From the IMG/VR virus record IMGVR_UViG_3300020451_002162, positions 27,566 to 91,565 of that record: 64,000 nt of DNA, one strand, 5' to 3'. Shown in pieces: positions 1-64,000 of this stretch. Every line of letters begins with the position of its first letter. The stretch's first letter is position 1. The position numbers were made by a program, and so were the translations under genes. The notes beneath the pieces were generated by a model. The model made no database searches and was not told the DNA's origin. It saw nothing but the letters and a program-made list of their open reading frames with translations. Source of the stretch: a virus.

Positions 1-5
1 ATAAT

Positions 6-332
6 ATGGCAGATCCTAATACTTTAGGTCATTTTTTTGAAAACTTTACTACACACATGGCTAGTGTTATAATCGCACTTATTGGTTTCTGGACTACTTT
101 CGTTCGAAATCTAGTCAGCAGAAAAGAAGTAGAAGAAATGATAAATCATCAAAGTCAATACATGAAAGATAGAGAATTTATTATGGCTAGGTTAGAGGAT
201 CATAAAGCAGATAGTGCTACATTATTTAGAGCCCTTAATAAAAATACAGAGGTAATGAGTGAACTTAAAGTTCAGATCGCAATGCTGAGTAAAACTCTCG
301 AAGCATTGGAAAACAGAATAGAAAGAACATAA
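6..332 (+). CDS. Small membrane protein (N-terminal TM + coiled coil), holin/XhlA-like
   Basis: Hydrophobic segment MASVIIALIGFWTTFV followed by a heptad-like C-terminus (LKVQIAMLSKTLEALENRIE). Confidence 0.45.
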   Translation: MADPNTLGHFFENFTTHMASVIIALIGFWTTFVRNLVSRKEVEEMINHQSQYMKDREFIMARLEDHKADSATLFRALNKNTEVMSELKVQIAMLSKTLEALENRIERT

Positions 333-363
333 TTTACAAAACTTTTAGATGGAGATAAAATAA

Positions 364-567
364 ATGGCTACTACAGATGTTGCTTTTTCTAGTGATAATG
401 TTTTTCCTTCAGGCATGCCTAAAAATGGTAGTATGATTTTGCATGCTGGAATTAGAACAGCTAATTATGATGTAGATAATACTTATGCTACATCTGGTAT
501 TACCGATGATCAAATAGAGGTTAAATATTCTGGTCGATTTGATGATCGTGACTATTATTTACAATAG
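364..567 (+). CDS. Hypothetical protein
   Basis: 67-aa ORF with GGAG RBS upstream, co-oriented in the operon. Confidence 0.6.
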   Translation: MATTDVAFSSDNVFPSGMPKNGSMILHAGIRTANYDVDNTYATSGITDDQIEVKYSGRFDDRDYYLQ

Positions 568-585
568 TATTTAAGGTGATTTATT

Positions 586-1065
586 ATGAAAAAATCATAT
601 CAAACAAGCGAATTTTGGTTTACTATCGTTAGTTTTGTTATAAGTGGTTTATTTATAGTAGGCGTAATTACAGAACCAGATACTAAAGACGACCTAATTA
701 GTGTGGGAACTCATGTCGTTGAGAGTATTATTTTATTGGGTGGTCAGTTTATGGTATTTTCTAGATACTTAAACAAAAGGAAAATAGAAAAAATAGAGTT
801 TGAAAAGACCAAGCAAAAAGAACAAGATAATTTACGCAAAGAATTAGAAGATTATGTCGGAGTAGGGAAACAACACGAAATTGTAAATATCAACACAGCA
901 GATTTAGGAGAACTAATACAGCTTCCCCATATAGGACCCCAACTTGCTCAAAAAATTATTGATTTCAGGAAGGATAACAGTTTTAACAATATTAATGAAT
1001 TGATTGAAATAAAAGGTATTGGAGATAGTGTCTTTTCCGATATTAGCAAATATGTCACGGTATGA
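586..1065 (+). CDS. Two-TM membrane protein fused to a ComEA-like helix-hairpin-helix DNA-binding domain
   Basis: N-terminal KSYQTSEFW + 2 TM segments; C-terminal VNINTADLGELIQLPHIGPQLAQKII...FNNINELIEIKGIG is a canonical ComEA HhH pair. Confidence 0.8.
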   Translation: MKKSYQTSEFWFTIVSFVISGLFIVGVITEPDTKDDLISVGTHVVESIILLGGQFMVFSRYLNKRKIEKIEFEKTKQKEQDNLRKELEDYVGVGKQHEIVNINTADLGELIQLPHIGPQLAQKIIDFRKDNSFNNINELIEIKGIGDSVFSDISKYVTV

Positions 1066-1075
1066 GGGTTAAAAT

Positions 1076-1504
1076 ATGAATAGTAAAGAATTAATAGCTA
1101 AAGAATTCGATGTTTTAATTGACAATGTAAAAACTAGCCTAGATAATGTAAAAAGATTTGCTGTTGGTGAAGCGTGGAAAATCCTTCAGGTAGCCACAGC
1201 AAGTCTAATTCAAACCATTGAAAAATTCGGTTCAGATCTAGAAGGTCCAGAAAAAAAGACCATAGCTATGGAATTATTATCTGATTTTTATGATAAAATA
1301 TTTTCAGCTGTTGATATTCCTGTTGTTCCTAATATTTTAGAACCTATTATACATAAGAGTGTCAAGGCATTTTTAATGGTTCTGGTAAGCGCAACAATTG
1401 ATGCGTTAGTCACAACATTTAGAGAGACAGGTATTTTTCTAAAGAAAAAACTAGATGAAAATCCTTATAGTAAAGAAGTTGTAAAAGTTTCCTATGTTCC
1501 ATGA
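1076..1504 (+). CDS. Hypothetical helical protein, possibly membrane-associated
   Basis: ORF with GAGG RBS; amphipathic helices. Confidence 0.6.
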   Translation: MNSKELIAKEFDVLIDNVKTSLDNVKRFAVGEAWKILQVATASLIQTIEKFGSDLEGPEKKTIAMELLSDFYDKIFSAVDIPVVPNILEPIIHKSVKAFLMVLVSATIDALVTTFRETGIFLKKKLDENPYSKEVVKVSYVP

Positions 1505-1516
1505 AAGGGATAGATT

Positions 1517-1900
1517 ATGAATTTTAGCCAAAGTTTTGAGGAATTTAGTAGCAGTTTAGGCCCGATGGATTTGGCTTTATATGCTGGGGTAGGCATAGTT
1601 TTATGGGTCTTGTTTAAAGATAAGCTAAGTCCTGTTCAGAAAATTATAGTAGATTTAGTAAATAAAGCAAAGTCTTCTTTAGGACAAGATGGGAAACCCA
1701 CAGTATCTGTTCCATTGCCAGATAGTATGAAAAATGCTCCTGTGAAGACTCAAAATGTATTTTTTGATTTAGTTGTGTCTTGGAAGCAAACAAGAGACCT
1801 AGCAGAACTTAGCGGTTGTAAGAAAGCAGTTGAAGTAGCTGATCAAATGTTTCCTTACTTAAGTCCAACAATATGTTCGGAGGATAAAGATGCAGAATAA
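1517..1900 (+). CDS. Single-TM membrane protein
   Basis: TM LALYAGVGIVLWVLF. Confidence 0.6.
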   Translation: MNFSQSFEEFSSSLGPMDLALYAGVGIVLWVLFKDKLSPVQKIIVDLVNKAKSSLGQDGKPTVSVPLPDSMKNAPVKTQNVFFDLVVSWKQTRDLAELSGCKKAVEVADQMFPYLSPTICSEDKDAE

Positions 1901-2396
1901 ATTATTATTATTTGTAGGAGTCGTATTAGTATTATTTGGCGTATTTAAGCCCGATTTATCTAATTTGTCTTTGCCTGTAGGTGGTAATACTGTATGCGTA
2001 ACATCTAATCATGTTACAGATGCTCCTGCGAATGAAGTATTGTTAAATAAATCTAGAGCTATTACTGAAGTACTACTTGCTTCTGATGATTCTACTAGAA
2101 AAAGCGATTGTATAAAACTATCCTCTTTATACTGTGATATTGCGACATTAATAGAATTAGACGAAACAGACTTAGTAATTGCTGACACATCAACAATCAG
2201 AGAAGTAAATAGTATTGCTGGTAAGATGTTAAGATTAGATATAAAAGATAAATATCCTAATCTTGCTGAGTTAGCTAAAGATCTTGTTGTGACCAATATA
2301 GGTGACGACGATGTGATTTTAGATAAAGAACTTAGGCTTAAAGCTGTAGAGGCTTTTCGGGCATTAAGCTGGGCATTTTGGGAGGGTAGTAAATAA
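1890..2396 (+). CDS. Exported or membrane-anchored protein
   Basis: N-terminal signal/TM KLLLFVGVVLVLFGVF; GGAGG RBS; TAATG coupling to the next gene. Confidence 0.6.
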   Translation: MQNKLLLFVGVVLVLFGVFKPDLSNLSLPVGGNTVCVTSNHVTDAPANEVLLNKSRAITEVLLASDDSTRKSDCIKLSSLYCDIATLIELDETDLVIADTSTIREVNSIAGKMLRLDIKDKYPNLAELAKDLVVTNIGDDDVILDKELRLKAVEAFRALSWAFWEGSK

Positions 2397-3322
2397 TGCC
2401 AAGAATGACTCCAAAAAATTTATATGACGCTTACAGACAAGGATATAACGGATGTCTGTGGGAAGAACACGTTTTTGCAGAACTAATAGATAGCTCAAGA
2501 TATGGTTATTTTAAAGACGGGGCTAAAAAAATTAAAAATAGCGGAAAAGGTAAACTATCAACTCCTTTTATGTCTGTATTAAAATTTGACAAAAATGCAT
2601 ATATAGAGAGACAAACTACAGGAGATTGTGTGTCTCACGCAACTCGAAACGCATGTGACATAACGAGAGCAGTAGAAATTGACATTAAGGGAGACAAAGA
2701 AAGTTGGATTGCTAGAGGTGCTACTGAAGCTATATATGGATGCAGAGGTCACGGTGGCCAAGGAATGAGCTGTAGTCGTGCAGCTACTTTTGTTACTCAG
2801 TCGGGAGGAATATTAGTTAGAAAAAATTATCCTGGTGTTGCTAACTTTTCTAAATACAATGGCTCTATGGGTGCTAAATGGGGCTCTAGAGGTTTACCAG
2901 ATAAAGTTATAGACAAAGCAGATGATCATCAAGTAAAAACAGCTTCCCTAATAAGAACTGTTGAAGAAGCTAGAGATGCTTTGGCTAATGGGTATGGATT
3001 AAGTGTTTGTAGTAATTATGGATTTTCCAGCAAAAGAGATAGCAAGGGATTCGCTAGAAAAAGTGGGTCCTGGAATCACGCAATGTCCTGGACGGCCTGT
3101 GACGATACTGGTAAAGAACCTGCTTTTCTTATACAAAACAGCTGGGGCAAATTTAATAGCGGAGGGCATCCAGAATGGGGTCCAATTCCTGATGGTTCTT
3201 TTTTAATACATGCTGATGTTGCAGAAGGGATGCTTCGACAAAATGGGGCTTATGCCTTTAGTGATTTTAATGGATTTCCTCCACAGAAACTTCCTGATTA
3301 TGGCTTCGGAGATTATTTATGA
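2396..3322 (+). CDS. Papain-like cysteine peptidase (family C1)
   Basis: QTTGDCVSHA (oxyanion Gln and catalytic Cys), WNHAM (His), LIQNSWG (Asn). Confidence 0.85.
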   Translation: MPRMTPKNLYDAYRQGYNGCLWEEHVFAELIDSSRYGYFKDGAKKIKNSGKGKLSTPFMSVLKFDKNAYIERQTTGDCVSHATRNACDITRAVEIDIKGDKESWIARGATEAIYGCRGHGGQGMSCSRAATFVTQSGGILVRKNYPGVANFSKYNGSMGAKWGSRGLPDKVIDKADDHQVKTASLIRTVEEARDALANGYGLSVCSNYGFSSKRDSKGFARKSGSWNHAMSWTACDDTGKEPAFLIQNSWGKFNSGGHPEWGPIPDGSFLIHADVAEGMLRQNGAYAFSDFNGFPPQKLPDYGFGDYL

Positions 3323-3480
3323 GACTATTAGATAAGATTGCACTTAACAGTTTAATTAAAACCATTACTAGTTTTATATTAGCTATATTAAAAATGTTTG
3401 CCCCAAGTAAATCTGACAGCATAACTCCTAGAGAGAGAAAACGCCCTGTGCTTGACTTTCTTAAAAAATGGATGAAATAA
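3319..3480 (+). CDS. 53-aa cationic amphipathic peptide (missing from the ORF track)
   Basis: ATGA overlap with the protease stop; MRLLDKIALNSLIKTITSFILAILKMFAPSKSDSITPRERKRPVLDFLKKWMK*; fills the gap to the next gene exactly. Confidence 0.7.
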   Translation: MRLLDKIALNSLIKTITSFILAILKMFAPSKSDSITPRERKRPVLDFLKKWMK

Positions 3481-3484
3481 AATT

Positions 3485-3733
3485 ATGAGCAAAATCTTAC
3501 TTAGTGCAATTATTAGCTTGCCTTTAATATTTGGCCAGTTTTTATTTACCAATATAGTCGATCCACCTTCTTATAGCACAACAGCTATTGTTGCTTTGGT
3601 TGGAGCCAAAGTAGCTGCACAAAAAGATGTTGTGAAAAAATACAAAAGAAAAGATTGTCCTGTTTGCAAAGGAAAAGGTTGGTATATTAGTGGTGATGGA
3701 ATAGCTAAAATAAGCTGTCAATACTGCGAGTAG
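3485..3733 (+). CDS. Membrane-anchored protein with a DnaJ-like Zn-finger fragment
   Basis: Hydrophobic N-terminus; CPVCKGKG...CQYC. Confidence 0.6.
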   Translation: MSKILLSAIISLPLIFGQFLFTNIVDPPSYSTTAIVALVGAKVAAQKDVVKKYKRKDCPVCKGKGWYISGDGIAKISCQYCE

Positions 3734-3736
3734 TAC

Positions 3737-3766
3737 GGTGTATTTTATTCTGTAATCACCTATAAT
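3737..3766 (+). promoter_or_regulatory. Putative promoter: GGTGTAT motif, with TATAAT 17 bp downstream
   Basis: GGTGTAT 3737-3743 and TATAAT 3761-3766 in an intergenic gap before the fibre cluster. Confidence 0.45.
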
Positions 3767-3786
3767 ACTTAAGGACTATCTAGATA

Positions 3787-4818
3787 ATGTCAGATATACA
3801 AAAAATAGACACTAGTAAGTCTATAGATCATGGTGGAGTTACCGTTAGGTATCCATTCGGTGAAGGAGAAGGTCGTGACGCTAAGATATCTAGTCAGGAC
3901 ATCAAGACTCAAGCAAATAATTTATTAAATAAATTTAAGCCATTAAGACGGTTTGATTCAAAAACATTCTCATCCCTCTATTCCATGTTAAAAGATAAAA
4001 CTTTAGGGATATATCAATCTGACTTACCGTACCCTAGTACATCTAACTTTACATTAAAATCACAATTAGACTTGGGAATAGGTGTTTTTTCTGTATTTGA
4101 CGAGCATTATATTTTTAGTTATAATAATTATATATATGTGTGTTGTAATAACAATAATATTAAATATATAGATGCTGATTTTAATATATCTGAAATTGAT
4201 ATTGGTTACAGATGGGATCAAATCTTTTTTAAAGACAATGATACTATTTTTACCTTATTAGACAACAAGATTTATCAAATTGATTTAACAAATAATACAA
4301 GCTCTGTTTATGGAACATTAGACAGCGCAATACCATATCCTGTAGACGATATTAAATATGACAACATCAATAACAAATTTATATGTGGGTCAAGCGAAAA
4401 AATATTTATTAGCAACAATAGCTTGACCTTGCTGGCTACCTTGAGCAATACAGTGCAAACTTTATTCAATAACAAAAACGGCACCTTTATAGCATCTAGA
4501 CCTTTAGACGGAAATAATGTTCAAGACAATTTTCAAATAGACTTATCAGATAATTCTATCACAACATTAACAGATAACAAAAACTATTATGAACACATAG
4601 ACTTGTTTTGCAACAATTACACTAAGACTTCCGAAACGGGCAATGTCGAATTATATAGCGGTTCTACTTTACTAGGCACTATATCTCTGTTTGATGATGT
4701 ATTGTCTGTAAATCAATCTACGGACACTATTGTTGTAAGAGAAAATGACAAAAGAAATGTCTATTCTTTAACAAATGCTCTTAATGGTAAACTTTCTAAA
4801 CTTGTGGAGTTAGATTAA
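3787..4818 (+). CDS. Hypothetical protein, possible beta-propeller-like structural protein
   Basis: Asn/Asp/Ile-rich short beta-strand repeats; first gene of the Ig/fibre cluster. Confidence 0.45.
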   Translation: MSDIQKIDTSKSIDHGGVTVRYPFGEGEGRDAKISSQDIKTQANNLLNKFKPLRRFDSKTFSSLYSMLKDKTLGIYQSDLPYPSTSNFTLKSQLDLGIGVFSVFDEHYIFSYNNYIYVCCNNNNIKYIDADFNISEIDIGYRWDQIFFKDNDTIFTLLDNKIYQIDLTNNTSSVYGTLDSAIPYPVDDIKYDNINNKFICGSSEKIFISNNSLTLLATLSNTVQTLFNNKNGTFIASRPLDGNNVQDNFQIDLSDNSITTLTDNKNYYEHIDLFCNNYTKTSETGNVELYSGSTLLGTISLFDDVLSVNQSTDTIVVRENDKRNVYSLTNALNGKLSKLVELD

Positions 4819-5411
4819 TGAGTGTACTTGTTGTAGCACAAAGCGGCGTGTCGATCACCCCAACACCAACACCCAACAGGTCTGCAACCCCTACGCCAAC
4901 ACCAAGTGTTACATCTACTCCAATAGTAGCCACTGTCACCCCAACCGCTACTTCTACAGTAACGCCCACTCCTACTATTACCAAAACACCAACCCCCACA
5001 CCAACAACATCTCCTAGACCAATATCTATACTGACCCATCCTGAGTCCCAAACAATAGATATAGAACAAACACAAAGTGTAATGTTGCGTACAAGTACAG
5101 ATAATAATTCTACTCATTATTATTCTTGGCAATACTCTGACAATGGAGGTTCTGACTGGAATTTTATTACAATAAGTGGTTTATCTGTGCCGTCTAAGGA
5201 ATCTAATCCAACATCCTACTTATTCTTAAATAATCTCACACCCGCTCAACACAATAATCAATACAGATGTCAAATCACCAATGAAGTATTTACTACAGAA
5301 ACAAACGCAGCAACACTTACCATACTGACAGATATCAATATTACAACACAGCCCACAGGCACTACTATTTCAGGTAGTGGAACAGCAACATTTTCTATAG
5401 GTGCAGAATAA
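4818..5411 (+). CDS. Thr-Pro linker + Ig-like domain virion protein; ends with half of a second Ig domain
   Basis: TPTPTP repeats; ILTHP..YSWQYSDNGG..YRC..NAATLTI; terminal ITTQP...TATFSIGAE. Confidence 0.75.
   Translation: MSVLVVAQSGVSITPTPTPNRSATPTPTPSVTSTPIVATVTPTATSTVTPTPTITKTPTPTPTTSPRPISILTHPESQTIDIEQTQSVMLRTSTDNNSTHYYSWQYSDNGGSDWNFITISGLSVPSKESNPTSYLFLNNLTPAQHNNQYRCQITNEVFTTETNAATLTILTDINITTQPTGTTISGSGTATFSIGAE
4855..5015 (+). repeat. Thr-Pro low-complexity coding repeat (linker)
   Basis: Degenerate ACN-CCN repeats encoding TPTPTP. Confidence 0.8.
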
Positions 5412-8400
5412 TGTCAATTAATTATCAATGGCAAGTATCTAAAGACGGAGGAGATAACTACTCCAATATTAATTATACAGGAACTATTTTAAACTTAAGT
5501 GGAATCAAAAGACATCAAGACAATAATCTTTATAGATGTAGAGTCAACAGAGATGGTAGCGCCAAATATAGGTACAGTAATTCCGCTAAACTTACAGTCT
5601 TTCCAGATATATCTCTTGGCAAATTACCCAGTAACATTTCTATAGACGACGGAAATCTTTCGCTAAGTCCGACAGTTTCTGTAGACAATAGTGCTACAAC
5701 TTCTTTTCAATGGCAGTATTCAGATAACGACGGTGATAAGTACTATAACTTACCATCGCAAACAGGATCAGGATTAACTCTTACAGGACTATCTTCCGCC
5801 AATAAAAATTGGCTATATAAATTAAAAGTAAATAGCTACTACTATTCAGGCATTATCAATACAATATTCTCTAATGCCGTCAAAGCCAACATTGATACAA
5901 ATGTGCCAATTATACAAATATGGAGACAACCACAGCATTACTATATAGACACTCAATCTCAAGAAGCGAGAGCAGAATTTGATGTAACTATATCAAGCAC
6001 AGGATTAGATGCAAATGGTATTCCGACTACTTTTTTCGAGTCAAGCGGAATTAGCTACGCTTGGGAACGAACAATAGATAATATTAATTGGGAACCTGTT
6101 GCTACCCATCCTAGTGGACAAAACAAATTATCTGTTTATGATCTAATAAAAGACGAAGAAGCTAGCAGTAAAACAAGTTGGCAGAATTACTATCAGACTA
6201 TTGGTGCTAAGTATAGAGTAAATGCGTCTAAGGATGGACACACCGTTCTCTCAGAAACAGCTTCATTACTCGACAAAATCAATCTTCCAGAAACTACTAA
6301 TTCTGACTATAGCTCCAAAATATATAGTATGAATCACTTTCATATTAGAACCTGTAAAGGTTTGACCTTGGGTCTTTTTAGTAATTGTCCTCAAATTCTA
6401 GAAAATAAAAATAGAAGAATTAATCTTAAACTTTTAAGCTTAGAATCTAATGGCGACAAATATGACTTGGTTCTAAATATGATCAGAGCCCCAGAGAATA
6501 ATGAGACTAAACCTTACAGTATTGCCATAGAAAACGTTTCTTTATTTAAAAACAACATATTACAACAAAACGCTCTAACAAATTTTAATTTATCAGAAAA
6601 CAAAAAAACAGCATTTACTATAAACGAATCCGCCGGAGTGCAATCTTTGTCGAATAATATTTCTGCCGCTGGAGCAGGTATAGATTATGGACAAGGTTAC
6701 TGTATTAATTTGTGTAATCCTCTACACGGTGATAACTTACTTAATAATAACTATAAAAACTTTATTAGTAATTGTATAGCTAGATGTAGTAAGAAAAAAT
6801 ATGGCGCTATCAAAGTAGGTTTTACAACTACAGGTAGTTCGTCTGTAGATACTGATTTATTATCTAAACTCCCAACCGAACTACAAATCCAAAATGGAAA
6901 CGACCGAATTGTAAATCTGAGAATTAGTTATGAAATTATAGGTAGTGCTAGTGCAATATCAAAAAGCACATTAGCCAATGTGGATGTAGTAATATTAAAC
7001 CAAGGATATAATTGGTCTTCTAGACAATTCACCGAAGCAGAGCAGTTAGCTTTAAAATACTATGTAAATGATGGTGGAGGATTAATTACATCAGAATGGG
7101 TTTTATGGAATGCTTATTACGGGAAATTCAATCATTTAAAAGAAGTATTTGCTGCAGAACCTACCAGGTATTACAAAACAGAGAAAGAGGTTCGGTATTA
7201 TCAATATGACAAAGATACTATAGTTAATAACGACATTGAAAAAGACTTTAAATTTAGTCCTACTAATGTTGCTGGAGGAACAGAAACTACTCTAGATTCT
7301 TTTAAATCTAAAGCCCAGCTTTTTTATATTAAAGATCCTTTACCTATAGGAATACGTTTCAAGCAATCAACATTTAATATTTTAGATTTATTCTCCTTCA
7401 CAGCAAAAGAAACCGAAAATACAACATCAGTTTCTTTAGATGGATTTTCAACATTCTTTGAGGGCTCTTTTCATTGGCTAGGAAAAATAGATAAAGACGC
7501 AAAAATTGGAGGTGTTTTATATTGGGTCTATAAATCTCTAATAGAACATTATAGGAAAGCAGAACCTGGTACTACTAAACCTAATTCAGTCTGGTCTTTA
7601 GGAAGACTTTTAGTTGGAGGCACAACAGATGGTATTAATCCTATATTGAAAGAGTATGATTACGAGATATCCGACTTCTTATTTAGTGATAGTCAGCTTC
7701 CTTCAGCGCAAATTTCTCCAGAACAAGAACTCACTCCTAATGATAATTTCTGGAAAGATTTATCCAAACTTTTAGGAGGCCTCAGACCTGTTAATAGTTA
7801 TTATAGAGATCATAGAGAAATTGTTAAAGATAATATCAACATAACAAAGCCTTTAATAGCAGGAACCACAGCAGTTAAACCTGTGTCAGGAGAAGTGTTG
7901 CTGCCTGTATCTGTTGTCAGCTCATCAGATTTACCTATCTCTTTTACTGTTCAGAAAGCTAGTGGAGAATCTTTTAAAGATCTTTTTAGTGGTACTTTTA
8001 ATAATAGTTCTATTTATATTTCAGGTATTGAATCTTCTGATATTGATGATTTGATTGATAGAAGAGTTGTATTTAAAACACCATTAAACGACGAGGGCGA
8101 ATCAACCCAATTATTTAGGTTCCAATCTAGAGGAAAGGGAGGAATATTACGTCGTCCCCCATTAAACAACCAAGCGTACGTTCAAAGATTAAATCATAAT
8201 GGATCAGGACTGTTTAAAAAAACAATCATGCATACTGGAGTAAATGGCATCACATCAGAAGGAAATGCTATTCAATTAGGATCTTCTGGTAATTTAATTA
8301 GTTGGCAATATTCTTATGATGATAAAAATTATTATAATATTCAAAGCGGAGGATCAATATCTGGTACAGATTGCATTCTAGCTCTTAGTAGTGGAGAATA

Positions 8401-8785
8401 TAATAAATTTATTAGATATAAAGCCTACCCTCTTCGTAATAATATAACTTCAAATAGTATAGAACCAACTATTAATTCTGTTTCATATAGTAATTCAAAT
8501 CTTTATGATCCACAAAACGATATATTTTTACATAGACGATACAACAATTATTATACAAGTGGGGGTATATACTATTGCGATCTATATGTGTCTGTAGAAA
8601 ACACTAAAGATACTTTTGTTGTAGAAGATATTACCTGGGAACAGTATAATTCTACTACAAATATATATAGTAGTGTGCCTAACACTTCGGGCAATAATGT
8701 GCTGGTGGCTAGCGGAGTAAAAGTTACTTTATTGGATAATTATCAGTTTAGAGCTAAAATAAACAACAGGATTTTTTACACATGA
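5411..8785 (+). CDS. Multi-Ig-domain virion fibre/decoration protein with an internal GATase/ThuA-like domain
   Basis: Repeated YQWQxSxDGG / FQWQYSDNDG / YAWER / SWQYSYD motifs with YRC/YKL strands; central DVVIL...LKYYVNDGGGLITSEW. Confidence 0.7.
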   Translation: MSINYQWQVSKDGGDNYSNINYTGTILNLSGIKRHQDNNLYRCRVNRDGSAKYRYSNSAKLTVFPDISLGKLPSNISIDDGNLSLSPTVSVDNSATTSFQWQYSDNDGDKYYNLPSQTGSGLTLTGLSSANKNWLYKLKVNSYYYSGIINTIFSNAVKANIDTNVPIIQIWRQPQHYYIDTQSQEARAEFDVTISSTGLDANGIPTTFFESSGISYAWERTIDNINWEPVATHPSGQNKLSVYDLIKDEEASSKTSWQNYYQTIGAKYRVNASKDGHTVLSETASLLDKINLPETTNSDYSSKIYSMNHFHIRTCKGLTLGLFSNCPQILENKNRRINLKLLSLESNGDKYDLVLNMIRAPENNETKPYSIAIENVSLFKNNILQQNALTNFNLSENKKTAFTINESAGVQSLSNNISAAGAGIDYGQGYCINLCNPLHGDNLLNNNYKNFISNCIARCSKKKYGAIKVGFTTTGSSSVDTDLLSKLPTELQIQNGNDRIVNLRISYEIIGSASAISKSTLANVDVVILNQGYNWSSRQFTEAEQLALKYYVNDGGGLITSEWVLWNAYYGKFNHLKEVFAAEPTRYYKTEKEVRYYQYDKDTIVNNDIEKDFKFSPTNVAGGTETTLDSFKSKAQLFYIKDPLPIGIRFKQSTFNILDLFSFTAKETENTTSVSLDGFSTFFEGSFHWLGKIDKDAKIGGVLYWVYKSLIEHYRKAEPGTTKPNSVWSLGRLLVGGTTDGINPILKEYDYEISDFLFSDSQLPSAQISPEQELTPNDNFWKDLSKLLGGLRPVNSYYRDHREIVKDNINITKPLIAGTTAVKPVSGEVLLPVSVVSSSDLPISFTVQKASGESFKDLFSGTFNNSSIYISGIESSDIDDLIDRRVVFKTPLNDEGESTQLFRFQSRGKGGILRRPPLNNQAYVQRLNHNGSGLFKKTIMHTGVNGITSEGNAIQLGSSGNLISWQYSYDDKNYYNIQSGGSISGTDCILALSSGEYNKFIRYKAYPLRNNITSNSIEPTINSVSYSNSNLYDPQNDIFLHRRYNNYYTSGGIYYCDLYVSVENTKDTFVVEDITWEQYNSTTNIYSSVPNTSGNNVLVASGVKVTLLDNYQFRAKINNRIFYT

Positions 8786-11700
8786 GTTCTTATAATACTT
8801 TATATATCGACATAGAACAATCTCCCAGCCTTTTATCTTCTATAGAAAGTATTAAGCTTTCATCTAACATATATTATCTAAATGCTGATCGTCAACAACT
8901 TTTATTAAATACTGCTGACGGGACGGCTAGCTATGCTTGGCTTTATTCAGCTGATGGGGGACAAACATTTAAAACTTTAAATCAAAATAGTCCTAGTTTG
9001 TCACTAGATGTGAACACATTAAACATTCAGTACATATATAAATTAAAAGTATCTGTAGACAGAAATTCTTCTTCTTTGTTGAGTAACAGTTCTGATACTA
9101 AAAACATTGTTTCTAATACTAGCGACAATATTATTTTAACCAATCAAGCCGATGACGATTCTGAGGTATGGTATAGCGAAGCAATAACTATTAATCATAA
9201 TCTAGATTTAGAAGATATTATTGTAGATATGGCCTTAAACGATATCATAGAACAACTTGGCGACGAAATTAATTTTAATAATCAATTAGACAATCTAGAG
9301 CTAAATTCAGAATATGAAGAATCTATAGAGAACACACAAAATATAGAATCTGTCACTATCGGAGCAGATAGTCCTACAGGTGGTGCTGGTTATCTGACAA
9401 CTACATGCTATGAAAGACGAGTCAACTATTTTTGTGGTGTCAAGATTGATTACTGTGTTAAAAAAGAAGAATTTATTTTCCCCGGCAGTGACTTTGTTTG
9501 TAATGGAATAGAAGTTTGTGCTGGAAAGTGTATAGTAGAAGAGGAAGCTTTGTTTACACTTAACCGGGAGGTTGGAGATTGGTTTAATACCAAAATAGGA
9601 AATGGTCATTATAAATGGTGTGTAGGAGGTGTTCAAACTCTAGCCCCTAGTGATTCGGTAAGTAGATTATCTGACTACGGTAGTTGCGGAGATCCTATAG
9701 CTGATCCTGAGAGAGGTAAGGCACTGTTGTGTGCTGATGCTGGAAGTGCAACCAGTTACAGAGATTGCCCTGATGTCAAGAATCATAAAGGAGGCTGTCC
9801 GGGAGAAGAATATAACATTGCACCGAGAAAATGGTGCAATCCAGAGATTTGTCCAGGAACTAGTAGCACACGGTTTAAAACCCTACTTACTCTTACATCA
9901 AGTACTAAACAACATAAATGTCACGGAAATAAATATGTGTACCAAGGAGGCTGTTCATGTACAGATAAAAGTGGGAACACATCTGTTGAGTATGGAGGAG
10001 GTTGTGCTGGTCCGGATTGTACGTCTGTAGCTGCTCCGAGCTTAACTTATAATGGAATTATTTCGGTCAACGTAGTCGCAGAGTCTGATGGCAAGCTGTA
10101 CGCTAGATTTGTAGGTCGACCCAAATTAGAATCAAATACAACATACGAGCTAACACTTCAGGATAATTCAGAAGGTAATCATAATGCTAATGATTCACTC
10201 TTTTTCACAACAGGATATATGGAACCAGATTCAGACATATGCGATATACACTCATTAAATCTAGGAAGTGACGATTGGGGTCCTTGTATAAATGGAGGAA
10301 CTTGTTATGACGGCGACGACATTGATCCTAGTGTCAAATGTTTTGAGGGAAATGCTTACTATCAAATCATTGGCGGAGGAACAGAAACTTATAGTTGTGT
10401 AGAACACTGCGGAACAGATTCTCCTCCTATAGCAGATGCTCCTGTCATTATAGTTGCTCCTGTTGCAAGTAGACCAAGTTCTTCGGAAGGTTTATACACA
10501 CTAGACGCAGCAATCGAAAAAATAGCTGATGACAATGATCCCGACCCGTATTATCTTAGAATAGACAGTCTCCAGAAAGATTGGAGGAAAAACACAAAAT
10601 GCGAATACTATTGTGAAGTAGACTATAAGACAAAAGAATACAGAGTCGCCACTACAGCATCTATTGGGATAGGAGGTCCAAGTCTTTTCAATGCTTGTAC
10701 GGCCTGTAACTGCGAAACAAGCGCAGAATGCGGAGGTTGTGAAGTATGCTGTGACGGAACATGTGTTGGATATCCTAGTGACAAAGAAAATGCTGCGTGT
10801 CATCCTTGTGCTGCAATTCCAGGAGGTGTTTGTTGTACAAGTTTTGATGCTCTAGGTAATAAGACTGTCACATGTGCTAATCCTAAATACTGTGAAGAAT
10901 GCATAGGTGTTGCAAGTCCTTCTACTGGTACGACAGCTGGTGTTCCTTACAATCCTAATGACCCTACTATAGCGTGTTGTGAGGGCGTTAAATATGATCC
11001 TAGATGTAAACAATGTGAAGAAGGTACGATAACCGACATATGCATACCTCCAAAAGTATGTACTAAATCAGGAACAAGTACTTGGGACGACTATTCTAAT
11101 GATCCTCTTTTTCCAACTCAAATTACATACGACACGTTTTCATGTATAATACCTCCTTGTCCTCATTGTACATCTGAAGCTGATGATTATGAAACATCGG
11201 GATCTTGTGTTCCCTATAACGGAAGTGTCGATGCAATATTAGCATGTATGGAGTGTGAAGTCGTAGATAATCCTTCTTATCCTAGTTTGAGTGACGAACC
11301 ACAGATGCCATTATTTACCTCTACTTTAGACGAAGGACAAACATGCTGCCAAACAGGAGCTGAAACAGCATCTCCCGCAGATGTTTGCTGTCCCGGTGAT
11401 ACGTACTCAATTATCTGCAGTACAGACGAAAGCTGCTGTAATGGAGACTGCTTAGATCCTGGACAATGCTGTGGAGACAGTGGCGCAGAAGATGAACCGA
11501 TATGTCAGGACTGCGAAGGTAAAGAGAAATGTCCTTCAGGAACAACATGCTGCACAGGAACAGATCCAAATCCTCCATACGGAGTAATATTTGTTGGATG
11601 TGCAGATCCTAATCAGTGTCAAGAGTGTGGTAGTGGATGGGGCAACTCTCGTCAAGGTGTGCGGCCGACATATGATACTACCGACCCATGTCTAGTATGT

Positions 11701-11787
11701 AACGAAGGCAGTGTTGATACCGTCACTTCAGACGATCCAGAAGATCCTTGTTACTCAGCCCCACAATCTATTTTCTATGAACCATAA
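8782..11787 (+). CDS. Ig-domain + very Cys-rich putative fibre/adhesin
   Basis: N-terminal YAWLYSADGG Ig motif, acidic linker, then about 74 Cys (manual count) in CC/CxxC clusters. Confidence 0.65.
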   Translation: MSSYNTLYIDIEQSPSLLSSIESIKLSSNIYYLNADRQQLLLNTADGTASYAWLYSADGGQTFKTLNQNSPSLSLDVNTLNIQYIYKLKVSVDRNSSSLLSNSSDTKNIVSNTSDNIILTNQADDDSEVWYSEAITINHNLDLEDIIVDMALNDIIEQLGDEINFNNQLDNLELNSEYEESIENTQNIESVTIGADSPTGGAGYLTTTCYERRVNYFCGVKIDYCVKKEEFIFPGSDFVCNGIEVCAGKCIVEEEALFTLNREVGDWFNTKIGNGHYKWCVGGVQTLAPSDSVSRLSDYGSCGDPIADPERGKALLCADAGSATSYRDCPDVKNHKGGCPGEEYNIAPRKWCNPEICPGTSSTRFKTLLTLTSSTKQHKCHGNKYVYQGGCSCTDKSGNTSVEYGGGCAGPDCTSVAAPSLTYNGIISVNVVAESDGKLYARFVGRPKLESNTTYELTLQDNSEGNHNANDSLFFTTGYMEPDSDICDIHSLNLGSDDWGPCINGGTCYDGDDIDPSVKCFEGNAYYQIIGGGTETYSCVEHCGTDSPPIADAPVIIVAPVASRPSSSEGLYTLDAAIEKIADDNDPDPYYLRIDSLQKDWRKNTKCEYYCEVDYKTKEYRVATTASIGIGGPSLFNACTACNCETSAECGGCEVCCDGTCVGYPSDKENAACHPCAAIPGGVCCTSFDALGNKTVTCANPKYCEECIGVASPSTGTTAGVPYNPNDPTIACCEGVKYDPRCKQCEEGTITDICIPPKVCTKSGTSTWDDYSNDPLFPTQITYDTFSCIIPPCPHCTSEADDYETSGSCVPYNGSVDAILACMECEVVDNPSYPSLSDEPQMPLFTSTLDEGQTCCQTGAETASPADVCCPGDTYSIICSTDESCCNGDCLDPGQCCGDSGAEDEPICQDCEGKEKCPSGTTCCTGTDPNPPYGVIFVGCADPNQCQECGSGWGNSRQGVRPTYDTTDPCLVCNEGSVDTVTSDDPEDPCYSAPQSIFYEP

Positions 11788-11803
11788 TATCGGAGATACT
11801 TAA

Positions 11804-12271
11804 ATGAGTAGTATAAGAATAAAAAATTTACCTGCTTCTACAGGAGTTTTAAATACAGATAATCTAATTGTTAGCTCTGATGATTTAACGTATAAACTTC
11901 CTGTTTCTGGCATAAAAAAACAGCTAATAAAACAGACGACTAATTTACGAGCAGTCGCTACCGAGTTAAATTACGATACCACAGCTAACGATATTAACAA
12001 TATCATTAATGTCAATAAAAGTGTGCCGTCTACAGTAACTATAACATCTGCCGCATCAACTAGCGCAAATATAGGTGATCATATAGATGTATTTAATACT
12101 AGTTCTACTTCAGATGTGAGAATTTTATCTCCATCTGGGGTATATATAAGAAGCATGGGTAATCATGTAGATTTAACCAGGCAATATGGCGTAGGTAAAA
12201 TTACTAAATTTTCCAGTAATGAATGGATGCTTACTGGAGATTTTTTCACTTCTCCTAGTGGTACATTCTAA
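11804..12271 (+). CDS. Tail-fibre-like small structural protein
   Basis: N-terminal IRIKNLP..DNLIV and C-terminal NEWMLTGD motifs typical of phage fibre modules. Confidence 0.5.
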   Translation: MSSIRIKNLPASTGVLNTDNLIVSSDDLTYKLPVSGIKKQLIKQTTNLRAVATELNYDTTANDINNIINVNKSVPSTVTITSAASTSANIGDHIDVFNTSSTSDVRILSPSGVYIRSMGNHVDLTRQYGVGKITKFSSNEWMLTGDFFTSPSGTF

Positions 12272-12663
12272 TGAAAAACAATAAACAATTGGAAAGCCTA
12301 TCTAACAAGATAGCAAATGATTCAGGATTAACAGGCTGTGAAGAATATGGTAGTATTCTATTAACTATTATGATAATTGGAATAATTTTAAATTCAATTA
12401 GAGTAATTCAAGAGTGCAATAGTAGCAAATTAAACAAAATGTCTGATGAAGAAAAACATTCTTTTCTAAAAGATCAGATTAAAACTTTATCTAGTAAACG
12501 TGGATGGTTTACTAAAATGCGTATTCGCAAAGTTATGAGAAGAGAACTAAAAAAAGAAACATACAAACAGTATGGTGCAAATATCGTAGATAGTATTTTA
12601 AATAGTGGAGAGAATATCACGGATGATGAACTTTCATCAATTCTGGAGGCTTTAAATGTTTAG
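12271..12663 (+). CDS. Hypothetical single-TM protein
   Basis: TM SILLTIMIIGIILNSI followed by a basic domain. Confidence 0.55.
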   Translation: MKNNKQLESLSNKIANDSGLTGCEEYGSILLTIMIIGIILNSIRVIQECNSSKLNKMSDEEKHSFLKDQIKTLSSKRGWFTKMRIRKVMRRELKKETYKQYGANIVDSILNSGENITDDELSSILEALNV

Positions 12664-12907
12664 TATAATTATATGGTGTGTATATGGTATATTCGTCGGA
12701 GCTATTGCTAAGAGCATTGTTCCTGGAGAAGAAAATTTTGGCTTTTTTAAGACAATAGCATTAGGAGTAGCTGGCTCATACATGGGCGGCGCTGTATTAT
12801 ATCTACTGGGGCAGTATAATGCACTAGAGCCTTCGGGCATATTCATGGGAATAGCTGGTGCTGTTTTAGCTTTAGTATTATATAATAAATTAGTAAATGA
12901 AAAATAG
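12656..12907 (+). CDS. GlsB/YeaQ/YmgE (transglycosylase-associated) membrane protein
   Basis: IIWCVYGIFVGAIAKSIVPG...TIALGVAGSYMGG...IAGAVLAL, 3 TM. Confidence 0.85.
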   Translation: MFSIIIWCVYGIFVGAIAKSIVPGEENFGFFKTIALGVAGSYMGGAVLYLLGQYNALEPSGIFMGIAGAVLALVLYNKLVNEK

Positions 12908-13850
12908 AGTTCCAGTATTATTGTGGTTGTATCATGTCGATTTATGGCCAGAAATACTGTCTCTATTAATACCAATACAAGACCTTATTGAATTACATAT
13001 AGGTCTTTATAAAAATAATGAACAAAATTTTATAGTTGAAGATAGTATAGCAACTATTTTTGATGTATATAATATAACATATCACGACAATATGGGGGGA
13101 GATGTCCTCCCTTTTCTTGAGCAGTTGAACAGTCTAAGCCCTTCTAGATTTAAGCATGATACATTCTTAAAGATACACACTAAAAAAAGTTTATTTGCAG
13201 GAAAGATTAATTGGAGAATTATACTTTTACATAATCTTATGGGTAGTAGGTCTATTTTTCTAAAAAATTTAGACAAACTTAAAGACAATAAGTGTGGTGC
13301 TCTTACATGCTCTAATTTAATTCTGAGTGATATGGAACATACAAACAAAAGTATTATAGAAGACATATCAGAAAATATACTATCTATTCCATATGAGAAA
13401 GTAAAGAATAAAAAATTCTGTGGAGGTAATATGTTTTTTGGTAAAATCTCTACTTTTCGTTCTTATTTTAATAGTGATACATTATCCTTAATTAGGCCAA
13501 AATTAAAAAAAGAAAAAGGCAAAATTAGTGATGTTAAAAAAGGAACATATGCACACAGTCTAGAAAGACTATTCGGGTATATTGTATTAGATAATAATCA
13601 AAAAATAATTCCTTCAGCACTAGAAGCGACCAAGATACTTAATCCACTTGCGCAAAACAATAAACTTCATATAATACTATTGTACGATGAGATTTCTTGC
13701 TACATTCACGAAGATATCAATGTCTGTGGTAAAATTCTATCTCGTTCTGATAAAGCCATAGAGATAGAGTGGTTTCATTTAACCAATCCGGTAATTAAAA
13801 AATACAAATATATTTCAAATAATACGCTAGTAGCTGATGCACAAAAATAG
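12897..13850 (+). CDS. RgpF-like (rhamnan synthesis F) glycosyltransferase
   Basis: HVDLWPE, NMGGDVLPFL, FLKIHTKKS, GGNMF, HSLERLFG motifs. Confidence 0.75.
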   Translation: MKNRVPVLLWLYHVDLWPEILSLLIPIQDLIELHIGLYKNNEQNFIVEDSIATIFDVYNITYHDNMGGDVLPFLEQLNSLSPSRFKHDTFLKIHTKKSLFAGKINWRIILLHNLMGSRSIFLKNLDKLKDNKCGALTCSNLILSDMEHTNKSIIEDISENILSIPYEKVKNKKFCGGNMFFGKISTFRSYFNSDTLSLIRPKLKKEKGKISDVKKGTYAHSLERLFGYIVLDNNQKIIPSALEATKILNPLAQNNKLHIILLYDEISCYIHEDINVCGKILSRSDKAIEIEWFHLTNPVIKKYKYISNNTLVADAQK

Positions 13851-14763
13851 GATATTATTAACAGGTGGCTCAGGCTTTTTGGGTAAACATGTATATAAAA
13901 ATTTATTAGAGAATAATTACAAAGATATTTATATCCCCAGAAAAGTAGATTACGACCTAAGAAACTTGTCAAAATGCAATGATTTATTTAGGTCCGTTAA
14001 CCCAGATACTGTTATCCACTTAGCCGCAACATGTGGTGGTATAGGCGCTAATATGCGATCTCCCGGTAGGTATTTTTACGATAATATGTCTATGGGTCTA
14101 AATATAATAGAGCAAGCTAGATTGAATAATGTTAAAAAATTCATACTGATTGGTACTGTCTGTGCCTATCCAAAATTGTGCAATATTCCTTTTCAAGAAA
14201 AAGATATATGGAAAGGATATCCAGAAGAAACTAATGCCCCATACGGAGTAGCGAAAAAATCTTTATTCGTTATGTTGGACGCATATAATAAAGAGTATGG
14301 TTTTAATAGTACGATTTTAGTGCCATCAAATCTATATGGTCCCTATGATAATTTTGAAGATCATTCAAGTCACGTTATACCTGCCCTAATTAAAAAAATT
14401 GATTATGCAAATAAAAATGGGGAAGACACGGTTGTTATATGGGGAGATGGTTCTGTAAGTAGAGAATTTCTATATGCAGATCAAGCAGCTAAGGCAATTG
14501 TTAAAAGCATAAACGTAAATACAGGACCTAGCCCAATTAATCTTGGTTCTGGAGAAGAAATAACCATAAAAAATCTTGTCAATAAACTTGTACATAAAAT
14601 GAACTTTAATGGCTCAATATCTTGGGATACATCCAAACCAAACGGACAACCTAGAAGATGTATAAATGCTAATAAGGCTATGTCTTATTTAGGCTGGCAA
14701 AATCAAGTAAATATAGACAAAGGACTAGATATGACTCTGGAGTGGTATAATAATGACGTATAA
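13837..14763 (+). CDS. fcl: GDP-L-fucose synthase (epimerase/reductase)
   Basis: TGGSGFLG, HLAATCGGIGAN, VCAYPK, YGVAKK, NLYGPYDNF, SHVIPAL, WGDGS-REFLY, KPNGQPRR. Confidence 0.93.
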   Translation: MHKNRILLTGGSGFLGKHVYKNLLENNYKDIYIPRKVDYDLRNLSKCNDLFRSVNPDTVIHLAATCGGIGANMRSPGRYFYDNMSMGLNIIEQARLNNVKKFILIGTVCAYPKLCNIPFQEKDIWKGYPEETNAPYGVAKKSLFVMLDAYNKEYGFNSTILVPSNLYGPYDNFEDHSSHVIPALIKKIDYANKNGEDTVVIWGDGSVSREFLYADQAAKAIVKSINVNTGPSPINLGSGEEITIKNLVNKLVHKMNFNGSISWDTSKPNGQPRRCINANKAMSYLGWQNQVNIDKGLDMTLEWYNNDV

Positions 14764-17302
14764 TATTCCAGAAGATTTTGATTGGGAGTTTTATCTATCT
14801 TCTCATCCTGATCTTGTCAAAGCGGGGATCAACACAGAAAAACTAGCTAAATACCACTATGTTACTTATGGTAAAAAAGAAAATAGAATTTATAAAAAGT
14901 CTCAAGATGAAGTCTTAGGATACTTTGATAAACAAAGTGACTCTAACGATAATATAGTTTTATTTGTACAATGGTATGACGATCCGAATACTTTTATAAA
15001 TAGAACTAAATGTTTACATAGGAATATCAGCAATCCATATATAGATATTATTAATATATTCTATGAAGCTGGCTCAGAGCATAAATTACATCAGTCTATT
15101 ATTGAAAATGAAAAAGTTAAATTAGTTCCTCTTAATCAAAGAATGAACTACGGTTTATGGATGCAGTTTGCAGACATGAACTATGCAGACAGTATAAAAA
15201 TTTTATGTAATTCTGATATCTATCTTGATGAAACAGTAGTGTCATTGAAACAAGCATCGTTTAATAATAATAGAATACTAGCAGTCACAAGGAAAGACGA
15301 AGATGTAAATGGTAATATAGTTACCAGTAAAGAAAGGTTTTCGGATGACTCAATAGACATTAATCCTCTCTATTCTCATGATTGCTGGATATATAAAGAT
15401 AAAATTGATGCCATAGAATACAGTAATATAAACTTAAATTTAGGATATGAAAATTGCGACAGATTATTTAAGAAGTATTGTCAACAACATAATATTGAAT
15501 TTGTAAATTTGTTTCCTAATATCAATTGTATTCATTTAGATCACAGATCTCAAAAAACAAGACCCGCTTACGATTTAAACGTTGAGACTGATAAAAAAAA
15601 ACTAATTTTATATACAACATATTATAAATCTAGTAATATACAAAGACAGCATGAGATCGACATTGCATTAACAAAAAATATAAACAGCTCTTACTTTGCG
15701 AAAGTTTATATATTTGTAGATACAGACACAGAACTACCCAAATCTATTCGTAATAAAAATTATGAGATTATTCACAATAGTCATAAACCGTTTTATTTTG
15801 ATTGGATATCTCACTCACAAAAACATTTGAACGATACAGATATTTCGTTGTTTGGTAACGCAGACATCATATTTGATGATACAATAAATATCTTATCTGA
15901 TTATTTTACAGAAGGGGAGTCGACATTAATTTGCTTGAGTAGATATGAGCAAAATCAACTCTGCTCTAAACCTCATTGGTCTCAGGATACTTGGGCTTTT
16001 CAAGTTGAAAACATTAGAAACATTAAGTTTATTAATGATACAAAAATTAGGACGGGACATGCTAGGTGCGACAACAAAATAGCGTTTGTTTTTGCTGTAA
16101 ATGGTTGGACTATAAAAAATCCTTGTTTTAATATTATAACAGAACATTTACATTATAGTCAACATAGATCCTATACAATTAGTGATGATGAAGTAATTGG
16201 GGGTATGTGTTATATACATCCTTCTCGTGATTACAGCGCTTCTAAAATAGATTATGCCATAGTCAATAAAAGTCATAATCAAACATATAATAACGATATT
16301 CCTATTTGGTCTTTAGAAATGTTAGAACAAACAAATAGCTTGGATATTGTTAAAAACTTTAAAACAATAGGGAGTATGTATAATAAAAACCATTTAATGG
16401 GAGGTTGGTCTACCGTTAATAATTTATTAGACAAATATCAGGAATCGAAAACTGCTAATATCAACTTAATAACATTTACTTGGGAAACTTTTTTAGCAAA
16501 ACAATACGAAGTGTTTGAGCAGCCTTGGGTGGGAATAGATCATTTAGTCAATTTTGTGCCGCAATATTATCGTAAAATTTCAAAAAATATATTACCTGAA
16601 AGTAATTTTTTCAATCGTATTCTACATAAAAGTAATGTATTAGAAAATTGCAAAGGTATAATCTATACTTCAGATAGCACAAGATTGAATAGTCTTAATT
16701 GTAAATACACAAAAGACATACCTAAATGCACCATTCATCATCCTATTGTACTAGACCCAGAATCTACACAATTCAATTTAGATGAGTACCTGAACAATAA
16801 AAATAAAAAACTTATTAATTTAGGTTGGTTCAATAGAAATTTTGGTTTTTTTGAAAGGCTTAATGTTTCTGACTTTGAAAAAGTCTTTGTTTTTGGGGGC
16901 TTGTCTGGATATAAAGGTTATGTTTTTACAGAGGATATGTACTATCACGGTATTGATATAATTAATACAGAAATATCTCCTAGACTTTCTGATGTAGAAC
17001 TAAACGACATATTAAGCAAGAATTTAATATTTGTTAATTTATATGACTCTTCAGCTAATAATGCTATTATTAATTCCGTTCAAAGAAATTGTCCAATAGT
17101 AATTAATAGGTTAGATGCTTGTGTAGAATACTTAGGTTCTGATTATCCATTATATTATGACTATCCAGACGAAATACAGGATTTGTTGTCAGAAAGCTCT
17201 GTGGCTTCTGCTCACGAATATTTGAAACAATTGAATATTAATAGTTTTAGTATGGAAACTTTTATCGGTAAAGTTAATGAATTCGTTGGAAAGTTAGGTT
17301 AA
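14753..17302 (+). CDS. Multi-domain glycosyltransferase (two tandem GT-A-like domains + GT-B-like C-terminus)
   Basis: N-terminal FDWEFYL..HPDL..HY..YGKKENR repeat; duplicated NSDIYLD/NADIIFD, SHDCW/SQDTW, GYENCD/GHARCD; C-terminal DSSANNAII..CPIVINR..EYLGSDYPL. Confidence 0.65.
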   Translation: MTYNIPEDFDWEFYLSSHPDLVKAGINTEKLAKYHYVTYGKKENRIYKKSQDEVLGYFDKQSDSNDNIVLFVQWYDDPNTFINRTKCLHRNISNPYIDIINIFYEAGSEHKLHQSIIENEKVKLVPLNQRMNYGLWMQFADMNYADSIKILCNSDIYLDETVVSLKQASFNNNRILAVTRKDEDVNGNIVTSKERFSDDSIDINPLYSHDCWIYKDKIDAIEYSNINLNLGYENCDRLFKKYCQQHNIEFVNLFPNINCIHLDHRSQKTRPAYDLNVETDKKKLILYTTYYKSSNIQRQHEIDIALTKNINSSYFAKVYIFVDTDTELPKSIRNKNYEIIHNSHKPFYFDWISHSQKHLNDTDISLFGNADIIFDDTINILSDYFTEGESTLICLSRYEQNQLCSKPHWSQDTWAFQVENIRNIKFINDTKIRTGHARCDNKIAFVFAVNGWTIKNPCFNIITEHLHYSQHRSYTISDDEVIGGMCYIHPSRDYSASKIDYAIVNKSHNQTYNNDIPIWSLEMLEQTNSLDIVKNFKTIGSMYNKNHLMGGWSTVNNLLDKYQESKTANINLITFTWETFLAKQYEVFEQPWVGIDHLVNFVPQYYRKISKNILPESNFFNRILHKSNVLENCKGIIYTSDSTRLNSLNCKYTKDIPKCTIHHPIVLDPESTQFNLDEYLNNKNKKLINLGWFNRNFGFFERLNVSDFEKVFVFGGLSGYKGYVFTEDMYYHGIDIINTEISPRLSDVELNDILSKNLIFVNLYDSSANNAIINSVQRNCPIVINRLDACVEYLGSDYPLYYDYPDEIQDLLSESSVASAHEYLKQLNINSFSMETFIGKVNEFVGKLG

Positions 17303-17303
17303 T

Positions 17304-18938
17304 ATGCTACCAACAAAAATATTATTGCTTAGTAATCCCAGACATGGCACAACTTTTTTAATTGATAACATTAATAAGAATGAAGATATTAGGATGTGTT
17401 ATGAATTGTTAACTTTAGGAGAGGGTGTTGACAAACACTATCATGAATGCTTTACTAAGATTGTAGATAGGCAAGTTTTAAATCTAACAGATTGTGAACA
17501 GTATAACCAACAAAGAAAACAAAACGAGATAGATTACTTTCAACATATCTCTAAAAAGTTTAATAATATTCAAACTATTGAAACTATAGGATATAAAATT
17601 TTTGCACAACAAATAGATGCTCCTTCGATGCAAAATAAAGTAATGTTAGAGAATGTCCTTGCTGAATTTGACAAAGTTATATTTCTTGATAGAGATATGG
17701 TTTCTTATGCTTTTTCTTGGCTCAATGCAGGAAAATATGGATGGAGCGTACTTAAGAGATCCTCAAAAGATACAAATTTAGTAGCTAGTGCAAGAGAAAC
17801 GCAAGACATTATCAGACAAACTATGCACAAACATAAACTTTTTGCAATAGCTCACAAATACTTAGAAAAAAATAATATACCTTATTTAGATTTAAACTAC
17901 AACGATTTAGATAAAGCTCCTGAATTATTGTCTAATTTTTTAAATACAGAAATAACATTTAAGAATAGTTTTAGACCTAACAAATATGACTATAAAACAT
18001 TTTTAGCTAATAATCCAGAATTAAGCAAAGCAGTCGACGATCAAAACATTCTAATTGATTTAGAAAATGCAACTGCTCCTCCAATACCTGATTTTAAAAG
18101 ACAAGAGAACAAATTAGAGGCTATTAATGTTTTACATACAGGGAGCGAAAAAAGTGCTGAGGTAAATCATTTTGTAAATCAAATAATTAAATCTTTTGAA
18201 TCCTGCGACTTAGACAACAAGCTTGCTAAAAGCATAGATCTAAATATAGCTATATCTTCTAATTCTGTGTTCAATTTTAGCTCAGAACATATCGATATAC
18301 TTAAGGGCTTTTTCAAAGATGTTAATATTTTAACCATAGAGATTCCAGAAAACAAAGATTTTTATTTCAATGAGATGCCTGACAATTTAGATAATATTAG
18401 TTTAGAATACGGATTAAAATCTGGTCCTAACTATGTATTTTTCCGTTGTATAGATTTAATGAAAAGATATAATACGTGTTTGTTTTTAGAAATAGATACA
18501 TATCTCAAGAATAATTGGCTTTCAGCAATAGCTAATTATGTAAATAGTTGTGGCAATTTTTGGATTAGTGGACCTGCATATAGCGGTATTGCTGGAATAG
18601 TTGATCCTGATTTTTTGCTTAGTCATCATATTAACGGAGGAACATGTATATACAATACAGGAAATCATAATTTTCAAGCCTTCATACAATGGTGCGAGAA
18701 AATATTTCCTATGCTAACAAAAAATAATGCGACGTTACCTTATGATTATTTAATACCCACACTTTACTTAATCTATGTAAATCGTCACTGTAAGGAAAGT
18801 TGGAGAATTGTTCAATTAGCTAAGCAAAATTATATCTATAATAACTTAATATGTAATTTAAGCTTAGAGGGAGATGCCGATGAAACAAAAGATCCTGTTC
18901 CAGGTTATATTATACATGAAAAATTAAAACTTGACTAA
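17304..18938 (+). CDS. Stf0-like sulfotransferase fused to a putative glycosyltransferase domain
   Basis: PAPS-binding-like loop SNPRHGTTFL, GYKIF, VIFLDR..S.W; C-terminal SGPN..FLEID..HINGG domain. Confidence 0.6.
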   Translation: MLPTKILLLSNPRHGTTFLIDNINKNEDIRMCYELLTLGEGVDKHYHECFTKIVDRQVLNLTDCEQYNQQRKQNEIDYFQHISKKFNNIQTIETIGYKIFAQQIDAPSMQNKVMLENVLAEFDKVIFLDRDMVSYAFSWLNAGKYGWSVLKRSSKDTNLVASARETQDIIRQTMHKHKLFAIAHKYLEKNNIPYLDLNYNDLDKAPELLSNFLNTEITFKNSFRPNKYDYKTFLANNPELSKAVDDQNILIDLENATAPPIPDFKRQENKLEAINVLHTGSEKSAEVNHFVNQIIKSFESCDLDNKLAKSIDLNIAISSNSVFNFSSEHIDILKGFFKDVNILTIEIPENKDFYFNEMPDNLDNISLEYGLKSGPNYVFFRCIDLMKRYNTCLFLEIDTYLKNNWLSAIANYVNSCGNFWISGPAYSGIAGIVDPDFLLSHHINGGTCIYNTGNHNFQAFIQWCEKIFPMLTKNNATLPYDYLIPTLYLIYVNRHCKESWRIVQLAKQNYIYNNLICNLSLEGDADETKDPVPGYIIHEKLKLD

Positions 18939-18959
18939 CTACGCATAACCGTATATCAT
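18931..18959 (+). promoter_or_regulatory. Sigma70-type promoter, probably giving a leaderless mRNA
   Basis: TTGACT-17 bp-TATCAT; ATG 7 nt after the -10 box; no SD. Confidence 0.6.
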
Positions 18960-18965
18960 AATATT

Positions 18966-19427
18966 ATGAGACCTAACTGGACAGATTATTTTTTAGGATT
19001 AGCAAAAGTTGTTTCTCAACGTAGTCACGACATACATACACAACATGGTTGTATTATTACAGATAGAGATAATCTTATTTTAGGTACTGGCTATAATGGT
19101 TTTCCTAGAAATATCGACGATACAATACTTCCAACATCTCGTCCAGAAAAATATGCTTGGATGATTCATGCTGAACGAAACGCACTATCTAGTTGTACTC
19201 ACAAACCTACTAATGGTATCGCCTATGTCACAGGACAATGCTGTAATGATTGCATCATGTCTTTATGGCAAGCTGGTGTTTCTAAGGTTGTTATGGCCAA
19301 CAGCCACGGAACTAAATTATTTGATAAACAAGCACAAAAAAGATTTGATCTATTTGTGGAATTAACAGGAATAGAAATCGTAAGACATACACCAAATTTT
19401 TCATGGATTCAAGAAATAGATTTTTAA
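18966..19427 (+). CDS. dCMP deaminase
   Basis: RPNWTDYF, GTGYNGFP, HAERNAL, CCNDC zinc motifs. Confidence 0.92.
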   Translation: MRPNWTDYFLGLAKVVSQRSHDIHTQHGCIITDRDNLILGTGYNGFPRNIDDTILPTSRPEKYAWMIHAERNALSSCTHKPTNGIAYVTGQCCNDCIMSLWQAGVSKVVMANSHGTKLFDKQAQKRFDLFVELTGIEIVRHTPNFSWIQEIDF

Positions 19428-19453
19428 AATCAAAATCAAGAGTAAAAATTTGT

Positions 19454-19470
19454 GGTGTATTATAAAAATA
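19454..19470 (+). promoter_or_regulatory. Putative phage promoter (GGTGTAT motif)
   Basis: GGTGTATTATAAAAATA in the intergenic region upstream of nrdJ. Confidence 0.45.
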
Positions 19471-19580
19471 ACAACGTAATCAAATGGCCTTGCATACTCT
19501 AACCAATGATTTATCATAAATTATGAAAAAATCAATTCTTTCCATATAGGCCAATTCTTTTTAATTTTATAGGAGCTAGG

Positions 19581-21779
19581 ATGTCGGCATTAAATGAACT
19601 TCAAAATTATACTTTTGTGAGCAAGTACGCCCGTTGGATTGAATCTGAAAACAGAAGAGAAACTTGGAAAGAAGCAGTAGATCGTGTTAGAAATATGATG
19701 CATACATATTATGCTGATAAAAACATGTCAGAAGATATCGATTGGGCATACGATATCATGTTTAAAAAGAAAGTTTTAGGAAGTCAAAGAGCTTTGCAAT
19801 TTGGTGGAGAGCCGATCTTAAAAAGACATGCTAAAATTTATAACTGCACTAGTTCTTATTGTGACAGATTAAGATTCTTTCAAGAATGTTTCTGGTTGCT
19901 ATTGTGTGGTAGTGGTACAGGATTTAGTGTACAAAAACATCACGTAGCTAAATTGCCTAATTTGTCTCATAATAAAAAAGACAAAAGGAAAGGTGTAAAA
20001 TATAAAATAGAAGATAGTATTGAAGGATGGTCGGATGCTTTGGGTGTTCTACTAAGTTCCTATTTTACTAAGGCTGCTGAAGATAAGTTTAAACAATACA
20101 AAGATCAGTATATTGTTTTTGACTATAGCAATATTAGAGAAAAGGGATCGCAACTATCTTCTGGTGTGGGCAAGGCGCCCGGTTTTGAGCCCTTGCAAAA
20201 CGGTTTGGAAAAAATTAGAGAAGTATTGGAGACATGCATTGAAAACAAACAGAAAAAACTCAGACCAATTGATGCTTATGATATTATTATGCACTCAAGC
20301 GATGCTGTATTATCTGGTGGTGTTCGCAGAAGTGCGTCGTTAGCATTATTTAGTGCAGACGATGAAGAGATGGCTAAAGCTAAAACCGGTAATTGGTATG
20401 TAGATAATCCTCAAAGAGCCAGAAGCAATAATTCTGCATTACTCCTAAAAGACGATACATCTTATGAGCAGTTTGCTTTATTGATGGAATCTGTTAAAGA
20501 GTTTGGTGAACCTGGATTCATTTGGAGTGATTCCACAGAAATGACATTTAATCCTTGTGTTGAAGTAGGTATGTGGCCTGTTGATGAAAAAACAGGAAAG
20601 TCTGGTTGGCAAGGATGTAATCTCTCTACAATCAATTGCTCTTCTGTTGTCGATGAAGAAGATTTCTATGAAAGATGTAAAGCTGCTGCTATCATTGGTA
20701 GTTTACAAGCTGGTTTTACTGGTTTGGATTATTTAGGAGAGACTAGTAAGGCAATATTTGATAGAGAGGCTTTGCTTGGAGTTTCTTTAACTGGTATCAT
20801 GGAGAAGCATGAATTAGTACTTACAGAGAAGGTCTTAAAGAAAGGCGCAAAAATTGCTGTAGACACCAACAAAGAAATCGCCAAAAAGATTTCTATTAAT
20901 CAGGCAGCCAGAGTAACTTGCTTAAAACCAGAAGGTACTTCAAGTTCCATGCTAGGTACATCATCTGGCATCCATCCACATCATGCTAAAAGATATATTA
21001 GACATGTTCAAGCAAACATCTTAGAGCCACCTTACCAATATTTTAAAAGCTATAATCCTCAAGCGTGTGAAAAGTCTTCTTGGTCTGCCAATGATACAGA
21101 CGAAGTTGTTAAATTCCCTATTGAGGTTCCCGATGGATCTAAACTTAAAAACCAACTACCCGCTATAGAAATGCTTGGCGTAGTAAAAGATGCTCAAAAA
21201 AACTGGGTTCATTCTGGGAAAAACAGATCATTATGTACTCAAGATTTTCTTAGTCATAATGTTAGCAATACTGTAACTGTACAGCCAGATGAATGGGAAA
21301 GTGTCACAAAATTTATATATAATAATAGAAAGTTTTTTGCCGGGATTAGTCTAATCCCACAGAGCGGAGACAAAGACTATCCTCAGGCTCCTTTTACTAC
21401 AGTATATACTAGTAGAGAAATTGTCAAAGAATATGGAGATGCTGGGTTGTGGTGTTCAGGTTTGATTGAGTTGGGACTAAATGCTTTTGATAATAATTTA
21501 TGGGCAGCATGTGATTATATTACATTAAACCAATTAACAGACAAAGATGCTGAAGATAAAAAATTATTTGCAATCAAAATGCATAGATTCGCTAAAAAAT
21601 ATTTTGAAGGAGACTTTAAGAGACTAACATATTGTATGAAAGATGTATATAATTGGAAAATTTATACTGATTTATACGAGAGTTTTAGTAAAGTGGATTA
21701 TACACAACTATTAGAAACAGAGGATAATACCGTAGGAATAGAGGAAATCAGTTGTGCAGGTGGTGCATGTCTTATTTGA
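19581..21779 (+). CDS. nrdJ: Class II (adenosylcobalamin-dependent) ribonucleotide reductase, monomeric RTPR type
   Basis: IYNC, GSGTGFSV, GGVRRSA, NPCVE, CNL, KPEGTSS, C-terminal CAGGAC; AGGAG RBS. Confidence 0.92.
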   Translation: MSALNELQNYTFVSKYARWIESENRRETWKEAVDRVRNMMHTYYADKNMSEDIDWAYDIMFKKKVLGSQRALQFGGEPILKRHAKIYNCTSSYCDRLRFFQECFWLLLCGSGTGFSVQKHHVAKLPNLSHNKKDKRKGVKYKIEDSIEGWSDALGVLLSSYFTKAAEDKFKQYKDQYIVFDYSNIREKGSQLSSGVGKAPGFEPLQNGLEKIREVLETCIENKQKKLRPIDAYDIIMHSSDAVLSGGVRRSASLALFSADDEEMAKAKTGNWYVDNPQRARSNNSALLLKDDTSYEQFALLMESVKEFGEPGFIWSDSTEMTFNPCVEVGMWPVDEKTGKSGWQGCNLSTINCSSVVDEEDFYERCKAAAIIGSLQAGFTGLDYLGETSKAIFDREALLGVSLTGIMEKHELVLTEKVLKKGAKIAVDTNKEIAKKISINQAARVTCLKPEGTSSSMLGTSSGIHPHHAKRYIRHVQANILEPPYQYFKSYNPQACEKSSWSANDTDEVVKFPIEVPDGSKLKNQLPAIEMLGVVKDAQKNWVHSGKNRSLCTQDFLSHNVSNTVTVQPDEWESVTKFIYNNRKFFAGISLIPQSGDKDYPQAPFTTVYTSREIVKEYGDAGLWCSGLIELGLNAFDNNLWAACDYITLNQLTDKDAEDKKLFAIKMHRFAKKYFEGDFKRLTYCMKDVYNWKIYTDLYESFSKVDYTQLLETEDNTVGIEEISCAGGACLI

Positions 21780-21803
21780 TTTCATTCCTAGAAGGGTACA
21801 ACT

Positions 21804-22535
21804 TTGAGAAAAAAACAAAAGAATGGAACTCGTAAAGGGTCCATAAAGCTAGATAGCAATAAAATTAATCCAGAAGAAATTGTTGTAGGATTTAAGAATA
21901 GATTAAAACCTAGAACGATTAATCAAAAAAACTACATTAGAACCGTAGCAGAAAATACTATTACTTTCTGTCAAGGTGTTCCGGGTAGTGGTAAAACCCA
22001 TATAGCTATAGGTATGGCCCTAGAATATCTCATAGATGACAAGGTCGAAAAGATTGTAATCACAAGACCTGTTGTAGAAGCTGGAGAAAGACTTGGCTTT
22101 TTACCTGGATCAGCAGAGGATAAGTTGCATCCGTATCTTTTACCTCTGTTCGATGAAATTAATTACTTTTTACACATGCAACATTATGCCAAACTAAAAG
22201 TAGGTAAAAGAATAGAAGTAGTTCCTTTGGGGCTAATGAGAGGTAGAAGTTTCCATAATGCCTTTATAGTTGCCGATGAGTGTCAGAATGCCTCATACGA
22301 TCAACTAAAAATGTTATTGACTAGAATAGGTATGGACAGCAAGATGATCCTAACAGGAGATGTCGCGCAATCAGATTTACAATTTGACAGACAGGGAGGC
22401 TTTCTGAGATTAATGCAGGTATTAGATGGAGTTGATGGTCTTGGTGTTGCTGAGTTAGAATCTACAGACATCGTAAGAAACGAAATCATATCTCGCGTTA
22501 TATGTCGCTTAGATGAATATGAGAATAGATCATAA
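21804..22535 (+). CDS. phoH: PhoH-like ATPase
   Basis: GVPGSGKT, RPVVEAGERLGFLPG, MRGRSF, DECQN, LTRIG, GDVAQSD. Confidence 0.95.
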   Translation: MRKKQKNGTRKGSIKLDSNKINPEEIVVGFKNRLKPRTINQKNYIRTVAENTITFCQGVPGSGKTHIAIGMALEYLIDDKVEKIVITRPVVEAGERLGFLPGSAEDKLHPYLLPLFDEINYFLHMQHYAKLKVGKRIEVVPLGLMRGRSFHNAFIVADECQNASYDQLKMLLTRIGMDSKMILTGDVAQSDLQFDRQGGFLRLMQVLDGVDGLGVAELESTDIVRNEIISRVICRLDEYENRS

Positions 22536-23088
22536 ACCGTGTTTGGTTCTTAACGCAGATTACAGTCCTGTCGCTATAGTAGAATGGCAAAGAGCTATAA
22601 TTTGGTCTTATAGATTGAATCATAGTACAGGAGGTTTGTCTATGGATATAATAGAATATTATAAAACAGATTTCATTAAAGGATCTAGTAATCAAACACC
22701 CCTACCTGCTGTAATCAAAATTAGAAATTATTTAAAGCTCCATAAACATTCTGTAAATTTTTCTAGAAAAAATTTATTTATTAGAGATAATTATACTTGT
22801 CAGTATTGTAATAAAAGATGTTCTCAGCAAGAATTAACATACGATCATGTAATTCCAAAATCTCAATGGCCTTTTAGGGACAAATCTCCTACTACTTGGA
22901 CGAATATAGTTACGGCTTGTACTAAGTGTAATCTTAAAAAAAGCAATAAAACCCCACAACAAGCTCAAATGCAATTACAAAACAAACCGATTAGACCATT
23001 TAGTAATTATAAATACTTGCATGTAACCTCTAGACTATCTATTATGAAAGATAAGATACCAGAAGAGTGGAAAATTTATACAGGATAA
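22513..23088 (+). CDS. HNH endonuclease (McrA-like)
   Basis: LVLNADY, RDNYTCQYC, TYDHVIPKS, NIVTACTKCNLKK. Confidence 0.9.
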   Translation: MNMRIDHKPCLVLNADYSPVAIVEWQRAIIWSYRLNHSTGGLSMDIIEYYKTDFIKGSSNQTPLPAVIKIRNYLKLHKHSVNFSRKNLFIRDNYTCQYCNKRCSQQELTYDHVIPKSQWPFRDKSPTTWTNIVTACTKCNLKKSNKTPQQAQMQLQNKPIRPFSNYKYLHVTSRLSIMKDKIPEEWKIYTG

Positions 23089-23092
23089 TCGA

Positions 23093-23515
23093 ATGAGAAT
23101 TGATCAAAACGAGTTTATCTCAAATAACTCTAAGAATGAGCAAAAAACAGAACGTTTGTATTGTGCTGTGGGTTTCGAAGATTTTGTCGATGAGCATGGC
23201 TTTCCTAGACTTAAACTAGAAACAGAAGACCTATGCGCTAAAGCCCTACCCGATAAGCCAACTAAGCATTTTGGAGATAAAAGAGGTAGCGATTATAGGT
23301 ATTACATAAGAATGGATGCGGATCAAGAACTTTTTAATCCAATACAGATACTATCTACAGTTAAAGATAAAAAGAACAATCACTTTATAAACTCTGTATG
23401 CAAAAGCACAAAAGCCTTCAAAGAAGTATCTCCTTCTATATTTAATAAATATATCAAGTATTTAAAATCAAAAGATTTAAGATGGTTAAAAGAAGCTCAA
23501 AGAGACTTAGTATAA
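23093..23515 (+). CDS. Hypothetical protein (paralog of 24214-24561)
   Basis: Shares YxxRxD..LxNP, CKS, VS..FNxY..LKxKxLxWL..AxR with 24214-24561. Confidence 0.7.
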   Translation: MRIDQNEFISNNSKNEQKTERLYCAVGFEDFVDEHGFPRLKLETEDLCAKALPDKPTKHFGDKRGSDYRYYIRMDADQELFNPIQILSTVKDKKNNHFINSVCKSTKAFKEVSPSIFNKYIKYLKSKDLRWLKEAQRDLV

Positions 23516-23859
23516 TGCCAGAATATACATTTATTTGCGATGATTGTGGGGAGATATTTAGCATAGTCTCTTCTATTTCTGAATATACAGATAAACAGCT
23601 ATGCACATTATGTAAGTCAGAAAATACCAATAGATATTATCAACACGACTTAGCTAATATGACAGGTTCTGTAGTAAAAGCAGACTCTGAACTTAAAACA
23701 ATAGGAGATTTAGCTAATAGAAATCGTGATAAGATGACGGAAGACCATAAGCAGGCATTATTTAAGAAACACAATGACTACAGAGAAAATCCTCCAGAAA
23801 TGCCGTTGCCTAAAAATATGAAAAGAATCAAGAAAACAAAAGGAATAAAATGGACATGA
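23515..23859 (+). CDS. FmdB-family zinc-ribbon protein
   Basis: MPEYTFICDDCG...CTLCKS; start reassigned to the TAATG overlap at 23515. Confidence 0.8.
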   Translation: MPEYTFICDDCGEIFSIVSSISEYTDKQLCTLCKSENTNRYYQHDLANMTGSVVKADSELKTIGDLANRNRDKMTEDHKQALFKKHNDYRENPPEMPLPKNMKRIKKTKGIKWT

Positions 23860-24221
23860 ATCCGTCAGATAAAAATAAACAAAGATCTATATCTGATATT
23901 TTGGGTGAAACAGATTTACCCAAAGAAATTGTCGACACTATAGGCACAGCTTATGCTCAAAATGGTTTCTCGGATTTAGTCGATACTCAAAAAGACAAAA
24001 AAATAGACTGTCCTAGAGAGATCGTTTTTAAGATAGAAGGAACAGTACTTAATCAAGATGATAAAGGAGAAGTTATAGCTACTGAATTCATTTTTGATCA
24101 ATCTTATCACATTCCTGTCCCTACTGGCATCGACTACAAAAGCTCTATGAATACATTTTTAAATCACTTCACGGGTTGTCTGGAACAAACATCTAAAGAA
24201 TTATGGAAAAATCATGTCTGA
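23856..24221 (+). CDS. Hypothetical protein
   Basis: ORF coupled by ATGA overlap. Confidence 0.6.
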   Translation: MNPSDKNKQRSISDILGETDLPKEIVDTIGTAYAQNGFSDLVDTQKDKKIDCPREIVFKIEGTVLNQDDKGEVIATEFIFDQSYHIPVPTGIDYKSSMNTFLNHFTGCLEQTSKELWKNHV

Positions 24222-24561
24222 TAATATTTATTATACTCAACTAAATATGGGCCAAGAAGATAATCAAGGTAATTTTATTATTCAAGACGATGGACCAGAG
24301 GCCTATGCCAAAATCATTAAAACACAAGGTTCTGTGAAATATATGGTTAGAATTGATCCTTCTCATAAGTTAATGAATCCTTTTGGTTATGACAATCAAA
24401 CAGAATTTAGTGGACATAAAAATTTTGTAGACCATACTTGTAAATCATCCAAACACAATAAATATACTAGAGTAAGTAACAAGTGTTTTAATTACTATTT
24501 ATCTTTTTTAAAGACAAAAAATTTAGCATGGCTTGTCAATGCTGAAAGGGAAAACAACTAA
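24214..24561 (+). CDS. Hypothetical protein (paralog of 23093-23515)
   Basis: Shared motifs with 23093-23515. Confidence 0.7.
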   Translation: MSDNIYYTQLNMGQEDNQGNFIIQDDGPEAYAKIIKTQGSVKYMVRIDPSHKLMNPFGYDNQTEFSGHKNFVDHTCKSSKHNKYTRVSNKCFNYYLSFLKTKNLAWLVNAERENN

Positions 24562-24935
24562 TGAATAATAATCTAATTAAGAGATATGCTGTTTTGTGGT
24601 TAAATTCTCAGGGCAATGATCTCGATAACATTTCAGAATCTTTAGATATGTCTAAAGCTAGCATTAAAAGAATTGTAAAGCTGTATGCCGATACTGCACC
24701 ACAAAAACAAGAAGAAACAGAAGAAACAGAAGAAAAATCTAGTACTACTACAACATCTAGCAGACAAACCGCTAAAGATTTTATGATAAATCAAACATCA
24801 GGTAAAGGGTCTTCTGGAGTTACTATTATGACTAAAACGGCTTCAGAGAGAAACGATGCCTCTAAGAAAAACTCTCACAATAACAAAGAGTCAAAATTTT
24901 CTAATTGTATATACAAGTTGGACGAAAACAAATAG
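24561..24935 (+). CDS. HTH-domain protein
   Basis: GNDLDNISESLDMSKASIKRIV helix-turn-helix pattern followed by a disordered tail. Confidence 0.55.
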   Translation: MNNNLIKRYAVLWLNSQGNDLDNISESLDMSKASIKRIVKLYADTAPQKQEETEETEEKSSTTTTSSRQTAKDFMINQTSGKGSSGVTIMTKTASERNDASKKNSHNNKESKFSNCIYKLDENK

Positions 24936-24944
24936 TACTATAGT

Positions 24945-25379
24945 ATGGAATATATCTCTAAATACTCTAATGATAAAAGGGTATCTGCTGCTCAGTATAT
25001 CACAGAGATTATATGTGAACACAAAGCCAAAAAAGAAAGAAAAGACTTACATTTTCGATTTTGGCAAACCAGCAAGTACTGGGAAAAGTATTATAGAAGT
25101 CAAATAGCCACGGCAAATAAATTATTAAAAACATATAATCCTCAAGCAATAATATCTGCACTAAATGATAGGAAGTCTGTAAGAATTTTTTCGTTGAGGG
25201 CTCCTCACTTAGAAGCTATTATAGAACATCATCAGCATTTATTTGATAATAACAGTTCGAAACCACAGACAGAAATAGAAAGAGTTGACCCCGGTAAACT
25301 AAAGTCAAGAAAAGAATACAAACCCTATAAAAAAAGTATAATGGATATTTTAGATGATCAAGGAAAAGAAAATGGCTAA
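24945..25379 (+). CDS. Hypothetical protein
   Basis: Basic 144-aa ORF directly upstream of recA. Confidence 0.6.
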   Translation: MEYISKYSNDKRVSAAQYITEIICEHKAKKERKDLHFRFWQTSKYWEKYYRSQIATANKLLKTYNPQAIISALNDRKSVRIFSLRAPHLEAIIEHHQHLFDNNSSKPQTEIERVDPGKLKSRKEYKPYKKSIMDILDDQGKENG

Positions 25380-26391
25380 ATTAAAAGAAGAAGTAACTAA
25401 AACTTTTGGTAAAAATATTATTTTATCGGCTAATTCTATTATAGACAAACCATCAATGGTGGTCCCTATTGGACCCTCATTAGACATTATTTTAAATGGA
25501 GGTGTTCCTGAAGGTAGTTTTGTTGTATTAACAGGACAGCCCAAATGTGGGAAAACTACAACGTCTTTATCCTTTGCTGCTACTGCTCTTAAACCTGAAT
25601 ATCAAGGAGATCTACCTTCTCCCAGAAAAGCGTACTACCTAAACATCGAGGGTAGGTTGAAAAAGAGAGATTTAGAAGGAATACCGGAATTAGATTTGGA
25701 CAGATTTGATGTGATAGGTTCTCAACAGGGTAAGATTTTGCATGCAGAAGAGTATCTACAAATTGCAGAAAAAATAATCAATCAAGAACCAGGTAGTATA
25801 TTAATTATCGATTCTTATTCAGCCTTATGCACAGAAGCTGAAATTACATCAGATATGAATAAAATGCAAAGAGCAGATGGAGCTAAACTCTTAGCTAAGT
25901 TTTGTAGAAAAGTTGCCAATGTTATTCCCGTTAATAAAAATTTGGTTATTGGTATTACACACCTTATGGGAAATCCAACAGGTTATGGTGCAGAATTTAA
26001 AGAGAAGAGTGGTCAGGCAGTAGCGTATCAAACGGATATTAAACTGAGAGCGAAAACGTTTTCACCTTGGCTACTAAATAAAGATACCAATTCTCAAATA
26101 GGACAAGAAGTAACGTGGCAAGTCGTCACTTCTGCACTAGGTCCTCCGGGAGGATCTATCACCAGCTATTTAAGATATGGACAAGGCATAGATAAAGAAA
26201 TGGAAGTAGTCAATCTAGCTATAGATTTAGGTCTTATTCAAAAAGCTGGTGCATGGTATACTCTAAGTTTTGTTGAGGAGAAAGAAAAACCCAAAGCTCA
26301 AGGGGCAGAAAAAGTTAGACAATATATAGTAGATAATCCTGGATGCTACGATAAGCTTTATGCTGCGATTAAAGAGACTATGGGTATTTAG
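25372..26391 (+). CDS. recA: RecA/UvsX-like recombinase
   Basis: SLDIILNGGVPEG, Walker A GQPKCGKTT, IIDSYSAL, YGQGID, LIQKAGAWY. Confidence 0.9.
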   Translation: MAKLKEEVTKTFGKNIILSANSIIDKPSMVVPIGPSLDIILNGGVPEGSFVVLTGQPKCGKTTTSLSFAATALKPEYQGDLPSPRKAYYLNIEGRLKKRDLEGIPELDLDRFDVIGSQQGKILHAEEYLQIAEKIINQEPGSILIIDSYSALCTEAEITSDMNKMQRADGAKLLAKFCRKVANVIPVNKNLVIGITHLMGNPTGYGAEFKEKSGQAVAYQTDIKLRAKTFSPWLLNKDTNSQIGQEVTWQVVTSALGPPGGSITSYLRYGQGIDKEMEVVNLAIDLGLIQKAGAWYTLSFVEEKEKPKAQGAEKVRQYIVDNPGCYDKLYAAIKETMGI

Positions 26392-26393
26392 TA

Positions 26394-26798
26394 ATGATAG
26401 TTATAGATTTGGAAGGGAATTCTACAAATTGGCTATTGACAGGCAACAGTTCTCATGCTAGAATGCTTAATAAGTCAAAACTACATTTAAGAGCAAGAGG
26501 GCTACTTAAAGAGATTCATCCCACATTACAAGTATTAGAAGAAATACCAGTTCATGTTAGGAGAAAAGAGCTTTTATATTTAGATTTTTATATACCGTTA
26601 ATAAAAACCTGTATAGAAGTTCATGGAGAGCAGCATTATAAGTTTATTGGACACTATCATGGAAATAGATTTAATTTCATTAAAGCTAAGCAAAGAGATA
26701 TGTCGAAAAAAGAATGGTGTGAGTTGAACAACATTACACATCTAGAGTTAAAGTTTGATCAAACAGATGAACAGTGGAAAGAAATAATAGAGAACTAA
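26394..26798 (+). CDS. Vsr/DUF559-like endonuclease
   Basis: LYLDFYIP..IEVHGEQHY..RDMSKKEWC. Confidence 0.75.
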   Translation: MIVIDLEGNSTNWLLTGNSSHARMLNKSKLHLRARGLLKEIHPTLQVLEEIPVHVRRKELLYLDFYIPLIKTCIEVHGEQHYKFIGHYHGNRFNFIKAKQRDMSKKEWCELNNITHLELKFDQTDEQWKEIIEN

Positions 26799-26799
26799 A

Positions 26800-27285
26800 A
26801 TGAATACAAAAGAGAAAGTCAAAGAATGGGATGAGATTTTAGACTCCTACGAAAACAGTATTGGCTTCCCTAAATATAATGAGTGTCTTATCAACGAAAA
26901 AGAACTCAATGAGTACTTTTCGATGGATAGAAATGTTATTGAAAAATTATCTCCAGAAGACACAGCTCAAATTTCATATAGACTATCACAATTTGCTTTT
27001 CATGTACAAAGAACTTTAAATAGAGAAATAGCTAGACATAATTGGGCTGAAGAAACTATAAAGGAAACTATAGCAGACGAATTGAACAGCTATAAAGGCT
27101 ACGGTTATGTAGAAAAATACTATCAAGCAATTAAGCACAATGAGGCTGCACAATCTTTGAATAAAATTAAAAAATATGCAAAACAGAGAATGGACAGACT
27201 TTCTTATACTGCCAACTCTATTAAAAATCTATCAGACATCCTTATGGCTATTAATAGGAATAAAAATAAAAATGGACATCAATAA
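26800..27285 (+). CDS. UvsY-like recombination mediator (coiled coil)
   Basis: Helical protein of suitable size near recA; similarity is weak. Confidence 0.4.
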   Translation: MNTKEKVKEWDEILDSYENSIGFPKYNECLINEKELNEYFSMDRNVIEKLSPEDTAQISYRLSQFAFHVQRTLNREIARHNWAEETIKETIADELNSYKGYGYVEKYYQAIKHNEAAQSLNKIKKYAKQRMDRLSYTANSIKNLSDILMAINRNKNKNGHQ

Positions 27286-27682
27286 ATTAAAACAAGACCC
27301 AGAAAAAATTCAACAGCTTATAGACTTGTTAGGTTCTTTGTTGCCCGAAGAACAAGATGAGAAACCCAAAGCAACGAAGAAAAAAGCAGTAAAGAAAAAA
27401 ACAGCAAAGAAAAAAACAGCTACAAGACGAAATAGTAAAACGAAAACACAAGAGACTGCAAATAAGTTTCTGGATATGCCAGAAATGAATATGCACAAAG
27501 AAGATGGAGAGATAGATAAACAGCTACAAAAATTTCCTCCAACACCCAGAACAAGACCCACAGCAGAGAATATATCTGTGCAATGTAGAATTTGCGGAAA
27601 ACAAGAAACTATAAGTCAGGGTTTATTGTTCGAAGGTTCCAACAGATACAAATGTAATAAATGTTCTACACAGTCAGGTTAA
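27272..27682 (+). CDS. Lys-rich protein with a C-terminal zinc ribbon
   Basis: KKKAVKKKTAKKKT tract; CRIC...CNKC. Confidence 0.65.
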   Translation: MDINKLKQDPEKIQQLIDLLGSLLPEEQDEKPKATKKKAVKKKTAKKKTATRRNSKTKTQETANKFLDMPEMNMHKEDGEIDKQLQKFPPTPRTRPTAENISVQCRICGKQETISQGLLFEGSNRYKCNKCSTQSG

Positions 27683-27683
27683 A

Positions 27684-29147
27684 ATGATACTATCCAACCC
27701 ATCCGCTGAGAGAGCTGTACTATCGGCTATTATTAAATACGGCTCAGATATATTTTATGATGTATCTGATATATTAACAGATAAATGCTTTACTATAGAC
27801 AGTAATTCCAATATATTTCAGTGTATAAAAAAATCTATAGAAAAAAATAATCAAGATCAAATAGATTTAGCTTCTATCTATAGTAGCGCACAAGAACTTG
27901 GTATGTCTAAAGTGTTTTCTACCAAAGAAGAAAATCAGCACTTAAAAGCAGTCATAGATTTCCCGGTAGAAAAAGAAAATGCTAGAAAATTTGCTACACA
28001 AATTAGAAAATTAGAGATAGCAAGAGAACTAAGAGAAAAACTACAGTCTGCTCAGAACGACCTACTTGATGTTACAGGCACGGAAAATGTATCTTCTATC
28101 TTGTCTATAGCTGAAGATAGCGTTCTTAATTTTTCGGAAAGTTTAACAGATACAGATAATCATCCGTCTCCTATGAGTGACGACATAGATGAATATATTC
28201 AACACCTTATAGATAACAAAACTGAGCAAGTAGGTATACCAACAGGATTTCCTGTATATGATTCTTCTATTGGCGGAGGTTTAAGAAAAGGCACTGTTAA
28301 TGTTATAGCGGCCCGACCAAAAACTGGTAAAACTTTGTTGTCTGATAACATGGGCTTTTTTATTGCTAGTAAAATGGGTGTTCCTGTTTTAAATTTAGAT
28401 ACAGAAATGAACAAAGAAGATCATATCAACCGCATATTAGCTATGATTACAGAAGTATCTATTAATAAGATAGAAACCGGTAGGTTCGTAGATTCAGCTA
28501 GCCATAAAACAAAAATAGAAAAAGGTATACAAAAAATCAAAGACTCAAAACTATATTACAAATCTATTGCTGGAAAAAGTTTTGATGAGCAGATATCTTT
28601 GATGAGAAGATGGATAATGACAGAGGTAGGAATGAACAGTGATGGCACAGCTAAAGATTGTGTTATATTTTACGATTATTTAAAATTGATGGATACTCAG
28701 GGTATGTCTCAAGATATGAAAGAATATCAGGTTCTTGGATTTATGATGACAGCCTTACATAACTTTGCTGTAAAGTATAAGATACCAATTGTTTCATTTA
28801 TACAATTAAACCGAGATGGCATCACCAAGGAAACCACCGATGCCGCAAGTGGTTCTGACAGAATCGTATGGTTGTGTAGTAATTTTAGTATTTTCAAAAG
28901 AAAAACAGATGAAGAAATAGCAGAAGACGGACCAGATAATGGTAATAGAAAATTAGTGCCTATTATCAGTAGACATGGTGGAGGATTAGATGACAACGAC
29001 TATATTAATTGTCATATGAAAGGCTGGTGTGCAAAAATTACAGAAGGCAAAACTCGACAAGAAGTAGTAAATAATACAGGAGACGATAAGGATGGCTTTG
29101 TTATTGGAGAAGAAGGTGAAGAACCAGAAACATTCACGTTTAATTAG
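27684..29147 (+). CDS. dnaB: DnaB-like replicative helicase
   Basis: AERAVLS, GIPTGF, AARPKTGKT, DTEM, DYLKLM, QLNR. Confidence 0.93.
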   Translation: MILSNPSAERAVLSAIIKYGSDIFYDVSDILTDKCFTIDSNSNIFQCIKKSIEKNNQDQIDLASIYSSAQELGMSKVFSTKEENQHLKAVIDFPVEKENARKFATQIRKLEIARELREKLQSAQNDLLDVTGTENVSSILSIAEDSVLNFSESLTDTDNHPSPMSDDIDEYIQHLIDNKTEQVGIPTGFPVYDSSIGGGLRKGTVNVIAARPKTGKTLLSDNMGFFIASKMGVPVLNLDTEMNKEDHINRILAMITEVSINKIETGRFVDSASHKTKIEKGIQKIKDSKLYYKSIAGKSFDEQISLMRRWIMTEVGMNSDGTAKDCVIFYDYLKLMDTQGMSQDMKEYQVLGFMMTALHNFAVKYKIPIVSFIQLNRDGITKETTDAASGSDRIVWLCSNFSIFKRKTDEEIAEDGPDNGNRKLVPIISRHGGGLDDNDYINCHMKGWCAKITEGKTRQEVVNNTGDDKDGFVIGEEGEEPETFTFN

Positions 29148-30261
29148 TCAAGACAAATTAAAAGTAGTTTGTGACGGATTATGTGATAATATTGAAGAAT
29201 TGCTTGAACGATTTGATATTGAATATTCTTGCAATGGTAAACTATTAAGCATGTCCTGTCCTATACATGGTGGTGATAATACTACAGCTCTTAATATATA
29301 TCCGGAAGGAGATACATATAGAGGAAACTGGAAGTGTAGAACGCACGGATGTGAAGAGGTATTTAAAGGTTCAATTATAGGATTTATTAGAGGTATACTA
29401 TCTAGACATAAACATAACTGGGAAAAATCAGGAGACAAAACGGTATCTTTTCAGGAAACTTTAAATTTTTGTTTAGCTTTTATAAATCAAGATCTTGATA
29501 AAATATCTATTGATCATACACATAGAGACAAAAGTAAATTTGTAGCAGCAATAAAAAATACTAGTAATAATTCTGAAAAAGTAGAAAATGGCGTAGCCAG
29601 AAATGTTGTTAGGAAACATCTAGATTTAAAACACCCGTATTATATAGATCGAGGATTCTCAGCAGAAATTTTAGATAAATATGATGTTGGATATTGTTCT
29701 TCTAAAGGTAAAGAAATGTCTGGTCGGATTGTAGTGCCAGTATATGATCATGATTATCATCATATGATAGGCTGTACAGGTAGAAGCATATTCGACGTTT
29801 GTAACAAATGTAAGCACTATCATGAGGCAGGTACTGCATGTCCCGATAAGAATGTGTTGTTTTTACATAGTAAATGGAGACATAGTAAAGGTCTGAAAAC
29901 ACAGAATTATCTATACAACATCTGGTTTGCTAAAAAGTTTATTAAGACAACATATACTGCTATAGTGGTAGAAAGTCCAGGTAATGTATGGAGACTTGAG
30001 GAAGCTGGTATACACAATAGTGTTGCAATATTTGGCTCTTCTATGAGCGATAGACAAAAAATGATACTTGATGCTTCAGGAGCTATGAATATAATAACAA
30101 TTATGGATAATGACGAAGCGGGACAAAAAGCGGCAGATAAAATAAAAACAAAGTGTTGTAAAACCTATAATGTTAAAAATCTAAAAATTAAAACCGCTGA
30201 CATTGCAGAAATGTCTGTTCAACAAATTAACGAAGAAATTAAACCTTTACTTAGTATGTGA
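29092..30261 (+). CDS. dnaG: DnaG-type primase
   Basis: Zn finger CPIH..WKCRTHGC; GRIVVPV; GCTGR; TOPRIM VVES..MDNDEAG; extra CNKC..H..C insert. Confidence 0.88.
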   Translation: MALLLEKKVKNQKHSRLISQDKLKVVCDGLCDNIEELLERFDIEYSCNGKLLSMSCPIHGGDNTTALNIYPEGDTYRGNWKCRTHGCEEVFKGSIIGFIRGILSRHKHNWEKSGDKTVSFQETLNFCLAFINQDLDKISIDHTHRDKSKFVAAIKNTSNNSEKVENGVARNVVRKHLDLKHPYYIDRGFSAEILDKYDVGYCSSKGKEMSGRIVVPVYDHDYHHMIGCTGRSIFDVCNKCKHYHEAGTACPDKNVLFLHSKWRHSKGLKTQNYLYNIWFAKKFIKTTYTAIVVESPGNVWRLEEAGIHNSVAIFGSSMSDRQKMILDASGAMNIITIMDNDEAGQKAADKIKTKCCKTYNVKNLKIKTADIAEMSVQQINEEIKPLLSM

Positions 30262-30269
30262 GTTTTATT

Positions 30270-31025
30270 ATGACAACAATTATAGCTCTTTCAGGAAGAA
30301 AGCAATCGGGCAAAACTACCATTGGTAATTTTTTTATTAGCTTGTTTCTCTCAAACGCAGGAGTTTCAAAAGAAATAAAAATAGAAGATGATGGAGACAT
30401 TACTCTTTCTGATATTCATGGTAATGAACTATACAAAAAAATAACACCAAGATATGAATTAGAAAAAGATTTCGTTGTAGCAAATTTATATAAAGAGCTA
30501 GATCAGCACATAAAAATATATAATTTTGCTGATACATTAAAACAGAATGTTTGTATGGAAGTGCTTGGTTTATCTTATGAGCAGTGTTATGGCACGGACG
30601 AAAATAAAAATGAACTTGTCGATTGTTTTTTGCCGTGTACCACACTATCTCGTGAGACAGAAGCTGACAAGCAAATGACAGCGAGAGAAGTCATGCAATA
30701 TGTAGGCACTGATATTTTTAGAAGAATTAAAAAAACAGTATGGATAGACAGCACGATGTCTCGCATATCTAAAGAAAAACCGAAAATGGCAATTATTACT
30801 GATTGTAGATTTCCGGACGAGGTTGATGCCGTCAAGAATGCAGGAGGGTATGTGATCAGGTTAACCAGAGATTTGCATAACTCATCACATATTAGTGAAA
30901 CTGCCTTGGACAAAGAGAACTATGATTGGAAGAATTTTGATTATGTGTTAGATAATCAGAATCTAACTATATATGAACAATCTTTACAAATCCAGGAATG
31001 GTTAGACACATTACCAGCTACATAA
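30270..31025 (+). CDS. Deoxynucleoside monophosphate kinase (T4 gp1-like)
   Basis: SGRKQSGKTT, FADTLK, TAREVMQYVGTDIFR, ITDCRFPDE, HISE. Confidence 0.88.
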   Translation: MTTIIALSGRKQSGKTTIGNFFISLFLSNAGVSKEIKIEDDGDITLSDIHGNELYKKITPRYELEKDFVVANLYKELDQHIKIYNFADTLKQNVCMEVLGLSYEQCYGTDENKNELVDCFLPCTTLSRETEADKQMTAREVMQYVGTDIFRRIKKTVWIDSTMSRISKEKPKMAIITDCRFPDEVDAVKNAGGYVIRLTRDLHNSSHISETALDKENYDWKNFDYVLDNQNLTIYEQSLQIQEWLDTLPAT

Positions 31026-31026
31026 T

Positions 31027-32070
31027 ATGATTATAACTTACTTTCGTTCTTCTAGCTACAACACGCACAATATGTGCCCTCAGCAATATTTTTTTGAATA
31101 TGTCCTTGGGTGGAGAGGTAGTTCTGGGCTGAAAGCTGACAAAGGAACTATTGTACACAAAGTATTAGAAATACTAGCTGTTATAAAACAAGGTTTACAA
31201 AATAATAAAAAAGAAATTATAGATGACATACTAGGAAATATTAGCACTACAGAATATGATTTAGAAGAAATTATTAAACAAGTTTATGATCATTACTCTT
31301 CACATAATAGTCATCACAACTGGAAACCGAGAGATAGTAAAGACTGTAGAGATTGGGTATATAAAGCATTAGAATTTAATGATGGTATGTTTGATCCTAG
31401 AAAAAGGAATATTTTAGAACCAGAACAACATTTTGATTTTGAAATTAATAAAAGCTGGGCAGATTATGACTATGAAACATCCGAAGGTAGACTATCTGGC
31501 AAACTAGCACTAAAAGGAACGATAGATTTAATCACATTAGTTAATGACGAAACCATAGAAATTATAGATTGGAAAACTGGTAAAAGGCTAGATTGGGCTA
31601 CAGGTAAAGAGAAAACCCAAGAAAAACTTGAAGTAGACCCTCAGTTAAGAATATATTACTATGCTATCAAAAATTTGTATCCAAATATTAAATATGTTAT
31701 TTTCTCTATATATTTTATAAATGATGGAGGACCTTTCTCTGTTTGTTTTGGTGATGAAGACATGGAAGCAACCGAACATTTGTTAAGACAAAAATTTGAG
31801 CATATAAAACATACTCGCAAGCCAAATCTAAAAAAGAGCTGGATGTGTACCAAGTTATGTCATTTTGGCAAAACAACATTCGAGGATACGCATATTGAGC
31901 CAATGGATGAATATAGAGATAATCAAAGAACAACGCCCGGATATACTATGACGAAGTGTGAACAAGTTAAACACGATTTAGACTTGTACGGCATAGACGC
32001 AACTACTAATATATATAAACACCCTAACCATAAATTTGGAAAATATCAAGCTCCCGGATCAACAGAATGA
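31027..32070 (+). CDS. PD-(D/E)XK RecB/Cas4-like exonuclease
   Basis: SS..CPQQY..Y, GTIVHKVLE, GTIDL, IIDWKTG, QLRIY, CTKLC..C (possible Fe-S ligands). Confidence 0.85.
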   Translation: MIITYFRSSSYNTHNMCPQQYFFEYVLGWRGSSGLKADKGTIVHKVLEILAVIKQGLQNNKKEIIDDILGNISTTEYDLEEIIKQVYDHYSSHNSHHNWKPRDSKDCRDWVYKALEFNDGMFDPRKRNILEPEQHFDFEINKSWADYDYETSEGRLSGKLALKGTIDLITLVNDETIEIIDWKTGKRLDWATGKEKTQEKLEVDPQLRIYYYAIKNLYPNIKYVIFSIYFINDGGPFSVCFGDEDMEATEHLLRQKFEHIKHTRKPNLKKSWMCTKLCHFGKTTFEDTHIEPMDEYRDNQRTTPGYTMTKCEQVKHDLDLYGIDATTNIYKHPNHKFGKYQAPGSTE

Positions 32071-33947
32071 ATCAGTATATACCTTTGCATGTGCATTCGC
32101 ACTATTCTTTATTGGACGGATTATCTAAGCCCGCACAGATAGCTGACAGGTGTTTAGAAATAGGCGTTAAATCTTGCGCTATCACAGATCATGGTACAAT
32201 ATCTGGCTGTGTACAGTTTTATGAAACCATGAAGAAAAAAAATATTAAACCAATCTTGGGCTGTGAAATCTATGTTTGTTCTCAAGATTCTCAAATCAAA
32301 AAACCAGAAAATGCTAAGCTGAGTCATTTCCTGTTACTTGCTAAAAATAAAGCAGGCTGGGATTCTCTTATACAACTAGTTTCTTACAGCAATGTTGAAT
32401 CTAGATACTATCATAAGCCTAGAGTTTCTCTAGATGACTTACAGCAATTTATAGATGGAAACACCATAGGTTTTTGTGGACATCTTGGTTCTACGTTAGC
32501 TAATATTATACAAAAAAATAAAGACAATTCTGTAATTAAAGAGGGTTGTGAATTTGTAGCTAGAATGCAAAGTGTATTTGGTAAAGATAATTTTTTCTTG
32601 GAAGCTCAACTCATGGATAGAGAGAATAATCCAGAGCAACAAGAAATGACAGACATGGTTAGAAGTATAGCAGAACAAAGCAATTGTAAAATGTTGTGTA
32701 CGCCAGATGCACATTATTGTAGACAAGAGGACTCTATAGATCAAAGAATATTATTATGCAACAATCTTAAAACCACATTGATTGATATTAATAAAAAGTG
32801 TTTAAACAACGAAAAAGTTCCAATGGGGGCTTTTTTCACTTCTGATAATTACCATATATTATCACAAGAAGAAATACAAGACTTACACACCCCAGAAGAA
32901 ATTGAGACTACAAATCTTATTGACAGTATGTGCGAAGAATACGATATTCTTAGTGCTCCAATATTACCTCCGTATGATTGTCCAAATAATGCTGATCCAG
33001 CTGAATATTTACGCGAATTATGTAGACAAGGATGGAAGAAAAAAATAGCTAATGATATTCCTAAAGAACAGCATCAAGCATATGTAGATAGAATTAAAAG
33101 AGAACTTGATGTTTTACAAGGCGCTGGTCTATCTAGTTATTTTCTAACTGTTGTCGATATAGTAGATTATGTTAGAAATAAAAATTGGTTACCTGGTCCC
33201 GGAAGAGGTTCTGCTGCAGGATGTTTGGTTTCATATCTAATTGGTATCACCTCTATAGATCCGATTAAATACAATCTTATTTTTGAAAGATTTTATAATT
33301 CTGGTAGAAATACCAAAGACAGAGTATCTATGCCAGATATTGATGTCGATGTACCAATTAATAAAAGAGAAGATGTCATATCTTATATTAAAAATAAATA
33401 CGGTAATGATAAAGTTTCTCAGATGATCACATACAATACCATGAAAGGAAGAGGAGCCTTAAAAGAAGTTTTAAGAGTTTATGGTAATATAAATTTTGAA
33501 GAAATGAATAGAATCACCAAAAACATCCCTGATGAAGCCAAAATAGCAGATGAACTACAAGAAATGAAAGAAATTACTGGAGAATCTTCTATTATTAGAT
33601 GGGCATTAGAAAATAATGTTGACAGACTCAAAGAATGGTGTTATATTGATGAGAGTGGACAATTAGCGGGTCCATTATCTAAAAGATTTGAGCAAGCTAT
33701 GCGTTTGGAAGGAACTAAGTCTAATCAATCAAAACATGCAGCCGGTGTAGTTATTAGTAGCAGTCCTTTGCGAGATATTTGTCCTATGGTTTTAGACACA
33801 AAAAACAAGCAACAAATAGCCGGAATGGAAATGCAAGACTTAGAAGCTCTTGGCATGATTAAGTTTGATATTTTAGGTATTGCTATGTTAGATAAAATCA
33901 TGTCTATATCAGAACATTTATTTAAAGGAGACACCGATGATAGCTAA
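32067..33947 (+). CDS. dnaE: DNA polymerase III alpha subunit, N-terminal half (PHP + palm + thumb)
   Basis: HVHSHYSLLDG, TDHG, DAHY, GPGRGSAAG, FERF, MPDIDVD, SKHAAG, KFDILG; stops about 20 aa after the third catalytic Asp. Confidence 0.93.
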   Translation: MNQYIPLHVHSHYSLLDGLSKPAQIADRCLEIGVKSCAITDHGTISGCVQFYETMKKKNIKPILGCEIYVCSQDSQIKKPENAKLSHFLLLAKNKAGWDSLIQLVSYSNVESRYYHKPRVSLDDLQQFIDGNTIGFCGHLGSTLANIIQKNKDNSVIKEGCEFVARMQSVFGKDNFFLEAQLMDRENNPEQQEMTDMVRSIAEQSNCKMLCTPDAHYCRQEDSIDQRILLCNNLKTTLIDINKKCLNNEKVPMGAFFTSDNYHILSQEEIQDLHTPEEIETTNLIDSMCEEYDILSAPILPPYDCPNNADPAEYLRELCRQGWKKKIANDIPKEQHQAYVDRIKRELDVLQGAGLSSYFLTVVDIVDYVRNKNWLPGPGRGSAAGCLVSYLIGITSIDPIKYNLIFERFYNSGRNTKDRVSMPDIDVDVPINKREDVISYIKNKYGNDKVSQMITYNTMKGRGALKEVLRVYGNINFEEMNRITKNIPDEAKIADELQEMKEITGESSIIRWALENNVDRLKEWCYIDESGQLAGPLSKRFEQAMRLEGTKSNQSKHAAGVVISSSPLRDICPMVLDTKNKQQIAGMEMQDLEALGMIKFDILGIAMLDKIMSISEHLFKGDTDDS

Positions 33948-34119
33948 AAAATTTGCAGAATTATCAGTAAACTCAAAATTTGTACATAATAATATTGAGT
34001 ATCAAAAATTGCAACCAATCAAAATATCTTGTTGTAAATCCGTTAATGCTTGTGTGGTATCTCAACCTGCTACAAAAGTATTTATTAACCCTAACCAGGA
34101 AGTTAAAGTAAATGGCTAA
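33937..34119 (+). CDS. 60-aa hypothetical protein between the DnaE halves
   Basis: AAGGAG RBS; overlaps both neighbouring genes; SCCKSVNAC. Confidence 0.65.
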   Translation: MIAKKFAELSVNSKFVHNNIEYQKLQPIKISCCKSVNACVVSQPATKVFINPNQEVKVNG

Positions 34120-34810
34120 TTTTCATAAAATTTGTGTATTTGATTTAGAAACAGATGGAACAGATCCAAACAGCTGCAGCCCTGTTCAAATTGCGGCTGT
34201 TATGGTCGATCCGTTCAAATTAGAAATTATACCTGATTCTAAATTTAATATTAATTTAAAACCAGAAAAATTAGAAGAGAATCAAAATTATGCCTATGAA
34301 GACAGTGACGTTTTAGATTTTCATGCAAAAGTTAAGGGAGTCACTAGCGCTCAAGTTTTAGACGAGTGGCAAAATTATCATTCTCAAAAACAAGGTTGGA
34401 CTTCTTTCGTGAGTTATTTAGATATGTATCATCTGGGTAATAGAAAAAAGAAATCTCAATTCACAGCTCCTATTGCGGCTGGTTATAATATTTTTAGGTT
34501 TGATTTGAAAATTATTGACAGACTAAGTAAAAAATATGGAAACACAAACGCAGAAAAAGGTAGTGCTTTGTTTTTCCCTAGAGATACTGTAGATTTAATT
34601 AATACGGTATTTTGTTGGTTTGAAGGAAATGACGAATTGAAAAACTATACCTTGGACCATCTAAGAGATTATTTTGGCATGGTTAAGGATGGTGCTCATG
34701 ACGCATTAAAGGATGTAGAAGATACTGCAGAATTAGCTATCCGTTTTCTAAGACTTCACAGAAAGCTTTCAGCTAAAATTAGATTTAAGGACTCTTTTGT
34801 AGCGAATTAG
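34112..34810 (+). CDS. DEDDh 3'-5' exonuclease (DnaQ/epsilon-like)
   Basis: ExoI FDLETDG, ExoII GYNIFRFD, ExoIII HDALKD. Confidence 0.9.
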   Translation: MANFHKICVFDLETDGTDPNSCSPVQIAAVMVDPFKLEIIPDSKFNINLKPEKLEENQNYAYEDSDVLDFHAKVKGVTSAQVLDEWQNYHSQKQGWTSFVSYLDMYHLGNRKKKSQFTAPIAAGYNIFRFDLKIIDRLSKKYGNTNAEKGSALFFPRDTVDLINTVFCWFEGNDELKNYTLDHLRDYFGMVKDGAHDALKDVEDTAELAIRFLRLHRKLSAKIRFKDSFVAN

Positions 34811-34817
34811 TAAATAA

Positions 34818-36431
34818 ATGAAAAATAAATATTTGACCTTTTCTTGTGGATGTAAGTTTCCATTGGGAGAAAATAATTCTGTAACATTTGATACAGATGT
34901 CTCTTCTTTAAATATGGAATGTTCTAAAACATGGGACTTGATATCTGAAGGTAATACTAAAGGATGTTTTCAGTTAGAATCAAGACTTGGACAATCTATG
35001 TCCAAAAAATTAAAACCGTCTAACATAGAACAATTATCTGGTTTAATTAGTATCCTAAGACCGGGCTGCTTAGAAGCCTATAGAGACGGCAAGAGTGTGT
35101 CTAATCATTATATAGACAAAAAAAATAATTTAGAGGGTATTGATTATTTCCATCCTAGCTTAGAAGATATACTACAACCTACGTACGGAGAAATGATATA
35201 TCAAGAACAAGCTATGAGAATTACACAAAAAATAGCTGGATTTGACCTAAAAGAAGCAGATATGCTTAGAAAAGCTATTGGTAAGAAAAAGCCTGAAGAG
35301 ATGGCAAAAGTTAAAAAAAGATTTATAACAGGGTGTAAGAAGGAAAATACTGTTTCTAAAGAAGAAGCTGAAGAAATATTTGGCTGGATTGAAAAAAGTC
35401 AAAGATATTCTTTTAATAAAAGTCATGCTATATCTTATGCAATGAACGCCTATCTGTCTGCTTATGCTAAAGCTCATTTCCCTAAAATGTTTTTTGCTTC
35501 ATATTTAAAATTTGCTAAAGATAAGATTGACCCTCAACAAGAGATTAAAGAACTCATCAGAAATGCTAGTGAAATGGATGTTTCCGTAAGCACCCCTGAC
35601 CTAAGAAACCTAAACAGGTTGTTTGTAGTCGGCTCTGAATATATATATTTTGGACTAACTGATATTAAAGGGGTTGGAAATTCTGTATTTGACAAAATTA
35701 TACAAATCACTCAAGAAGGTTTTGATGTAAGTAAAACTTCTTGGTGCTATATCCTATTCGGTTTGTTATTAAAAATCAATTCCACCGCAGTTAAAGCTTT
35801 GATCAGTTCTGGGGCCTTAGATTATCTTAAAATAAATAGAACCAAAATGCTATTTGAGTACGATATAGCTTCTTCTCTAACAAAAAAAGAAGCAGCTTTC
35901 TGCGAAACACAATCTATGGAAATAGACAAGTTGAAAACTTTATTAGAGAATTTATTAGATGCTCCAAGAGTAAATAAAAATAGGAAAATCAAAATAAATG
36001 ATGCAATTAGTATGCTAAAAAAACCTCCGTACTCTCTACAAGACCGTATAGAATGGTTATCAGACAGCGAGAGTTCTTTACTGGGTGCTGCTATATCTTG
36101 TTGTAAATTAGATTCTTACGATATCAGTATGACCAATACGGATTGTAAGACATTTAAAAAGAGTCATAATAAAAATAATATTATTATTGCTGGAGAAATA
36201 AGCGGCGTAAATGTAGTTAAGACTAAAAAGGGTAAAAATCCTGGTCAAGATATGGCTTTTGTAACCATAGAAGACAGTACTGGCATATTAGACTCTGTGA
36301 TAATGTTTCCAGAAACTTGGTCGCAATACAAACACCATATATTTGATAGTAATGTACTTGTTTTTGTAGGAAATAAAACTAAGCAGTCAGACGGGTTTAT
36401 AGTCGAAAAATGTTTCGACGCACACACTTGA
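34818..36431 (+). CDS. dnaE: DNA polymerase III alpha subunit, C-terminal half (fingers + HhH + OB)
   Basis: FQLES, LRPG, YQEQAM, DMLRKAIGKKK, YSFNKSHA, GLTDIKGVG, MAFVTIEDSTG. Confidence 0.93.
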   Translation: MKNKYLTFSCGCKFPLGENNSVTFDTDVSSLNMECSKTWDLISEGNTKGCFQLESRLGQSMSKKLKPSNIEQLSGLISILRPGCLEAYRDGKSVSNHYIDKKNNLEGIDYFHPSLEDILQPTYGEMIYQEQAMRITQKIAGFDLKEADMLRKAIGKKKPEEMAKVKKRFITGCKKENTVSKEEAEEIFGWIEKSQRYSFNKSHAISYAMNAYLSAYAKAHFPKMFFASYLKFAKDKIDPQQEIKELIRNASEMDVSVSTPDLRNLNRLFVVGSEYIYFGLTDIKGVGNSVFDKIIQITQEGFDVSKTSWCYILFGLLLKINSTAVKALISSGALDYLKINRTKMLFEYDIASSLTKKEAAFCETQSMEIDKLKTLLENLLDAPRVNKNRKIKINDAISMLKKPPYSLQDRIEWLSDSESSLLGAAISCCKLDSYDISMTNTDCKTFKKSHNKNNIIIAGEISGVNVVKTKKGKNPGQDMAFVTIEDSTGILDSVIMFPETWSQYKHHIFDSNVLVFVGNKTKQSDGFIVEKCFDAHT

Positions 36432-36455
36432 CTTATGTTCTGCTTAGGCTATAAT
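36428..36455 (+). promoter_or_regulatory. Sigma70-type promoter for ssb
   Basis: TTGACT-16 bp-TATAAT; AGGAG at 36487-36491. Confidence 0.65.
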
Positions 36456-36495
36456 ACACTATTGTTGTGTCACTTTTTAAATTTTTAGGAGTTAA

Positions 36496-36894
36496 TTGAA
36501 ACTTATGAATATTACGATTTTAAGAGGAAATCTTGCTAGAGATCCAGAATACAGAACCGTTAATACCAACGGCAAACAAACAGGTGTAGTTAATTTCACC
36601 GTTGCTGTATCAAGAGAATATACCAAAGCAAATGGAGAGAGAGATAAAATTGCGTCGTTTATTAATTGCGAGGCTTGGGATACTGGTGCAGAAATTATTA
36701 GCAATTCTTTCAAGAAGGGTGACCTAGTTCTTGTCGAAGGCTCTCTCAGAAACGATAGCTGGGAGAAGGACGGAGTTAAGCATAGTACTCTTAAAGTTAG
36801 GGTGAATAACTTCTCAAAGATTACAAAGCTTAGCCGACAACAGAAGAAGGAAAAGGTTTCTTCGGGACAAGAGACTGAACCTGTCAGCTTCTAA
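36496..36894 (+). CDS. ssb: Single-stranded DNA-binding protein
   Basis: LRGNLARDPE, NFTVAV, FINCEAW, KGDLVLVEGSL, C-terminal EPVSF; start may be ATG 36505. Confidence 0.93.
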   Translation: MKLMNITILRGNLARDPEYRTVNTNGKQTGVVNFTVAVSREYTKANGERDKIASFINCEAWDTGAEIISNSFKKGDLVLVEGSLRNDSWEKDGVKHSTLKVRVNNFSKITKLSRQQKKEKVSSGQETEPVSF

Positions 36895-36912
36895 GCAAAG
36901 AATGCTTTTCAA

Positions 36913-36957
36913 GCGGTGTCTGCATTATTACATTGGTAGTGCAGGCGCCGCATTTTT
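36913..36957 (+). terminator. Rho-independent terminator
   Basis: 18-bp stem GCGGTGTCTGCATTATTA/TGGTAGTGCAGGCGCCGC with 5 G-U pairs, 3-nt loop, then ATTTTT. Confidence 0.8.
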
Positions 36958-36978
36958 ATATCAGAAGTAATTTTAAAT

Positions 36979-38652
36979 ATGACAAAAAAACTAAAGATAT
37001 TGATGGCAACAGAAGCTAGTTTTCTTAGTACTGGTTTTGCTAATTATACTAGAGAATTGCTAACAAGATTACACGCTACCAACAAATACGATATAGCAGA
37101 ATTTGCTGCGTATGGACATGTTAATGATCCTAAAGACATAAATATTCCTTGGAAATACTACCCTAATGCTGTTAGGCCCAATGATAGTAGACATAAAGAA
37201 TACATGTCTAGCGCAGATAATCAATTTGGAAGATGGCGCTTTGATCCTGTTGTATTAGATTTTAAGCCTGATATCGTCATTGATATTAGAGATTATTGGA
37301 TGAGTAATTACGAGCAATATTCTTCTTTTAGAGATTTTTTCCATTGGATATTAATGCCTACGGTTGATTCAGCACCTCAGCAGCAAACATGGCTAGACAC
37401 TTATGAGTCAGCAGACGCCATATTTACATATTCCGATTTTGGCGCAAGAACACTCAAACAACAAACTAATAATAGTATTAATTACATAGACACTGTTTCT
37501 CCGGGAATAGATTTGGAAGCATTCTTTCCCAATACAGAGGAAGATAGACGCAAACTTAAGCAAAGTATAGGATTACCCGAAGACGCAATAATTGTAGGTT
37601 CAGTTATGCGTAATCAAAAAAGAAAACTAATACCAGAACTAGTAAAGTCTTTTAGAATTACACTGGACCACTATAGGAAAACGAATCCAGAATTAGCCCA
37701 AAAAATATATCTATATTTACATACTAGTTTTCCTGATGCTGGATGGGACTTACCAGAAATATTGAAAGATGAACAAGTACTAAATAAAACTATTATTACC
37801 TACAGCTGTCCACAATGTAATAATATCTCGCCTGCAAATTTTTGTGGACCACGATCAAGATGTCCACATTGCCATAATTCTACTAGAGTAATACCTTCTG
37901 TAGCACAAGGAGTGAGCGTAGAAACATTACGCCAAATATACTCGCTGATGGATATATACGTGCAGTATGCTATATGTGAAGGCTTTGGTATGCCTCAAGT
38001 CGAAGCAGCTGCGTGTGGTGTTCCGGTCGCTACTGTCAATTACAGTGCTATGGAAGATGTTATAGATAAACTTGATGCATATTCTATCGACATAGGTTCA
38101 TATTTTAAAGAATTAGAAACAAAAGCTATTAGGGTATATCCTGACAACGAAAGCTTGAAAAGTATTTTAATAAAATTTATCGATCAATCACAAGAAGAAA
38201 AAGAACAGCTTAGAGTTAAAACCAGAAGCTTGATAGAAAAACACTATAACTGGAAAGACATAGCAAAAAAATGGGAAAAATATTTAGACACTATTCCCAG
38301 TAAGCAATCTGAATGGAATAGGCCCGCTAAATTTCTTGTTCCAATAGATCCGTCTATACTCAATGAAAATCCACAAAATTTAAATTATATGGCATTAATG
38401 ACTAGTATTTGTGCTAATAATCTTAAAAATATAAATTTAATATCTAGTAAAAGAATATTGAACATTTTACAACACCTAGAATATGGATATGTACAACAAG
38501 GTCCCTCTGTGAGAAACTACTCTTTACAAGAAGCTATACAAGAACTTAATGTTTATATAGAAAATATAAACAACGCAGAAAAGGCTAGGGTTTCTGGCTA
38601 TAAATCGGAAGAAGATTATATTAAGTACTCCAAAATAAAGGCTTCTACATGA
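36979..38652 (+). CDS. GT-B (GT4-like) glycosyltransferase with a zinc-ribbon insertion
   Basis: TGFANY, VMRNQKRK, YLYLHT, CPQC..CPHC, EGFGMPQVEAAACGVP, YNW..IAKKW. Confidence 0.88.
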   Translation: MTKKLKILMATEASFLSTGFANYTRELLTRLHATNKYDIAEFAAYGHVNDPKDINIPWKYYPNAVRPNDSRHKEYMSSADNQFGRWRFDPVVLDFKPDIVIDIRDYWMSNYEQYSSFRDFFHWILMPTVDSAPQQQTWLDTYESADAIFTYSDFGARTLKQQTNNSINYIDTVSPGIDLEAFFPNTEEDRRKLKQSIGLPEDAIIVGSVMRNQKRKLIPELVKSFRITLDHYRKTNPELAQKIYLYLHTSFPDAGWDLPEILKDEQVLNKTIITYSCPQCNNISPANFCGPRSRCPHCHNSTRVIPSVAQGVSVETLRQIYSLMDIYVQYAICEGFGMPQVEAAACGVPVATVNYSAMEDVIDKLDAYSIDIGSYFKELETKAIRVYPDNESLKSILIKFIDQSQEEKEQLRVKTRSLIEKHYNWKDIAKKWEKYLDTIPSKQSEWNRPAKFLVPIDPSILNENPQNLNYMALMTSICANNLKNINLISSKRILNILQHLEYGYVQQGPSVRNYSLQEAIQELNVYIENINNAEKARVSGYKSEEDYIKYSKIKAST

Positions 38653-39626
38653 ATGTTTTAGTATTTAGCCCATACCGACACAGCGATAATTTAGGTGTGT
38701 ATTCAACCCTACTATTAAAACACTGCTTTGGTCATCATCAAAATATCACATATAAACATATAAATACAAATAATTCTTCGGTAAATCTTAATAAAGCAAT
38801 AGAGAATAATAAGTTTGATAAATATGATGTAGTTATACAACATTGCCCATATGACTACATTAACCATATTCCAGGCATTAAAAATATTTGGATACCAATT
38901 ATAAATAATCTATGCCATATACAAGACCCGTATATAGACGACCTCATTAAAAACATAGATCTGGTATGCATAGAAAACTCTTTTACAGAAATGGTTATAG
39001 CTAAATCTATTAAAGAGTCTAAAAAAATTAGGCTGTTTGACTTTAAACTAGAAGAACAAGATAGACAAGAATGTAATAAAATCGATTTAGGTATCCTTAA
39101 TTCATCTCATAAATATTATGCTATATTAGATTACAATGCTGATGAAATAACTCTGTTTAATTTAATTAAAAACTTTATAGCAGTATATAGAAACAATAGC
39201 GATTTTGCTTTAGTTATTTTATTAGCTTGTTCTACAGAGCAATATGAACACACCAGTAATTCAATATCTCATATAGCAAACAGTCTATCTATTTCAGGAA
39301 ATATCTCTAATATAAAACTATATGCTACTGCTAACATATCAATAAATGAAACGTTTCCTCTGCATAAGAGCTGTGACACGTATTTAAATGTTGAATTTAC
39401 AGCAGAAAGTATTCATAAACTCTTTGCTTATCTATATGGCTCTTCTGTTACAGAAAGAATTGAACTGGATTACTCTGAGTCCTACGGATACAAAAACAGT
39501 TCTTGTTTTGGATACAAAAATAAAACATACTCCTTAGTATCTGATAGTTTTGACAAAATATATAAACCGTCAAATATACAGCAGATACAGAGAAAAAAAT
39601 TAATGGAGATTTTAAGTGAAGAATAA
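38649..39626 (+). CDS. Divergent glycosyltransferase-like protein
   Basis: VFSPY..LG, YDVVIQH, LHKSCDTYLN resemble a GT-B fold; the EGFG motif is absent. Confidence 0.45.
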   Translation: MNVLVFSPYRHSDNLGVYSTLLLKHCFGHHQNITYKHINTNNSSVNLNKAIENNKFDKYDVVIQHCPYDYINHIPGIKNIWIPIINNLCHIQDPYIDDLIKNIDLVCIENSFTEMVIAKSIKESKKIRLFDFKLEEQDRQECNKIDLGILNSSHKYYAILDYNADEITLFNLIKNFIAVYRNNSDFALVILLACSTEQYEHTSNSISHIANSLSISGNISNIKLYATANISINETFPLHKSCDTYLNVEFTAESIHKLFAYLYGSSVTERIELDYSESYGYKNSSCFGYKNKTYSLVSDSFDKIYKPSNIQQIQRKKLMEILSEE

Positions 39627-40413
39627 TATTAGTAATATTTTTAGTATCTTATCTAATAATATAAATATAACATATGCTACAGACACACTAGATAACACTA
39701 CTATTATAAATGAAATAGCTAACTCATATAATATCTTTCCTTTAGAGACTGCTATAAGTTATGGTATCAGATCTAGCTATTGTCTATTTTTTGACGCTAT
39801 TAATCAGAGAGAAGCCATAGATTTAGCTCAATCAAATAATATAGAACCTATTTTAGTATTAAATCACATCCCTCAACAACTACAAAAAAAAGAAGACTTC
39901 TATTTATTTAATGAGCAGCACAAAGATTTTAATAAAATTACTTTGTATAATAATATGCTAGATACTTTTCCTTCTGGAGTCACTCTAATAGACAGACCTC
40001 AAATATCTAAAGAAAATATAGAATCTCTAAAAAACAAAACTAAATATGATGTTCTGATTTTTTGCCCCAACAAACCTCTTGGACAATCTATTCATAATAC
40101 AATAAAAGCTATTAATCCTAGCTATAATATATCATTTCTAGAAACATATAAAAATATTAAACATCTAGAAAATCTATATCAACAAGTATCAGAATATGGA
40201 TGTCTAATAACAATAAATGACATATTACTTGCACATATAGCTTTAGACCTTAATATAAAAACCATCAGCAATCTAAATGTGGATGGAGTAGAAGTATGTA
40301 ATAATACCTCGAATATAGCAGATTTCATTAAAAATAAAAATACAAATACTAGAGAATTTGTAGAATATGATTTTCACAATAGTTTTAAAACATATATAAA
40401 AAATTTAACTTGA
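39616..40413 (+). CDS. Hypothetical protein, possibly divergent GT-like
   Basis: Very AT-rich ORF in the GT cluster. Confidence 0.45.
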   Translation: MKNNISNIFSILSNNINITYATDTLDNTTIINEIANSYNIFPLETAISYGIRSSYCLFFDAINQREAIDLAQSNNIEPILVLNHIPQQLQKKEDFYLFNEQHKDFNKITLYNNMLDTFPSGVTLIDRPQISKENIESLKNKTKYDVLIFCPNKPLGQSIHNTIKAINPSYNISFLETYKNIKHLENLYQQVSEYGCLITINDILLAHIALDLNIKTISNLNVDGVEVCNNTSNIADFIKNKNTNTREFVEYDFHNSFKTYIKNLT

Positions 40414-40425
40414 TAGGATAGTTTT

Positions 40426-40848
40426 ATGAGCAAAAATGTATTTATATTAAACAATCCAAATGATGTCAATCCTTTTAAAGAACAGGCTAATTTTGATCCG
40501 GTTTCTGTATCCAACTTAGATCAATTAACTAATAACTATTGCAGTGTTATTTGTGTAACATGCTTGGAAGAGGTTGATTTAGAAACAAGAGAAAATATAT
40601 TTAAAACTCTAATTAACAAAACCAGACCTGGTGGAGAAATTCTGATAATCATCAACGACAAGAAAAATTTATGTAGATTATATCTTGATAGCGTTATAGA
40701 TGACACTACTTTTATAAGCAACATAAGCCAATCTCGATATCCTATCAGCGAAACAGACATCTTAAATCAACTGCAGTCTAGTTTCAGCGTTATTAATGTA
40801 AATAAAAATAACGGTAAAATCATTTTTCATTTAGGAAAAACCCAATGA
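40426..40848 (+). CDS. Truncated/divergent SAM-dependent methyltransferase-like protein
   Basis: VICVTCLEEV...LINKTRPGGEILII resembles the LEH..LKPGG region; no GxG motif I. Confidence 0.5.
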   Translation: MSKNVFILNNPNDVNPFKEQANFDPVSVSNLDQLTNNYCSVICVTCLEEVDLETRENIFKTLINKTRPGGEILIIINDKKNLCRLYLDSVIDDTTFISNISQSRYPISETDILNQLQSSFSVINVNKNNGKIIFHLGKTQ

Positions 40849-41636
40849 GAACCAAGTGTAAATCATGTCTTTACTACTCAAAAGATAAAAAATGCGATCA
40901 TGATATACTGACAACTATAAATAAAAAAATAGATTACGATCAAGAAGGCTATCCAGAAATATATGATTATAAATGTTTATACGCTTTTCCTAACACATTT
41001 AAATTAGAAAATGAAGACACAAACGTAACATCAGAAGAATTGGACGAATTTAGAATATCTAAATTACCTAGAATTAAAGCATCTATAGTAATCGACGGCT
41101 TTCGCAAATCTTACGATGATATAAAAAAAACAATAGTTTATCTTAAAAAAAATCTAATAGAATCTCCTCATTTCAAAATTGTCGATATGACAATATTACT
41201 GTGTAGTGAACAAGAGAATAAATTAGAACTTGTAAAGCATATGGAAAGTAGTGACATAAATATTAAATGGAAATTTTGTGCTTTAAAAATTTGCTTAAAT
41301 AATACACATAAGTTTCTGTTTTCTTTACAGCACATAGATCAGCAAGCCAATATGGTAATCTATGTTAAAGCCGATAATAATGAGCTAAATACTAAATCCA
41401 TAATAGACGCAACAGCAGAAACTTCTCTTATACTACAGTTACCTTTTGTCTTTTTACACAATAATAGTTTGGATATTTCTGAATCTTTCGATTGCTTATC
41501 TTGCAATATTGTGAATTTAAACACACTAAAAAGATATAATATGTCAGAAAACGACGACTACGGCAATCCAAAACTAATTTATGAATGGATATCCAGAGAG
41601 AACAAACCTGAATTAATAATTAACGTTAATGAATAA
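40845..41636 (+). CDS. Hypothetical protein with an N-terminal Cys cluster
   Basis: CKSC..C..C at the N-terminus. Confidence 0.5.
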   Translation: MRTKCKSCLYYSKDKKCDHDILTTINKKIDYDQEGYPEIYDYKCLYAFPNTFKLENEDTNVTSEELDEFRISKLPRIKASIVIDGFRKSYDDIKKTIVYLKKNLIESPHFKIVDMTILLCSEQENKLELVKHMESSDINIKWKFCALKICLNNTHKFLFSLQHIDQQANMVIYVKADNNELNTKSIIDATAETSLILQLPFVFLHNNSLDISESFDCLSCNIVNLNTLKRYNMSENDDYGNPKLIYEWISRENKPELIINVNE

Positions 41637-42324
41637 ACTCACAGCAATTCTTTTATATACAGATTTGATCAAAGGATCTAAAACCAAACAGTGCAAATCT
41701 ATATGCAATATTAATAAGCATACAACTGTAATACAAGAACAAATTTCTTCATTAAAAAAGATGAATAGAAGAATAGAAATTATTATTCTAGCAGGCAAGG
41801 GTTATAAGGATATTCATAAAGTTTTAAAAGAAACAAAGAATACAAATAAAGTAGAATTAATTTATGTGGATAATTATACAGAGGTGAATCAGGGCCAGAT
41901 ATTGTATGATACAGTCAAAAACTTAAATATTCAAAATAATTTATTTATTATAATAGGGGAGATATTATTTAAAAACATATCTTGCAAAAAATTGCAAAAT
42001 AATACTACATGGATCATAGACAAAAAAAGAGACGACTTTAATATAAATTGTAGAACCAAAGAAACTTTGGCACAATATTTTTTCTATGACCTACCCAATG
42101 AAAAGCAGTGGTCAGAAATAGTATTCCTAGAGAAAGACACTGTACAACAAATGAAAAAATCAAATGTTGTGAGCAATACGATAAAACAGATATTTATGTT
42201 TGAGCTTTTAAATAAACTTATTGACAATTCTATAATTATTGATACACAGCCAATAAAGTATAAAGACATTATTAAGGTTAGAAGCAATAAAAACATAAAC
42301 AAAGCAAAGGTATTTATTAGATGA
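41629..42324 (+). CDS. Divergent NTP-transferase (LicC/MobA-like fold)
   Basis: AILL...CKSICNINK.TVIQEQISSL..IIILAG..Y.EVN..IIGEILF aligns by eye to sugar/choline nucleotidyltransferases; the AAGxGTR motif is lost. Confidence 0.55.
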   Translation: MNKLTAILLYTDLIKGSKTKQCKSICNINKHTTVIQEQISSLKKMNRRIEIIILAGKGYKDIHKVLKETKNTNKVELIYVDNYTEVNQGQILYDTVKNLNIQNNLFIIIGEILFKNISCKKLQNNTTWIIDKKRDDFNINCRTKETLAQYFFYDLPNEKQWSEIVFLEKDTVQQMKKSNVVSNTIKQIFMFELLNKLIDNSIIIDTQPIKYKDIIKVRSNKNINKAKVFIR

Positions 42325-43022
42325 CAACCCTCATACAGTATAACACAGATAAGTTTATTCAATCTTTACATGGAGTTTTGGAAAATAGTGTTTTGTCTAA
42401 TATAGACGGCATTCTTTATGCTTTGCATTTTCAAAATAATTTCGACAATATAGTATTTGTTGTTTCTGGTAAAATATCTACAGAAGTAAATAATTTTATC
42501 ATAGAATTTCAAGAGGCAAAAAATATTGTATTGTATTATATAAACACATCTGAAGACTATAGTGAAGTCTTTAAATATGTTAAACATGTTACTAAACATG
42601 GAGGCAAATTAAAAGGCAATCATACCGAATTGCCAGACAATATAGTAGATACACAAACTTTTGTTAACAACCAGAACCAAGACAGAAAAGACAAATATTG
42701 TGTGTTGTTAAATAACGCTAAAGCCTTACCAGACAAAATTTCCTGTTTATTATACCCTAGCAGTAGTTTACCTATCAACATGTTTAGTTCCCCGTATATA
42801 TCTCATGCTCAAAATTTAGGTATGTTAACTTCTGAATCAGAAAAATGTACAATTTTAAACACATATAAATATTTTATAAATACGTCTAATGAATATATTT
42901 ACGAAGCTCAACTATGCGGATGTGTCGTAGTAGATGTAGACTGTGATACTAAAGTTACAAATGTATCATTAGATACAAGTAAAATAACACCCATAAGTGA
43001 AGTAATTAAGGAGATTTTATAA
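42321..43022 (+). CDS. Divergent GT-B-like protein
   Basis: C-terminal YIYEAQLCGCVVV resembles the EAxxCG motif. Confidence 0.45.
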   Translation: MTTLIQYNTDKFIQSLHGVLENSVLSNIDGILYALHFQNNFDNIVFVVSGKISTEVNNFIIEFQEAKNIVLYYINTSEDYSEVFKYVKHVTKHGGKLKGNHTELPDNIVDTQTFVNNQNQDRKDKYCVLLNNAKALPDKISCLLYPSSSLPINMFSSPYISHAQNLGMLTSESEKCTILNTYKYFINTSNEYIYEAQLCGCVVVDVDCDTKVTNVSLDTSKITPISEVIKEIL

Positions 43023-43480
43023 TGGATAATATTGGTTTTTTTCTTCCTAAATTACAAGGAGAAAAACATACTGCAATAATAGAACATATATCTACTTATA
43101 TCTCTAATAATGCAAACAAACAAATAGTTGTATTTTGTAATAATACAGATGTCGTTTTCCCTTGGAATGTCCCTGTACTTCATGTTAATGAGGCTAAATA
43201 TTTTGATGGTTCTATTGTGGTATTCGATATCTTGTCAGCATTAATTATAAAAAACTTTAAAACGCAAAAAAATAAATATTTCTGGATTGGAAGCGCAATG
43301 CCTTGGTCAAGCAATCCTTCTGAAAATTATCAAACTTTTCAAGATATTTTTGATGACAAAGATATAACATTTGTCGTTGCTGATCAAACAATACAAGACA
43401 TATATGAGATATGCTATAATAAACCACAATACGTATTTAAAGAGTTTAACCATGAAAATTTACAAAAACTTATCGGATAA
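43022..43480 (+). CDS. Hypothetical protein, GT N-terminal-domain-like
   Basis: Rossmann-like alternation; lies in the GT cluster. Confidence 0.4.
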   Translation: MDNIGFFLPKLQGEKHTAIIEHISTYISNNANKQIVVFCNNTDVVFPWNVPVLHVNEAKYFDGSIVVFDILSALIIKNFKTQKNKYFWIGSAMPWSSNPSENYQTFQDIFDDKDITFVVADQTIQDIYEICYNKPQYVFKEFNHENLQKLIG

Positions 43481-44240
43481 AGAAAAACAGCAAATCATAA
43501 AAAAGCTGTACGAAAAAGAAAATAAAAGTTTCGCAGATATAGCGAATGAATATGGGACTTACGCCAATAAAATAAGAAGGGACGCTATAAAATATAATAT
43601 AAAAATAAAAAATAAAAGCGAAGCCCAAAAATCTGCACTAGCTACAGGAAAAACCCAACATCCAACTAAGGGTAAGACAAGAACAGATGTAGAAAAAAAC
43701 AATATTGGTATGGGGGTTTATAATGCTTGGAAAAATACCGATGAAGAAACTTTAGAAAAAAGAAAAAAGAAAAGCATTGAAAACTGGCAAAAAATAGACA
43801 AAAACAAAAAAGAAAATATGTTAACTCAAGCTAATAGGGCTGTTAGGCTGGCTAGTAAAACAGGCTCTAAATTGGAAAAATTCTTTTTAACAGAATTAAT
43901 AGACAAAGGTTATAGGGTTGAATTACACAAACAACAGGTTTTAGGAAATACAAGACTTGAAATTGACCTTTTTCTTCCTACTATGAATATAGCAATAGAG
44001 GTTGACGGTCCTTCACATTTTGAAGAAATATGGGGTGCTGAAAACCTAAAAAAAAATCAGAACTATGATAGAAAGAAAACAGGACTAATATTAGGAAGAG
44101 GCTGGTACTTGATAAGAGTAAAGCAGCATAAAGATTTTTCTAAGTCCTATGCAAATATTTTGCTAAATAAATTATTGCAAGAAATATCAAACATTAAATC
44201 TAGTAAAAGTAATATTAAAGAAATTTTCATAGAGGAATAA
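43452..44240 (+). CDS. HTH + Vsr/DUF559-like (EDxHD-type) putative homing endonuclease
   Basis: N-terminal HTH SFADIANEYG; NUMOD-like KGKTRT; SKLEK..EIDLFL..IAIEVDGPSHF..D..K..GWYLIR. Confidence 0.75.
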   Translation: MKIYKNLSDKEKQQIIKKLYEKENKSFADIANEYGTYANKIRRDAIKYNIKIKNKSEAQKSALATGKTQHPTKGKTRTDVEKNNIGMGVYNAWKNTDEETLEKRKKKSIENWQKIDKNKKENMLTQANRAVRLASKTGSKLEKFFLTELIDKGYRVELHKQQVLGNTRLEIDLFLPTMNIAIEVDGPSHFEEIWGAENLKKNQNYDRKKTGLILGRGWYLIRVKQHKDFSKSYANILLNKLLQEISNIKSSKSNIKEIFIEE

Positions 44241-44241
44241 A

Positions 44242-44970
44242 ATGGCTAAAAAGCAAACTAAAGCACAGAAGGCAGAAGATGTAGTAGAACAAAAAGAGCA
44301 GGAAATTACAAAGCCTGACATCAATTCATTAGAGTGGAATGACTATGTATTAGGTCTGTTGTCTGAGGAAGAAAAAATCTCTGGCAATCCTACCACAGAT
44401 GGACTAAGAAGAATATTTGAAATAGCTCTAGATTGCACCATTATCGATTCAACCTCCGAAGTAGTACAATCCCCTAGCCCAGATAACGAAAAGAGGGCTA
44501 CTGTGGTTCATTCTCTGAACTATATTTTAAATGATGGATCATTGCCAGCAGAACTTAGAGCAAGGGCTGTAAACGGCGCTGCGGACGTATACTGGGGCAA
44601 CTGTGACAAAGTATATAGAAATCATCCTGTAGCTGTAGCAGAAACAAGAGCAGAAGGCAGGGCTTTAAGAAGAGGGCTTAAATTAAGGAAAGTTATAGCA
44701 GCTGAAGAGGTGGCCAATGAAATCGAAGATGACCCAGATGGTATCACTGTTTCTAAAATTACAAATAATCAAATTAATTTCATTGACGTTCTGTCTAAAA
44801 GACTTAATATAAATGTAAATAATATGTTAACAATTAAAAATATTACAGAGTCTATATACAATGTATCGCATAAAGATGCTGTGGTTTTAATTAGAGACTT
44901 ATCAAAATATCAACAAAATATATCAGATATACCAAATAATATTGTAGGGTATGATTCTTCATGGAAATAG
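44242..44970 (+). CDS. Rad52/Sak-like single-strand annealing protein
   Basis: GLRRI, ATVV, GAADV, HPVAVAETRAEGRALR, AAEE, ITNNQI motifs. Confidence 0.55.
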   Translation: MAKKQTKAQKAEDVVEQKEQEITKPDINSLEWNDYVLGLLSEEEKISGNPTTDGLRRIFEIALDCTIIDSTSEVVQSPSPDNEKRATVVHSLNYILNDGSLPAELRARAVNGAADVYWGNCDKVYRNHPVAVAETRAEGRALRRGLKLRKVIAAEEVANEIEDDPDGITVSKITNNQINFIDVLSKRLNINVNNMLTIKNITESIYNVSHKDAVVLIRDLSKYQQNISDIPNNIVGYDSSWK

Positions 44971-44983
44971 AGGTAAAAATATT

Positions 44984-45304
44984 ATGAAAGCCAAATATAA
45001 AGTAGGCGATAAGCTTGAGTTTGAATTAGATGGTGCTGGACAGAAAGAACTTTTTAAAGAAATTGCCAGTATTCAAGAAATTTTTGGAGAAACTAAGTGT
45101 GGTATATGTGGCTCTGAAAATATTAAATTTGTCGTAAGAGTTGTAGACGACAACGAATACTATGAATTACGTTGCATGGATTGCGGAGCTGTTCTTTCTT
45201 ATGGTCAACATAAAAAAGGCGGAACACTATTTCCTAAAAGAAAAGATGCTGATGGTACTTGGATGCCTAATAACGGATGGTATAAATACCAAGCAAATAA
45301 ATAG
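44984..45304 (+). CDS. Zinc-finger protein
   Basis: CGIC..CMDC; GAGG RBS before ATG 44984. Confidence 0.65.
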   Translation: MKAKYKVGDKLEFELDGAGQKELFKEIASIQEIFGETKCGICGSENIKFVVRVVDDNEYYELRCMDCGAVLSYGQHKKGGTLFPKRKDADGTWMPNNGWYKYQANK

Positions 45305-45306
45305 TA

Positions 45307-48300
45307 TTAAGACAAAGGTATTGTAGAAGTATTTGGCTCTGCACCGTCGAATAGATATGTTTGTGAGTCAAACACGGATGCTCCGAAACCACAATCCTGA
45401 TTTAATTTATAAGTTACAACTGTTCCCCAATTACCGTGATCTTGATCAACTACGGGAATTACTTGTATCTCATTCGACTCCAAAAATTCAGAAGGAGACA
45501 ACGTTACTCGACCTCTAACATCGTTTATATTGCACGCTCCACTTTTACTCATGATAAGGTCAGCCTGACCTATGGAGGTGCCGTCTAGAAAATACAAGCG
45601 ATAGGAAGGATAAACACTACCATCAGGATCAACTACCATATTAGCACTAGAAAATACTGTTGATCCATTCCATACAATGTCTAAATTGTCATCAGTAATT
45701 GCGTTCGCATTACAAATCTCAACAACGTATCCCCGGCTATTACCCTCGATCGCTTCTGCTGAACTCTGAACAGGTTTAAAGTCATAAGGTATCCATTCCC
45801 AAGGTTCTTGCGATGTCAATATTGTCTTATTTGTTTGTTCAATTTTATCATTACTACCAAAAAATCCTCTAAAAATCATTTCGTTCATCATTTGATAGAA
45901 AGGTGGAGTATCTACATATTCACCATCATGATCTACGCATCTCCAACAATAAAAATCTGCAGCTAAATCATAATTTGTACTAGGGGGTATTACACTTGTT
46001 CCTAATCCTCCATCACTAGTTGGTAAATATCTTTTAAATCTTTGATCATGAGATTTTAGTTTTCTAGGAGGCATTACTCTAAATTTCATATATACAGGCT
46101 TGCCAAAATCTATTACTTCTTTTAGTTGATAATCAATATATGTTGACCCTAAAGCAGCAGGACGTTCATAAAAATCTTCCCAAGCAAATAAAGTATCATT
46201 AAAACTCTCCCCATATCCAAACATCATTTTGTTTATATCTACTTGACTAGTAGATGTACTACCAATAGATATGTCTACCATATTACTAAAATTTAACGTA
46301 GGATCAACTTGCAACCAAGCATTTTTAATTTCTTGTTGTTTGGTATCTGTATATTCTATAAGATAGTTCCCGCCGTTACGATCAGTTAGCTTAACTTGTC
46401 CCGTGTCTTTATCTGGAATAGCATAATTGCTGAAATTATTATCAAGCGGACTCATTTGACTATCTTCAATCAAAACAGTACCTTGAACAGATCGATTGAT
46501 AGGCAGAACTTGAAGTTCTGTAGACACAGGTATTTTTACACTCATTTCATTACTAACAAAACAGCCGTTTTCTGGATCTATATGTATCCAATAAAGATCT
46601 GTGTCATTATACTTAATTTCAATACCGCCATTAGCAAATAATGCAAGTCCGGATATATGAGCAGCAACTGTTGTGCTAGTAGTAGCTATACCAGAGGCAT
46701 GAAAAATATCATCTGCTTCTTTCTTTTTTGCAACAATTCTTTGTTTAACATTCATCGCAGGACAGTCTTCAAAATTATAGTCATTACTACTATAACATTT
46801 GATAGGATCTGCAGAAAGAGTATTATAAAAAGCATTTAACGCTCTGATGTTATTCCCATCCATAGCTTCTGTTATATTGTTGTAGATATAATCCCCAGTA
46901 CCAGTAATTTCATCATAAAAATCAATCATCCGAGAATAATTATCTGAATCAAATCTCACAACCTTATTATTGAAATTAAGGTCAGCATCGATAGTAATTG
47001 TCCCAGTATCTGCTATGTTTATGTCTTCTTGATTGAAAAGTTTGTTGGTTTTAATCTCTATAAAATCTTGCTGCGCTAATTGTTCAAGAGCTAAATAAAT
47101 CGGCTGATATGTATTATTTATATCAACAGATTTAAACTCATCATAATTTTTAGGATCTGGTGTTGTATTAGCATCATAAGCAGTTCTTTCTAATAAAGAG
47201 AATTCTTTAGATACTACATCGGTACTATAAAGTCCTATGTCTTCAATACTATAACGATATGCTCTTAGCTTGTCTCCTAACGAATCTGATTGATTAAAAG
47301 TAAAATATGTCCCATTATTTAAATTAAAATTAAAATATTTATAGTAATCATTAACACTATTATTAGCTTGTTCGTATAAAGAAAATGATTCATTTATCTT
47401 TTGTTCTGTATCTAATTTTCCGGGTCTAACTACATCTGTTCCATAGCCAATAGAACCTTCAGCAGTAGCAGTACTGTAACTATTGTAATTATTAGTTCTT
47501 AGTCCTTGTTTGTGCTCTTCCATAGGCCACTTATATATGTTATCAATATTTGATGTCCAATCAGATTTATTGTCTGAAGTGTTATATGTAGGATTAAACA
47601 CTAAAATACTATTACAGCTCGTAGCGGGCAAACCTAAACGACCTTCGGGATAAACAGGCTCTTCAAAGCTAAGTATGGTTTTATAACCAGCATTTGTAGC
47701 TATTAAAGATTTATTAGTAATTACGGCTTCTGTATTAGACCCGTCTAAAACTGTTTGACCAATATCAAAAAAGTAGTATCCTCTATAACCATCAATAATA
47801 ATGTGCTTAGTAGTAATATCCGATGTACTACTTTCCTCCTCAGGAAGACCTGGTGGAGGTGGAGGTGGAGGTGCTCCACCATCTCCAGCTGAGTCGTCCT
47901 CCTCCTCAGCAGGTGCTATCTCTTGTAAACGCAGTCTTAACCATTCAGTAGCTGAAGGAGCTAAGGTTTCAACTATCCATGTATTATTATTAAGAAAATC
48001 TCTGGATGATGTATTACTTGCTGTCTGGGCATCCCCAACATCTTGTAATTCCGCTCCAGTTGGAATGTTGTTCGTTATACTAATATTATTTTGAGTATAA
48101 TATGATGTGTTTTTTATAGTTGTGGTTCTTATTATGGGATTTATTGCTTCGGATTCTGCATCATAATCTGGCTCAGAGTTTATTGTAACTTCAATATTTG
48201 GATTACTTGAGTAGGACAAAGTATTGAATGCTTGTCCCTCAGAACTTGTGTCGTTATCAAAAGAAGTGTGTCCTATTTTATGATTAATTTTAAAAATCTC

Positions 48301-51300
48301 AGATCCATCAGAATTAGATAAAAATGACACCCAGCTATCTGGTCGTACCAACCAATAACCATTATATGTTACATCCGATTGTTTGGTTAATTTAACTACA
48401 TCTCCAGCTTTTAGTTGAACTGTTTTATTCTGTTCGTCTGGGTGTGTATCTGATTTGATTGTTACTGTTACCTCTGGTGTGCCTGCCAGAGTAGTGACTT
48501 CTTCATCTATAATATAGTTGCAGTTAATTATATCTAGATCAGATGGGTATGAAAGTTTTTTATAATAAAAAGAACCAAGTCCTGAAAATACACTGTGTTT
48601 ATGTAATTTAACATATATTAACTCTTCTGTTTTTCCTGCAGGAGTATTATTGTAACTAAATATAGGAACTTCACTTACATACCAAGCCGATTTATTATTG
48701 CTTAATCCAACAACTACAGTATCAGATTTGCCAAAACTAAAATTTCTATATACAGGACGATAATACTGTCTATTTAAATCAGCTACTCTTTGTGCAATGG
48801 CTTGTCTAATGAAATATCCAACAATTGGGTCGTTAATGCCTCCATTACCATAAAAAGTGCTCAAAGTTATAAGACCATTCATAGCACCTAATCCAGTTGT
48901 CACTCCAAAAAAACTAGCAACAAGCAACAAATAACTAAGTAAGTTTGGAAATCCCACTAAATCTGCAAGAGTATCTCCTAGTAAGTCGTTTAAAGCATCA
49001 TAGTACGAACAATCAGAAACACCTGTTATATATTTATATGGGGCATTAATGTTAATACTAGGGACTATTTTCTTATTTGGTTTAAATATGTAATTAAAAG
49101 GACCGAGACTGTTTTGCACATAATCTCTTTTTTTGTAATCTATTTTGCCTAGAGTGTCTTTTCTATGATAATCAGGCTCATCATCAACATGTACAATCAA
49201 CTCCCAGTTACATAAACTATTATTTATAGTATTAGATGTTGTTCTTTTATCGGTGCTTTTTAAATTAGATAAAATATCATTAGATAGTAGATTATCCATA
49301 ATAGTAGTTCTATAATCAAATGGATTCAGAACATCTACTCTTAGTTTAGCTTTTAAGCTGCCTAATTTTTTACCTCTAAATTTACTTAAAGAAAATTTGC
49401 TGTTTAGCTTACTATTATTTTTAATAGCATTAATCATAACAAGATAACTGTTATCTAGACCTTCTAGACTAATATATGGATAGCCTCCATCAGCACCTTC
49501 TGAACCTGCCCAAGTGTCTCCCAGTCGACTGCTAGCACACAGCGTGGGAGGCAGCTTTTCTTCGTTGTTATGATCTAGTAAATTAGAACTAGTAGACTGA
49601 TGTGGCATTTCCATCCCAATGGAGGCTTCACTATTATATTTTTCTCTAGTCTGTCCCATAGTGTATTTATTGTAAAAATCTGAAAACCTTAACACATAAT
49701 TAGGTTGATAGTTTTTAATAGATTCTAAATTAAGCAAACATATCTTGCCAAAAGCATGTATTTTCTCTAGGTCTGTTATATATTTTTGCATAGCAGGTGT
49801 GGATTCTACCGTCCCTTGATCTATCATACTATATGTATTTTGATATGGTGTCTCTTCTTCTCCATGATACATTTCTAGTATAAATCTTAAATTTTGTGGA
49901 TTCTGATAGTTAAGGAAATTTAAATTTACTTCAATATTTTTGATTAGCTTTTCCAAAGATTCTGATTCATAAAGATCGTAACTCTCTTCAAGTTCTCCTG
50001 TAGATAGTTCTTCGTCATAACCAGAAGATGTAGAGTTGCCTCTTAAATACATAGATGCATCTTTGGCTGGGGGCCAACTACCTTCTTTATAGCCATACAA
50101 ATCTGCCTTGCGCCTGTTGTCTCCTCCTCCAAAAGTCCTTGCATCTACATATTTTTCTGGATTTATATAAATACTACTTTTTATAGTATTAAGATACGCT
50201 TTTTCGCCGCTTGGACCAGCTAGACTTGAGGAATAATATGTAGCATTAGGTCGCAAATCATAAAAACCTCTGCCGTCAAAAATATGAGTTCTGTATTTTT
50301 CTGTTCGATCTTCTAAAGCATAAGATCTATTATCTATAAAAGCATAATGTTCAGGATAAACAAAGCCTAAATTTGGCAAAAATAGACCTTTATCTAAAAG
50401 TATTTCATTTCCTGTTATGGGTAAGTTTTCTCTATAACAAAAAATACCCGTAGGGTCTAAAACAGGATTTCTTTTATCTAAAAAAAATGCTGCTCCACCA
50501 GGAATATGATCAGGTATCATGGTATTTCCAAGAATTGCTGACCTGTTGTTATAATCTCCATACGGATAAACTGGCACATCAACAGCAACTTTATCTGAAT
50601 CATTATGCCAAGTAAATTCTGTACTATTTGATGTCGTAGAACCATTTTCATCTACTTCATACGCAATAATATCTCCTCTAGTTAAATTATGTCCCCTAGT
50701 ATAAAGAACATCCAAGTCATCTGGATCTGTTAGCCACAGTGGTTTTTTTCTAAATACTTTTTCTTCATAAGTTGACGCACAATTAGGATAACAGTAACTT
50801 CTAAGATGAGAAATATTTAGCGAATATAATCCAACTGTTGTATTTCCTGGTTTATAAGTTAACTGTAAGTTTAAATCTTTAACCACTGCCTGTTTAAATA
50901 ATTGATCGTTTTGACCACTAGCATCTATAAAAAGTTTTACGTCTTTGGCTCGCAAGCACTCACTATTACCTCCGTCGTTAAAACTTATATCTCCTATATT
51001 AATAAAATGAGGAGTATCTATTAGCCACACTATTCCAGCTTTATCAAAACCGATACTATTAGCTATTCCACAATTTATTTTGCGAAATTGTATAATTCCA
51101 TCATCTCCCTGATAATTATTAGACAAATCAGCATCAAGTAGATAATTATAATGAGTAGTAAATATCACTCTGTCTACTTGACTAAAAGCTCCTACGTTTC
51201 TTGTACACTCAATCTCCCATGTTGATAAATCCTCATTACCTGCACAACTGGAAAGATATCCTCCTTCGGGGAATCCGGGCAAACTATCGACCCAGTTCCT

Positions 51301-53307
51301 TTCTGTTTGACATCCTGATGCATACATAGCAAAGCCAGGCTCAGCATCATTACTGTTATTATAAGTTCCAAACCTAAATGGAGTACCGAACACGCTAACA
51401 CTATCTAGATTATGAAACCTAAGACCATAAGGGCCTTTTTTAATTTTCCAACTATATTGAGTATCAAAGTCTGGACCTATTGGATCTTTAAAAGTGGTAT
51501 CGTCATAACTGGTTGAATAACTTGATCCTTCACTGTAATTTCGCAAATTTTCTGGAATAGACACACCCGTATGTAGATAGCCACTACCTAAATATAATAC
51601 AGTGTCATATTTAGCAGGTATTCCTGCGTCAGCATAATATAAGGTTTTATTAGTAGATCTATCTCCTTCGGCTCCGAGTATCTGAGCTTCGGTTCCTGAG
51701 CTAGTAAAATCTGTAGAGTAAGATAGAAATTTACTTGAATCTACAGAGCTAAGGCTGATTTCGTAATTATTATATAATGTATTATCAATATCGTTAGTTT
51801 CTGGATCATAATATGTACTAGCTATATTACTAAAAGTATAATGTATAAGACTACCTTCAATAGTATCCACATATACTAAATTAGTATCCTCATTAGGCTG
51901 TAGTGTTAATTCTGGAGCATATTTACTTGTTATTCTATGAAATAAAGAGATGGGATTGTCTACAGCACTTTCAGGAGATGTATTATTAATTTTTACATAT
52001 TGACTATCACTAGCTATGTTGATAATCTTACGAATAAGTTTTGCTATAGCACTAAATTGATCAGAAGCGCCTGAAAGAATGGCTCCTTCATGTATAAAAC
52101 TCCAGATAAGTGGATAGATTTTATTATAAACATCGCTATAACTATTAATAGTAACTCTATCTATTTGAGGAGCTGTGCTTAAAAAATTACATAAAAGATT
52201 AAAAGCTCTAGCCTCACGTTCTGTCATTTGACCATAACCATAAGTAATGTTATATGCGTCTTTGATAATATCAACAGCTGTTGCCTCTGCCTCTTTAACA
52301 TCTTCTCTATCATATGGATACAAAGCATGAAAAACTTCACGATAAATATTATGCAAAGATGGTGACAGGTAAGAAAAACTAGGCAAAGATCTTAGCTGTG
52401 TTCTGTCTCTGTCTACTTGATTATCATAAAAAGCAAAGGCTTCTCCATCAGGTATATATATAGAGTCTACATTATTGTCAAAAAAGCTTGGAAGATTCCA
52501 ACCTCTGTGAGCAAAGTCTGCTTCAATAGAACTTTGTCCTTTAACTTGGTAAGGAAAATTATTATCTCCAGACCCTCTAATATGTCCTAAAAAATTAATA
52601 AGTTCTTGATCTTCTGTAAATGTAATATTTGTGCCGTCTATTTGTGACCTATCTACTCCTAAATCTTTAGCTGTTCTATGATCTGTTTTCTGATAAAAAT
52701 GTCCTGATGCGATTGCTAATCCTGTATCAGGCTGTCCGTAAGGATAAAAAATAGAACCTATTGGCATATCTCTAAACACTAAACCTGTTGGCATGCTTTT
52801 CTTATACCAACATAAAATACCGTGCTGAGGCATAAAATTATTGTATTTATTTGTAAGCCTCCAATCAGATTCCATGTTTCGGTCTACTTCACTACCGTTT
52901 GTGTCTTTAGTTGTCCAAGAATTAAATTTACCAACAAATTTTATAAAACTATTAATACCCAAAGAAGGTTCTTTAAAATCTATTTTATCAATAATGCCTT
53001 TTTTATTTTGATCGCTTTGGTCTACAGTAATAAAAGCAGGATACCACATACCTGTGACATGTCTTTGTTCGGAACTATCATCATAAAGATCTTCTGTCTC
53101 GGAAATAATAGTATTCAATCCAGACATGTTGATCTCTATATCGAATGTTTTAGAACTTACATCAACTGTTGGATCCATACCGTCGTCATATATAATCTGA
53201 ATTTTATTTGAACTCAAATTTTCATATTCTACGCGATATGTCTGAAGATCGTTTAAGAAAGATTTATTGTATATGCTACATCCAGAATCTTGATTTGATC
53301 CATACAT
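45307..53307 (-). CDS. Very large (2666 aa) putative virion/tail protein with a P-domain-like region
   Basis: AGGA RBS; IKNIEVNLNF..NLRFIL and LRVD..LCNWELIV resemble a proprotein-convertase P domain; fibre motif LKAGDVVKL..Q...NGYWLV. Confidence 0.55.
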   Translation of the reverse strand: MYGSNQDSGCSIYNKSFLNDLQTYRVEYENLSSNKIQIIYDDGMDPTVDVSSKTFDIEINMSGLNTIISETEDLYDDSSEQRHVTGMWYPAFITVDQSDQNKKGIIDKIDFKEPSLGINSFIKFVGKFNSWTTKDTNGSEVDRNMESDWRLTNKYNNFMPQHGILCWYKKSMPTGLVFRDMPIGSIFYPYGQPDTGLAIASGHFYQKTDHRTAKDLGVDRSQIDGTNITFTEDQELINFLGHIRGSGDNNFPYQVKGQSSIEADFAHRGWNLPSFFDNNVDSIYIPDGEAFAFYDNQVDRDRTQLRSLPSFSYLSPSLHNIYREVFHALYPYDREDVKEAEATAVDIIKDAYNITYGYGQMTEREARAFNLLCNFLSTAPQIDRVTINSYSDVYNKIYPLIWSFIHEGAILSGASDQFSAIAKLIRKIINIASDSQYVKINNTSPESAVDNPISLFHRITSKYAPELTLQPNEDTNLVYVDTIEGSLIHYTFSNIASTYYDPETNDIDNTLYNNYEISLSSVDSSKFLSYSTDFTSSGTEAQILGAEGDRSTNKTLYYADAGIPAKYDTVLYLGSGYLHTGVSIPENLRNYSEGSSYSTSYDDTTFKDPIGPDFDTQYSWKIKKGPYGLRFHNLDSVSVFGTPFRFGTYNNSNDAEPGFAMYASGCQTERNWVDSLPGFPEGGYLSSCAGNEDLSTWEIECTRNVGAFSQVDRVIFTTHYNYLLDADLSNNYQGDDGIIQFRKINCGIANSIGFDKAGIVWLIDTPHFINIGDISFNDGGNSECLRAKDVKLFIDASGQNDQLFKQAVVKDLNLQLTYKPGNTTVGLYSLNISHLRSYCYPNCASTYEEKVFRKKPLWLTDPDDLDVLYTRGHNLTRGDIIAYEVDENGSTTSNSTEFTWHNDSDKVAVDVPVYPYGDYNNRSAILGNTMIPDHIPGGAAFFLDKRNPVLDPTGIFCYRENLPITGNEILLDKGLFLPNLGFVYPEHYAFIDNRSYALEDRTEKYRTHIFDGRGFYDLRPNATYYSSSLAGPSGEKAYLNTIKSSIYINPEKYVDARTFGGGDNRRKADLYGYKEGSWPPAKDASMYLRGNSTSSGYDEELSTGELEESYDLYESESLEKLIKNIEVNLNFLNYQNPQNLRFILEMYHGEEETPYQNTYSMIDQGTVESTPAMQKYITDLEKIHAFGKICLLNLESIKNYQPNYVLRFSDFYNKYTMGQTREKYNSEASIGMEMPHQSTSSNLLDHNNEEKLPPTLCASSRLGDTWAGSEGADGGYPYISLEGLDNSYLVMINAIKNNSKLNSKFSLSKFRGKKLGSLKAKLRVDVLNPFDYRTTIMDNLLSNDILSNLKSTDKRTTSNTINNSLCNWELIVHVDDEPDYHRKDTLGKIDYKKRDYVQNSLGPFNYIFKPNKKIVPSININAPYKYITGVSDCSYYDALNDLLGDTLADLVGFPNLLSYLLLVASFFGVTTGLGAMNGLITLSTFYGNGGINDPIVGYFIRQAIAQRVADLNRQYYRPVYRNFSFGKSDTVVVGLSNNKSAWYVSEVPIFSYNNTPAGKTEELIYVKLHKHSVFSGLGSFYYKKLSYPSDLDIINCNYIIDEEVTTLAGTPEVTVTIKSDTHPDEQNKTVQLKAGDVVKLTKQSDVTYNGYWLVRPDSWVSFLSNSDGSEIFKINHKIGHTSFDNDTSSEGQAFNTLSYSSNPNIEVTINSEPDYDAESEAINPIIRTTTIKNTSYYTQNNISITNNIPTGAELQDVGDAQTASNTSSRDFLNNNTWIVETLAPSATEWLRLRLQEIAPAEEEDDSAGDGGAPPPPPPPGLPEEESSTSDITTKHIIIDGYRGYYFFDIGQTVLDGSNTEAVITNKSLIATNAGYKTILSFEEPVYPEGRLGLPATSCNSILVFNPTYNTSDNKSDWTSNIDNIYKWPMEEHKQGLRTNNYNSYSTATAEGSIGYGTDVVRPGKLDTEQKINESFSLYEQANNSVNDYYKYFNFNLNNGTYFTFNQSDSLGDKLRAYRYSIEDIGLYSTDVVSKEFSLLERTAYDANTTPDPKNYDEFKSVDINNTYQPIYLALEQLAQQDFIEIKTNKLFNQEDINIADTGTITIDADLNFNNKVVRFDSDNYSRMIDFYDEITGTGDYIYNNITEAMDGNNIRALNAFYNTLSADPIKCYSSNDYNFEDCPAMNVKQRIVAKKKEADDIFHASGIATTSTTVAAHISGLALFANGGIEIKYNDTDLYWIHIDPENGCFVSNEMSVKIPVSTELQVLPINRSVQGTVLIEDSQMSPLDNNFSNYAIPDKDTGQVKLTDRNGGNYLIEYTDTKQQEIKNAWLQVDPTLNFSNMVDISIGSTSTSQVDINKMMFGYGESFNDTLFAWEDFYERPAALGSTYIDYQLKEVIDFGKPVYMKFRVMPPRKLKSHDQRFKRYLPTSDGGLGTSVIPPSTNYDLAADFYCWRCVDHDGEYVDTPPFYQMMNEMIFRGFFGSNDKIEQTNKTILTSQEPWEWIPYDFKPVQSSAEAIEGNSRGYVVEICNANAITDDNLDIVWNGSTVFSSANMVVDPDGSVYPSYRLYFLDGTSIGQADLIMSKSGACNINDVRGRVTLSPSEFLESNEIQVIPVVDQDHGNWGTVVTYKLNQDCGFGASVFDSQTYLFDGAEPNTSTIPLS

Positions 53308-53319
53308 CTATTTAATTCC

Positions 53320-56300
53320 TTACGAAATTGATATAAGTGTCCAATATCCGTCAATATAAGAAAACATACCTACTCCTGCTGATGTAGTAGAGAAACCTAA
53401 AGGATTTTTAAAAGACACAGACATTGTGGGAGAAGTATCTCCTCTCTTTTTTCCTTGTACATAACTCATTTTAATTGTTGCTGTGGTTGTACCAGAAGCT
53501 ATGGTTCCATAAACAATAAATTGTTGTTTAGCTATGGGCTCATAATAGCCTGTATCAGTGTCATATCTACAATAAAGTTTAGCTCCTCTAGGAGCAGTGT
53601 ATCCTGCCCTATCTTTAACATAAACCAGTTTTCTTAAATTATCTGCTAAAGCATTATTGGAATAACTAACATCATCATAGAAACCTCTTGCTGCAAATGT
53701 TTCATCTAAATCTGGGTCTTTCACCATGTCTTCTTCTAATGTAATATAAACATCTTTGTATACTTTAGGAGAAGGCTGAGCCCAAACTTGACGATCGGCA
53801 TCCCATCTCAAATCTACCGGACCAACCGGCCATAAGTCAGGACGTTCTGCCCAATTAAGATAAAATTGTTTTAACTTAATCTTTTTGGTCCAAGTACTAT
53901 TTATGTATTTTTGTGTTTTACTAATTATAGAACCACAATAGCCTTCAGGGTCATCAGTAGTCCCTGCATGATAACCTCCTGAGTCAGACATGTCGTCGTA
54001 ATAGGTTACCTTCCACACCTCTGTATTTTGCGTAATATCTTCTTGCAGACCTCCTCTAGAAATCTCTGTATCGTTTTGTAGTTTTATGTTTTGTAATTTT
54101 GCTGTTTCTACAGATACACCTCCGTTTTCCTGCGTCACAAAAGGCTCTCCTATGCTTAGGTTTTTATAAAAACTTGAAGTGCTATTTACACTCCTAACTC
54201 TTTTAAATCTTTTAGGTCTACCATACTGATCAATATCAAAAGGTTCATCGCAAGCATTGGGTACTGGATATCCCTCGCTATCATAGCCCCAACCATGCAA
54301 CATCATAGGACCTCTTATTCCTACAAATCTCATATTTTGTTCAGGCTTTTGGTCTTTTAATTTGCCATAATGTGTTCCAGAAAATCTGTCTATAAATCTA
54401 CTATCTAAATAATCATAATCATAATTTCTTATACCAGCGTCGACACTACTTTTGCCTCCTGGTTGAGATATATTATTAGAAGCATTAAATCCCGCCCCCA
54501 TAATATCTTTATATATAGATCCTCGACCAACTATAGAAATACTATTTCTTCCTTTGTCTACAAAACTTCTATCCTTTTCAGCTATTTTTAGTGCTGGATG
54601 AGCATTATCGGGATGTGCTCCTGAATAATTTTGAGCATTTGCGTTTTTGAATTCGTGTTGTGGCATTACTATAGGCTGTAATGTAGTAATGTTGATCGGT
54701 ATATTTAAAGATAATCCTAATCTATCTGTTTTATTCTTTCTTTGTATTTTTTGATACATGAATGCGTTGAATTTTCTTAGCTCTTCCAAGCCGTTGCCTG
54801 TTGTTATAACATATGGAGGCCATAGCTTTCCATCTTCTGATGTTGTAGTTGTAGACCCATATGCTTGTGCATTTAATTTTTCATAAGGTTTTACACAACT
54901 ATCACAATAGTAGTGTACGCTGCTGTATTCTGAGCTGGTGTTCGCTGATGATTTATATTTTTTATATGTTCTAACTATTTTTTTATTTCCATGACAAATA
55001 GGACATGAATTCTCATTATATTTAGATATACTATATGTACTTTTGGTATGAGTAGGATAAAAAGATATTGGAGAAAATATTCCATCTAAACTCATTATGG
55101 AAGAACCTCCCCAACTATCCTTTAAAGCATCACCCAATTCGCTATCTGGATAAATTTTACTATGAGTATCTACTCTATGTTCTAAATGTAAAAATGGTAT
55201 CTGACTCAATGATGTTTGCTGAGTAAATCCTCCTGCTAAATGCCCAGAACCTCCCGGATCATTTGTGTGAGCAAGTCTCACAATTCTGTCGTCAACATCA
55301 CTTCCAGTTAACCGGCTTGGAGAACTGAAAGTAGATGTCACCGCACCACTTTCATCAAGTCCACTAAATTTAGGTAAAGTTTTTACAGCGTTACAAACTA
55401 TAGTGGTTACTGGACTTGTTCCAAACGTAGGAACCGCAGAATCATCTGTGTTATTAAAATTCTGAGCTCTTTTGATAGCCTCGTTATCTGCAAATTGATT
55501 GTTATTAATTGTTTGTTGTAACTCACCTATTTCTTTCTTTCTCAGCATATTTTGTTGAGCCATCTTTTTGCTTCTTTCTATATCCTGCCTGTCGAATAAA
55601 GAAAGTTTTCTAGTATAAGTCCTGAAAGAATATTTGGTACTAATACCATTTTGACCCATACTGGTCATGATATTGGTAAGTATAGGCGCTTGAGTAAAAT
55701 ATTGGCTTGTAAGTCTATTACCGTTTTTGTCTTTGATAGCTATACTTGGAACTTTATAGACAATATCACCACTGATATAACCTGGATCATTTATAGCCAT
55801 ATACTCATTAATATTAGTAAGCTCAGGAAAATTATTACTAAATAAAGATCCTTCTTTTACATCTTTAAAAGTATAAGTATCTTCAAATTCTGTGTATACA
55901 AGATCTTTATTAGTTGTATTCTCGTTGAAAGAACCACCAAGATTAAATAACGGTATTCCCGCAATGTCTAGTGATCCTACTTCTATATTTGTTTGATAAT
56001 TTACGCTACCGCTAACATACTTTGTTGCAACATCATCCAACGCAGACATTCCTGCAAAATTCCATGGCGCAAAATCAGAATTTATTTCAAATTTAGTATC
56101 AGTAATAAAATTGTCTATTAATAAATGTTTTTGATTACTAGTTGGTAAATCAATAGCTCTGTCGTAACATACGTTAAAGTCTGTATTTGGATTTCTAATC
56201 TCCGTTTCTTTACCAGTAGTAAATATCCCAGTGCTATCCAACAAAGCCGGATAATTTGTCCAAGGTCCGTAGCAGTAGGTATTAGATTTAATTGGTATGC

Positions 56301-59300
56301 CAGCAAAAAAAGGATGGGCGCATTTGGGTGATATTTTTGTGTTTCTTCCTGTACTATTATCATTTACAGCAGTCATAGACTGTAGGGAGTTGAATGTGTC
56401 TATATAAGGACTAAAAAATCTAGATAAAAATCTTAGCCTGCTCGCTCTACGGCCTCCTGCTCTAGTGTATATAGCAACATCTTCCATACCAATAGTAGCA
56501 GAAACTGTGTTGGAAGGATCTGTTTGATATTGCTCACTACTATTATTTAACCTTAAAGCCTCAGTTGATACAATCATTCGAGCATCAAGCATTTTTTCTG
56601 GATCAAGAAAACTAAATTTAGGAGAAACATTACAAGTTTTATATAGTTTTCTTTTAAGGGCACCGTGATTTCTACCAAACGCATCTAAGCCTTCAATTGT
56701 ATCAGGGCTCTCAAATTCACCCTGATCACTAAACTTAGCATTACTTAAAACCCCATTATTAAGACAATCTACAATAACGAAATTACCTGCATCACGAGCA
56801 AGATCAGATAAAAGAAGATTTTCAAAATAGTATTTATTTTTAGATACTCCGTCTACGTTAACCAGAGCTTCTGCATCATCCCAAGCGCTATAAGTAAAAT
56901 AAGGATTTACACTACTTATAGCATCAGGGTCCAGCGGATCACCAACATTGTTAGCATTGAGTATTGTTTTTTGAGCCAACTGATATCTAAAATAATCAAA
57001 AGAAAGAGTGGCATTATATCCTAAGATAGGATTAATTTGGCCCTTGTCGTTAGTTAAAGTAGCCCAATTGTTATCTCCACAAATGATATTATCATCAATC
57101 TGATTACCATACTCTTCCCAGGCTCCGTTATCATTGGCGCAAGGTTCATAATTATATCTAATTTCACCTCCACCTTTAAATACTTTTATGTCTCCTAAAT
57201 CTGTTTGTAGATTAAATTTATACGGTTCTGTTTGTGTCTTGCTTTGAAGATATGGAGCCATTACCATATATTGTCTACCGTAGAATTCTTGGCCAACAGA
57301 CTTGATAAAATTACATACCAAATCCAAATCTTTTCTAGCTTCAGAAGGCAATTTGTACATAGCCGTCGAACTACCTACTTCATCACCACCAGGCGCTCCT
57401 TCTGGACCACAGAAATTCTCCTGTAAATATCCCCAGGACCAATCATTTTGCTTTAAAGCTAATTCAAGAGCCTTTTCAGCGGTGTATCCTTCACCCATTA
57501 AGTGTTGTTTAGATCTTTCCACATAAGCGCTATGCAACATAACATATGTGTCTGTTTTATATATTTTACCTAAAGTATATGAGGCAAAACTATCCTTACC
57601 AGCCATTGCGCTTCTAAACTCAGACTCTGTAATTATGAACCACTCTGCTTCATATGAAGGTGTTGCTACTTCTTCTTCATCATCTGGAGGCGCTTCGGGC
57701 GTTGATGTTGCAGTTGCATCAGGTGCGGCAGTTTGTTCAGGATCTGCTGTAGCCAAATCTATAACAGAAGAAACCATGCTAACACTAGATTGACGATTTA
57801 ATGTATAGCTGGTATATCTACCCTTTAATCCAATTCTGGTCTTGGGCAATTCTGACTTATGAAACAACACACATATTTGACCTGTCCAAAAATCATACCA
57901 AACCGGTCTAATTCTTCTAAAATCTGTATTTTCATTTTGGGCATCTATTTTATATCTATCTTCTAACAAATATCCAAAAAATGGACACACAACATCTCTA
58001 TATAATGGGAAAAATCTTCTGTTGGTTATAGACGTTTGTTCTCCAATATTATTGATATCTGCATTTGCTACTTTTAACGTATCGTCATCTCCTCCACAAG
58101 GATCTAAAGCAAATCTAGCATCAGTTCCATGAGTAATTAATTGAGATTGTCTATAGTTGCCGCTTCTAATTTGTGTATTTTGGGTTAAGGGATCGTGTAC
58201 TAATTCGCTATCTTCAAAATTACTATCTCTATCATTAAACTTTAGTTCTATTTCTCCTTTTACTGCTTCGTCATTTTTTAAAGACGTTACTCTTTCATCT
58301 AATATGGGGTTTCTTGTTGAATAAAACGCAGGAAATTTAACTTTGCCATAATGAAAAAGTGTGCTATTAACCGATTCTCTAGCTCCAGTGTCGGTTAAGC
58401 AATCTACAGAACTAATATCAGGTAGTGATATTCTACCTAGTTGATAGTAGTCAATAAACCGCCAATTGTCTGTAGCTGTTGCAGGTGCTGGTTCAGTCGA
58501 TCCATCTCCGTCAGCTCCTGCTGGGCAAAAAATATAAGAACTTTGAGTATAAGCAAGTCTAGTACTCTTAGCTTGATAAAGTCTTTGTTGATTCGGCCCT
58601 ATTACCAAAGATCTGCTAGCAGCATCATTAGTCTCTTTACCATACGAAAATGACCCAACAGGATAATCATCACACACTAATTTACTAACAGTGCTTTTAA
58701 CACCATTTACTAAAGGAGCAAACCTTCTAGTGACAGCTATGATTTTTATAACCCAACCATCTGGAGTATTAATCATACTAGTAGTCCAATCCAATCCATG
58801 GTCGTCACAAATTTGATCTATAAGCTCACTAATAGACATAGAATCTGCTTTAATTTTTTTGTCACTACCAGCAATACTATTAGCAAGTTCCGACAGGTCT
58901 AATCTAAAATTACACCTCTTATTACCGGTCCATTTACCATCGGTCGGAGCAATTAGTCCCCATTTATTAGTTGTAATATATTCGCCTGTAATTGGATCAT
59001 GAGCAACAGGAGCTAAAATTCTACCAAAAGGAGAAAAGGCATTTTTAGGACCAAACTCACTATGAAGATTATCTCCTGGGGCTTTTTTAGTAATGTCGTC
59101 TGCGCCAGTTAATATTCTCAACCCATCAATAATTTGAGTAGCTAAAAATCCATCCGACACCTTATAAGAAGAACTTCCGAAAAATTGAGGACCAAAAGAC
59201 TCTAGAAACCCATAAACATTAAAAATATTTGGTATATTACCATAAGAAATATTGGTAGTATTGTATTTTAGTAAATCTCCAACATAATTACCTGGAGCAG

Positions 59301-60156
59301 ACCAATCGAAACTGTCTAAACTTCCAGCCAAAGAACCGCCATATTTATCTAAAATTACAGTACAAGTATTAAGAATACTTTGAGAACTATTAATAACGAC
59401 AGTATATACATCTCCACCATTAGATTTATTCTTCTTCCAAGACTGTATAAAACCACCAAATGAAAAATCTAACATTTTAAAATATACAGGACAATTTGTG
59501 ATATTGTATCCTCTACTAAAATAAGTTCCAGCAGCAGGAGACAACAAAGGGTCGGGGCCGTCGCCAGCACCGAACGGACTAACATATCCTTTACCAGCTA
59601 TCGCTGTAAAAGGTTGTACTGTTCCATCAAATTTAATATTATTTGCATCTCCTAAAAATCCAGGATCTTTTTTGTTCCACCAATCCTGTTCTACCTGTAA
59701 AGATGATTCGTCTCTAGTCCAAGGAGGAGAGTCTTCATCGTCTCCTGATGATTGGTCCGGATAAGTAGTCCGGTAATAAACTTTAGCTTTTACTCTGGCG
59801 GTGGCATCCCTTATAGTACATGTATTATTGTCTTTATTTCTATAAATATCAAAACCATCTGTGGATGTATTATTAGCATGATAATATTCATTCTGGTAGG
59901 CACCATCCTGGACATTCTCATCATGCTGTAAATCTTCGCAGCCTATTCCGACACTATTAGCATCATTTATTACAATACCAGCACTATTATCATTTACAAG
60001 ATTTACAGTCAAAGTACTAGGCTGAGTACCCCAACCTAAATTACAATTAAAGTCCATAACGCTAGCACCCAAGAAAATAGTTTGTGCAATTATTTTCTGG
60101 TCCATCCTGTTATCTGTCGTAGCGCAATAATTAGGTGCGCGAGGAGTATTGCTCAT
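53320..60156 (-). CDS. Large (2278 aa) putative tail/baseplate protein
   Basis: N-terminal FLGASV..GWG..STLTVNLV; ISELIDQIC..DW hub-like segment; coupled to neighbours. Confidence 0.5.
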   Translation of the reverse strand: MSNTPRAPNYCATTDNRMDQKIIAQTIFLGASVMDFNCNLGWGTQPSTLTVNLVNDNSAGIVINDANSVGIGCEDLQHDENVQDGAYQNEYYHANNTSTDGFDIYRNKDNNTCTIRDATARVKAKVYYRTTYPDQSSGDDEDSPPWTRDESSLQVEQDWWNKKDPGFLGDANNIKFDGTVQPFTAIAGKGYVSPFGAGDGPDPLLSPAAGTYFSRGYNITNCPVYFKMLDFSFGGFIQSWKKNKSNGGDVYTVVINSSQSILNTCTVILDKYGGSLAGSLDSFDWSAPGNYVGDLLKYNTTNISYGNIPNIFNVYGFLESFGPQFFGSSSYKVSDGFLATQIIDGLRILTGADDITKKAPGDNLHSEFGPKNAFSPFGRILAPVAHDPITGEYITTNKWGLIAPTDGKWTGNKRCNFRLDLSELANSIAGSDKKIKADSMSISELIDQICDDHGLDWTTSMINTPDGWVIKIIAVTRRFAPLVNGVKSTVSKLVCDDYPVGSFSYGKETNDAASRSLVIGPNQQRLYQAKSTRLAYTQSSYIFCPAGADGDGSTEPAPATATDNWRFIDYYQLGRISLPDISSVDCLTDTGARESVNSTLFHYGKVKFPAFYSTRNPILDERVTSLKNDEAVKGEIELKFNDRDSNFEDSELVHDPLTQNTQIRSGNYRQSQLITHGTDARFALDPCGGDDDTLKVANADINNIGEQTSITNRRFFPLYRDVVCPFFGYLLEDRYKIDAQNENTDFRRIRPVWYDFWTGQICVLFHKSELPKTRIGLKGRYTSYTLNRQSSVSMVSSVIDLATADPEQTAAPDATATSTPEAPPDDEEEVATPSYEAEWFIITESEFRSAMAGKDSFASYTLGKIYKTDTYVMLHSAYVERSKQHLMGEGYTAEKALELALKQNDWSWGYLQENFCGPEGAPGGDEVGSSTAMYKLPSEARKDLDLVCNFIKSVGQEFYGRQYMVMAPYLQSKTQTEPYKFNLQTDLGDIKVFKGGGEIRYNYEPCANDNGAWEEYGNQIDDNIICGDNNWATLTNDKGQINPILGYNATLSFDYFRYQLAQKTILNANNVGDPLDPDAISSVNPYFTYSAWDDAEALVNVDGVSKNKYYFENLLLSDLARDAGNFVIVDCLNNGVLSNAKFSDQGEFESPDTIEGLDAFGRNHGALKRKLYKTCNVSPKFSFLDPEKMLDARMIVSTEALRLNNSSEQYQTDPSNTVSATIGMEDVAIYTRAGGRRASRLRFLSRFFSPYIDTFNSLQSMTAVNDNSTGRNTKISPKCAHPFFAGIPIKSNTYCYGPWTNYPALLDSTGIFTTGKETEIRNPNTDFNVCYDRAIDLPTSNQKHLLIDNFITDTKFEINSDFAPWNFAGMSALDDVATKYVSGSVNYQTNIEVGSLDIAGIPLFNLGGSFNENTTNKDLVYTEFEDTYTFKDVKEGSLFSNNFPELTNINEYMAINDPGYISGDIVYKVPSIAIKDKNGNRLTSQYFTQAPILTNIMTSMGQNGISTKYSFRTYTRKLSLFDRQDIERSKKMAQQNMLRKKEIGELQQTINNNQFADNEAIKRAQNFNNTDDSAVPTFGTSPVTTIVCNAVKTLPKFSGLDESGAVTSTFSSPSRLTGSDVDDRIVRLAHTNDPGGSGHLAGGFTQQTSLSQIPFLHLEHRVDTHSKIYPDSELGDALKDSWGGSSIMSLDGIFSPISFYPTHTKSTYSISKYNENSCPICHGNKKIVRTYKKYKSSANTSSEYSSVHYYCDSCVKPYEKLNAQAYGSTTTTSEDGKLWPPYVITTGNGLEELRKFNAFMYQKIQRKNKTDRLGLSLNIPINITTLQPIVMPQHEFKNANAQNYSGAHPDNAHPALKIAEKDRSFVDKGRNSISIVGRGSIYKDIMGAGFNASNNISQPGGKSSVDAGIRNYDYDYLDSRFIDRFSGTHYGKLKDQKPEQNMRFVGIRGPMMLHGWGYDSEGYPVPNACDEPFDIDQYGRPKRFKRVRSVNSTSSFYKNLSIGEPFVTQENGGVSVETAKLQNIKLQNDTEISRGGLQEDITQNTEVWKVTYYDDMSDSGGYHAGTTDDPEGYCGSIISKTQKYINSTWTKKIKLKQFYLNWAERPDLWPVGPVDLRWDADRQVWAQPSPKVYKDVYITLEEDMVKDPDLDETFAARGFYDDVSYSNNALADNLRKLVYVKDRAGYTAPRGAKLYCRYDTDTGYYEPIAKQQFIVYGTIASGTTTATIKMSYVQGKKRGDTSPTMSVSFKNPLGFSTTSAGVGMFSYIDGYWTLISIS

Positions 60157-62117
60157 ATATCATCCCATGAATTTACTGTACTACATTGTTGATATGTCCA
60201 CGAAATAGAACGACTATATCTTCCTTCTGCTGGATTCCAAGATTCTTCGTCTCTTCTCACAAAAGCTTGTCCTCTGTTTAGTTGCGTTCTGTCTCCACCA
60301 GGAAATACGCTAGCATCCCTAGGTCCAAAAGGTCTTAAGCCCGACACCATTGCAGATACAAGACTATAAATACTCCCTGATTTATATAAAGGACAGGCTT
60401 CTTGAGACATAAAATATCCGTTAAATCCAGTAGGAGGCATTACCGTTAAATCTATATTAACATCTCTGGTAGTAGCGGTTTTAGCTCCTAAGTTCTGTAA
60501 TACAGGTCCTAACTCTCTACCTAAAACAAAAACTTCTGCCAGTACATCTGTAGGGCCAGTGTCGTTAATTGTAACACTTTCTGTAAGAGCACCAGATATA
60601 GCAGACAATTTGTTATTAAACTCATAACTATAACCTATAGAACCTTTTTTAGGATCATATGTTTCACTAGTACTAATCGGAATAGGATTCAGTAAACTTT
60701 CTTTACTGTTAATAGGATTATTTGTAGTGCTAAATCTATTATAGTCGCTTGGAACAAAATCTTTAGTATAGATACCATCTCTAGATGAATTTAAAGCCGT
60801 ACTAGCTCTCCAATATAATAAATTTTTAATACCACCAGCATTAGTTCCTGATCCGTGCCAAGCTCTACTAGCGTTATCAAATCTGCTAGTAGCATCAGAA
60901 GCTATATCTGACCAACCATCTGTGTTACCTGTATGAGGTACAAACAAGTCTCCGGTTAGTGCTGCTACTCCACTACCTCCGAGCTTATCCAACTTAACCG
61001 CACCACTAGGAAAAGATAAAGGAACACCACTTACAATATACTGAGACTTGGGACCTGTATAGCCTTGAATAGTGCCGTTTACTCGTATTGTTTTTTGGTA
61101 TTTCTCATTAGTACTAACTTCGATACTATACTCTTCTGAAAATATAGAACCACTAGGCATACTAGTCCAAGTATCAACAACTTGATATAATGCAGTATTC
61201 ATATCATAGTTAACAGATCTAATGAAATCATATTTTCTATTAGCTTCATTATCTTCGCCATGCGAATTAGGAGCAACACTTCTGTCTCCATCATGATTTT
61301 CTGCCGCATCTAACCTAGCCTCTACCCATTTACTAGCATTTTCAAGTGCTTGTCTATAAGATTTTTCTCCAGAATTAGTAACTAAATCTTCTCCTGCGCT
61401 TCGAATTCCATTTGCTGCAACTGTATGACTTACTTTAAATCGTGGAAAATTATATTCATTAACAGTTTTTGGAGCAGACCCATCTTTCGTTTTAATCACA
61501 GCATTCATGGTGATCTGTTCGAAATTTACTATATCACTAACAGGCTCGATACTCCAACTATCAACTGTATTTCTAACAGGATACTGGTGCTCACCAGACA
61601 TCAAACCGCTATTAACACCTATGAAAGTAACATTATATTGTAAGTATTGTGTCCAATTGTTGTCGGATCTATTTAATACTAAATCTGTAGCTCTAGCAGA
61701 ATCTAATTTATATAAAACATTTTCGCTGCCTTCAGGACCGCATTTAATTTCTAGTGTTGCTATAGGATTGCTTACTAAATAATTTTCTAAACCACTAGCC
61801 TTACTAAGAAATACTGATGGCCCAGCACCAGTACTAACTCCAGTAGCAATAATATATCCTTCTATATTCACCGTATCTTCTACGGCTGTAGTAAGACCTA
61901 TTTCATTTTGAATAAAATTTTTAGTAATACTAACAAGAGGAGAAGGAGCTTCATCAGCACCTACTTGGCACAACTCTCTAAAACCGCTGCCAGCATAAAA
62001 GATATCAGTATGCTCATGAGTATCTCCTGTATCATGCTGTATACGAATATCGTTTCCTGCTACTTGACTTTGATTAGAGTAGTCAAATAGAGGGTTAATA
62101 AAGACTCCGTCATACAT
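60153..62117 (-). CDS. Putative tail/baseplate structural protein
   Basis: 654-aa beta-rich ORF; AGGA RBS; ATGA overlap with the downstream gene. Confidence 0.5.
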   Translation of the reverse strand: MYDGVFINPLFDYSNQSQVAGNDIRIQHDTGDTHEHTDIFYAGSGFRELCQVGADEAPSPLVSITKNFIQNEIGLTTAVEDTVNIEGYIIATGVSTGAGPSVFLSKASGLENYLVSNPIATLEIKCGPEGSENVLYKLDSARATDLVLNRSDNNWTQYLQYNVTFIGVNSGLMSGEHQYPVRNTVDSWSIEPVSDIVNFEQITMNAVIKTKDGSAPKTVNEYNFPRFKVSHTVAANGIRSAGEDLVTNSGEKSYRQALENASKWVEARLDAAENHDGDRSVAPNSHGEDNEANRKYDFIRSVNYDMNTALYQVVDTWTSMPSGSIFSEEYSIEVSTNEKYQKTIRVNGTIQGYTGPKSQYIVSGVPLSFPSGAVKLDKLGGSGVAALTGDLFVPHTGNTDGWSDIASDATSRFDNASRAWHGSGTNAGGIKNLLYWRASTALNSSRDGIYTKDFVPSDYNRFSTTNNPINSKESLLNPIPISTSETYDPKKGSIGYSYEFNNKLSAISGALTESVTINDTGPTDVLAEVFVLGRELGPVLQNLGAKTATTRDVNIDLTVMPPTGFNGYFMSQEACPLYKSGSIYSLVSAMVSGLRPFGPRDASVFPGGDRTQLNRGQAFVRRDEESWNPAEGRYSRSISWTYQQCSTVNSWDDI

Positions 62118-62143
62118 TATATGTTATCCTTAATATTCCTATA

Positions 62144-63760
62144 TTAGCTTCTCTTTACAATACCAAAGTTACCATCATTAATCTCTGTAGGTGTCCATTT
62201 TTTGGCAGGAGTATGCAGTGTGTTCTCCATCAAATACTGGTTTTGATATCTATAAACAGTACCACTAACAGTAAATGTCTCACCAATACCACTAATCGAA
62301 CTAGCACTTGTTAGACTTGCTAAATCGCCAGAAGGAGCAAAGCAATTTTGAAAACTTACTCCTGTACTGACTGCTCTAGAAGAATTAGTAATCTTAATTC
62401 CTCCAATAATGTAATTATTAATATTTAACGCGGCATCAATAGTGATGTTATCAAAGTCAAACATTAAAGCATTATCATTATTTTCTGCATAAACATAGCT
62501 ATTATCTCCATCATCATCTTGTAGATAAGTGAAGACATTACCATTAACATTAATATTATTATATCCACTATCAGAACTAAATTGTCTCCAAGATCCACTC
62601 TGATTAATACCTGTACTATCTGGGAACAGAGCAAACACTTTGGTACTAGAACCCAAGAAATTATCTGCATGAGTAAGAGTCACACTATTGAGACCAGTAT
62701 TAGCTACAACGTAAATATCATCAATCCAAGTAAAATCATTATCAACTACGTCATTATGGTTTGCTATTCCTGTTCTAGATCCATACCAATCTACTCTATC
62801 AAAAAATACATTGGTATCACCAGTATGGAAAACCCTAGCATTTAAACCAGTAAAAGTCTGATCATCTTGAGTCTTGCCCCTCTCGTACAAATTCATACCA
62901 TTAAGTCTAATTTGCATTTCATAGTCAGTATGAACAGTAGTGCCAGTAGGCAAAATAGATATTTCTACAAAAAGCCCATTATAATAATCGTCACCATTAA
63001 ATGTTGCTGTACCAGCAGCTTTTGCTGCTATATCTAAAGAACTATCCCCTTCATTGAAGGTAGATATAATTCTTTGATCTGTTCTTGTATAATCATTATC
63101 ATCATGAGGCTGTAAGTAATTCCAAACAGATCCTAGCACATTAGTATCAAAATATTTTTCATTCCAGGCTGTACCTGCTGCATCTGGAGTACGAACTCTA
63201 AGACTTAAATTTCTAGAATCATTAACTGAAATAGTATTCGAATATCCTGAAGGAGCGCCTGTAGAATGAATCACATCAATCTCTATAACACCACTAGCAT
63301 TAGCAAAATCACTACTATAAGCATCAAAGTTACTATTATAAATCTTTACCAATCTTTGAGCGTGACTATCCGCGTTATTAATTCCACTAGGCTCACTAGC
63401 TAATTTATTTATGTAAAAACCTATTCCTATACCTCTAACTTGTGTACCATCATCAGTTGATGTAACACCATCAAAAGACACAGGAAACCCTGTTAATGCA
63501 ATAACACCTTGTCCTGTATATACTCTGTTATGACCAGTTGTGTCGGTTCCATCATGAGGAGAAAGTTTATACATATTAAACTTTGTATCAGTTGAGCCAT
63601 CGGACCAGCCAGCAGGATCTAATCTAGGATGCTGATCAACGCTACCGACTCCGGATGGTTTAATCCAGTATTCTGGGTCTAGGTTTGCTCCTACTTGAGT
63701 AAAGTCTGTAGTGAAATCTGTAGTGAAACCTTCAAAAAATATAGTTTTTGGATTGCTCAT
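62144..63760 (-). CDS. Putative virion structural protein
   Basis: AGGAG RBS; IFFEGF N-terminus, WIDDIYV, C-terminal WTPTEIN..FG. Confidence 0.5.
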   Translation of the reverse strand: MSNPKTIFFEGFTTDFTTDFTQVGANLDPEYWIKPSGVGSVDQHPRLDPAGWSDGSTDTKFNMYKLSPHDGTDTTGHNRVYTGQGVIALTGFPVSFDGVTSTDDGTQVRGIGIGFYINKLASEPSGINNADSHAQRLVKIYNSNFDAYSSDFANASGVIEIDVIHSTGAPSGYSNTISVNDSRNLSLRVRTPDAAGTAWNEKYFDTNVLGSVWNYLQPHDDNDYTRTDQRIISTFNEGDSSLDIAAKAAGTATFNGDDYYNGLFVEISILPTGTTVHTDYEMQIRLNGMNLYERGKTQDDQTFTGLNARVFHTGDTNVFFDRVDWYGSRTGIANHNDVVDNDFTWIDDIYVVANTGLNSVTLTHADNFLGSSTKVFALFPDSTGINQSGSWRQFSSDSGYNNINVNGNVFTYLQDDDGDNSYVYAENNDNALMFDFDNITIDAALNINNYIIGGIKITNSSRAVSTGVSFQNCFAPSGDLASLTSASSISGIGETFTVSGTVYRYQNQYLMENTLHTPAKKWTPTEINDGNFGIVKRS

Positions 63761-63820
63761 CTCTTCTCCTAATTAAGATATCTATAGTGCTAGCCAGTTA
63801 GTCTTTGATAGTGGTCCGAT

Positions 63821-63838
63821 AATATTAGTATATACACC
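63821..63838 (-). promoter_or_regulatory. Putative phage late promoter (GGTGTAT motif) for the structural operon
   Basis: Minus strand GGTGTATATACTAATATT about 70 nt upstream of ATG 63760. Confidence 0.5.
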
Positions 63839-63910
63839 AATGCTAATATGAATATATATTATTTTGGCCAATTTGTTAAGGTGTGTAATCCAATTTTTGT
63901 GGTGAAGTAT

Positions 63911-63919
63911 TGCTATAAT
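63911..63919 (+). promoter_or_regulatory. Extended -10 promoter for a divergent gene beyond the window
   Basis: TGCTATAAT; AGGAG RBS at 63993-63997. Confidence 0.45.
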
Positions 63920-64000
63920 GAGGTAAATTTAAAGTGGTGGTTGGATTTGGTGCAGGGAAAACCCCGTAATCTGATAATGACCAATTAAGCATAGGAGCTT

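Follow-up and report, generated by a model that had tools for sequence, protein, structure and literature searches.

The DnaE protein (DNA polymerase III alpha subunit) of this uncultured marine phage is spread over two separate genes. Most likely their products associate non-covalently to form a heteromeric family-C replicase that works with a separate exonuclease, the binding between the parts being deduced from sequence. All four open reading frames of the locus are present on the + strand of the window, i.e. the whole stretch of 64,000 nucleotides that was analysed: the N-half of DnaE (32067–33947, 626 aa), a mini-protein (33937–34119, 60 aa), a DEDDh 3'-5' exonuclease of the RNase T/DnaQ superfamily (34112–34810, 232 aa) and the C-half of DnaE (34818–36431, 537 aa). 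The earlier note had described the gap between the halves as completely occupied by tightly coupled genes, and the coordinates agree: the 870 nt in question (33948–34817) hold the mini-protein and exonuclease genes, with overlaps of 11 nt (N-half/mini-protein) and 8 nt (mini-protein/exonuclease) and a spacer of 7 nt (exonuclease/C-half). A strong Shine-Dalgarno site, AAAGGAG, lies upstream of the mini-protein ORF. With the four genes so closely coupled in translation, their products would tend to be made in balanced amounts. The genes upstream, also on the + strand and assigned by Pfam, code for a DnaB helicase (27684–29147), a Toprim primase (29092–30261), a dNMP kinase (30258–31025) and a PD-(D/E)XK nuclease (31027–32070). 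This block (27684–32070) is arranged like an operon with the split dnaE and its order is kept in related loci, as is the position of the SSB gene (36496–36894, + strand, PF00436) immediately 3' of the C-half. A sliding clamp was not found in the record, which is 65% complete.

Both halves together tile the NCBIfam model TIGR00594 (N-half 1–570, C-half 577–1021), and the DnaE is therefore essentially complete. The N-half matches the PHP domain (PF02811, E = 7.6e-39) and DNA_pol3_alpha (PF07733, E = 2e-74), comprises PHP, palm and thumb, and aligns to residues 7–625 of Taq DnaE (E-value to Taq alpha 1e-77) and 5–564 of E. coli alpha. Its catalytic aspartates D424 and D426 (MPDIDVD) and D601 (KFDILG) are invariant in an alignment of 21 sequences, and the protein ends ~25 residues beyond KFDILG. 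In the same alignment seven PHP metal ligands (D17, H42, E67, H87, H139, D214, H216) do not vary, and at least 90% of the sequences have H8 and H10. The C-half aligns to Taq 635–947 and E. coli 584–899 (E-value to Taq alpha 1e-52) and matches the finger domain (PF17657, E = 1.9e-45) and, in the HhH/beta-binding region, HHH_6 (PF14579, E = 1.6e-8). The match to the OB fold (PF01336) stays below the cut-off (E = 0.008), and the AF2 model (pLDDT 80) has a C-terminal beta-barrel. The fingers blocks FNKSH, within an invariant RYSFNKSH, and GKKK do not vary among the 21 aligned sequences. At its N-terminus the C-half carries a CGC motif (residues 10–12) within a hairpin (strands 5–7 and 13–16 of the model); C10, G11, C12, F14 and C35 are invariant in the 21 aligned relatives (alignment A3). 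The earlier note had placed the split at the palm/fingers border, with PHP, thumb and all three catalytic Asp on one side, fingers, HhH and OB on the other, PHP ligands retained and CGC near the start of the C-half. All of this is borne out, the halves aligning on either side of E. coli alpha residues 564 and 584.

The gene pair had also been called intein-free, and this was confirmed. Neither half contains a Hint/intein domain by Pfam, a scan of positions 31000–37500 gave no Rfam match to an intron up to E = 1, and no recoding signal was found. Extra terminal residues are few, about 20 on both halves together; counted end by end they are given as ~18 beyond the aligned part of the N-half and ~15–25 ahead of that of the C-half, whereas the N part of a split intein measures 88–105 aa, the C part being shorter (PMC2677866). 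The same approaches detected true inteins in relatives, namely in P0123, P0132 and P0167 (full inteins in the latter two) and in locus L061, which has a split intein within its N-half, at GPGRG|SAAG, with free-standing ORFs; P0129 and P0148 terminate in an N-intein at an FNKSH-like site. That inteins are rife in this family, and that the two halves share one reading frame in the window, are the points in favour of a rejoined, single-chain DnaE, made through a cryptic or very short split intein, an intron, translational bypass or frameshifting. The relative frame of the two halves, however, differs from locus to locus, and the halves are set apart by unrelated genes in L034 (five genes over 3.6 kb), L075 (0.7 kb) and L078 (2.7 kb). 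Contiguity, splicing or read-through is thus unnecessary. The gap is, moreover, coding sequence under selection throughout, and no DNA or RNA-library contig of marine metagenomes contains a joint that skips 33948–34817. Together with the missing intein and intron matches and the short termini, this makes rejoining very improbable. As no element that could reunite the halves was found, separate proteins most likely come together to form the enzyme.

The split layout is shared with related phages from aquatic habitats, which form a very large group. The stretch itself was recovered in marine metagenomes of 11 studies, and the same break occurs in ~70 independently assembled contigs. In a set of 65 related IMG/VR loci, the order PD-(D/E)XK nuclease, N-half, mini-protein, exonuclease, C-half, SSB is found in all that reach far enough, and it recurs in four contigs from NCBI MAG bins. 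Relatives at 36–52% identity show the layout as well, and ~140 of the best 150 representatives of 50%-identity clusters (38–66% identity) stop 18–54 residues past the start of KFDILG. All four genes are under purifying selection, with dN/dS of 0.02–0.06 for the three large ones (N-half 0.03–0.06, exonuclease 0.02–0.04, C-half ~0.03); neither relaxed selection nor scattered stops were seen in the halves of close relatives. Contiguous DnaE does exist in the wider family (P0127, P0145, P0194; contiguous relatives at 43–52% identity), so the split is not obligatory for function. In GenBank the closest DnaE of a phage, MT835501 (34% identity), is in one piece too. These contiguous forms could point to an artefact or to decay, that is, a misassembly or frameshift error, or a non-functional dnaE disrupted by a cassette. 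Against this stand the repetition of the break in independent contigs and cluster representatives, the low dN/dS, the conserved catalytic motifs and independent DNA contigs that bridge the N-half/mini-protein/exonuclease junctions without differences. In addition, the split dnaE locus is the only one in the whole record to match PF07733 and no second polymerase match was found. An artefact or a decayed gene is accordingly extremely improbable, and the split DnaE is the sole recognisable DNA polymerase of the phage.

The exonuclease in the gap, claimed as DEDDh type in the earlier note, is well supported. It scores 45.2 bits against PF00929 (RNase_T; cut-off 24), falls into phrog_192 ('DNA polymerase exonuclease subunit') and has invariant Exo I/II/III residues E13, D131, H196 and D201 across 21 sequences, with D11 in at least 90% of them; a C-terminal tail, KFKxSF, is conserved. 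Relatives down to 36–39% identity still have its gene in the gap between the halves. An assignment as Pol III epsilon (DnaQ orthologue) did not hold, since the best models gave 18–23 bits against cut-offs of 186–236 and the protein stays under every NCBIfam epsilon cut-off; a PDB profile search gave weak matches to PolC-exo and ExoI and nothing stronger. It is thus a distant DEDDh relative, and the label of a proofreading subunit, which it presumably is, derives from its conserved position. With the intact PHP ligand set, two proofreading sites, as suggested in the earlier note, are plausible. The mini-protein gene is found in all 55 loci that reach the gap (among 65 close loci) and has a dN/dS of 0.11–0.26. 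F6, F15, C32 and C33 are invariant (alignment A1). The protein is confined to the sub-clade of this phage, and has no family match in Pfam, PHROG or NCBIfam. Its AF2 model is an all-beta, SH3-like barrel (pLDDT 93.6), with weak fold matches to SH3/KOW/Tudor-like proteins, so it is not Pol III theta (HolE), which is a helical bundle. Its part in the replicase is probably that of an accessory subunit or an adaptor.

The earlier note had further suggested that cysteines of the mini-protein (CCxxxxxC) and the CGC at the head of the C-half might form a metal clasp; a zinc ion common to both would then hold the subunits to each other. The invariance of C32 and C33 on the one side and of C10, C12 and C35 on the other agrees with such a metal clasp, and so does the position of CGC at the turn of the modelled hairpin, which resembles a zinc knuckle. 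The head is clade-specific; contiguous relatives lack it, hence it is no older than the split. The third cysteine of CCxxxxxC, however, is not conserved, only the adjacent pair being kept. L029 and L077 have the CC of the mini-protein without a CGC head (L029 lacks C35 as well), whereas L075 and L078 have CGC and the later cysteine and no mini-protein gene. As each motif occurs without the other, the two are not interdependent. C572 of the N-half is found in contiguous DnaE forms too. We therefore do not uphold the clasp, which is improbable; if the CGC...C site binds metal, the site more probably lies wholly within the C-half or involves a different partner.

We assume that a dnaE gene was broken at the palm/fingers border and was then maintained as two independently translated genes. 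The N-half brings PHP, palm, thumb and the three catalytic carboxylates, and the C-half the fingers with the dNTP-binding FNKSH and GKKK motifs, the HhH/beta-binding region and the OB fold. Most likely the halves re-associate via the normal intramolecular palm-fingers interface, now non-covalently, to give one active site. The DEDDh exonuclease, whose gene sits in the break, is probably added to this assembly as an epsilon-like subunit for proofreading. The products might instead act separately, the N-half as a PHP nuclease or crippled nucleotidyltransferase and the C-half as a DNA- or clamp-binding factor, with replication left to the host polymerase. One relative, P0247, has its N-half joined to a cpYpsA/SLOG domain in place of the fingers, and the PHP ligands of the L078 lineage have degenerated. 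The modules can therefore evolve separately, which lends this idea some support. Yet both halves co-occur, in constant order, in every locus that is long enough, the C-half keeps invariant motifs that serve polymerisation only (FNKSH, GKKK) and the N-half keeps its three catalytic Asp. From the E. coli and Taq alpha structures we know of no polymerase activity in family C for a palm without fingers. Separate action consequently has little likelihood, and assembly into one polymerase is preferred. A more far-reaching version of assembly is rather unlikely, although it deserves mention: palm, fingers, exonuclease and SH3-like adaptor would form a four-part replicase core, the split would not be neutral, the new termini would have gained assembly devices (the CGC/Cys35 knuckle, the KFKxSF tail, the CC loop) and the contiguous forms, which are nested inside the split family, would have arisen by re-fusion. 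If this were true, fingers on a chain of their own would permit subunit exchange or regulated assembly, and among natural sources of an orthogonal, intein-free split site for family-C polymerases this family would be the largest.

In comparison to the alpha subunits of E. coli (2hnh) and Thermus aquaticus (2hpi), the phage enzyme has the same domains in the same order with all catalytic and PHP metal residues. Palm, PHP and fingers/HhH/OB are those of a C-family polymerase, but not on one polypeptide. Contrary to bacterial and other phage DnaE proteins it consists of two chains, broken between E. coli residues 564 and 584, lacks the tau-binding C-terminal domain, adds the CGC hairpin head and has an exonuclease gene in the break. 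The E. coli Pol III core (alpha, epsilon, theta) has the same three kinds of parts, polymerase, DEDDh exonuclease and a tiny third protein, which the phage encodes together. In the phage, however, alpha is in two chains, the exonuclease remains below the epsilon equivalog cut-offs and the small protein is all-beta instead of helical. Wu et al. reportedly described in 1998 a cyanobacterial DnaE split by a trans-splicing intein. Two genes are present in that case as well as here, but the present pair has no intein halves, and the cyanobacterial break maps ~200 residues further on, at FNKSH (residues 199–203 of the C-half; NF007079, NF005616), in line with the more C-terminal position given for it before. 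'Fractured' dnaE genes with a free-standing ORF between the pieces were found in GOS data (Dassa et al. 2009, PMC2677866). A true break of this kind is present in the relative L061, but fractured genes carry a homing endonuclease in the gap and not, as here, a DEDDh exonuclease and an SH3-like mini-protein.

Phage polymerases that are split without an intein are already known, and the novelty claimed in the earlier note was overstated. Independent genes, a conserved and selected split and a non-cyanobacterial break stand, and the known two-gene DnaE systems have neither this break point nor a nested exonuclease. What is new is the position of the split and the nesting of an exonuclease gene within it. 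In the cultured Microbacterium cluster EF phage AnnaSerena, genes 56 and 57 form an adjacent, likewise intein-free DnaE-like pair (PMC7302621); there, the protein is divided at the PHP/palm border (345 aa + 767 aa), palm and fingers stay on one chain and the two genes have nothing between them. Group 2.2 jumbo phages have a minimal Pol III alpha in two free-standing proteins, which by prediction make up a single enzyme again (Iyer et al. 2021, PMC7824862), but these lack PHP and other domains, are encoded far apart and exist alongside a PolB, whereas the phage described here has a full-length DnaE in split form and no other polymerase was found. How the split DnaE probably works is best modelled, on experimental grounds, by the intein-free PolB of PhiKZ, in which DNAP-N and DNAP-C form a stable, active 1:1 complex according to cryo-EM and assays (bioRxiv 2026, PMC13648687). 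That enzyme belongs to family B and not C, and its genes are distant instead of adjacent and coupled. The PhiKZ split falls inside a palm insertion and each subunit therefore holds a catalytic Asp, while in the phage described here all three reside on one subunit.

The genes under study belong to a 91.5-kb IMG/VR virus (completeness estimate 65%, G+C ~33%) and lie in a replication block at 27684-36894 in which all genes run in the same direction. DnaB helicase, Toprim primase, dNMP kinase and a PD-(D/E)XK nuclease come first, in this order, and are followed by a 626-aa ORF (32067-33947; Pfam PHP and DNA_pol3_alpha; the N-half), a 60-aa ORF (33937-34119; the mini-ORF), a 232-aa DEDDh exonuclease (34112-34810; Pfam RNase_T), a 537-aa ORF (34818-36431; DnaE finger domain, HHH_6 and, weakly, OB; the C-half) and, as the last gene, SSB. 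The N-half aligns with residues 7-625 of Taq alpha and 5-564 of E. coli alpha, the C-half with residues 635-947 and 584-899, respectively. On the 1022 positions of NCBIfam TIGR00594 the two proteins cover 1-570 and 577-1021; the halves thus tile a complete DnaE that is broken at the palm/fingers border. The two-gene DnaE with an exonuclease and a mini-protein in the gap, as proposed in the earlier note, is confirmed by Pfam, the Taq and E. coli alignments and TIGR00594. Start and stop codons overlap by 11 nt and 8 nt at the first two junctions, a 7-nt spacer separates the exonuclease gene from the C-half, and a strong AAAGGAG site is found upstream of the mini-ORF. Elsewhere in the window, a PhoH-like ATPase followed by a free-standing HNH endonuclease (21804-23088) lies near genes for a RecA/UvsX-like protein (25354-26391), ribonucleotide reductase (19581-21779) and dCMP deaminase (18966-19427), and at 45307-60156 the minus strand carries two consecutive giant ORFs, one of 2666 aa and the other of 2278 aa. 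Of the remaining large ORFs in the window, ten were compared with PHROGs and seven of these had no match.

The arrangement is recurrent. A scan of IMG/VR yielded 65 loci with N-half identities of 58-97%, and every locus that reaches far enough keeps the order PD-(D/E)XK, N-half, mini-ORF, exonuclease, C-half, SSB, as do four more contigs from NCBI MAG bins. More than 100 clusters (90% identity) contain N-halves of 605-632 aa at ≥70% identity. In an exhaustive HMMER search over 1.84 billion cluster representatives the best 150 (38-66% identity) were examined, and ~140 of these terminate 18-54 residues past the start of KFDILG. Among viral contigs, the 50%-identity cluster representative P0141 led as a query to the loci L070-L079; the queries P0127, P0249 and P0226 found no related loci there. 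At 36-52% identity the exonuclease gene still lies between the halves (L071, L072, L075, L078, L079). The 'phages' collection contains no DNA or protein relative above ~35% identity, and the nearest phage DnaE in GenBank is contiguous and only 34% identical. The stretch itself was found in marine metagenomes of 11 studies, in which independent DNA contigs span the junctions of N-half, mini-ORF and exonuclease gene with zero differences. RNA libraries contributed contigs that match segments of the N-half, exonuclease and C-half without any difference; these are short and no proof of transcription. Misassembly is effectively excluded by the recurrent layout and by the independent contigs that bridge the junctions.

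Decay of a formerly intact gene was also considered. All four genes, the mini-ORF among them, are under purifying selection: dN/dS lies at 0.03-0.06 in the N-half, at 0.02-0.04 in the exonuclease and at ~0.03 in the C-half, and reaches 0.11-0.26 in the mini-ORF. In alignments of 21 sequences the three catalytic Asp residues, the fingers blocks and seven PHP ligands are invariant, and the remaining two PHP ligands are present in ≥90%, in agreement with the earlier claim that the metal ligands are kept; four DEDDh residues of the exonuclease are invariant and D11 is found in ≥90%. Low dN/dS and invariant motifs effectively exclude pseudogenisation.

Family-C polymerases copy bacterial chromosomes and are usually viewed as enzymes with one large catalytic chain, with a known exception in which an intein rejoins the pieces. 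In the models NF007079 and NF005616, which describe the split DnaE of cyanobacteria, the break falls at YSFNKSH, ~residue 200 of the C-half and thus further C-terminal, as stated in the earlier note. No Hint or intein domain was detected by Pfam in either half. The N-half ends ~18 residues past its last Taq-aligned residue and the C-half starts ~15-25 residues ahead of its first aligned residue, short extensions in view of the 88-105 aa of natural split-intein N parts (PMC2677866). The description as intein-free therefore holds. An Rfam scan of 31000-37500 (E up to 1) revealed no intron or other RNA family, and none of the marine metagenome contigs matched to the stretch, be it from DNA or RNA libraries, skips the gap. 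The methods used can detect inteins, since such elements were found in relatives: Pfam identified them in the cluster representatives P0123, P0129, P0132, P0148 and P0167, and the N-half of locus L061 (838-3919) is a textbook 'fractured gene', in which piece 1 carries an N-intein at its end, behind GPGRG, and is separated by two free-standing ORFs of 90 and 155 aa from piece 2, which begins with a C-intein ending in HN before SAAGC (…VHN|SAAGC). DnaE of this locus is accordingly encoded in three genes, of which one break is healed by an intein and the other is not.

The relative reading frame of the halves varies among loci and other genes can intervene. In L034 (8740-12383) 3.6 kb with five unrelated genes separate the exonuclease from the C-half, namely a 142-aa ORF, an FkbM-like methyltransferase, a DUF1559-type prepilin (MKKKGFTLVELLVVIAIIG…), a 90-aa Cys/Ala-rich ORF and ThyX. 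Three small ORFs occupy the same position in L075, and 2.7 kb separate the N-half from the exonuclease in L078. The variable frame and the intervening genes indicate that the halves are independent genes, and splicing is effectively excluded by the unrelated genes in relatives together with the lack of an intein, an intron or a gap-skipping contig.

Contiguous forms are few in the wider family. P0127, P0145 and P0194 are plain, P0123 is contiguous with an intein in the fingers, and an N-intein close to the FNKSH site forms the end of P0129 and P0148. In two trees the contiguous forms nest as two clades within the split family, a topology that would imply re-fusion. An AU test of the alternative in which every contiguous form lies on one side gave p=0.059, for a group that was named after the tree had been seen; the trees prove neither re-fusion nor a single split. 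Other architectures were also observed. In P0247 (762 aa) an N-half of PHP and palm, without fingers, is C-terminally fused to a circularly permuted YpsA/SLOG domain. The N-half of L079 (5998-8849) is broken near residue 420-427 with a 226-aa endonuclease-like ORF and no obvious intein between the pieces, and that of L082 (1948-4929) carries a 1.1-kb insert near residue 420-427, with the PD-(D/E)XK gene also being interrupted.

The mini-ORF is a real gene and is present in each of the 55 close loci whose sequence extends to the gap. Its product is predicted to form a five-stranded SH3-like barrel (pLDDT 93.6), a fold at odds with a theta homologue, which was considered and rejected on the basis of this model. 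The fold matches are generic (eIF5A/EF-P KOW domain, ribosomal L2, FeoA, Tudor; best Foldseek E 0.024, VIA Z ≤5) and therefore no function can be assigned. Matches in the ESM Atlas comprise only unnamed viral clusters of ~60 aa, tblastn found none in the 'phages' collection, and a search with alignment A1 of its relatives found no longer fused form, which is weak evidence. It had been speculated that a CCxxxxxC motif of the mini-protein and a CGC motif near the N-terminus of the C-half form a shared metal clasp. F6, F15, C32 and C33 are the only invariant residues of the mini-protein, so that the CCxxxxxC motif does not hold up. The CGC motif is present: C10-G11-C12, F14 and C35 of the C-half are invariant and, in the model, lie in the turn of a hairpin and at the beginning of a helix; the CGC head is absent from contiguous relatives. 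Each motif occurs without the other, however. L029 and L077 have CC but no CGC head, L075 and L078 have CGC but no mini-ORF, and in L071 and L072 the exonuclease gene follows straight after the N-half stop. The two motifs are thus not interdependent and a shared zinc site is unlikely. C572 of the N-half is present in contiguous forms too. The distribution among relatives points to the mini-protein as an accessory restricted to one sub-clade.

The exonuclease is a distant DEDDh member that scores above the Pfam cut-off of RNase_T; it reaches the cut-off of no epsilon model and its PDB matches are weak. A proofreading role is probable, mainly in view of its conserved position. Its C-terminal K-F-K-x-S-F sequence (34784-34807), in which F225 and F229 are invariant, is kept in exonucleases of 31-36% identity (EKFKGSF in L075, VKFKDCF in L078, KNFKKAF in L079), and one may speculate that this tail is a docking peptide. 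Longer fused forms were not found with alignment A2 of the relatives, again weak evidence. The sole phage matches to the exonuclease, in Bacteroides phages SJC03 and DAC16-23 (27% identity), were discarded as their gene adjoins terminase and not DnaE.

An intein-free, heteromeric DnaE is our main interpretation and is well supported by sequence comparison. In the simplest reading, the two polypeptides would re-form the normal palm-fingers interface non-covalently, the DEDDh protein would act as the proofreading subunit and translational coupling would keep the amounts of the products balanced. Of the non-covalent replicase proposed earlier, the lack of an intein and the independence of the genes stand, and assembly itself is likely. 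Complex prediction for the mini-protein with the N-half (300-626), the exonuclease and the C-half (1-350) gave a score of 0.00, uninformative either way. An experimental precedent, from another polymerase family, is PolB of PhiKZ, whose two gene products assemble into a 1:1 complex that is stable and active (PMC13648687). The complete set of PHP ligands would allow for a second nuclease site, which is possible. In L078 (5986-7548), a distant split relative, the PHP domain lacks the HxH and DH ligands (N-terminus MSWSPINNTTHYSCC…, AIADNN); this locus retains the CGC head and the exonuclease gene despite its degenerate PHP.

The syntenic contigs from NCBI MAG bins (L082-L085) are labelled Alphaproteobacteria, Chitinophagia, Flavobacteriales and 'bacterium'. 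Such inconsistent labels make it probable that phage contigs were mis-binned here as bacterial, and a host is not claimed. The DUF1559-type pilin of L034 hints at a Planctomycetota host.

The aquatic phages concerned form a group that is very large, diverse and abundant. Their DnaE has the catalytic carboxylates on one polypeptide and the dNTP-binding fingers on another, with an exonuclease gene in the break. If this is confirmed by biochemistry, DnaE engineering would gain a non-covalent split point that is natural and evolution-tested; the system would also provide a compact Pol III core of phage origin for comparison with alpha-epsilon-theta, and a case study of an essential gene that survived fission and perhaps re-fusion. 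For annotation it is relevant that each piece receives the name 'DNA polymerase III subunit alpha' from pipelines and may be marked as a fragment or pseudogene.

Intein-free split polymerases as such are already known and are not new here: besides PolB of PhiKZ, jumbo phages encode a minimal Pol III module in two proteins (PMC7824862), and Microbacterium EF phages have DnaE in two genes (PMC7302621). In AnnaSerena, one of the latter, the break is located at the PHP/palm border with no gene between, unlike the palm/fingers break described here, and DnaE of Bacillus phage Jayan is broken at yet another site, inside the palm near residue 420. PHROG families include PHP-only and core-only fragments, none of which terminates at the palm/fingers site, and full-text literature searches turned up no account of this break point or of the nested exonuclease. 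New compared to these systems are the break immediately past the third catalytic Asp, the exonuclease gene that is nested in this break across deep divergence, and the size of the family.
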